Below are positions 1 to 15,603 of a stretch of 15,603 nucleotides of DNA, piece after piece. The notes under the pieces were generated by a model that searched no databases, was not told the origin of the DNA, and worked only from the letters and a program-made list of their open reading frames with translations. The stretch covers positions 1 through 15,603 of the forward strand of contig JALONX010000171.1 of assembly GCA_025454695.1 (NCBI GenBank), written 5' to 3'. Position 1 is the stretch's first letter, and every line of letters begins with the position of its first letter. Source of the DNA: Chloroflexaceae bacterium. GTDB taxonomy: Bacteria; Chloroflexota; Chloroflexia; Chloroflexales; Chloroflexaceae. Both the position numbers and the translations under genes were made by a program.

Positions 1-537
1 GCGGAAGGTGACGGAAAGGCGGCGACCCCGTGGTAGGATTTCGCCATTCACCGTGTCATGCTGGCGGCGGGCGATGCCGTGAGTCCAATCGTAGCGGGCC
101 TCGCCCCGCAGCACCAGCAGGCTACGCGGTTCCAGCAGCACTGGCACGCTCTGGCCCTTCTGCTTCACATCCATCACCACCGCCGAAGCGAGCGACAGGC
201 TGATCACCACGTCGTTGAAGCAGGGCGTGCAATCCACATGGTCGGCGATGCCCTGCCCCGGCTCGTACTCGTTGATGATGGCCTGATCTGGCTCATGCTG
301 CACCAGTTCGTCGGCCCGCAGCTGGGCGGCAATGCGCTGCAACCAGGGCGGCAAGGCCCCCAGGTAGGCCGACGGCTCCACCTTGCGGGCGCGGTAGTCG
401 TAGACATAGCCATAGTGCTGGGTGCGGCGGGCCAGGTCGCCCCGCCAGGGCTGGGCGTCAATCGTCTGAACCAGAAAATCGTGGTGCGGCGGGCTGATGT
501 AGCCGGGGATGTAGAGCAGGCCGTTGATGCCGAACAT
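1..537 (-). CDS. alkB: AlkB-family Fe(II)/2-oxoglutarate-dependent dioxygenase, likely a DNA/RNA alkylation-repair enzyme. Partial: the C-terminal end runs off the window.
   Basis: My own translation of the minus strand from ATG at 537-535, preceded by GGAGG (revcomp of 541-547): MFGINGLLYIPGYISPPHHDFLV...GIADHVDCTPCF...YDWTHGIARR...RLSVTFR. It contains the HxD...H iron triad and the C-terminal R..LTFR motif typical of AlkB. The ORF track does not list it because no stop falls inside the window. The listed + ORF 58..579 is its antisense. Confidence 0.7.
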   Translation of the reverse strand, partial: MFGINGLLYIPGYISPPHHDFLVQTIDAQPWRGDLARRTQHYGYVYDYRARKVEPSAYLGALPPWLQRIAAQLRADELVQHEPDQAIINEYEPGQGIADHVDCTPCFNDVVISLSLASAVVMDVKQKGQSVPVLLEPRSLLVLRGEARYDWTHGIARRQHDTVNGEILPRGRRLSVTFR

Positions 538-618
538 AGTGCCTCCTCGTGGTTGAGTTCATACTTTACTAGAGTATAGCACATATGTTTGGTTATGACA
601 TAGGGCTGAAGGTGGAGG

Positions 619-930
619 TTAGGAGTCGCGTATGCGTTTGAGCATCTCGCCCAAATCATCATAATTGTATGGCGGACGTCTGCGAACGGCCAGAACTGTG
701 ATGATGTTCCACTCTTCGTCTATCACATAAATGATACGCCACGCATCTAGACGAAGACGGCGTGGCTCAAAACCTGGTGAGGTTAGATCAGCAGGAATAT
801 CGAGGCGTTTGCTATGAGGAGGACGCGGTTGTTCAGGAAGCTCTTGAATGGCACGACGTACTCTCTGGCGCACATTGCCAGGAAGTGAGGTAATTTCAGC
901 TACCGCAGCAGGCTCAACCCAAAGTCGCAC
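619..930 (-). CDS. RelE/ParE-family type II toxin. GTG start at 930; an alternative GTG lies at 945.
   Basis: C-terminal half of track ORF 619..1140: ...FEPRRLRLDAWRIIYVIDEEWNIITVLAVRRRPPYNYDD, the RelE/ParE signature (YRIIY..D.E...V.VLRI.HR). The only in-frame ATG lies far upstream inside the antitoxin. GTG at 930-928 is preceded by GAAGGG, and stop TAA is at 621-619. This start overlaps the antitoxin 3' end by 17 nt. Confidence 0.6.
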   Translation of the reverse strand: MRLWVEPAAVAEITSLPGNVRQRVRRAIQELPEQPRPPHSKRLDIPADLTSPGFEPRRLRLDAWRIIYVIDEEWNIITVLAVRRRPPYNYDDLGEMLKRIRDS

Positions 931-1174
931 GGTCGTGCCCTTCACTGCGATTAAGTTCGGCCTCAACCTCTTCCCACGGAACAAGCCCCATTGCCTCGGG
1001 TGTTGCCGCAGTACGACGGCGTTCCAGGTAGCTTCGCACCAGTCCCTGGTCTTCAGCCTCTTCCAGCAGCTGCACAACCTGTTGCCAGGTGGCAATATCA
1101 AGCAAAGCAGCGGTTGGTTCGCCGTGTTCGTCCACCACAAATCTCACGTTCGACAACGTTTCACTCACTGTCAT
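914..1174 (-). CDS. Phd/YefM-like type II antitoxin.
   Basis: MTVSETLSNVRFVVDEHGEPTAALLDIATWQQVVQLLEEAEDQGLVRSY... is a small acidic protein with a Phd/YefM-like N-terminal pattern. ATG at 1174-1172 is preceded by AGGAGGG (revcomp of 1178-1184). The track ORF start at 1192 is a TTG rendered as M. It lies directly upstream of, and overlaps, the RelE/ParE toxin. Confidence 0.55.
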   Translation of the reverse strand: MTVSETLSNVRFVVDEHGEPTAALLDIATWQQVVQLLEEAEDQGLVRSYLERRRTAATPEAMGLVPWEEVEAELNRSEGHDRATLG

Positions 1175-1207
1175 GTAGCCCTCCTGAAACAACCCGTCCG
1201 GTTATCA

Positions 1208-1798
1208 TCATTCTCCTTCCTCATCGGGAAGGAAGGCAACTCTCTCGTACACATCTTTAAGTGCCAGTACACATTGAATGGTGGTCAGATCGATCTGTTC
1301 ATCAGGCCCGGTTGCTTCTGAAAGGTTCCAGGAATTATCCGCCTGGCGCACAAAGCGCTCAATATGATACTCATGTTGCGAGATGAGGATGTACTCGCGC
1401 AAGGAGAAGAGTGAGCGGTAGTGCTGGAACTTCTTGCCCCGGTCATATTTCTCCGTGGAGGGCGAAAGGATTTCGATGATTACAACCGGGTTGAGCAGGG
1501 TGTCTTCTTTGTCGTCCTCAAATTGCTCGTGCCCGCAGACGATGCTGATGTCAGGGTAGGTGTACAACCCCGTTTGCACCACCTTGACGCGCATGTCGCT
1601 GGGATAGATGTTGCAGTCGCGCCCCCGTAGTTGAGCATAGAGATCAGCGTAGGCACTGCCAGCAATCCGGTTGTGGCGCACGCTCCCACCGACCATCGCA
1701 TAGACGGTTCCGGCGAAATACTCGTGCTTTGTATCGCTGATGCGCTCAAAAGCCAGGTATCCGGCCTCTGTCACATGTGTCTGTCGCTGCGCTGTCAT
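1208..1798 (-). CDS. Uma2-family (DUF820) PD-(D/E)xK endonuclease, a putative restriction-endonuclease-like protein.
   Basis: ...TEAGYLAFERISDTKHEYFAGTVYAMVGGSVRHNRIAG...LLNPVVIIEILSPSTEKYDRGKKFQHYRSL...LREYILISQHEYHIERF matches the Uma2/DUF820 family hallmark (EY..G.....GS..H + E(I/V)LSPST..D...K...Y). ATG at 1798-1796 is preceded by GAAGGGA. A longer alternative start exists at 1897. Confidence 0.75.
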   Translation of the reverse strand: MTAQRQTHVTEAGYLAFERISDTKHEYFAGTVYAMVGGSVRHNRIAGSAYADLYAQLRGRDCNIYPSDMRVKVVQTGLYTYPDISIVCGHEQFEDDKEDTLLNPVVIIEILSPSTEKYDRGKKFQHYRSLFSLREYILISQHEYHIERFVRQADNSWNLSEATGPDEQIDLTTIQCVLALKDVYERVAFLPDEEGE

Positions 1799-1973
1799 CC
1801 GTCCCTTCGGGTAGCTGCACTCAAAGTATACCACGCTGTTACGAGCTAATTCGAAAGGCTCTCGCAAAGCCTGTCCTGAGGCATCGAAGGGCCGCAAAGC
1901 TCGCAGAGTATTTGAGATACATCAACCCCTGCCCTATCTTCGTGCCTTTGTGCCTTTGTGAGCGCTTCTGGTT

Positions 1974-2846
1974 TCAGACATTCAGCCCCCAATCATACTC
2001 GCGATACACCAGCCGCCCCTGCTGGGCCGCCAGCAGCCATGTGCGGCGCTCGTCGTCGGGCAGGTGCTGGCGGAGAAAGGCCACAACCCCCGCTGCGCCC
2101 CCAAAATCCTCGGCGTACCATTTGAAGATCGAGGAGATGAGCACTTCGCCCTGGGTCTCGTCTACGGCTACATCGGCGGCGACGAAGCTGCGGGCCGCCA
2201 GGTCAAGCTGCGTGTCAATGGCGTCGACACTGTAGACGCCGATGGGCGGGCAGGAGCGGCTGGCGCAGTTCAGGGCGAAGTGGATGCGGGGATCAACCGG
2301 GGTGACCATGTGGGCCAGGCGGGGGTCGTTGGCGGCGAACTGGGGGCCGGGCAAAAAGGGATTTCCAGCATTACCCCGCAACACGCCATGCTCAATCTCG
2401 TTACATGAAAAACGCATGCCGCCCACGTTGTAAGCCGCCCTGGTGAAAAAGGTCATCCCCCAGAGCTGGCTGGCCACGCTTTCGCGCACCTCGTAGGCAA
2501 CCACGGCATCAATCACCAGCGCGTTGTAAAGGTTGATCCAGAAGGCTAGCCGCTCCTCCCGCGTCGCCAGCGTCGCCAGGTTCAGCATGCGCAGCTGGGG
2601 CGTGAGTTCGCTCCAGTAGCGGCGGTAGCCCTCGCTTTCCCGCAGCCGGGTGTAATCCACACGGGTGCCGCTTTCGTCCATCGCCTCGGCCTTAAACTGG
2701 TTGACGGCCCGCTTCAAGGCTGCCGCCAGGGCCGGGCCATCCAGCGGCGCGGTGGTGGCAGCGGGTGCATCGTTCAGCACCTCGTTCGCCCGCGAGCCGG
2801 TAAACAGGCGCAAGGCCGACTCACGCAGGTTGATCAGTTCGTCCAT
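1974..2846 (-). CDS. DUF547 domain protein of unknown function.
   Basis: 290-aa ORF with the DUF547 hallmark segments FWINLYNALV, HFALNCASRSCPP and IFKWY. ATG at 2846-2844. Codon bias matches its neighbours. Confidence 0.7.
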   Translation of the reverse strand: MDELINLRESALRLFTGSRANEVLNDAPAATTAPLDGPALAAALKRAVNQFKAEAMDESGTRVDYTRLRESEGYRRYWSELTPQLRMLNLATLATREERLAFWINLYNALVIDAVVAYEVRESVASQLWGMTFFTRAAYNVGGMRFSCNEIEHGVLRGNAGNPFLPGPQFAANDPRLAHMVTPVDPRIHFALNCASRSCPPIGVYSVDAIDTQLDLAARSFVAADVAVDETQGEVLISSIFKWYAEDFGGAAGVVAFLRQHLPDDERRTWLLAAQQGRLVYREYDWGLNV

Positions 2847-2855
2847 GGTTGGAAA

Positions 2856-3275
2856 TTAGGATTGTGACCAGTCTACTAGCAACAACCCTGGAATAGCTTG
2901 AAAATGAGTGCGGTTGCGTGTCACCAGGGTTGCCCCATGGGCAAGTGCAACCGTAGCAATACGCAAATCCTGTGTCCCTACACGAATACCCTGGCTGCGA
3001 AACGTGCTTACCTGGGTATCCAGGTTTGTTGTAAAGTCGTACACGGTAAAGCTAGACAGGTATTCAAATGCCATACGGAACCGTTGGTAGGCAAGAACAC
3101 GAGCCTCACTTGTGTTCGCTACTCGAATCGCGGCCAGCCAGCCGCGCATCTGCTCCTCAACTGTAATAACACTAATACAAATATTCGTTGGCCCTGCTTG
3201 TTGCACACGTTGTCGCACCAGGGGATGACCGCACTGATCCAAACTGACGTGGTCAGTATCAAGCAGAAAGATCAT
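2856..3275 (-). CDS. vapC: VapC-type PIN-domain toxin ribonuclease.
   Basis: MIFLLDTDHVS...VEEQ...TQDLRIATVALAHGATLVTRNRTHF: the N-terminal LLDTD, internal EE, and the D...TRN..HF acidic residues fit a PIN catalytic site. Its start ATGA overlaps the upstream antitoxin stop (3272-3275). Confidence 0.8.
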   Translation of the reverse strand: MIFLLDTDHVSLDQCGHPLVRQRVQQAGPTNICISVITVEEQMRGWLAAIRVANTSEARVLAYQRFRMAFEYLSSFTVYDFTTNLDTQVSTFRSQGIRVGTQDLRIATVALAHGATLVTRNRTHFQAIPGLLLVDWSQS

Positions 3276-3580
3276 TGGCCTGCGTCCTGGTCAAGGGTTT
3301 TACGTTGTTGTTCGATTTCCGATAACATGATGCGCGTTGTTTCATCGTCGGGGAACATGCCTGCGTGACGAGGCCAGACACTAGCGGTGCCGTTGGACGT
3401 TTCATCAAGGGTTATCTGAACAAATTCGACGCCAGCCTGCTGGCGCGAAAGAAGGGCTTGGCGAATTTGTGTTAGGGCATCTTCTCGTGAAGGGGCCTCG
3501 ACTACCAGGTCGGGAAACTGAAGCGCACGAGCGGCATAACGGTTCTTATCGCGGCGGGTCAGTTCAATGTCAACAATCAT
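3272..3580 (-). CDS. Antitoxin partner of VapC. The N-terminal half resembles the HicB/UPF0150 fold; the C-terminal half is unassigned.
   Basis: 102 aa: MIVDIELTRRDKNRYAARALQFPDLVVEAPSREDALTQIRQALL..., which fits the HicB/UPF0150 N-terminal pattern (.Y.A.v.elPg...eG.T.eEAl...r.Al). A strong RBS AGGAGG (revcomp of 3586-3591) lies 5 nt upstream of ATG 3580. There is a 4-nt ATGA overlap with vapC. Confidence 0.55.
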   Translation of the reverse strand: MIVDIELTRRDKNRYAARALQFPDLVVEAPSREDALTQIRQALLSRQQAGVEFVQITLDETSNGTASVWPRHAGMFPDDETTRIMLSEIEQQRKTLDQDAGQ

Positions 3581-3766
3581 CGAACACCTCCTTCGTAGTC
3601 TTGTGCATCATCCAGTGCATTGTAGCATAGGCGCTATGTGGTCGCCCGTGCCGTCGCCCTGGTAGCTCTTCTCCTTGAAGCCAGGGAGTTCCCCAACGCG
3701 TTCCACTGCCAACCGTCAACTTTTTGATACCTAGTGTAGACTAGCCTCACCACTCGTAACTCAAAG

Positions 3767-4558
3767 TCACTCCATTCCATTGTGCAGGGAAAGGAGCAGG
3801 GCGTCAACCCCGCTGCGTCGCCGGGAGGGAAGAAGATAGCCCGCTGTGCCGCCGTGGTGCCCTAGCACATGAGCAATGGGCCAGAGCCGTAGGGCGTTTA
3901 CTATGCCGAGCAAAGGAGAGAACTGCACGGTGGTGGTCTGGTCAATAGCAAAGGCTTCAATGCCGCTGAGTCGGTGGAAGTGGTAGCCCATTGGCTGCCA
4001 GCGACCAAGGGGCTGTTTGTAGAGATGGCTGTTGCCGCACCAGACTAGCATGCGGCTCCGGCGGGGCAGCTGCACAAAGGCTCGAATGAGGTTTTCCGCT
4101 TGCTGCTGCTCACGCCAGTTGGTGTAGGATAAGGAGAGCAGTGTGCGCTGGTGACGAGCAAGGAACGTTGCTTCTTTCTTGCTTAAACGGGCTGGTTGCA
4201 GCCGCGCTGCCTCCGGGTCGAAGTAGCGCAAGCCGTTGGCCTCGTAGGGAATCAACGTCCAGCCTAATTCAAGGGCTGCATGCACCAGGGCTTGCATCTC
4301 TGCCTGAGCAAAATAACCAGCTGTCACGGGCGGCAGGCTGCGGCTGCTGTTGGCGAATTCGGCAACCTCAGGGTGCAGCGCCTCCAACGCCAGAAAGCGG
4401 GCACCGGCGGCATGGGCCACAGGCAGCACCCGCCGCCCCACCAGGCGGGTGCGCAGGCAGCGCTGCTGGCCCTTGTGGGCTTCGTTCAGCATCACCACGG
4501 GTGAGCGAGCGAAGCCCAGTTGCACCAGTTCTTCAGGCGTATACCAGATGCGTGTCAC
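3767..4558 (-). CDS. Hypothetical protein, 263 aa. The N-terminus is weakly reminiscent of the erythromycin-esterase/TraB/GumN/Tiki superfamily.
   Basis: Long ORF with window-typical codon bias. GTG start at 4558-4556 lies 5 nt after the upstream hydrolase stop (4564), suggesting translational coupling. The segment PVVMLNEAHKGQQRCLRTRLVGRRVLPVAHAAGARFLALEAL loosely resembles the Ere-like VV.LGEATHG...R...L....GF..va.E pattern. I cannot confirm this without a search. Confidence 0.45.
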   Translation of the reverse strand: MTRIWYTPEELVQLGFARSPVVMLNEAHKGQQRCLRTRLVGRRVLPVAHAAGARFLALEALHPEVAEFANSSRSLPPVTAGYFAQAEMQALVHAALELGWTLIPYEANGLRYFDPEAARLQPARLSKKEATFLARHQRTLLSLSYTNWREQQQAENLIRAFVQLPRRSRMLVWCGNSHLYKQPLGRWQPMGYHFHRLSGIEAFAIDQTTTVQFSPLLGIVNALRLWPIAHVLGHHGGTAGYLLPSRRRSGVDALLLSLHNGME

Positions 4559-4563
4559 GCAGT

Positions 4564-5556
4564 CTACGTATTCCCTGCCCGCTCACGGCTCGGCCCGTGC
4601 AGCTTGAACCATGCGTCGGTGAGACTCACAAACTGCTCGGTAAAGGCGGGCTGGTGCGAGAAGTGGCCCCAGTCCATCTCCACATACTGCCTTGGGCCGC
4701 CCAACCGCTGGTAGGTTTCCTCCGTTACATGGGGCGGCACCATCTTGTCGCGCATAGTGTTGATCACCAGCCAGGGTGTCTGGTTCTGGGCAAGCGGGAT
4801 GCGGGGCGGCGAGTATTGCATGCTGGCCAGGGCACGCAGGGTGATGCTGCGGGGCGTGTAGGGGTCGCGCTTCCAGATCGGCACAAAGCCCCGCCCCTGA
4901 TCGCGCTCATCAAACATGGCGTCCCAATGAGCCATCGGCAGATAGGGCAGGCGCAGCCTGGGGAAGCGCCGGGCCAGCGGGCGGGTGATGCGCTTGATGC
5001 CCCAGGCCAGGCCAGCCATGTTGGCCAGCGGCGCGAACTTTGAAACCAGCAACGCGGTTCGCGGGTCGTCGAAGGCGTAGAGTTGGGCCGTGGCCACGGC
5101 ATGAACGGCGGCACCCATCGCCACCGCGTTGTAGGTGATGCCCGAGCCGATACTGCCGCTGCCCATAAACACCGGGCCGCTGTAGCGCTGCCTGGCCCAC
5201 GCCACCACGTCCACAATGTTACGGGCCATCCCGTCAATGGTGAAGTCGCCCTTGGTGGGGCCGACGCCGGTACGCCCATGGCCCTGCATGTCGGCGATCA
5301 CCACGGTGTAGCCCCGCTCGTAGAAGGCCAGCGCCAGCGGGATAAATATGCCGGAGTAGCCACCGCCGCCGTGGTTCCCGACAAACACCGGCGCATCGCG
5401 CTCGGGGCGCTGGTAGACATTGACATACAGGTCATCGTCGCCTGAACGCAGCGTATGTTCCTGCATCAGCCCCTCGGCGCGGGCAATCGTAGCAGAGTCA
5501 TAATAGTGGTGCCAATACGGTTTTTCGATCGGTTGCATTGTTGCTGTTGCGTACAT
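4564..5556 (-). CDS. Alpha/beta-fold hydrolase (serine hydrolase).
   Basis: Contains the GxSxG nucleophile elbow (MGSGSIGSG) and a GHG segment. ATG at 5556-5554 has RBS AGGAGTA 6 nt upstream (revcomp of 5563-5569). The track start at 5622 has no RBS. Confidence 0.75.
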   Translation of the reverse strand: MYATATMQPIEKPYWHHYYDSATIARAEGLMQEHTLRSGDDDLYVNVYQRPERDAPVFVGNHGGGGYSGIFIPLALAFYERGYTVVIADMQGHGRTGVGPTKGDFTIDGMARNIVDVVAWARQRYSGPVFMGSGSIGSGITYNAVAMGAAVHAVATAQLYAFDDPRTALLVSKFAPLANMAGLAWGIKRITRPLARRFPRLRLPYLPMAHWDAMFDERDQGRGFVPIWKRDPYTPRSITLRALASMQYSPPRIPLAQNQTPWLVINTMRDKMVPPHVTEETYQRLGGPRQYVEMDWGHFSHQPAFTEQFVSLTDAWFKLHGPSRERAGNT

Positions 5557-5666
5557 CAGGTATACTCCTTCAACATTTTTCTGCTCTGTCAGCCAGTGCA
5601 TCAGGCTGATAGGTTGTAGCATACCGATTTTACGTAAGCTTGTCTAGTCGCATTTGAGGTGTCTCC
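5557..5666. promoter_or_regulatory. Divergent promoter/operator region between the TetR gene and the hydrolase operon.
   Basis: 110-bp intergenic spacer containing the palindrome TTACGTAA (5629-5636) and the inverted repeat CAGCC-N9-GGCTG (5590-5608). The divergent TetR arrangement typically puts the operator here. Confidence 0.35.
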
Positions 5667-6380
5667 ATGCGTAAAGCATTATCACAAAAAGATCGCCGTA
5701 AAATGCCCTCGCAGGAGCGATCACGCTTTACAGTTGAAGCAATACTGGATGCGGCTGTTCAGGTTTTCGAGCGCCACGGCTATGCGGCGGGCACCACAGC
5801 ACGCATCGCCGAGCGGGCGGGGGTGTCGGTGGGTTCACTCTACCAATACTTCCCCAACAAGGACGCAATTCTGGTGGCGCTGGTTGATCAACATCTGGCG
5901 GAAGTGCAGACACTGGCGGGCGTGGTGTTTGCCAGGGCGCATGCAGCCGATCTCACTTTGCCCCAGGCCCTGCGCGTGATTGTGGCCGGGTTTGTGGACA
6001 TGCACGCCCTGAACCCGCAGCTGCATCGCTTGCTGTCGGAGGAGGTGGTGTTGCCGGGCGAAGCCCAAGAGAAGCTGGCCAGGTTGAAGCAGTCTATCGT
6101 TGAAGCGGTGGGGCAGCTGCTGGCACGCTACGGGGTGGCAGAGCAGGGAAGCCCTGGACTCACGGCCTATGTGCTGGTGCAAGTGGCCGACCACCTGACG
6201 CACCAGCTGGTGTTGCACCCGCCCGTCCCGCTGACGCCGCAGCAGTGTGTGGACGAGATTCTGCTGGTGGTGTTAGGCTATCTGGGGCAGACAAACCCGT
6301 TTACTCCCCCGCCAGCGTCGCCTGCCCCGCCGCCCAAAGAATGCCCCCCAGCAGATGCTGCTGAAACAGCGGCTCGCTGA
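5667..6380 (+). CDS. TetR/AcrR-family transcriptional regulator.
   Basis: N-terminal HTH: RSRFTVEAILDAAVQVFERHGYAAGTTARIAERAGVSVGSLYQYFPNKDAIL. ATG 5667 is preceded by GAGGTG. It is divergent from the hydrolase gene. The C-terminal ~25 aa (PFTPPPASPAPPPKECPPADAAETAAR) are low-complexity read-through into the antisense of the next gene. Confidence 0.85.
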   Translation: MRKALSQKDRRKMPSQERSRFTVEAILDAAVQVFERHGYAAGTTARIAERAGVSVGSLYQYFPNKDAILVALVDQHLAEVQTLAGVVFARAHAADLTLPQALRVIVAGFVDMHALNPQLHRLLSEEVVLPGEAQEKLARLKQSIVEAVGQLLARYGVAEQGSPGLTAYVLVQVADHLTHQLVLHPPVPLTPQQCVDEILLVVLGYLGQTNPFTPPPASPAPPPKECPPADAAETAAR

Positions 6381-7170
6381 AAGTCTCGTCGCCGTGGCCC
6401 AAACCGGTGTACCAGGTGCGTCCGCCGTCAAAGGGGCGAAACCAGGCGATGGGGTGGTCGCCCATGTCGCCGCCCTGGTAGCTGCTTTCGTCCAGGCTGA
6501 TCAGCACGGAAACGTTGGGGCGTGGGTTGGTGCGAAAGTTGTACCACTCGTCGGTGCGAGTCCAGCGTTCCGGCAGATGGCGCGTGCTGGGGTGCGTGCG
6601 GTTTTCCACCACCAGCGTCGCCTGTTGAATGGCCGGATGGCTCTTGAAATAAGCCCCTACCAGCTCACCATACCAGGGCCAGTCGTACTCGGCGTCGGCG
6701 GCGGCGTGGATGCCAACGAAGCCACCGCCTGCGCGGATGTAGCGTTGCAATGCGTTCTGCTGGTTCTCGTCGAGCAGATCGCCAGTTGTTTGCAGAAACA
6801 CCACCGCCTGGTACTGGGCCAGGTTCGCGTCACTAAAGGCAGTGCTATCCTCGGTGGCATCCACACTAAAGTTGTGCTGGCTGGCCAGTTGGCGAATAGC
6901 GGCCAGACCAGCTTCTATCGAGCCGTGGCGGAAGCCAGCGGTTTTGCTGAACACCAGCACGCGAAATGTGGCGGGGGGTGGAGGTGTCGGTGTCATCGTT
7001 GCTCCATTCTGAATGGTCGGCAGGAAAAGCCGATGCGTGGATGTTTCTACTTGTGGGGTAGTCGAACTGGCGACACCCGTGCAACTCATGAGCATCAAAC
7101 AGCATATGCAGATGAGCAAAACGGGCCGTGGAGTACGCCAGCCCCTGGGAATACGCCGTGTATCGTTCAT
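6301..7170 (-). CDS. ThuA-like (trehalose-utilisation, class-I glutamine-amidotransferase-like) lipoprotein.
   Basis: RVLVFSKTAGFRHGSIEAGLAAIRQLA...GGGFVGIHAAAD...DHPIAWFRPFDGGRTWYTGLGH fits the ThuA family. The N-terminus has a basic stretch, a hydrophobic stretch and the LMSC lipobox. ATG 7170-7168 has RBS GGGAGGG 6 nt upstream. The track start at 7206 is a GTG. Confidence 0.7.
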   Translation of the reverse strand: MNDTRRIPRGWRTPRPVLLICICCLMLMSCTGVASSTTPQVETSTHRLFLPTIQNGATMTPTPPPPATFRVLVFSKTAGFRHGSIEAGLAAIRQLASQHNFSVDATEDSTAFSDANLAQYQAVVFLQTTGDLLDENQQNALQRYIRAGGGFVGIHAAADAEYDWPWYGELVGAYFKSHPAIQQATLVVENRTHPSTRHLPERWTRTDEWYNFRTNPRPNVSVLISLDESSYQGGDMGDHPIAWFRPFDGGRTWYTGLGHGDETFSEPLFQQHLLGGILWAAGQATLAGE

Positions 7171-7211
7171 TGTTGCCCTCCCAGCGTTATCGTTGCAATG
7201 GTTCACATGTC

Positions 7212-7252
7212 GCCAGTGTAGCGACGCCCCGGCGAGGCGTCGCTACACTGGC
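7212..7252. other. Perfect 17-bp GC-rich inverted repeat (hairpin) with a 7-nt loop.
   Basis: GCCAGTGTAGCGACGCC (7212-7228), then ccggcga, then GGCGTCGCTACACTGGC (7236-7252). It lies in the ThuA upstream / crtI-like downstream spacer, with no adjacent U-tract on either strand. Confidence 0.5.
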
Positions 7253-7370
7253 CATTGTACACCTTTGGGCAACGTTGCATCATTCATCGTGGTGCGGTTC
7301 CATCGTCCATCGTTTTTCATCGCGGGCGGGTCACAGACCGCGCCCCTACGACGCTGATGTTCGTCGTTCC

Positions 7371-7412
7371 GGTTCTCGGTTCTCGGTTCTTGGTTCCTGG
7401 TGCCTGGTTCTC
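7371..7412. repeat. Heptanucleotide tandem array (GGTTCTC) of about 6 units.
   Basis: ggttctc ggttctc ggttctt ggttcct ggtgcct ggttctc. CATCGT(C) heptamers precede it at 7300-7320. Confidence 0.7.
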
Positions 7413-7422
7413 TCGTCAGCGT

Positions 7423-8967
7423 TCAGCGCTCGCTTGGCCGCACGATGTGGTAGGCACAGTTGATGCCGCTCATCGTCACGCTGACGACGCCGATACCGGG
7501 GTGGGTGTCGGCCCCCACCAGCAGCAGGTTGCGCACGTCGGTCTTGTGCTGGAAGCGCTTGAAGGCGAACTGGTCAATCGTCATCTGTGCGCCCCAGCCG
7601 CCGCCCCACTTCGCCAGGTAATCCTCGTAGGTCAACGGCGTCCCGCATGTCACATAGTCGAGTCCGGCGCTGATGCCGGGAAAGACCTGCTCGGCCATGG
7701 CCATCGCCCGCGTGAAGGCAGCCTGTTTGCGGCTTTCATAGTTTGCATCGCGTTGCCAATCGGCATAGCGGCAAAACTCCGGGTCGAAGTAGATGATTTG
7801 CAGGGCATGCTTGCCCGGCGGGGCCAGGCCCTTGTCCTTAAACGACGAGTTGCAAAAGCAAATCATGCGCAAGTCGTCGGTAGACTGGTAGTAGTCATCA
7901 ATGTAGAGCGTGTGCGGGTCGGTGCCGGGCGGAAACACTCGCTCGTCTACCCCGGCGAAGATGGTGAAGAAGGAGTCGGTGAACGTCATCCGATCCACCT
8001 TTTCCAGCGTGGCCGGTCGTAGCCACTGCTCCTCCACCAGCGGCTTCACCTCCGTCCCCACCCGCCCAAAGGTGTTCACCACACCCGCGTTGGAAACGAC
8101 GTGAGTCGCATGGATGATGCGCCCATCGTTCAGTTCCACGCCGTGGGCCACGCCATTGCTGATGCAGACGCGGCGCACCGAGGCACGGTAGTGCAGCTGG
8201 CCGCCGTGCTTTTCCAGCCCGCGAATGAGCAGCCGGGCCAGTTCGCCGCTGCCGCCCTTGGTGAAGCTGCCGCCGCCTTTGTGCCGCTCGATCAGCACCA
8301 GCGCCGCCAGAATAGCCGGGGCGTTGTCAATGTCGGAGTAGCAGAAGGCCACAAACTCGGCGTTGATAATCGCCCGCAGCTCGCGGCTGGCGATGTAGCG
8401 GTCAAACAGATCGCCCAGCGAGCGATTGGCCCAGTAGTTGATGGCCAGCAGCCTGTCCAGCGGCACCCGCCAGACCAGCCGCAGCAGCGCGGCAGGGTCG
8501 TCCAGCGGCAGGTTGGGCATGCCCACAAACATGCGGTGCAGCTCCTCCAGCTGAGCGTAGAACTCCCGAATGCCCCACTCATCAGCGGGAAAGGCCGCCA
8601 CCAGCTGCTCGACGTACTCCTCGGTGGAGCCTGCCACCCGCAGGCAGCCCCGGGGGTGCCGGAAGGTGTAGTAGCTGTCGTAGTGGCTCAGTTCGGGGTA
8701 CTCGCCGATTTCGTCAAACACCTGCTGGTGGTAACGCATGTTGCCCCGCGTCGCGTCCATGCCGAAGAAGAGCTTCGGGCCAACGTCGAAGCGGTACTGC
8801 TTGTGGGGAAACGTCTGGGCCGAGCCGCCCGGCAGGTAGTGCTGCTCCAGCACCAGCACGCTTTTGCCACGGGCCGCGCAGAGGGCAGCAGTGGTGAGTC
8901 CACCGATTCCGGCCCCGATCACAATCACATCGTAATAGTCTTGCAGTGGTTTTGCGTTTGCTGGCAT
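7423..8967 (-). CDS. CrtI/phytoene-desaturase-family FAD-dependent oxidoreductase.
   Basis: N-terminal Rossmann motif YDVIVIGAGIGGLTTAALCAARGKSVLVLEQHYLPGGSAQTF. At 514 aa it has the typical CrtI-family length. ATG at 8967-8965. Confidence 0.8.
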   Translation of the reverse strand: MPANAKPLQDYYDVIVIGAGIGGLTTAALCAARGKSVLVLEQHYLPGGSAQTFPHKQYRFDVGPKLFFGMDATRGNMRYHQQVFDEIGEYPELSHYDSYYTFRHPRGCLRVAGSTEEYVEQLVAAFPADEWGIREFYAQLEELHRMFVGMPNLPLDDPAALLRLVWRVPLDRLLAINYWANRSLGDLFDRYIASRELRAIINAEFVAFCYSDIDNAPAILAALVLIERHKGGGSFTKGGSGELARLLIRGLEKHGGQLHYRASVRRVCISNGVAHGVELNDGRIIHATHVVSNAGVVNTFGRVGTEVKPLVEEQWLRPATLEKVDRMTFTDSFFTIFAGVDERVFPPGTDPHTLYIDDYYQSTDDLRMICFCNSSFKDKGLAPPGKHALQIIYFDPEFCRYADWQRDANYESRKQAAFTRAMAMAEQVFPGISAGLDYVTCGTPLTYEDYLAKWGGGWGAQMTIDQFAFKRFQHKTDVRNLLLVGADTHPGIGVVSVTMSGINCAYHIVRPSER

Positions 8968-8971
8968 AAGG

Positions 8972-8999
8972 GAGTTACGAGTTACGAGTTACGAGTTAT
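8972..8999. repeat. Heptanucleotide tandem array (GAGTTAC) of 4 units.
   Basis: gagttac gagttac gagttac gagttat, immediately upstream of the crtI-like start codon. Confidence 0.7.
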
Positions 9000-9125
9000 A
9001 AATTATGAACAGGCAAAGGAATTGAAGGAAATGAGGGAAATATGTTGCGTAGTCTGTTCAAAAAGTTTTCTTATGTTTTGCTCTGCTTCAGCCACTGAAT
9101 GAATTCGGCGTCTGAACGGCTCAAA

Positions 9126-9510
9126 CACGCTGATGAGCTTTAAAAATGAAAACGGGTATACGGGCTGGCCGTAGCCCTACTATAGTCTGTGAACGACGTT
9201 TTCTTGGCTCCAACGAACGGCGTTGTCATTCCGACCGTAGGGAGGAATCGGCATGGTTCTGCGTTGAAGACCCCTCCCTGCGGTCGGGGTGACACCGAGC
9301 CTGCATGGCAGAAAACTTTTTTATAGACTACTAAAGAGCGCGGCTAGGGACAGGCAGCCCGCCTACGCGAGCTATACCGGATGTAATGTTTCATCTTCAT
9401 CAGCGTGTTGCTTATGAGTTTTAAGAAATTAAACGGGTATATTTGCTAGCCGTAGCCCTAAAGGGCGCGGCTTGAAGCTGCGAAGCCCACCTGCGCGGGC
9501 TATACCGGAT
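9126..9510. repeat. Duplicated ~110-bp intergenic element. Copy 1 spans 9126-9179 plus 9333-9382 and is split by a 153-bp insert (9180-9332). Copy 2 spans 9401-9510.
   Basis: ...tgatgagctttaaaaatgaaaacgggtatacgggctggccgtagcccta | aaagagcgcggctagggacaggcagcccgcctacgcgagctataccggat aligns at about 80% identity with ...ttatgagttttaagaaattaaacgggtatatttgctagccgtagccctaaagggcgcggcttgaagctgcgaagcccacctgcgcgggctataccggat. The insert contains a 15-bp perfect RNA stem (9231-9245 / 9273-9287, one G-U pair) that extends to 21 bp. Confidence 0.6.
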
Positions 9511-9518
9511 TTCTGATC

Positions 9519-9559
9519 ACGCAGTACGCAGCACGCAGTACGCAGTTCGCAGTATGTAG
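9519..9559. repeat. Heptanucleotide tandem array (ACGCAGT) of about 6 units.
   Basis: acgcagt acgcagc acgcagt acgcagt tcgcagt atgtagt, immediately after the sirtuin stop codon on the minus strand. Confidence 0.7.
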
Positions 9560-10324
9560 TTACCCTTCCACCTCGCCATCATCTGGCCATGCTGCTGCGA
9601 CGAGCGCCGGGAGCAACGTGCCTGCCTTGCCGTTCAGCCGAAAGAGCGGTGGTGTGGTTTTGTCCTCAACATCAAGATTGATAAAAATTACCGTTGCGCC
9701 AAACTTCAGCGCCACCTGGGGCAGCGAGGCCGCCGGTTCCACCATGCCCGAGGTGCCGATGGAGAAGAAGAAATCGCATGTGGCGCTGGCCTCAATCGCA
9801 TTGTTCAAAGCCTCTTCCGGTAGCCGCTCGCCAAACCAGACCACGCCGGGCCGCAGCGGGCTGCCGCAGATGGTGCAGCGGGGCGGCACCGCCTTGGACT
9901 CATCCCAGGTCTCGGCGGGGTGGCCGTTGGCAAAGCAGCGCGTGCGACGGATGTTGCCATGCAACTCGATCACGGCGCTGCTCCCGGCCAGCTGGTGCAG
10001 GCTGTCCACGTTCTGGGTGATGAGGGTGAGGCGGGGTACTAGCCGTTCCAGAGCCGCCAGGGCGTGGTGGGCCGGGTTGGGCGCGGCTGCTTCCACCAAC
10101 TGCCGCCGCCATGCATACCATTCCCAGACCAACTTCGGGTTGCGCTGAAACGCCTCCGGCGTGGCCAGTTCCTCCGGGCGATACTGCGCCCACAGGCCGG
10201 TCATCGCATCGCGGAAGGTGGGCAGGCCGCTTTCCGCCGAAATGCCCGCGCCAGTCAGTGCCACCACATGGCGAGCCAGACGTAGAGCACTGACTAATTC
10301 GGTTGGTAGATTAAAATCTGACAT
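9560..10324 (-). CDS. cobB: Sir2-family NAD-dependent protein deacylase (CobB-type sirtuin).
   Basis: VALTGAGISAESGLPTFRD, QNVDSLH and ELHG motifs plus a Zn-binding C..C...C..C motif. ATG at 10324-10322. Confidence 0.85.
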   Translation of the reverse strand: MSDFNLPTELVSALRLARHVVALTGAGISAESGLPTFRDAMTGLWAQYRPEELATPEAFQRNPKLVWEWYAWRRQLVEAAAPNPAHHALAALERLVPRLTLITQNVDSLHQLAGSSAVIELHGNIRRTRCFANGHPAETWDESKAVPPRCTICGSPLRPGVVWFGERLPEEALNNAIEASATCDFFFSIGTSGMVEPAASLPQVALKFGATVIFINLDVEDKTTPPLFRLNGKAGTLLPALVAAAWPDDGEVEG

Positions 10325-10385
10325 AAAACGAACGGACTCACTGGGCGTGGTGTGCTATGTTGACCACAGTTTCACCATAACACAG

Positions 10386-11345
10386 CTAGGGGCACGGCGC
10401 AACGGTGGATTGGCCCCGCTCGCCACGAAGCCAGCGCAGCACGCGGCCATCAATGGCGGCCAGGCCCAGGCCGATGCAAGCCATGCCCACAAAGTCTTGC
10501 CAGTTGAGCCGCTCGCCCAGCAGGCCCATGCCCAGCAGCAAGGCACTCACCGGGATAAGAAAGGTTACCAGAAGCAGGTTGGTAGCCCCTGCCGTTGCCA
10601 GCAGCCGAAAGTAGATGATGTAGGCCAGGGCGGTGCTGAGCAGCGCCAGGCCTAGCAGTGCGCCCCATGTCACCAGGCTGGGCGCAGGGAGTGCCCACGG
10701 TTGATCGAGCAGCAGCACCACTGGCAGCATCAGCAGGCTGGTGCATGTGATCTGCCCTGTGGCGGTGACCAGGGGCGGCACCTCGCGGAAGCGTTTGCCG
10801 AAGATGCCCGCGCAGGCATAGGAAATGGCCGCTCCCACCACTGCCAGTTGGGCCAGCACATTCAGCCCCAGGCCGCCCAACGTGTCCGGCCCAATCATTA
10901 CCACGACGCCAATGAGACCAGACACCACCCCGACCATGCGATTGGTCGTCAGCCGCTCATCTTTCGTCAGCACATGGGCCAGCAGCACCGTCCACAATGG
11001 CGTGGTGGCGTTGAGAATGGAGGCCAGGCCGCTGGCAATCTGGGTCTGGCCCCAGAAGATCAGACTGAAGGGCAGCATGTTGTTGAGCAGGCCCATGATG
11101 GCGAATTGCCCCCACAAGGCCAGCGAGGTCGGCATGCGTTGCCCCGCCAGCAGCACAAGCACATGCAGTGCGACGGCAGCCAGCCCCACCCGCGCCAGCA
11201 CCACGCTGAATGGCGGCAGCTCAGCCAGGGCCACTTTGCTGAAGAAAAACGAACCACCCCAAAGCACCGACAGCAGCAACAACAGCCCCCATTCCAGCGG
11301 CCCCATCACTCGATTTTGTGCGTTCACAAACAACTCCTTCTCCAT
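10386..11345 (-). CDS. EamA/DMT-family (drug/metabolite transporter) membrane protein.
   Basis: Polytopic hydrophobic ORF. WGGSFFFSKVAL begins the first EamA half, and a second half follows. The start is uncertain: ATG at 11345 (MEKEL) is chosen here, with alternatives ATG 11306 (MGPLEW) and TTG 11453. Confidence 0.65.
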   Translation of the reverse strand: MEKELFVNAQNRVMGPLEWGLLLLLSVLWGGSFFFSKVALAELPPFSVVLARVGLAAVALHVLVLLAGQRMPTSLALWGQFAIMGLLNNMLPFSLIFWGQTQIASGLASILNATTPLWTVLLAHVLTKDERLTTNRMVGVVSGLIGVVVMIGPDTLGGLGLNVLAQLAVVGAAISYACAGIFGKRFREVPPLVTATGQITCTSLLMLPVVLLLDQPWALPAPSLVTWGALLGLALLSTALAYIIYFRLLATAGATNLLLVTFLIPVSALLLGMGLLGERLNWQDFVGMACIGLGLAAIDGRVLRWLRGERGQSTVAPCP

Positions 11346-11471
11346 GTGGTTCCAGCCCAAGTCTAGCTGGTGGCCAGGCGAGCGGCTATCCGTTTCTTGC
11401 GCTGTAATTGGGGCTATGTTCAGCTGTGGGGCAGGCCAATTTTCAATCTCCAACCTCTTTCACGATAGGGC

Positions 11472-11500
11472 TTGACATGTGAGTAGATTAGTGTTATTAT
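11472..11500 (+). promoter_or_regulatory. Near-consensus sigma-70 promoter for the MVP-like gene, overlapped by a 17-bp palindromic operator candidate.
   Basis: TTGACA (11472-11477), a 17-nt spacer, then TATTAT (11495-11500). The perfect palindrome AGTGTTAT-T-ATAACACT (11490-11506) overlaps the -10 element. Confidence 0.55.
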
Positions 11501-11594
11501 AACACTATATTAAGTGCCAAGACAACACTATCATTGCAAGTTTCAGATCATTCGAGCTAGCCAGCTAGAACGTTACCGCGTTGCAATGCTGACT

Positions 11595-11622
11595 CAATCT
11601 GCAATCTGCAATCTACAATCTG
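11595..11622. repeat. Heptanucleotide tandem array (CAATCTG) of 4 units in the 5' leader of the MVP-like gene.
   Basis: caatctg caatctg caatcta caatctg, ending 4 nt before the AGGAGG RBS. Confidence 0.7.
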
Positions 11623-11637
11623 CTACAGGAGGTCATT

Positions 11638-13026
11638 ATGCTGTTTCCCCGCCTCTACTTCCTCAAGGAAAACGAACAACTGCTGATTGAAAGCTTCACC
11701 AGCCGACGCGTGGTGAATGGCCCAACCACCTATGTTGCCCCGCCACTGACGCTGGCCACCCGCCGCAGTGGCATGACACTGGAGCCGACCGACTATCTGC
11801 GGGTGCGCAATGTGCTGACGGGCGAACTGCGCAACGAGATCGGGCCGCAGCTCTTCTTCCCCGGCCCCAACGACGAAGTGATGGATCGACTCACGGCCAT
11901 GCCGCTGAAGCAGAACCAGTACATGCGGCTGATTGACCGCCGCAACGGGGTAATCCGGGTGGTGCGCGGCGAGGCCAGCGTAGTGCTTGGCCCAACCGAG
12001 GAGATTCTCGAAAGCGCCCGCGACGGCATCAACATTGACGAACGCACGGCGGTGCTGGTGCGCAACCTGGCCAGCGGCGAGCTGCGCCTTGTTACCACGC
12101 CGCAGGTGTTTGTGCCCGCGCCAACGGAAGAATTGGTGGAGGTGCGCAAGCGGGTGGTGTTGGAAGACCACGAGATGGTGGTGATTAAGGAGCGCAGCGG
12201 GGCCTACCGCTTCCGGCGGGGCAACGACGCCGAGCGTTCGTTTTTCCTTGCGCCCTACGAAGAACTGGTGCAGTTTCGCTGGTCGAGCGGGCTGCACAAA
12301 GACCGCAAGGAGCTGCGAGTAACGCAGATTGACATGCGGCCCAAATTTATGTGGTACGACTTTGAAGTGCGCACCCAGGACAATGTGGAACTCGTCATCG
12401 GCATCACCTTCTTCTGGCAGATTGTGGACGCCGAAACGATGGTGCGCACCACCGACGACATCACCGGCGATGTGTGTGCCCACGCCCGCAGCGTGATCAT
12501 TCAGGCCGTCTCGCAGGCGTCGTTGGAGCGCTTTCTGGCCGGGTTTAATGCGATTATTGCCGATGCTGTGGTGCGCCCCGCCGACCCGTTTTATACCGAA
12601 CGGGGCGTGCTCATCCATGCGGTCGAGGTGCGCTCCATCGTCTGCAAAGACGCAGGCACGCAACGCATTTTGCAGGAGATTATTCAGGAGACGACGAACC
12701 GGCTCAACCGCATTCAGCAGCAGGAAAGCGAAAACGAGGTGCAGCTGCGCCAGATCAACGGCGCGATTGAGGCAGAAGCCTTGCGCCGCCAGTTGCTAGA
12801 AACGCGCCGCGAGGTGGCTCAGCTGGAAGCCCAGATCGCAGGCGGAGCCGAAAGCGAACGGGTGCAGGCCTTTCTGCTCGGGCTAGGCGACCTGCCCGTG
12901 GCCGAGAAGCTGGCCATCTTCACCACGCTGCGCAAGCAGGAGGCGCTTCAGGCCCTCAGCGGCGGCACGGCCCAGCTCTACTTCACCCCCGCCGAGGTGG
13001 ATTTGCACATCGAAAGCCGAACGTGA
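11638..13026 (+). CDS. MVP-repeat / SPFH (band-7)-like protein, a bacterial homologue of the major vault protein. It has five ~42-aa vault-like repeats, a shoulder-like domain and a coiled coil.
   Basis: ATG 11638 with a perfect RBS AGGAGG (11626-11631). Residues 15-200 form five tandem ~42-aa modules sharing h.h...G(E).R...GP..F.P.P.EEh: RRVVNGPTTYVAPP / TGELRNEIGPQLFFPGPNDEVM / NGVIRVVRGEASVVLGPTEEIL / SGELRLVTTPQVFVPAPTEELV / SGAYRFRRGNDAERSFFLAPYEELV. Then comes VELVIGITFFWQIVDAE...SVIIQAVSQASLERFLAGFNAII (SPFH-like), then a heptad-rich helix (NRLNRIQQQESENEVQLRQINGAIEAEALRRQLLETRREVAQLEAQ). Confidence 0.6.
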   Translation: MLFPRLYFLKENEQLLIESFTSRRVVNGPTTYVAPPLTLATRRSGMTLEPTDYLRVRNVLTGELRNEIGPQLFFPGPNDEVMDRLTAMPLKQNQYMRLIDRRNGVIRVVRGEASVVLGPTEEILESARDGINIDERTAVLVRNLASGELRLVTTPQVFVPAPTEELVEVRKRVVLEDHEMVVIKERSGAYRFRRGNDAERSFFLAPYEELVQFRWSSGLHKDRKELRVTQIDMRPKFMWYDFEVRTQDNVELVIGITFFWQIVDAETMVRTTDDITGDVCAHARSVIIQAVSQASLERFLAGFNAIIADAVVRPADPFYTERGVLIHAVEVRSIVCKDAGTQRILQEIIQETTNRLNRIQQQESENEVQLRQINGAIEAEALRRQLLETRREVAQLEAQIAGGAESERVQAFLLGLGDLPVAEKLAIFTTLRKQEALQALSGGTAQLYFTPAEVDLHIESRT

Positions 13027-13100
13027 GGAAATTAAAGGAAATAAAGGAAATGGCACAACGATGCAATCCCCCTCATTTCCTTTATCTCCCTCACTTCCCT
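13026..13100 (+). terminator. Imperfect AT-rich hairpin immediately after the MVP-like stop codon; a candidate terminator or attenuator.
   Basis: A perfect 12-bp core (13041-13052 pairing with 13074-13085) is extended by an imperfect ~26-bp stem around a 21-nt loop. There is no clean U-tract on the plus strand. Confidence 0.3.
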
Positions 13101-13106
13101 GCGCCT

Positions 13107-13140
13107 TACGCAGTACGCAGTACGCATCATCGCTCATCGT
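13107..13140. repeat. Heptanucleotide arrays: TACGCAG x3 followed by TCATCG(C) x2.
   Basis: tacgcag tacgcag tacgca tcatcgc tcatcg. These are the same two heptamer families seen at 9519-9559 and 7300-7320. Confidence 0.6.
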
Positions 13141-13146
13141 TTTCCG

Positions 13147-13175
13147 TTGACACTGCCCTATGGGAGAGCTATAAT
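13147..13175 (+). promoter_or_regulatory. Perfect-consensus sigma-70 promoter for the Fur-family gene.
   Basis: TTGACA (13147-13152), a 17-nt spacer, then TATAAT (13170-13175). The imperfect inverted repeat CCTATGGGAG (13158-13167) / CTCCTATAGG (13189-13198) flanks the -10 element and predicted TSS. Confidence 0.55.
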
Positions 13176-13203
13176 CCCTGCACGCTTCTCCTATAGGTGC
13201 GCG

Positions 13204-13677
13204 ATGGAACATTCCGACATGATTCAGCATCTCCGGGCGCAAGGGCACCGGCTCACGCCACAGCGTCGCCTGATCATCGAGGTGCTGCAAGGCAGCGATC
13301 ACCACCTCAGCGCCGATGAGATCGCCCAGCAGATTACCCTGCGCTACCCAACGATTAAGCTCGACCAGGCGACGGTCTACCGCACCCTGAACTGGCTCCA
13401 CGGCACAGGCCTGGTGAGCGCCACATGGCTCGGCCAGAGCCACATGGTCTACGCCGATGCGGGCCGCCACCAGCACCACCACCTGATCTGTGTGCAGTGC
13501 CAGGCCAGCATCGAGGCCAACCCGCAGCTGTTTGAACCGCTGCGCGAGTCGCTGCTGCGCCACTACGGCTTCGCCGCCCGCCTCGACCACCTGGCGCTAT
13601 TCGGGCTGTGTGCGGCGTGCCAGCAGGCGGCAGGGGGGCAGCTTTTTGCCACAGAGAACACAGAGGACACAGAGTAG
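13204..13677 (+). CDS. Fur-family metalloregulator (Fur/Zur/PerR-like).
   Basis: LTPQRRLIIEVLQGSDHHLSADEIAQQI....IKLDQATVYRTLNWLHGTGLV...HHHLICVQCQ is a Fur-family winged helix with an HHH..C..C metal site. ATG 13204. The track start at 13147 is a TTG that overlaps the promoter. Confidence 0.8.
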   Translation: MEHSDMIQHLRAQGHRLTPQRRLIIEVLQGSDHHLSADEIAQQITLRYPTIKLDQATVYRTLNWLHGTGLVSATWLGQSHMVYADAGRHQHHHLICVQCQASIEANPQLFEPLRESLLRHYGFAARLDHLALFGLCAACQQAAGGQLFATENTEDTE

Positions 13678-13688
13678 GACAGATTGGC

Positions 13689-14411
13689 ATGCAAAACGAT
13701 GGATCTTCCACGCCCCTGCCCTGGCGCTGGCGCGATGTGCTGTGGGCTATATTGCTGGTGGTGGGTGGGGGCGCGGCGCTGGTGCTGGGGGCGCGGGCGC
13801 TGGTGCAGCTCGCTGGCATCAGCCCCGGCACTGGCCTGGCCTCGCCGCTGCTCTATGTCATGGGCGTTGGCGTGTATGTGCTGATGATGGTAGGAGTATA
13901 CCTGTTTGCGGCCCGCAAGGGTGGCTGGGCCAGCCTGGGCGTGCGGCCTGCGCCAACAGCGGCCATGTGGGTGGCCGTGCCACTGTGCCTGTTGGGGATG
14001 CTGTTAGGGGGAATGATTAACATTGCTATTGCCGCGTTGAGCGGACGCGATTTTGAAAACCCCCAGGTCAACGCGCTGACGGGCGGGCAGGCTTTTACGC
14101 TGCCGCAGTTGGTGCTGGTTTTTCTGTTGATCGCGGTGCTGGTGCCGGTAGCTGAAGAACTCCTGTTTCGCGGCATGATCTACCCGTTGCTGCGGCAGCG
14201 CTGGGGCGTAGCGCTGGCGGTGCTGGCGAATGCGGCCATTTTTGCCGTGTTCCATGTGATTCCGGTGCTGTTTCCCTCGCTGTTTGTGGCCGGGCTGTTT
14301 TTGGCCCTGCTACGAGAAACCAGCAAATCCATCGTGCCCTGTATTCTCTACCATGGCGTGCAAAATGGCCTGGCCCTGATTCTGATCAACGCTGCTCTGG
14401 CGGGGGCATAA
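13689..14411 (+). CDS. CPBP-family (CAAX protease / Abi) intramembrane glutamic metalloprotease.
   Basis: Multi-TM protein with VPVAEELLFRG (EExxxR) and FAVFH (FxxxH) motifs and a downstream H. ATG 13689 lies 11 nt after the fur-family stop. The track start at 13608 overlaps fur. Confidence 0.8.
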   Translation: MQNDGSSTPLPWRWRDVLWAILLVVGGGAALVLGARALVQLAGISPGTGLASPLLYVMGVGVYVLMMVGVYLFAARKGGWASLGVRPAPTAAMWVAVPLCLLGMLLGGMINIAIAALSGRDFENPQVNALTGGQAFTLPQLVLVFLLIAVLVPVAEELLFRGMIYPLLRQRWGVALAVLANAAIFAVFHVIPVLFPSLFVAGLFLALLRETSKSIVPCILYHGVQNGLALILINAALAGA

Positions 14412-14429
14412 CGCGACAAACTCACTACT

Positions 14430-15395
14430 ATGCGACGACTGCTTGTGTGCCACGATGGCCGCTTTCACCCCAACCCGCAGCCGGAAGACATCAGCGAGGC
14501 GCTGAAAGTGCCCAACCAGACCGTTTGGCTCGACATCCGCGACCCGACTGACGAAGACGCCGCTCTGTTGCAGGAAGAGTTTAACTTTCATCCCCTGGCG
14601 ATTGAGGACTCGTTGCGGGAGAACCAGCGGGCCAAGGTAGAAGTGTTCGATCACTACTACTTTGTGGTTTTTTACGCTGCGCTCTATGATGTTGACAACA
14701 AGCAAATCGAGACTCAACCACTGCACCTGTTTATTGGCGCAAACTACCTGGTAAGCATCCACCGGGGGCCAATCCGGCAGATTGACGAGACCCTGCGCCG
14801 CTGGCAGACGCCCAACAGCCCTCTGGGCTACCGCATTGGCGGCCTGGCCCACGCCCTGCTCGATGCCGTGGTAGACGACTATTTCCCGCTGATTGACCAG
14901 GTAACGGACGAGATTGAGGATTTAGAGGACACCATCTTTCGCACCTTCAAACGTGAGGCTATTCAGACGATTTTTAGCCTCAAGCGCGACTTACTGACGT
15001 TGCGGCGGGCAGTGGGGCCGGGCCGCGACGTGATGAACGTCTTGCTACGGCGCGAACTGCCGATCTTTAAGACGCAGGACATTATCTACCTGCAAGATGT
15101 GTATGACCATGTGGTGCGAGTAACTGACAGCATTGACACCTATCGCGACCTGCTTTCCAACGCCCTCGATAGCTACCTCTCGCTGCAATCCAACCAGCAG
15201 AATCAAATCCTCAAAGTGCTGACGATTGCCTCGATCATCCTGATGGCTAATGCCCTGATCGCAGGCATCTACGGCATGAACTTTGAGTTTATGCCAGAGC
15301 TGACCTGGCCCTACGGCTACTTCTATGCCCTGGGCTTGATGGCCACCGTCACCACCGGACTCATTATCTTCTTCCGCCGGATGAAATGGTGGTAG
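14430..15395 (+). CDS. corA: CorA magnesium/cobalt transporter.
   Basis: YGMNFEFMPEL (GMN motif) is followed by two C-terminal TM helices, and there is an acidic N-terminal cytoplasmic domain. ATG at 14430. Confidence 0.85.
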   Translation: MRRLLVCHDGRFHPNPQPEDISEALKVPNQTVWLDIRDPTDEDAALLQEEFNFHPLAIEDSLRENQRAKVEVFDHYYFVVFYAALYDVDNKQIETQPLHLFIGANYLVSIHRGPIRQIDETLRRWQTPNSPLGYRIGGLAHALLDAVVDDYFPLIDQVTDEIEDLEDTIFRTFKREAIQTIFSLKRDLLTLRRAVGPGRDVMNVLLRRELPIFKTQDIIYLQDVYDHVVRVTDSIDTYRDLLSNALDSYLSLQSNQQNQILKVLTIASIILMANALIAGIYGMNFEFMPELTWPYGYFYALGLMATVTTGLIIFFRRMKWW

Positions 15396-15400
15396 CTCTT

Positions 15401-15603
15401 CAGTTTGCAGGACTCAGTTGGCAGTTGGCAGCTGATTCATAGCAGAACCACGAACCAGTAGCTGGACACATACTGCGCAGTTTGCAGGACTCAGTTGGCA
15501 GTTGGCAGCTGGTTCATAGCAGAACCACGAACCAGTAGCTGGACACATACTGCGCAGTTTGCAGGACTCAGTTGGCAGTTGGCAGCTGCTTTTTAACACA
15601 ACC
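15401..15603. repeat. 77-bp tandem direct repeat, at least 2.4 copies, running off the window end.
   Basis: The unit cagtttgcaggactcagttggcagttggcagctg(a/g)ttcatagcagaaccacgaaccagtagctggacacatactgcg sits at 15401-15477 and 15478-15554, with a partial third copy at 15555-15588. There is a single mismatch, and the unit contains an internal CAGTTGG x2 motif. Confidence 0.8.

Follow-up and report, generated by a model that had tools for sequence, protein, structure and literature searches.

A probable nested cluster of palindromic, REP/MITE-like elements in the SIR2-crtI spacer of a Chloroflexaceae bacterium

Introduction

What occupies an intergenic spacer in which repeats and hairpins are packed one inside another? 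The question is raised by the DNA between a crtI-like gene and a SIR2 gene on contig JALONX010000171.1 (positions 1-15,603, forward strand), part of a Chloroflexaceae bacterium metagenome-assembled genome (MAG; GCA_025454695.1). The whole stretch of 15,603 nucleotides is termed the window below. A preliminary description, made from the letters of the DNA, had offered two readings, a MITE-like insertion into a pre-existing repeat or a structured small-RNA locus. Our analysis favours a form of the first. With a probability of about 0.7, the spacer holds no gene but REP/MITE-like palindromic elements, non-coding and nested in one another, whose innermost hairpins would be recognised by a small nuclease encoded elsewhere in the genome.

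Results

The spacer and the arrays that bracket it

The genes and tandem arrays that frame the spacer are as follows.

7423-8967, - strand: crtI-like gene, with a heptamer array adjoining its start codon
8972-8998: heptamer tandem array GAGTTAC x3.9 (TRF and sequence)
9016-9041: 9-mer array AAGGAAATG x2.9 (TRF)
9519-9554: heptamer tandem array ACGCAGT x5.1 (TRF)
9560-10324, - strand: SIR2 gene, with the ACGCAGT array directly past its stop codon

Open reading frames within the spacer do not exceed 51 aa, in line with the earlier statement that no credible one separates the crtI-like start from the sirtuin stop. TRF likewise recovers the 7-mer arrays (8972-8998, 9519-9554) and the 9-mer array (9016-9041) that had been said to bracket it. 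Both proteins that flank the spacer fall in singleton clusters.

The GAGTTAC array is also present in a Chloroflexia MAG locus (L131), and a literature search for heptanucleotide arrays in Chloroflexi found no publication. Enrichment of heptamer arrays near the mini-hairpin units described below is only ~1.9-fold and is confounded, both features being intergenic; a physical link between the two is therefore not claimed.

A sister contig, L001, is 100% identical to the window over 6093 + 4690 nt, which covers both the first copy of the repeated element and its insert, together with 103 nt of the second copy. It carries 81 more nucleotides between window positions 9511 and 9512, with TT microhomology at the ends of the difference. 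Exact-protein look-ups for other alleles returned only short contigs from one JGI sample. Comparison with L001 identifies the 9-mer array at 9016-9041 as the left half of an older inverted-array hairpin of AGGAAAT type, the right half of which survives in L001 only, as TAATTTCCTTTATTTCCCTT on the opposite side. An intact paralogous module of AGGAAAT type lies at 13026-13126 of the window, and its stretch 13075-13126 shares 79% identity with the right end of the L001 spacer.

Two tandem copies of a palindromic element

Between the arrays lie two copies of an element of ~130 nt, arranged head to tail and named A1 and A2.

9124-9179, + strand: element A copy 1, left part, with an AT-rich arm and the 5' half of hairpin 1 (GCCGTAGCCCTA)
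9334-9409, + strand: element A copy 1, right part, with the 3' half of hairpin 1, hairpin 2 and the right AT-rich arm
9410-9512, + strand: element A copy 2, uninterrupted, its right arm missing in the window
9449-9471, + strand: hairpin 1 of copy 2, GCCGTAGCCC-TAAA-GGGCGCGGC, the intact form of the site that the insert occupies in A1

Once the insert is taken out and the missing end of copy 2 is supplied from L001, 102 of the 127 aligned positions are identical, and the global alignment scores 125 against -17.7 +/- 9.3 in shuffles (~15 SD above). Identity by direct-repeat block is 80% for 9129-9179 and 9410-9460, 93% for 9331-9345 and 9458-9472, and 89% for 9356-9382 and 9484-9510. The two diverged copies noted previously, at ~80% identity, are thus real (80-93% per block), but each measures ~130 nt and not ~110, because long AT-rich inverted arms (9124-9160 / 9373-9409 in A1) belong to each copy. 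Copy 2 had been called contiguous; it is free of interruption, reading GCCCTAAAG across the site at which A1 is split, but in the window it is cut short on the right.

A covariance model built from A1 and A2 scores 113.8 bits at 9405-9529, and in 242 kb of Chloroflexia-related loci it recovers the window's two copies only. A pattern for the left half of element A gave no match in GTDB genomes, and the core of hairpin 1 none in viral contigs or in JGI metagenomes, a collection evidently without the sample of L001 itself. By blastn, element A had no match among PLSDB plasmids and only chance matches across all fetched loci. Its palindromic build and local duplication suggest that A may be a mobile repeat, a case that is limited since relatives of A were found nowhere in the collections searched. 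A reading of A as a GTAG-type REP dimer, with GTAG at 9451-9454 and on the - strand of A1, was not adopted because these tetramers lie inside stems and there is no family for comparison.

An insert in a hairpin loop of copy 1

A1 is interrupted by a palindromic insert, B, composed of terminal arms, a head-to-head pair of mini-hairpins and spacers. Its parts and flanks are listed here together with an outer arm that shares its terminal motif.

9180-9330, + strand: insert B, palindromic, 151 nt, bounded by the A1/A2 alignment
9177-9179: CTA, left flanking direct-repeat copy, a candidate target-site duplication (from the sequence)
9331-9333: CTA, right flanking direct-repeat copy (from the sequence)
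9183-9205, + strand: left terminal arm of B, TAGTCTGTGAACGACGTTTTCTT, which aligns to the reverse-complemented right arm at 17/22 positions, one gap included
9310-9330, - strand: right terminal arm of B (+ strand AGAAAACTTTTTTATAGACTA), including a T6 run
9050-9072, + strand: outer left arm, TAGTCTGTTCAAAAAGTTTTCTT, sharing its 22-nt terminal motif with both ends of B
9224-9249, + strand: unit 1, T-GTC ATTCC GA CC GTA GG GA GGAAT C, a TGTC-tagged mini-hairpin
9269-9294, - strand: unit 2, T-GTC ACCCC GA CC GCA GG GA GGGGT C, a TGTC-tagged mini-hairpin

The A1/A2 alignment becomes seamless once 9180-9333 is taken out. B sits in the 4-nt loop of the GC-rich hairpin 1 of A1, and that hairpin is intact in A2. 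Copy 1 is indeed split exactly, as first described, but the additional DNA comes to 154 nt (the 151-nt element and a second CTA) instead of 153. A single CTA stands at the matching place in A2 (GCCCTAAAG). The repeat is only 3 bp long and weak evidence if taken alone, and A2 is a paralogous rather than an orthologous empty site.

Complementarity between the two arms of B stands only marginally above chance, with z = 2.5 and a score reached by 4 of 100 shuffles. The outer left arm matches the reverse complement of the right arm of B at 20/23 positions and the outer right arm of L001 at 17/21, its inverted partner lying within the 81 nt found only in that contig. In the L001 spacer the 22-nt terminal motif occurs four times, as two inverted pairs, and the arms that end B also enclose the whole A1-A2 block.

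At the centre of B an inverted repeat (9221-9245 / 9273-9297) is 84% complementary and takes in the stem reported earlier at 9225-9245 / 9273-9293. The short hairpin followed by T6 is present as well and corresponds to the right terminal arm, but a consensus scan detected no terminator. Folded as RNA, B reaches a predicted -71.3 kcal/mol on the + strand and -60.4 on the - strand; as DNA, either strand comes to about -30.

Overall, the features named in the preliminary description exist in the sequence, with corrections on lengths, truncation and the T6 run, and its proposal of a MITE-like insertion into a pre-existing repeat has gained support. The bounds set by A1 and A2 are exact, the inverted 22-nt arms are imperfect and the direct repeat is 3 bp; the hairpin-loop site is intact in A2, and the same build recurs in 'Ca. 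Chloroploca mongolica' (L126), where 23-nt arms surround a head-to-head pair of units. Searches by blastn and by pattern found whole B or its arms at this locus only, with no copies of B in the fetched loci, which limits the case for repeated transposition of B.

A widespread family of covarying mini-hairpins

The unit that makes up the core of B is a 25-nt mini-hairpin of the form (T)GTC-stem5-GA-NC-GNA-GN-GA-stem5-C. Two of them stand head to head, so that one unit is readable per strand. In unit 1 the 5-bp stem leads through a tandem G.A pair into a 2-bp stem capped by a GNA triloop; unit 2 keeps its own stem through two compensatory changes relative to unit 1.

The unit is not confined to this locus. 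The pattern GTCATTCCGANCGNAGNGAGGAAT occurs in at least 120 metagenome stretches. Among the matches listed, the two free pairing positions pair in 144 of 147 units (GC 108, AT 27, CG 9), a C follows the stem in 146 of 151, and a T precedes GTC in 134 of 151, the last two positions both lying outside the search pattern. Variant stems stay Watson-Crick (ATTTC/GAAAT, ATGCT/AGCAT, ATCCC/GGGAT, ACCCT/AGGGT, ACCCC/GGGGT), and covariation is seen in the 5-bp and the inner 2-bp stem alike. In independently ascertained units, GTC is found in 29/38 and C after the stem in 33/38; 24 of 70 core-only matches have all five stem positions in Watson-Crick pairs. Relaxed matching yields 203 units against 4 in shuffled loci, and the arrangement is head to head in 30 pairs, tail to tail in 4, tandem in 16 and solo in 112 (both counts among the matches listed).

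Locus L123 also contains a head-to-head pair, and arm-flanked pairs of this kind recur in other Chloroflexaceae genomes, where the arm sequences differ. Synteny between L126 and L124, in which an orthologous empty site was sought, stops exactly at the L126 element. Full-text literature held no publication with the unit sequence, and a literature search on GCGAAGC hairpins in intergenic DNA returned nothing relevant. The core of B can be named more precisely, as a pair of CGTC/TGTC-tagged hairpins that are REP-like and Ssn-motif-like.

Relation to known repeat families

The closest comparison among REPs is with the CGTC-tagged superfamily, which takes in dRS3 and Rickettsia RPE-4/6 (PMC3733652). 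These carry a CGTC or TGTC tag and stems starting with AT, form mostly head-to-head dimers (PMC3733652) and in some cases lie within longer palindromes (PMC3733652; Di Nocera et al., BMC Genomics 2013;14:522), as in Thermomicrobium roseum, Anabaena variabilis and Halothiobacillus neapolitanus (PMC3733652). The units share the terminal tag, which is TGTC in both window units. Head-to-head dimers prevail and tail-to-tail ones are rare in both families, B itself being head to head, and both include heterodimers with differing stems and dimers within longer palindromes. Stems that begin A-T, T-A are also shared, although unit 2 starts AC/GT instead of AT/AT. The published membership rules are a tag of CGTC (or TGTC/CCTC), a stem of 8-9 bp with at most one mismatch, a loop of 4-5 nt and a 3-nt, CCA-like tail (PMC3733652). 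The unit stem, in contrast, spans 9 positions and always contains two G.A mismatches, a kind of repeat that this survey discarded; its GNA loop has 3 nt, and its tail reads CTN (C then mostly TC or TG; CGG and CTT in the window) where CGTC REPs have CCA.

B also invites comparison with larger assemblies. REPINs, which Bertels & Rainey are said to have described in PLoS Genet 2011, are reportedly hairpin-forming REP doublets mobilised by RAYT transposases. Like them, B joins two short inverted palindromic units across a short spacer into one non-coding intergenic hairpin; unlike them, its units are tagged GTC and not GTAG, a tetramer that hairpin 1 of A has only within its stem. No RAYT (IS200/IS605-like) ORF was seen near units; REPINs are tied to RAYT, whereas the enzyme associated with the units is a GIY-YIG nuclease with an unproven role in mobilisation. 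As for location, IS1397 and ISKpn1 insert into BIME loops. REPs are also described as targets of IS insertion (PMC3733652). Loop targeting is similar here, with B in a hairpin loop of A1 and the outer element in the loop of the AGGAAAT hairpin, except that the inserted elements are non-coding. Bacterial MITEs such as Correia/NEMIS, ERIC, RUP and Nezha (PMC3733652) resemble B in length (70-300 bp), non-coding content, short flanking direct repeat, robust hairpin and position beside coding sequences. Their terminal inverted repeats measure 15-30 bp; the arms of B pair at 17/22 with one gap, a score that 4/100 shuffles reach. MITEs also have multiple dispersed copies and a parent IS with identical ends; no dispersed copy of A or B came up in the fetched loci.

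A further likeness is to the motifs of Ssn nucleases, the NTS of Neisseria and the related SRM. SsnA cuts NTS as ssDNA only, not RNA (PMC11893778; Nat Commun 2025;16:2388). Three bases 5' of the NTS palindrome control cleavage, the C 3' of it controls binding and is the most important base for binding by SsnA, and the gene architecture in Neisseria is NTS-ssnA-NTS (PMC11893778). In the Ssn motif and in B alike, GTC lies directly 5' of a short palindrome, as TGTC in both units. Set side by side, the Neisseria NTS reads CGTC ATTCCCGC GMAV GCGGGAAT C and the unit TGTC ATTCC GACC GTA GGGA GGAAT C; the palindromes of NTS and unit 1 both start ATTCC, and a C directly follows each. Both motifs are oriented and repeated in intergenic DNA, and both flank genes for ~100-aa single-domain GIY-YIG proteins on one or both sides, in the case of the units in related DNA and not in the window. 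The differences lie in the unit stem, where unlike in NTS/SRM a conserved tandem G.A pair intervenes and a GNA triloop forms the cap, and in the hosts, which are Chloroflexia and soil or sediment bacteria for the units and mainly Pseudomonadati for SRM. The published SRM pattern, HGTCWYN(0-2)YYVSBRHN(0-5)WNVSBRGN(0-2)RNCYNB, run as a regular expression, recovers the NTS of Neisseria. Both window units and the common GAGCGNAGCGA form escape it, and it has no match in the window or in loci L122-L127. It misses the units because the tandem G.A pair interrupts the stem.

A candidate nuclease partner

Small nuclease genes lie close to the units in related DNA. In four loci fished with the motif (L032, L035, L065 and L083), every GIY-YIG ORF has a unit no more than ~210 nt away or lies between two units, whereas only 8% of the DNA of motif-fished loci is within 200 nt of a unit. 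These ORFs match PF01541 (E about 1e-15), and their nearest named homologues are Chloroflexia proteins. Units also flank the GIY-YIG gene in 3/3 independent Chloroflexia MAG loci that were fetched via protein identity alone. The best solved relative of the neighbouring nucleases is UPF0213 protein BH0048 (E = 0.0056). An ORF scan of the 15.6-kb window found no GIY-YIG gene. The units can form hairpins in single-stranded DNA, and we infer that the two in B would be recognised and nicked by a small GIY-YIG nuclease of single-domain type, with its gene elsewhere in the genome.

Alternative explanations

Could the spacer instead encode structured RNA, with A1 and A2 as tandem small-RNA genes or as cis-regulatory leaders of the crtI-like gene, and B as a hairpin RNA with a terminator? 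Folding gives this some appeal, since 9100-9520 reaches -168.7 kcal/mol on the + strand and both strands fold far below shuffles (z = -5.3 for + and -4.9 for -), the + strand being favoured as RNA owing to G.U pairs. There are also one compensatory change in the A arms (ATGAAA/TTTCAT vs ATTAAA/TTTAAT) and five in the terminal 5-mers, B ends in T6, and SIR2-crtI co-transcription, if real, would put the whole spacer into a - strand RNA. Within B, however, covariation keeps the 5-bp stem of each unit, while the long inter-unit stem is degraded (two G.T and two A.C positions), and its two units present the conserved tandem G.A and GNA loop on opposite strands, a poor fit to a single transcript. 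A1 and A2 have no common predicted inner fold, and the model of element A matches nothing further in the 242 kb of related loci. Rfam, a scan that the preliminary description had proposed, was searched at gathering score and at E<10; at gathering score it gave no match in the window or in ten unit-bearing loci. Within 8900-9650 only sub-threshold CRISPR-DR28 and miRNA-like matches appeared, which simple hairpins explain. A consensus scan detected no promoter-like or terminator-like site on either strand, and upstream of the ortholog in the closest relative (80% aa identity) nothing resembles the spacer. SsnA, for its part, is inactive on RNA (PMC11893778). The negative Rfam, promoter and terminator scans, with a spacer that is not conserved in the nearest relative, leave the suggested dedicated small-RNA locus unsupported, and we consider RNA coding improbable.

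Nearly as doubtful, if slightly less so, is an origin in place without any mobile element, by tandem duplication, slippage and hairpin-primed template-switch synthesis, with B made or copied locally. Local repeats do abound (heptamer and 9-mer arrays, tandem A, four 22-mers), the TT microhomology at the 81-nt L001 difference implies that slippage or deletion is active at the locus, and neither A nor whole B was found elsewhere in the collections searched. The units of B, however, are not local inventions: their motif turns up in unrelated contigs, with at least 120 metagenome stretches, and beside GIY-YIG genes. Arm-flanked head-to-head pairs with other arm sequences recur in further Chloroflexaceae genomes, and B has clean edges marked by a short direct repeat within an otherwise colinear copy of A. 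Least probable by far is an assembly artefact, whether a chimeric join or a repeat collapse in a metagenome contig. The window is a MAG contig and the 81-nt indel relative to the JGI contig falls inside the repeat cluster, yet two separate records agree without a mismatch over 6093 + 4690 nt, including A1, B and 103 nt of A2.

Discussion

We favour a nested cluster of palindromic elements, and its assembly may be pictured as follows. The ancestral SIR2-crtI spacer would have held a heptamer array, an inverted-array hairpin of AGGAAAT type and a second heptamer array, comparable to the module at 13026-13126. Into the loop of this hairpin would have come an element with inverted 22-nt arms (TAGTCYGT..AAAAGYTTTC) at its ends; it would now contain A1 and A2 as tandem, diverged palindromic copies of ~130 nt. 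A 151-nt sibling with the same arms, B, would later have entered the loop of hairpin 1 in A1, duplicating CTA. The working part of B may be its head-to-head pair of 25-nt mini-hairpins, akin to CGTC REPs, to Neisseria dRS3/NTS and to Ssn-related motifs. B would have moved as one unit, and an effect on SIR2/crtI expression, for example by hairpins in a read-through transcript, is conceivable.

Taken alone, the locus is a typical repeat-rich intergenic spacer, and its value lies in its links. The unit family, with its GTC tag, tandem G.A pair and GNA triloop, is very widespread and is missed by the published Ssn-motif pattern. Through it, Chloroflexia join the bacteria in which CGTC-type REPs are paired with small GIY-YIG nucleases. 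A1 and A2 provide a clean filled and empty site for an element made of these hairpins, evidence that bears on the mobility of such repeats, which was left open by PMC3733652 and PMC11893778. For new Ssn specificities, the two units of B are concrete candidate ssDNA substrates, and protein P0017 (GCA_035274425.1) exemplifies the candidate enzymes.

A bolder proposal, to which we give little credence, is that B is the fossil of true transposition by an Ssn-motif element, in which head-to-head pairs of GTC hairpins, whether or not outer arms enclosed them, were mobilised through ssDNA by the GIY-YIG nucleases they flank and integrated into hairpin loops with a 3-bp duplication. If true, motif-GIY-YIG-motif units would make up a new transposon class, powered by a GIY-YIG enzyme, and the Russian-doll order of the spacer (hairpin loop, arm-bounded element, hairpin loop of A, B) would be explained.

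A CRISPR array, which takes three or more identical repeats at regular spacing with unique spacers, was set aside as a reading: the Rfam search gave only two weak CRISPR-DR28-like matches (31 and 19 bits; cutoff 35 bits), separated by 126 nt, and they are hairpin 2 of A1 and hairpin 2 of A2.

Two copies of a palindromic element in the spacer

The spacer at 8968-9559 (592 nt) separates the start of a crtI-like gene from the stop of a SIR2 gene, both assigned by Pfam. An ORF scan found no reading frame longer than 51 aa within it, in agreement with the preliminary description of a gene-free spacer, and TRF confirmed the heptamer and 9-mer arrays said to bracket it. The features are as follows.

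7423-8967, - strand, crtI-like FAD oxidoreductase (Pfam)
8972-8998, heptamer array, GAGTTAC, 3.9 copies (TRF)
9016-9041, 9-mer array, AAGGAAATG, 2.9 copies (TRF)
9183-9205, left arm of insert B, TAGTCTGTGAACGACGTTTTCTT
9224-9249, + strand, unit 1, T-GTC ATTCC GA CC GTA GG GA GGAAT C
9269-9294, - strand, unit 2 (read on the complement), T-GTC ACCCC GA CC GCA GG GA GGGGT C
9310-9330, right arm of insert B, AGAAAACTTTTTTATAGACTA, an imperfect complement of the left arm
9519-9554, heptamer array, ACGCAGT, 5.1 copies (TRF)
9560-10324, - strand, SIR2 deacylase (Pfam)

The 15,603-nt contig belongs to an NCBI MAG (Chloroflexaceae bacterium) and carries the proteins MCU0491988.1 and MCU0491989.1. The crtI-like protein shares 80% and 75% aa identity with its nearest relatives, from Chloroflexaceae MAGs, and about 70% with Candidatus Chloroploca.

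The spacer holds two directly adjoining copies, A1 and A2, of an element A, a ~130-nt imperfect palindrome with AT-rich outer arms, a GC-rich core and two short hairpins. A repeat finder returned three direct repeats between them: 9129-9179 / 9410-9460 (80%), 9331-9345 / 9458-9472 (93%) and 9356-9382 / 9484-9510 (89%). When 9180-9333 was cut out of A1, and A2 was completed from a sister JGI contig (L001), the copies aligned end-to-end with 102 of 127 positions identical, about 15 SD over shuffles; the duplication is therefore real, well past chance expectation, and the ~80% identity first reported is borne out. The copy length of ~110 bp was too short, since long AT-rich inverted arms (9124-9160 / 9373-9409) extend each copy to about 130 nt; likewise, copy 2, described as contiguous at 9401-9510, is uninterrupted but truncated in the window, its right arm being present in L001. 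The arms show one compensatory change between copies and complementary terminal 5-mers (AACAC..GTGTT, then GTGTT..AATAC), and the predicted inner folds of A1 and A2 are unlike. Further copies of element A were not found in any collection or locus searched.

L001 (metagenome sample 3300037462) matches the window at 100% identity across 6093 + 4690 nt, the sole difference between both records being 81 nt (L001 6094-6174) absent from the window at 9511|9512. This segment supplies the missing right arm of A2, and holds an inverted copy of the 22-nt motif found at the ends of B and an inverted AGGAAAT-type array. The indel falls within the repeat cluster, and its ends share TT microhomology; it reflects either polymorphism in the population or differing assemblies.

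Insert B occupies a hairpin loop of A1

The insert reported as 153 bp is indeed an insertion, of 154 nt, comprising a 151-nt element (9180-9330) and a second CTA. CTA stands on both flanks of B, with a single CTA at the A2 equivalent. B sits within the TAAA loop of A1 hairpin 1, which is unbroken in A2 as GCCGTAGCCC-TAAA-GGGCGCGGC (9449-9471). The stem described inside the insert corresponds to a central inverted repeat, 9221-9245 / 9273-9297, with 84% complementarity by the repeat finder.

Both arms of this long stem are mini-hairpins in their own right. Two stem positions per side distinguish the units, each of which keeps its own Watson-Crick stem, and the long inter-unit stem therefore contains two G.T and two A.C oppositions. 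These explain why the + strand of B folds better as RNA (-71.3 vs -60.4 kcal/mol for the - strand), the DNA energies being equal.

The arm motif of B recurs at 9050-9072, where 20 of 23 positions match the complement of its right arm, and, inverted, in the 81-nt segment that the window lacks, where 17 of 21 positions match 9050-9072. In L001, this outer pair of B-type arms surrounds about 510 nt containing A1 (with B) and A2; beyond it lie two AGGAAAT inverted-array hairpin halves and, beyond those, heptamer arrays. An unsplit module, comprising a 9-mer hairpin followed by TACGCAG heptamers, occurs after a stop codon at 13026-13126, and the right-hand end of the L001 spacer is 79% identical to it. 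The overall arrangement is nested, each element at the tip of the preceding element's hairpin, in an order of events that we infer. As separate observations, the long hairpin of the unsplit module (13026-13103) is an AGGAAAT-type 9-mer array with an inverted copy, directly 3' of the Band_7/SPFH stop, and a split-open version of the module brackets the studied spacer in L001.

The mini-hairpin unit is widespread

A JGI metagenome scan with the pattern GTCATTCCGANCGNAGNGAGGAAT matched at least 120 stretches, whose sources were soils, peat, sediments and springs. Among the matches listed, the two free positions predicted to pair do so in 144 of 147 units (GC 108, AT 27, CG 9), and two positions outside the search pattern also hardly vary, namely T before GTC (134/151) and C after the stem (146/151). 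Units matching only the core carry other complementary stems (ATTTC/GAAAT, ATGCT/AGCAT, ATCCC/GGGAT, ACCCT/AGGGT, ACCCC/GGGGT), and relaxed matching gave 203 units vs 4 in shuffled sequence, again among the matches listed. Neither the conserved GA..GA nor GNA is self-complementary, which makes the unit strand-specific. In DNA, C-GNA-G triloops that contain sheared G.A pairs, such as d(GCGAAGC), give mini-hairpins of unusual stability.

Among the same matches, units occur as head-to-head pairs (30), tail-to-tail pairs (4), in tandem (16) or solo (112). In Candidatus Chloroploca mongolica (L126), head-to-head units at 20890-20958 lie within 23-nt arms of 87% complementarity, and in another locus (L123) a unit pair stands between CTACAGTTGTAGTT-type arms. 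Of 33 head-to-head pairs, six are flanked by arms that no shuffle equals; the arms of B are marginal in this test (z = 2.5). The arm-flanked build is thus recurrent, not universal, and its arm sequence is lineage-specific. In two loci (L029 14500-14691, L009 6390-6504), units form regular tandem arrays that repeat about every 65 nt, with a full unit and a truncated copy (GTCATTCCTCGCC) making up each repeat.

Relation to CGTC repeats and Ssn motifs

CGTC-tagged REPs, as defined by Di Nocera et al., carry a CGTC (often TGTC) tag and stems beginning A-T, T-A, form mainly head-to-head dimers, with tail-to-tail rare, and are without a dedicated transposase; they include Neisseria dRS3 and Rickettsia RPE and are listed for five phyla, Chloroflexi not among them (PMC3733652). 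Some of their dimers sit inside longer palindromes, likewise an arm-flanked build (PMC3733652). The present units differ from these families in loop length and tail.

SsnA, a 94-aa GIY-YIG nuclease, cuts the Neisseria NTS, CGTCATTCCCGCGMAVGCGGGAATCYRG, exclusively in its ssDNA form; cleavage is governed by the three bases 5' of the palindrome, the C directly 3' of it is the most important base for binding, and the motif typically flanks ssn genes (PMC11893778, 2025). The NTS shares the GTC tag, ATTCC start and trailing C with the window units, which fail the published degenerate pattern for Ssn-related motifs because of their G.A pairs.

Units adjoin GIY-YIG nuclease genes in Chloroflexia

An HMM built from three small ORFs adjoining units found GIY-YIG ORFs in only four motif-fished loci among the matches listed (L032, L035, L065, L083). 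All four lie at most about 210 nt from a unit, or between two, and the Pfam assignment is PF01541 (E about 1e-15). Just 8% of the motif-fished DNA listed falls inside a distance of 200 nt from a unit. Among named proteins, those most similar to the L065 protein come from Chloroflexia MAGs (80-82% identity). Three independent Chloroflexia loci were then retrieved via exact protein identity, the motif not being consulted, and units adjoin the gene in 3/3: with a head-to-head pair on either side (L129/L130), with single units upstream and at the 3' end (L131), or with one upstream unit and an 18-nt inverted repeat bracketing unit and gene (L132/L133). The motif-gene association that defines Ssn systems is reproduced in the class of the window organism. 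The window itself has no GIY-YIG ORF by HMM and Pfam scans. The bracketed segment of L132 (2685-3150, = L133; CACCAGAATCCCCCTTTG ... CAAAGGGGGGATTCTGGTG) resembles an IS-like package with an Ssn-type nuclease in a Chloroflexia MAG.

Interpretation

We favour, with a probability of roughly 70%, nested REP/MITE-like palindromic repeats, in which two Ssn-type ssDNA hairpins, arranged head-to-head and flanked by arms, make up B, which would have entered the loop of an A1 hairpin. The units are probably recognised and cut by a GIY-YIG nuclease whose gene lies elsewhere. That motif-nuclease units are true transposons targeting hairpin loops we consider improbable.

The preliminary description offered a MITE-like insertion or a structured small-RNA locus. 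The insertion stands, B lying within the A1 loop, whereas we disfavour a dedicated small-RNA locus: Rfam searches were negative, promoter and terminator consensus sites are lacking, the nearest relative shows no conservation of the spacer, and selection acts per unit, on opposite strands. Slippage and template switching may have produced A and the 81-nt indel wholly in place, but such an origin leaves unexplained why the units match a motif of unrelated contigs (at least 120 stretches). An assembly artefact is unlikely because the two records agree.

Palindromic repeats of this kind are already known (REPs, REPINs, MITEs, Ssn motifs). Modestly new are a G.A/GNA motif variant that abounds in environmental bacteria and escapes the published pattern, the extension of the motif and nuclease association to Chloroflexia, and one clean filled vs paralogous empty site for such an element.

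Other features of the window and related loci

Short heptamer tandem arrays of 3-6 copies occur in nearly all intergenic spacers, often adjoining start codons, RBS or stop codons, and the 7-mer differs at almost every site.

Window: 7366-7410, 8972-8998, 9519-9554, 11595-11623, 13107-13126, 15415-15585
L129: 2469-2560, 17005-17095, 17822-17845, 18787-18850
L131: 1709-1733

The 7-mer GAGTTAC/GTAACTC is also present in another Chloroflexia MAG, and among the 120 unit-bearing metagenome loci listed no tandem period is more frequent than 7 (134 TRF rows vs 45 for period 8). A literature search found no paper on heptamer arrays of this kind; the sole analogue known to us is the cyanobacterial STRR heptamers.

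The contig end (15401-15588) holds 2.4 copies, 99% identical, of a 77-nt tandem repeat, and every copy contains CAGTTGG heptamers. Besides a long heptamer array, the 426-nt spacer downstream of the crtI-like gene has a perfect 17-bp palindrome at 7212-7253, GCCAGTGTAGCGACGCC / GGCGTCGCTACACTGGC, whose loop is 8 nt long and in which both GTAG and CGTC occur. On the - strand, 2856-3275 and 3272-3580 hold a PIN-domain ORF (E = 4e-5) that overlaps by 4 nt an upstream 102-aa ORF without a Pfam match, an organisation resembling that of toxin-antitoxin pairs. Finally, 11638-13026 (+ strand) encodes a 462-aa protein with Band_7/SPFH matches and weak matches to Major Vault Protein shoulder and Vault_3 repeat domains, unusual for a bacterium.

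Follow-up and report, generated by a model that had tools for sequence, protein, structure and literature searches.

NrtR is a repressor whose DNA binding is suppressed in vitro by ADP-ribose, related nucleotides serving as effector for some members of the family (Rodionov et al. 2008, PMC2330246). Most of its sites are palindromic over 21 bp, the core being GT-N7-AC, and they overlap promoter elements or fall between the promoter and the start codon (PMC2330246). Tandem sites also occur; those at the Shewanella prs-nadV operon were both bound in EMSA (PMC2330246). Known operators of this kind precede NAD genes and include those of nadA, nadE and nadM-nadV in Synechocystis, the prs-nadV tandem of Shewanella oneidensis, and nrtR-pncA, pncB and nadCAB in Roseiflexus, the last being a Chloroflexi example in which both nrtR and an NrtR regulon are present (PMC2330246). 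Autoregulated nrtR operons have likewise been described, as for MsNrtR of Mycobacterium smegmatis (PMC6800001). Additionally, the pentose regulators of Bacteroidetes are NrtR-family paralogues outside NAD control (PMC2330246, PMC4666351).

The locus considered here lies within a stretch of 15,603 bp, referred to below as the window, which makes up one complete contig of a Chloroflexaceae MAG. ORF 11638–13026 encodes a protein identical to 'MUD01_10405 [Chloroflexaceae bacterium]', and the gene is found on one contig only. Pfam domains of the protein are Band_7/SPFH and MVP-shoulder, with a vault repeat that stays below threshold; the gene is called MVP-like here. A Fur-family gene (13205–13677) begins 180 bp 3′ of the MVP-like gene, while genes for an EamA/DMT transporter and a CobB-type NAD-dependent protein deacylase are located on its divergent side. 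Features of the region are collected in Table 1.

Table 1. Features in and around the upstream region of the MVP-like gene (positions in the window)
Feature	Position	Strand	Basis or remark
−35 hexamer TTGACA, MVP-like gene promoter	11472..11477	+	consensus scan; position kept in orthologues
Operator O1, predicted 21-bp NrtR-type site TT-AGTGT-TATTATA-ACACT-AT	11488..11508	.	palindrome, conservation, motif match
Extended −10 TGtTATTAT (TG 11492–93, hexamer TATTAT 11495–11500)	11492..11500	+	consensus scan
Minus-strand promoter-like site: TTGTCT 11525–11520, 18 nt, TATAAT 11501–11496, TG	11496..11525	-	consensus scan; function doubtful
Predicted transcription start A, 7 nt past −10	11507	+	inferred from promoter geometry
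Leader, 131 nt	11507..11637	+	without significant structure; length and sequence not conserved
Operator O2, second, weaker predicted NrtR-type site TA-AGTGC-CAAGACA-ACACT-AT	11511..11531	.	1 mismatch; orthologue pairs
Heptamer array CAATCTG ×4.1, third copy CAATCTA	11595..11623	+	+89 to +117 of untranslated leader
Shine-Dalgarno AGGAGG, 5 nt ahead of ATG 11638	11627..11632	+	read in sequence
MVP-like SPFH-superfamily gene, 462 aa	11638..13026	+	Band_7, MVP_shoulder, weak Vault_3
Intergenic period-7 arrays	7366–7396, 8972–8998, 9519–9554, 11595–11623, 13107–13126, 15492–15512		

A preliminary description of this region had reported a near-consensus sigma-70-type promoter, a 17-bp palindrome on its −10 element that was taken for a repressor operator, and a heptamer array in the leader; each of these sequence elements is present where it was placed. 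The promoter is confirmed, and its position is conserved in orthologous loci. With a −35/−10 spacer of 17 nt it scores 11/12 in the consensus scan and ranks second in the window, where 15 promoter-like sites are observed compared with 4.9 ± 2.3 in shuffles. The palindrome is also real, but its actual extent is one base more on each side than had been described, giving a perfect 9-1-9 inverted repeat (TAGTGTTAT-T-ATAACACTA, 11489–11507) on the −10. This is the sole perfect inverted repeat with arms of at least 8 and a loop of at most 3 within the 15.6 kb, and the 17-mer pattern at up to 3 mismatches has one occurrence in the window, with 0.01 expected. A perfect palindrome with arms of at least 9 turns up in ~25 % of Markov-simulated windows; thus, the palindrome by itself is weak evidence, and the strong evidence is its conservation.

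Where the preliminary description had a single operator, O1 stands but is one of two tandem sites, and the element presumably recognized is the 21-bp wwAGTGT-N7-ACACTww. Counted from the predicted start, the core of O1 runs from −17 to −1, across the −10. O2, which had gone unmentioned, is an imperfect copy of O1 and sits 23 bp downstream of it, two helical turns away, with its core (AGTGC-CAAGACA-ACACT, 11513–11529) at +7 to +23. O2 carries a C where NAD-linked sites nearly always carry a T, and is therefore possibly weak. The seven inner bases of O1 are the −10 itself, and the GTGT half-site provides the TG of the extended −10. As read from the sequence, the perfect 17–19-bp symmetry is made up of the outer half-sites plus a near-symmetric −10 hexamer, and the 'perfect palindrome' is to be understood as a composite of a predicted protein site and a −10 element. 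When an AT-rich centre comes after a GTGT half-site, the layout is that of TGn followed by a −10; this overlap may be the reason why promoter and operator fuse so readily.

Conservation was assessed in 72 loci with protein relatives from species-representative genomes and 6 from metagenome assemblies, a match being AGTGT-N7-ACACT with at most 1 mismatch in the ~200 nt that precede the orthologous gene. Seven independent loci carry such sites (the window, L001, L002/L004, L003, L006, L073 and L075-78), with a total of 12 sites in the seven upstream regions. The relatives with sites are the closest ones, at 63–69 % protein identity, and comprise Chloroflexales bacterium ZM16-3, Oscillochloris sp. 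ZM17-4, two Oscillochloris/Chloroflexales MAGs, two metagenome lineages and one Ardenticatenales MAG. Throughout 73 loci (782 kb) there are 21 matches at up to 1 mismatch, as compared with ~19 in shuffles, and 12 of the 21 fall in the seven short upstream regions. Sites are paired in five of the seven lineages, with a start-to-start distance of 21–23 bp (the window, L002/L004, L003, L006 and L075-78), and single in L001 and L073.

The first copy encloses a −10 in every lineage (TATAAT, TATACT or TATTAT), and a −35 of the form cTTGcA/TTGACA is found at the same, proper distance from the first operator in the orthologous loci. The inner 7 nt of the second copy differ by lineage: CAAGACA, CGCGGTA, CAAACAA, CAGTATA and GAAATGA. 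Since only the outer half-sites are constant, wwAGTGT...ACACTww is presumably the part read by a protein. The repressor-operator interpretation is accordingly borne out for the outer half-sites, which are kept in seven orthologous loci, but not for the inner bases, which are not conserved. Genes flanking the MVP-like orthologues vary from locus to locus, in agreement with the earlier remark that no regulator gene is adjacent; conservation is thus tied to the MVP-like gene itself, and the regulator would work in trans. The site is absent from the more distant orthologues in Herpetosiphon, Anaerolineae, cyanobacteria and Riflebacteria, which suggests that the control is clade-specific.

Two further sets of matches were discarded. 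Those in Riflebacteria (GTGTCATTCTGACAC) are ~3 kb 3′ of the gene and form part of the CDS of a sigma-54-type activator (…VILCHSDTL…). A site with 2 mismatches before the CobB/Sir2 gene of the window (10368–10384) has C/G at flanks where true sites never do, and does not exceed chance level. In L073, the genes 3′ of the MVP gene encode a generic Nudix hydrolase and an AMP-nucleosidase-like protein, an observation that is not decisive.

Metagenomes were scanned with the tandem pattern AGTGY-N7-RCACT-N4-6-AGTGY-N7-RCACT, which matched at least 120 loci. About half of the matches listed are unrelated tandem repeats. In 53 of the 120 matches listed, the site pair is located no more than 200 nt upstream of an nrtR, nadB, pncB, pnuC or SPFH gene. 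Among the matches listed, the gene behind the tandem sites is an SPFH gene (~320 aa) at 22 loci, an nrtR-type gene (~220–230 aa) at 19, nadB at 9, pncB at 2 and pnuC at 1. The ~220–230-aa proteins consist of NUDIX and NrtR_WHD (PF21906) domains according to Pfam, and the regulator's best NCBIfam match is 'ADPR responsive transcriptional repressor'. Families of the other targets are FAD_binding_2 (L-aspartate-oxidase-type), NAPRTase (nicotinate phosphoribosyltransferases), NMN_transporter (NMN/nicotinamide-riboside transporter) and Band_7. A frequent layout is TTGACA, site 1, a TAATAT-like −10, site 2, GGAGG and ATG. By exact-sequence look-up, the nadB loci with the tandem motif come from Ktedonobacteraceae, of the same phylum Chloroflexota, and the SPFH operon of L080 comes from Pyrinomonadaceae (Acidobacteriota). 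One large nrtR group comes from Planctomycetes; the NrtR protein query was of planctomycete type, and its best 120 matches are all close relatives.

The flank positions that the search pattern left free provide an unbiased test of the motif. At flank −1, the frequencies in NAD-linked, SPFH-linked and MVP-linked sites are 0.74, 0.77 and 0.75 for T and 0.25, 0.22 and 0.25 for A, with C+G at ~0. At flank −2, T is present at 0.62, 0.56 and 0.54, respectively. The agreement of the free flanks across the three groups indicates that the motif upstream of the MVP genes is the same 21-bp motif.

The gene probably has a tandem pair of operators for a repressor of the NrtR family, with the palindrome as the promoter-proximal one. 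NrtR, the ADP-ribose-sensing repressor of NAD metabolism, is most likely the regulator here, in preference to the neighbouring Fur-family protein, because nrtR and NAD genes are preceded by the same motif, which fits the published NrtR site. As in the known operators, O1 and O2 are 21 bp long, have the GT-N7-AC core and are arranged in tandem; O1 overlaps the −10 and O2 falls between promoter and start codon, a geometry repeated in the orthologues, and repression with relief by ADP-ribose may be expected by analogy. In other organisms the motif stands ahead of nrtR and of NAD biosynthesis and salvage genes. Unlike those operators, the predicted sites of the window precede an MVP-like SPFH gene and not a gene of NAD biosynthesis, salvage or transport, and nrtR is not nearby. 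The same tandem motif is found ahead of nrtR in at least 19 metagenome loci, as would be expected of autoregulated nrtR operons, whereas the regulated unit of the window is without a regulator gene.

Neither the 15.6-kb contig nor any of the 78 MVP-gene loci contains an nrtR gene. The case for a regulator of this type in the lineage consequently rests on the Roseiflexus literature and on the nadB sites of Ktedonobacteraceae. We infer that the genome of this organism holds an nrtR, that its product binds O1 and O2 and represses the gene, and likewise the effector and the start site. The MVP-like gene has no known tie to NAD metabolism, which counts against the NrtR reading. Since some NrtR-family paralogues respond to other effectors and control other regulons, the effector could also differ here.

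In the mechanism proposed, NrtR dimers on O1 and O2, separated by two turns of the helix, would block the access of RNA polymerase to the −10/start region, and the MVP-like SPFH gene would be silent while NrtR is bound. A build-up of ADP-ribose, or of a related nucleotide from NAD breakdown or a NAD precursor, would cause NrtR to leave the DNA. Once released, the near-consensus promoter (11/12 plus TG) could fire.

SPFH genes behind such sites are not confined to the window. Several metagenome loci have a conserved operon of the order SPFH (~320 aa), X (~306 aa), nrtR, or nrtR, SPFH, X; among the matches listed these are L080, L090, L096, L153, L169, L192 and L196. For protein X, Pfam gives no domain, while NCBIfam gives a weak match to NAD kinase (E 4e-6). 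The window resembles these operons in having an SPFH-superfamily gene directly behind tandem AGTGT-N7-ACACT sites, and differs in that nrtR is outside its unit, whereas the operon loci include it. Comparison of the ~320-aa SPFH proteins with the 462-aa MVP-like protein gave a BLASTP E of 0.099 and an hhalign probability of 11 %, so that they are distantly related at best. Given that any relatedness is so distant, SPFH-superfamily genes appear to have been put under NrtR more than once.

Operator pairs for NrtR are already known; the novelty is the target, an MVP-like/SPFH gene, and not the switch. No paper in the literature searched mentions NrtR together with SPFH; SPFH, band 7 and stomatin are all absent from PMC2330246, and a preprint on bacterial MVP homologues (2019, 10.1101/872010) has nothing on function, regulation or NAD. 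That ADP-ribose-responsive NrtR regulons genuinely and repeatedly include scaffold or cage proteins of the SPFH superfamily, as MVP-like genes in Chloroflexales and as the SPFH operon in Acidobacteria and other phyla, is a tentative and on balance somewhat doubtful proposal. If true, bacteria would turn on a vault-like or flotillin-like assembly during NAD breakdown, for which NADase-based phage defence, sirtuin or ADP-ribosyltransferase activity and DNA damage are possible triggers. Eukaryotic vaults associate with the poly(ADP-ribose) polymerase PARP4, and the bacterial case would then be an unexpected parallel, tempting though unproven. In several phyla, the NrtR regulon would also extend past metabolism and include membrane or cage-forming proteins. 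Control by NrtR would tie expression of MVP-like genes to NAD/ADP-ribose status and thus offer a concrete condition for their study, which would be a first way into the physiology of bacterial MVP homologues.

O1 and O2 could instead be bound by a regulator with a signal unrelated to NAD, either an NrtR paralogue or an unrelated dimeric winged-helix/HTH repressor. Members of the NrtR family have been recruited to non-NAD regulons, as described in PMC2330246 and PMC4666351, none of the MVP-gene loci examined has nrtR nearby, and the MVP-like target is not an NAD gene. However, the motif agrees with the NAD-linked sites in its core, free flanks, 21-bp length and 21–23-bp tandem spacing, and in other phyla SPFH genes share operons with nrtR itself, so a regulator of this sort appears unlikely. 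The neighbouring Fur-family protein, which the preliminary description had put forward for testing, would make the MVP-like gene metal- or peroxide-responsive. Its gene is close by, downstream, and the inner GTGTTAT-T-ATAACAC has a 7-1-7 shape like that of Fur-family boxes, which are of the type TGATAAT-N-ATTATCA. Against this, the inner bases vary and AGTGT...ACACT alone is conserved, where a Fur box would be conserved within; the Fur-family gene adjoins the MVP-like gene only in the window and in no other site-bearing locus; and the motif, which matches NrtR sites, precedes nrtR and NAD genes instead of metal genes. The fur promoter has no similar site either, the only match being a chance-level one with 2 mismatches at 13138–13154. 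We consider this candidate extremely improbable. Other known boxes fit no better. An NrdR box (of the type ACAC-N8-GTGT) in the stretch between the sites, ACACTATATTAAGTGC, was rejected on account of a spacing of 4 or 6 nt among orthologues, compared with the constant AGTGT-N7-ACACT, and of the single sites in L001 and L073. CIRCE/HrcA, HAIR/HspR, cyanobacterial or Gram-positive LexA boxes and YtrA (AGTGTA-N13-TACACT) were rejected for their half-sites or spacing, HAIR/HspR having the same 7-7-7 shape with other half-sites, and none accounts for the nrtR, nadB and pncB context.

The geometry of the promoter also raises the possibility that no repressor is involved and that the palindrome is a by-product of a bidirectional promoter serving the MVP-like gene to the right and EamA-CobB to the left. 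A minus-strand promoter-like site, absent from the preliminary description, occupies the same palindrome (Table 1). The two −10 hexamers, 11495–11500 (+) and 11501–11496 (−), are offset by one base such that −11A and −7T pair reciprocally, which is the commonest bidirectional geometry (PMC10268837). The predicted starts, 11507 and 11489 on the minus strand, are both A; 18 bp separate them, and they coincide with the end bases of the palindrome. TGn is found on both strands, and the minus-strand −35 (TTGTCT) is 18 nt off. In sequence geometry, i.e. reciprocally overlapping −10s and predicted starts 18 bp apart, the locus therefore resembles bidirectional sigma-70 promoters (Warman et al. 2021; PMC10268837). 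It differs from them in that the starts are predicted, the divergent gene has a conserved promoter-like element of its own, and the symmetry exceeds what the −10 needs, the extension being conserved as half-sites. Moreover, AGTGT/ACACT is conserved where the upstream gene is co-directional and not divergent, and O2 has the same half-sites without a −10-like interior. Orthologues of EamA (75–79 % identical) have neither the operator site nor a Sir2 neighbour, and share an upstream element, AGCGCAAGAAnCGGA, followed ~24 nt on by a TAnnnT hexamer. This arrangement is present in the window too on the minus strand (11401–11360; element 11401–11387, hexamer 11365–11360), ahead of the NCBI start of EamA at GTG 11327 with its upstream Shine-Dalgarno GGAGAAGGAG. 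A palindrome that owes its existence to divergent transcription and to no repressor is thus very unlikely, while the operator and bidirectional readings are themselves compatible and the operator may be a bidirectional core here also. An NAD-consuming CobB enzyme under NrtR would make sense, but EamA-CobB as a co-regulated divergent operon was rejected, given that the EamA orthologues lack the site and Sir2 and have their own upstream element; leftward transcription from the palindrome is on these grounds possible but unsupported.

The minimum free energy of the leader is −26 kcal/mol (z = +0.95 relative to shuffles), i.e. the fold is no better than theirs, and comparison with Rfam matched no family above chance. 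Orthologous leaders are ~40–190 nt long and unrelated in sequence; the leader thus has neither the conserved stable structure nor the family match of a riboswitch or attenuator. An RNA hairpin formed by O1 and O2 was likewise rejected: the pair is a perfect 38-bp palindrome in L002/L004, elsewhere the inner bases change without compensation, and the fold in the window is unremarkable. The CAATCTG array that had been noted before the ribosome-binding site is present, although its third copy reads CAATCTA and not all four are identical. It had been suggested that changes in the copy number of this array could modulate the leader in the manner of phase variation; as a contingency tract, it would tune the leader and thereby expression. 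Four tandem heptamers do end 3 nt short of the Shine-Dalgarno, and part of the array can pair, as an inverted repeat, with 11533–11548. However, the array lies in untranslated leader, outside both the reading frame and the −35/−10 interval where the tract of a phase-variable locus would be placed, the leader folds no better than its shuffles, and similar arrays are scattered through the window and its relatives, with no period-7 array in any orthologous leader examined. Phase variation is unsupported by this combination and is highly improbable, and the array is probably not a regulatory part of the leader.

Period-7 arrays with different units occur at six intergenic places in the window. There are nine in the 13-kb locus of Oscillochloris ZM17-4 and three in L006; in most non-Chloroflexales loci they number 0–2. 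Filamentous cyanobacteria have comparable short tandemly repeated repetitive (STRR) heptamers, and we know of no function for these or for the heptamers of the window. The lineage of the window is likewise one of filamentous phototrophs with varied tandem heptamers across intergenic DNA; its phylum, Chloroflexota, and the unit sequences are different. The CAATCTG array is best read as one instance of lineage-wide intergenic microsatellites, and in this lineage a heptamer array should not be interpreted as a signal specific to its locus.

The two predicted NrtR operators jointly form a single perfect 38 bp palindrome, AGTGCTATACTGACACTAATTAGTGTCAGTATAGCACT, in the compared loci of Chloroflexales ZM16-3 and Oscillochloris ZM17-4 (L002 and L004, 5935–5972). 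Thus, each operator mirrors the other, inner bases included.

A conserved operon encoding an SPFH protein (~320 aa), a ~306 aa protein and nrtR lies behind tandem NrtR sites in metagenome loci, including one from Pyrinomonadaceae (Acidobacteriota; locus L080). The ~306 aa product is without a Pfam domain and has a weak match to NAD kinase. Three further loci (L154, L159 and L191) carry the genes of this operon in a different order. A literature search found no paper tying NrtR to SPFH proteins. In one relative (L073, 7459–9972), the MVP-like gene has two genes close behind it on the same strand, one for a generic Nudix hydrolase of small size and one for an AMP-nucleosidase/nucleoside-phosphorylase family protein; this gene set, from a single relative and with weak family assignments, hints at salvage of nucleotides or ADP-ribose.

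Two genes away from the predicted NrtR sites in the window is a CobB-type NAD-dependent protein deacylase gene, an adjacency that is not conserved. A 2-mismatch NrtR-type site near this gene (10368–10384) was at chance level and was rejected. Upstream of the EamA/DMT transporter gene, the element AGCGCAAGAAnCGGA is kept in orthologues from several Chloroflexota contigs (L199–L205), followed after ~24 nt by a TAnnnT hexamer; this element probably serves as the promoter of the transporter itself or as a site for a regulator. The likely ATG of the Fur-family gene (13205–13677) is at 13205, 30 nt downstream of the highest-scoring promoter in the window; NCBIfam does not separate Fur, PerR and Zur for its product.

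Features of the window and of the compared loci, with their positions
Feature	Position	Strand	Remarks
Tandem heptamer arrays	7366–7396, 8972–8998, 9519–9554, 11595–11623, 13107–13126, 15492–15512		Intergenic
77 bp repeat	15401–15588		2.4 copies, 99 % identity; just after CorA gene
9–10 bp tandem repeat	9016–9041		AAGGAAATG ×2.9; intergenic
9–10 bp tandem repeat	13026–13051		AGGAAATTAA ×2.7; intergenic
Promoter TTGACA-17-TATAAT	13147–13175		Perfect consensus, 12/12; top score in window
Conserved element with TAnnnT hexamer	11360–11401	−	Upstream of EamA/DMT transporter gene
CobB-type deacylase gene	9560–10324	−	Downstream of EamA gene
Uma2-family endonuclease	1208–1897		
PIN-domain protein and small upstream partner	2856–3580		
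TetR-family regulator	5667–6380		
SPFH/~306 aa/nrtR operon	L080 7221–9820		Also in L090, L096, L153, L169, L192, L196

The PIN-domain protein and its small partner are likely a toxin–antitoxin pair; these genes, like the Uma2- and TetR-family genes, bear no relation to the finding on the promoter of the MVP-like gene.

Most intergenic spacers in the right half of the window hold heptamer arrays of differing units (GTTCTCG, GAGTTAC, ACGCAGT, CAATCTG, TACGCAG and CAGTTGG), TACGCAG being a rotation of ACGCAGT. Such arrays are also found in loci of relatives (nine in L004, the Oscillochloris ZM17-4 locus, and three in L006) and are frequent in Oscillochloris-type loci too; they are a feature of the whole lineage and resemble the STRR repeats of cyanobacteria. 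The 77 bp repeat unit itself includes CAGTTGG heptamers. Both 9–10 bp repeats share the core AGGAAAT, and the second (13026–13051) has its start at the MVP-like gene's stop codon.
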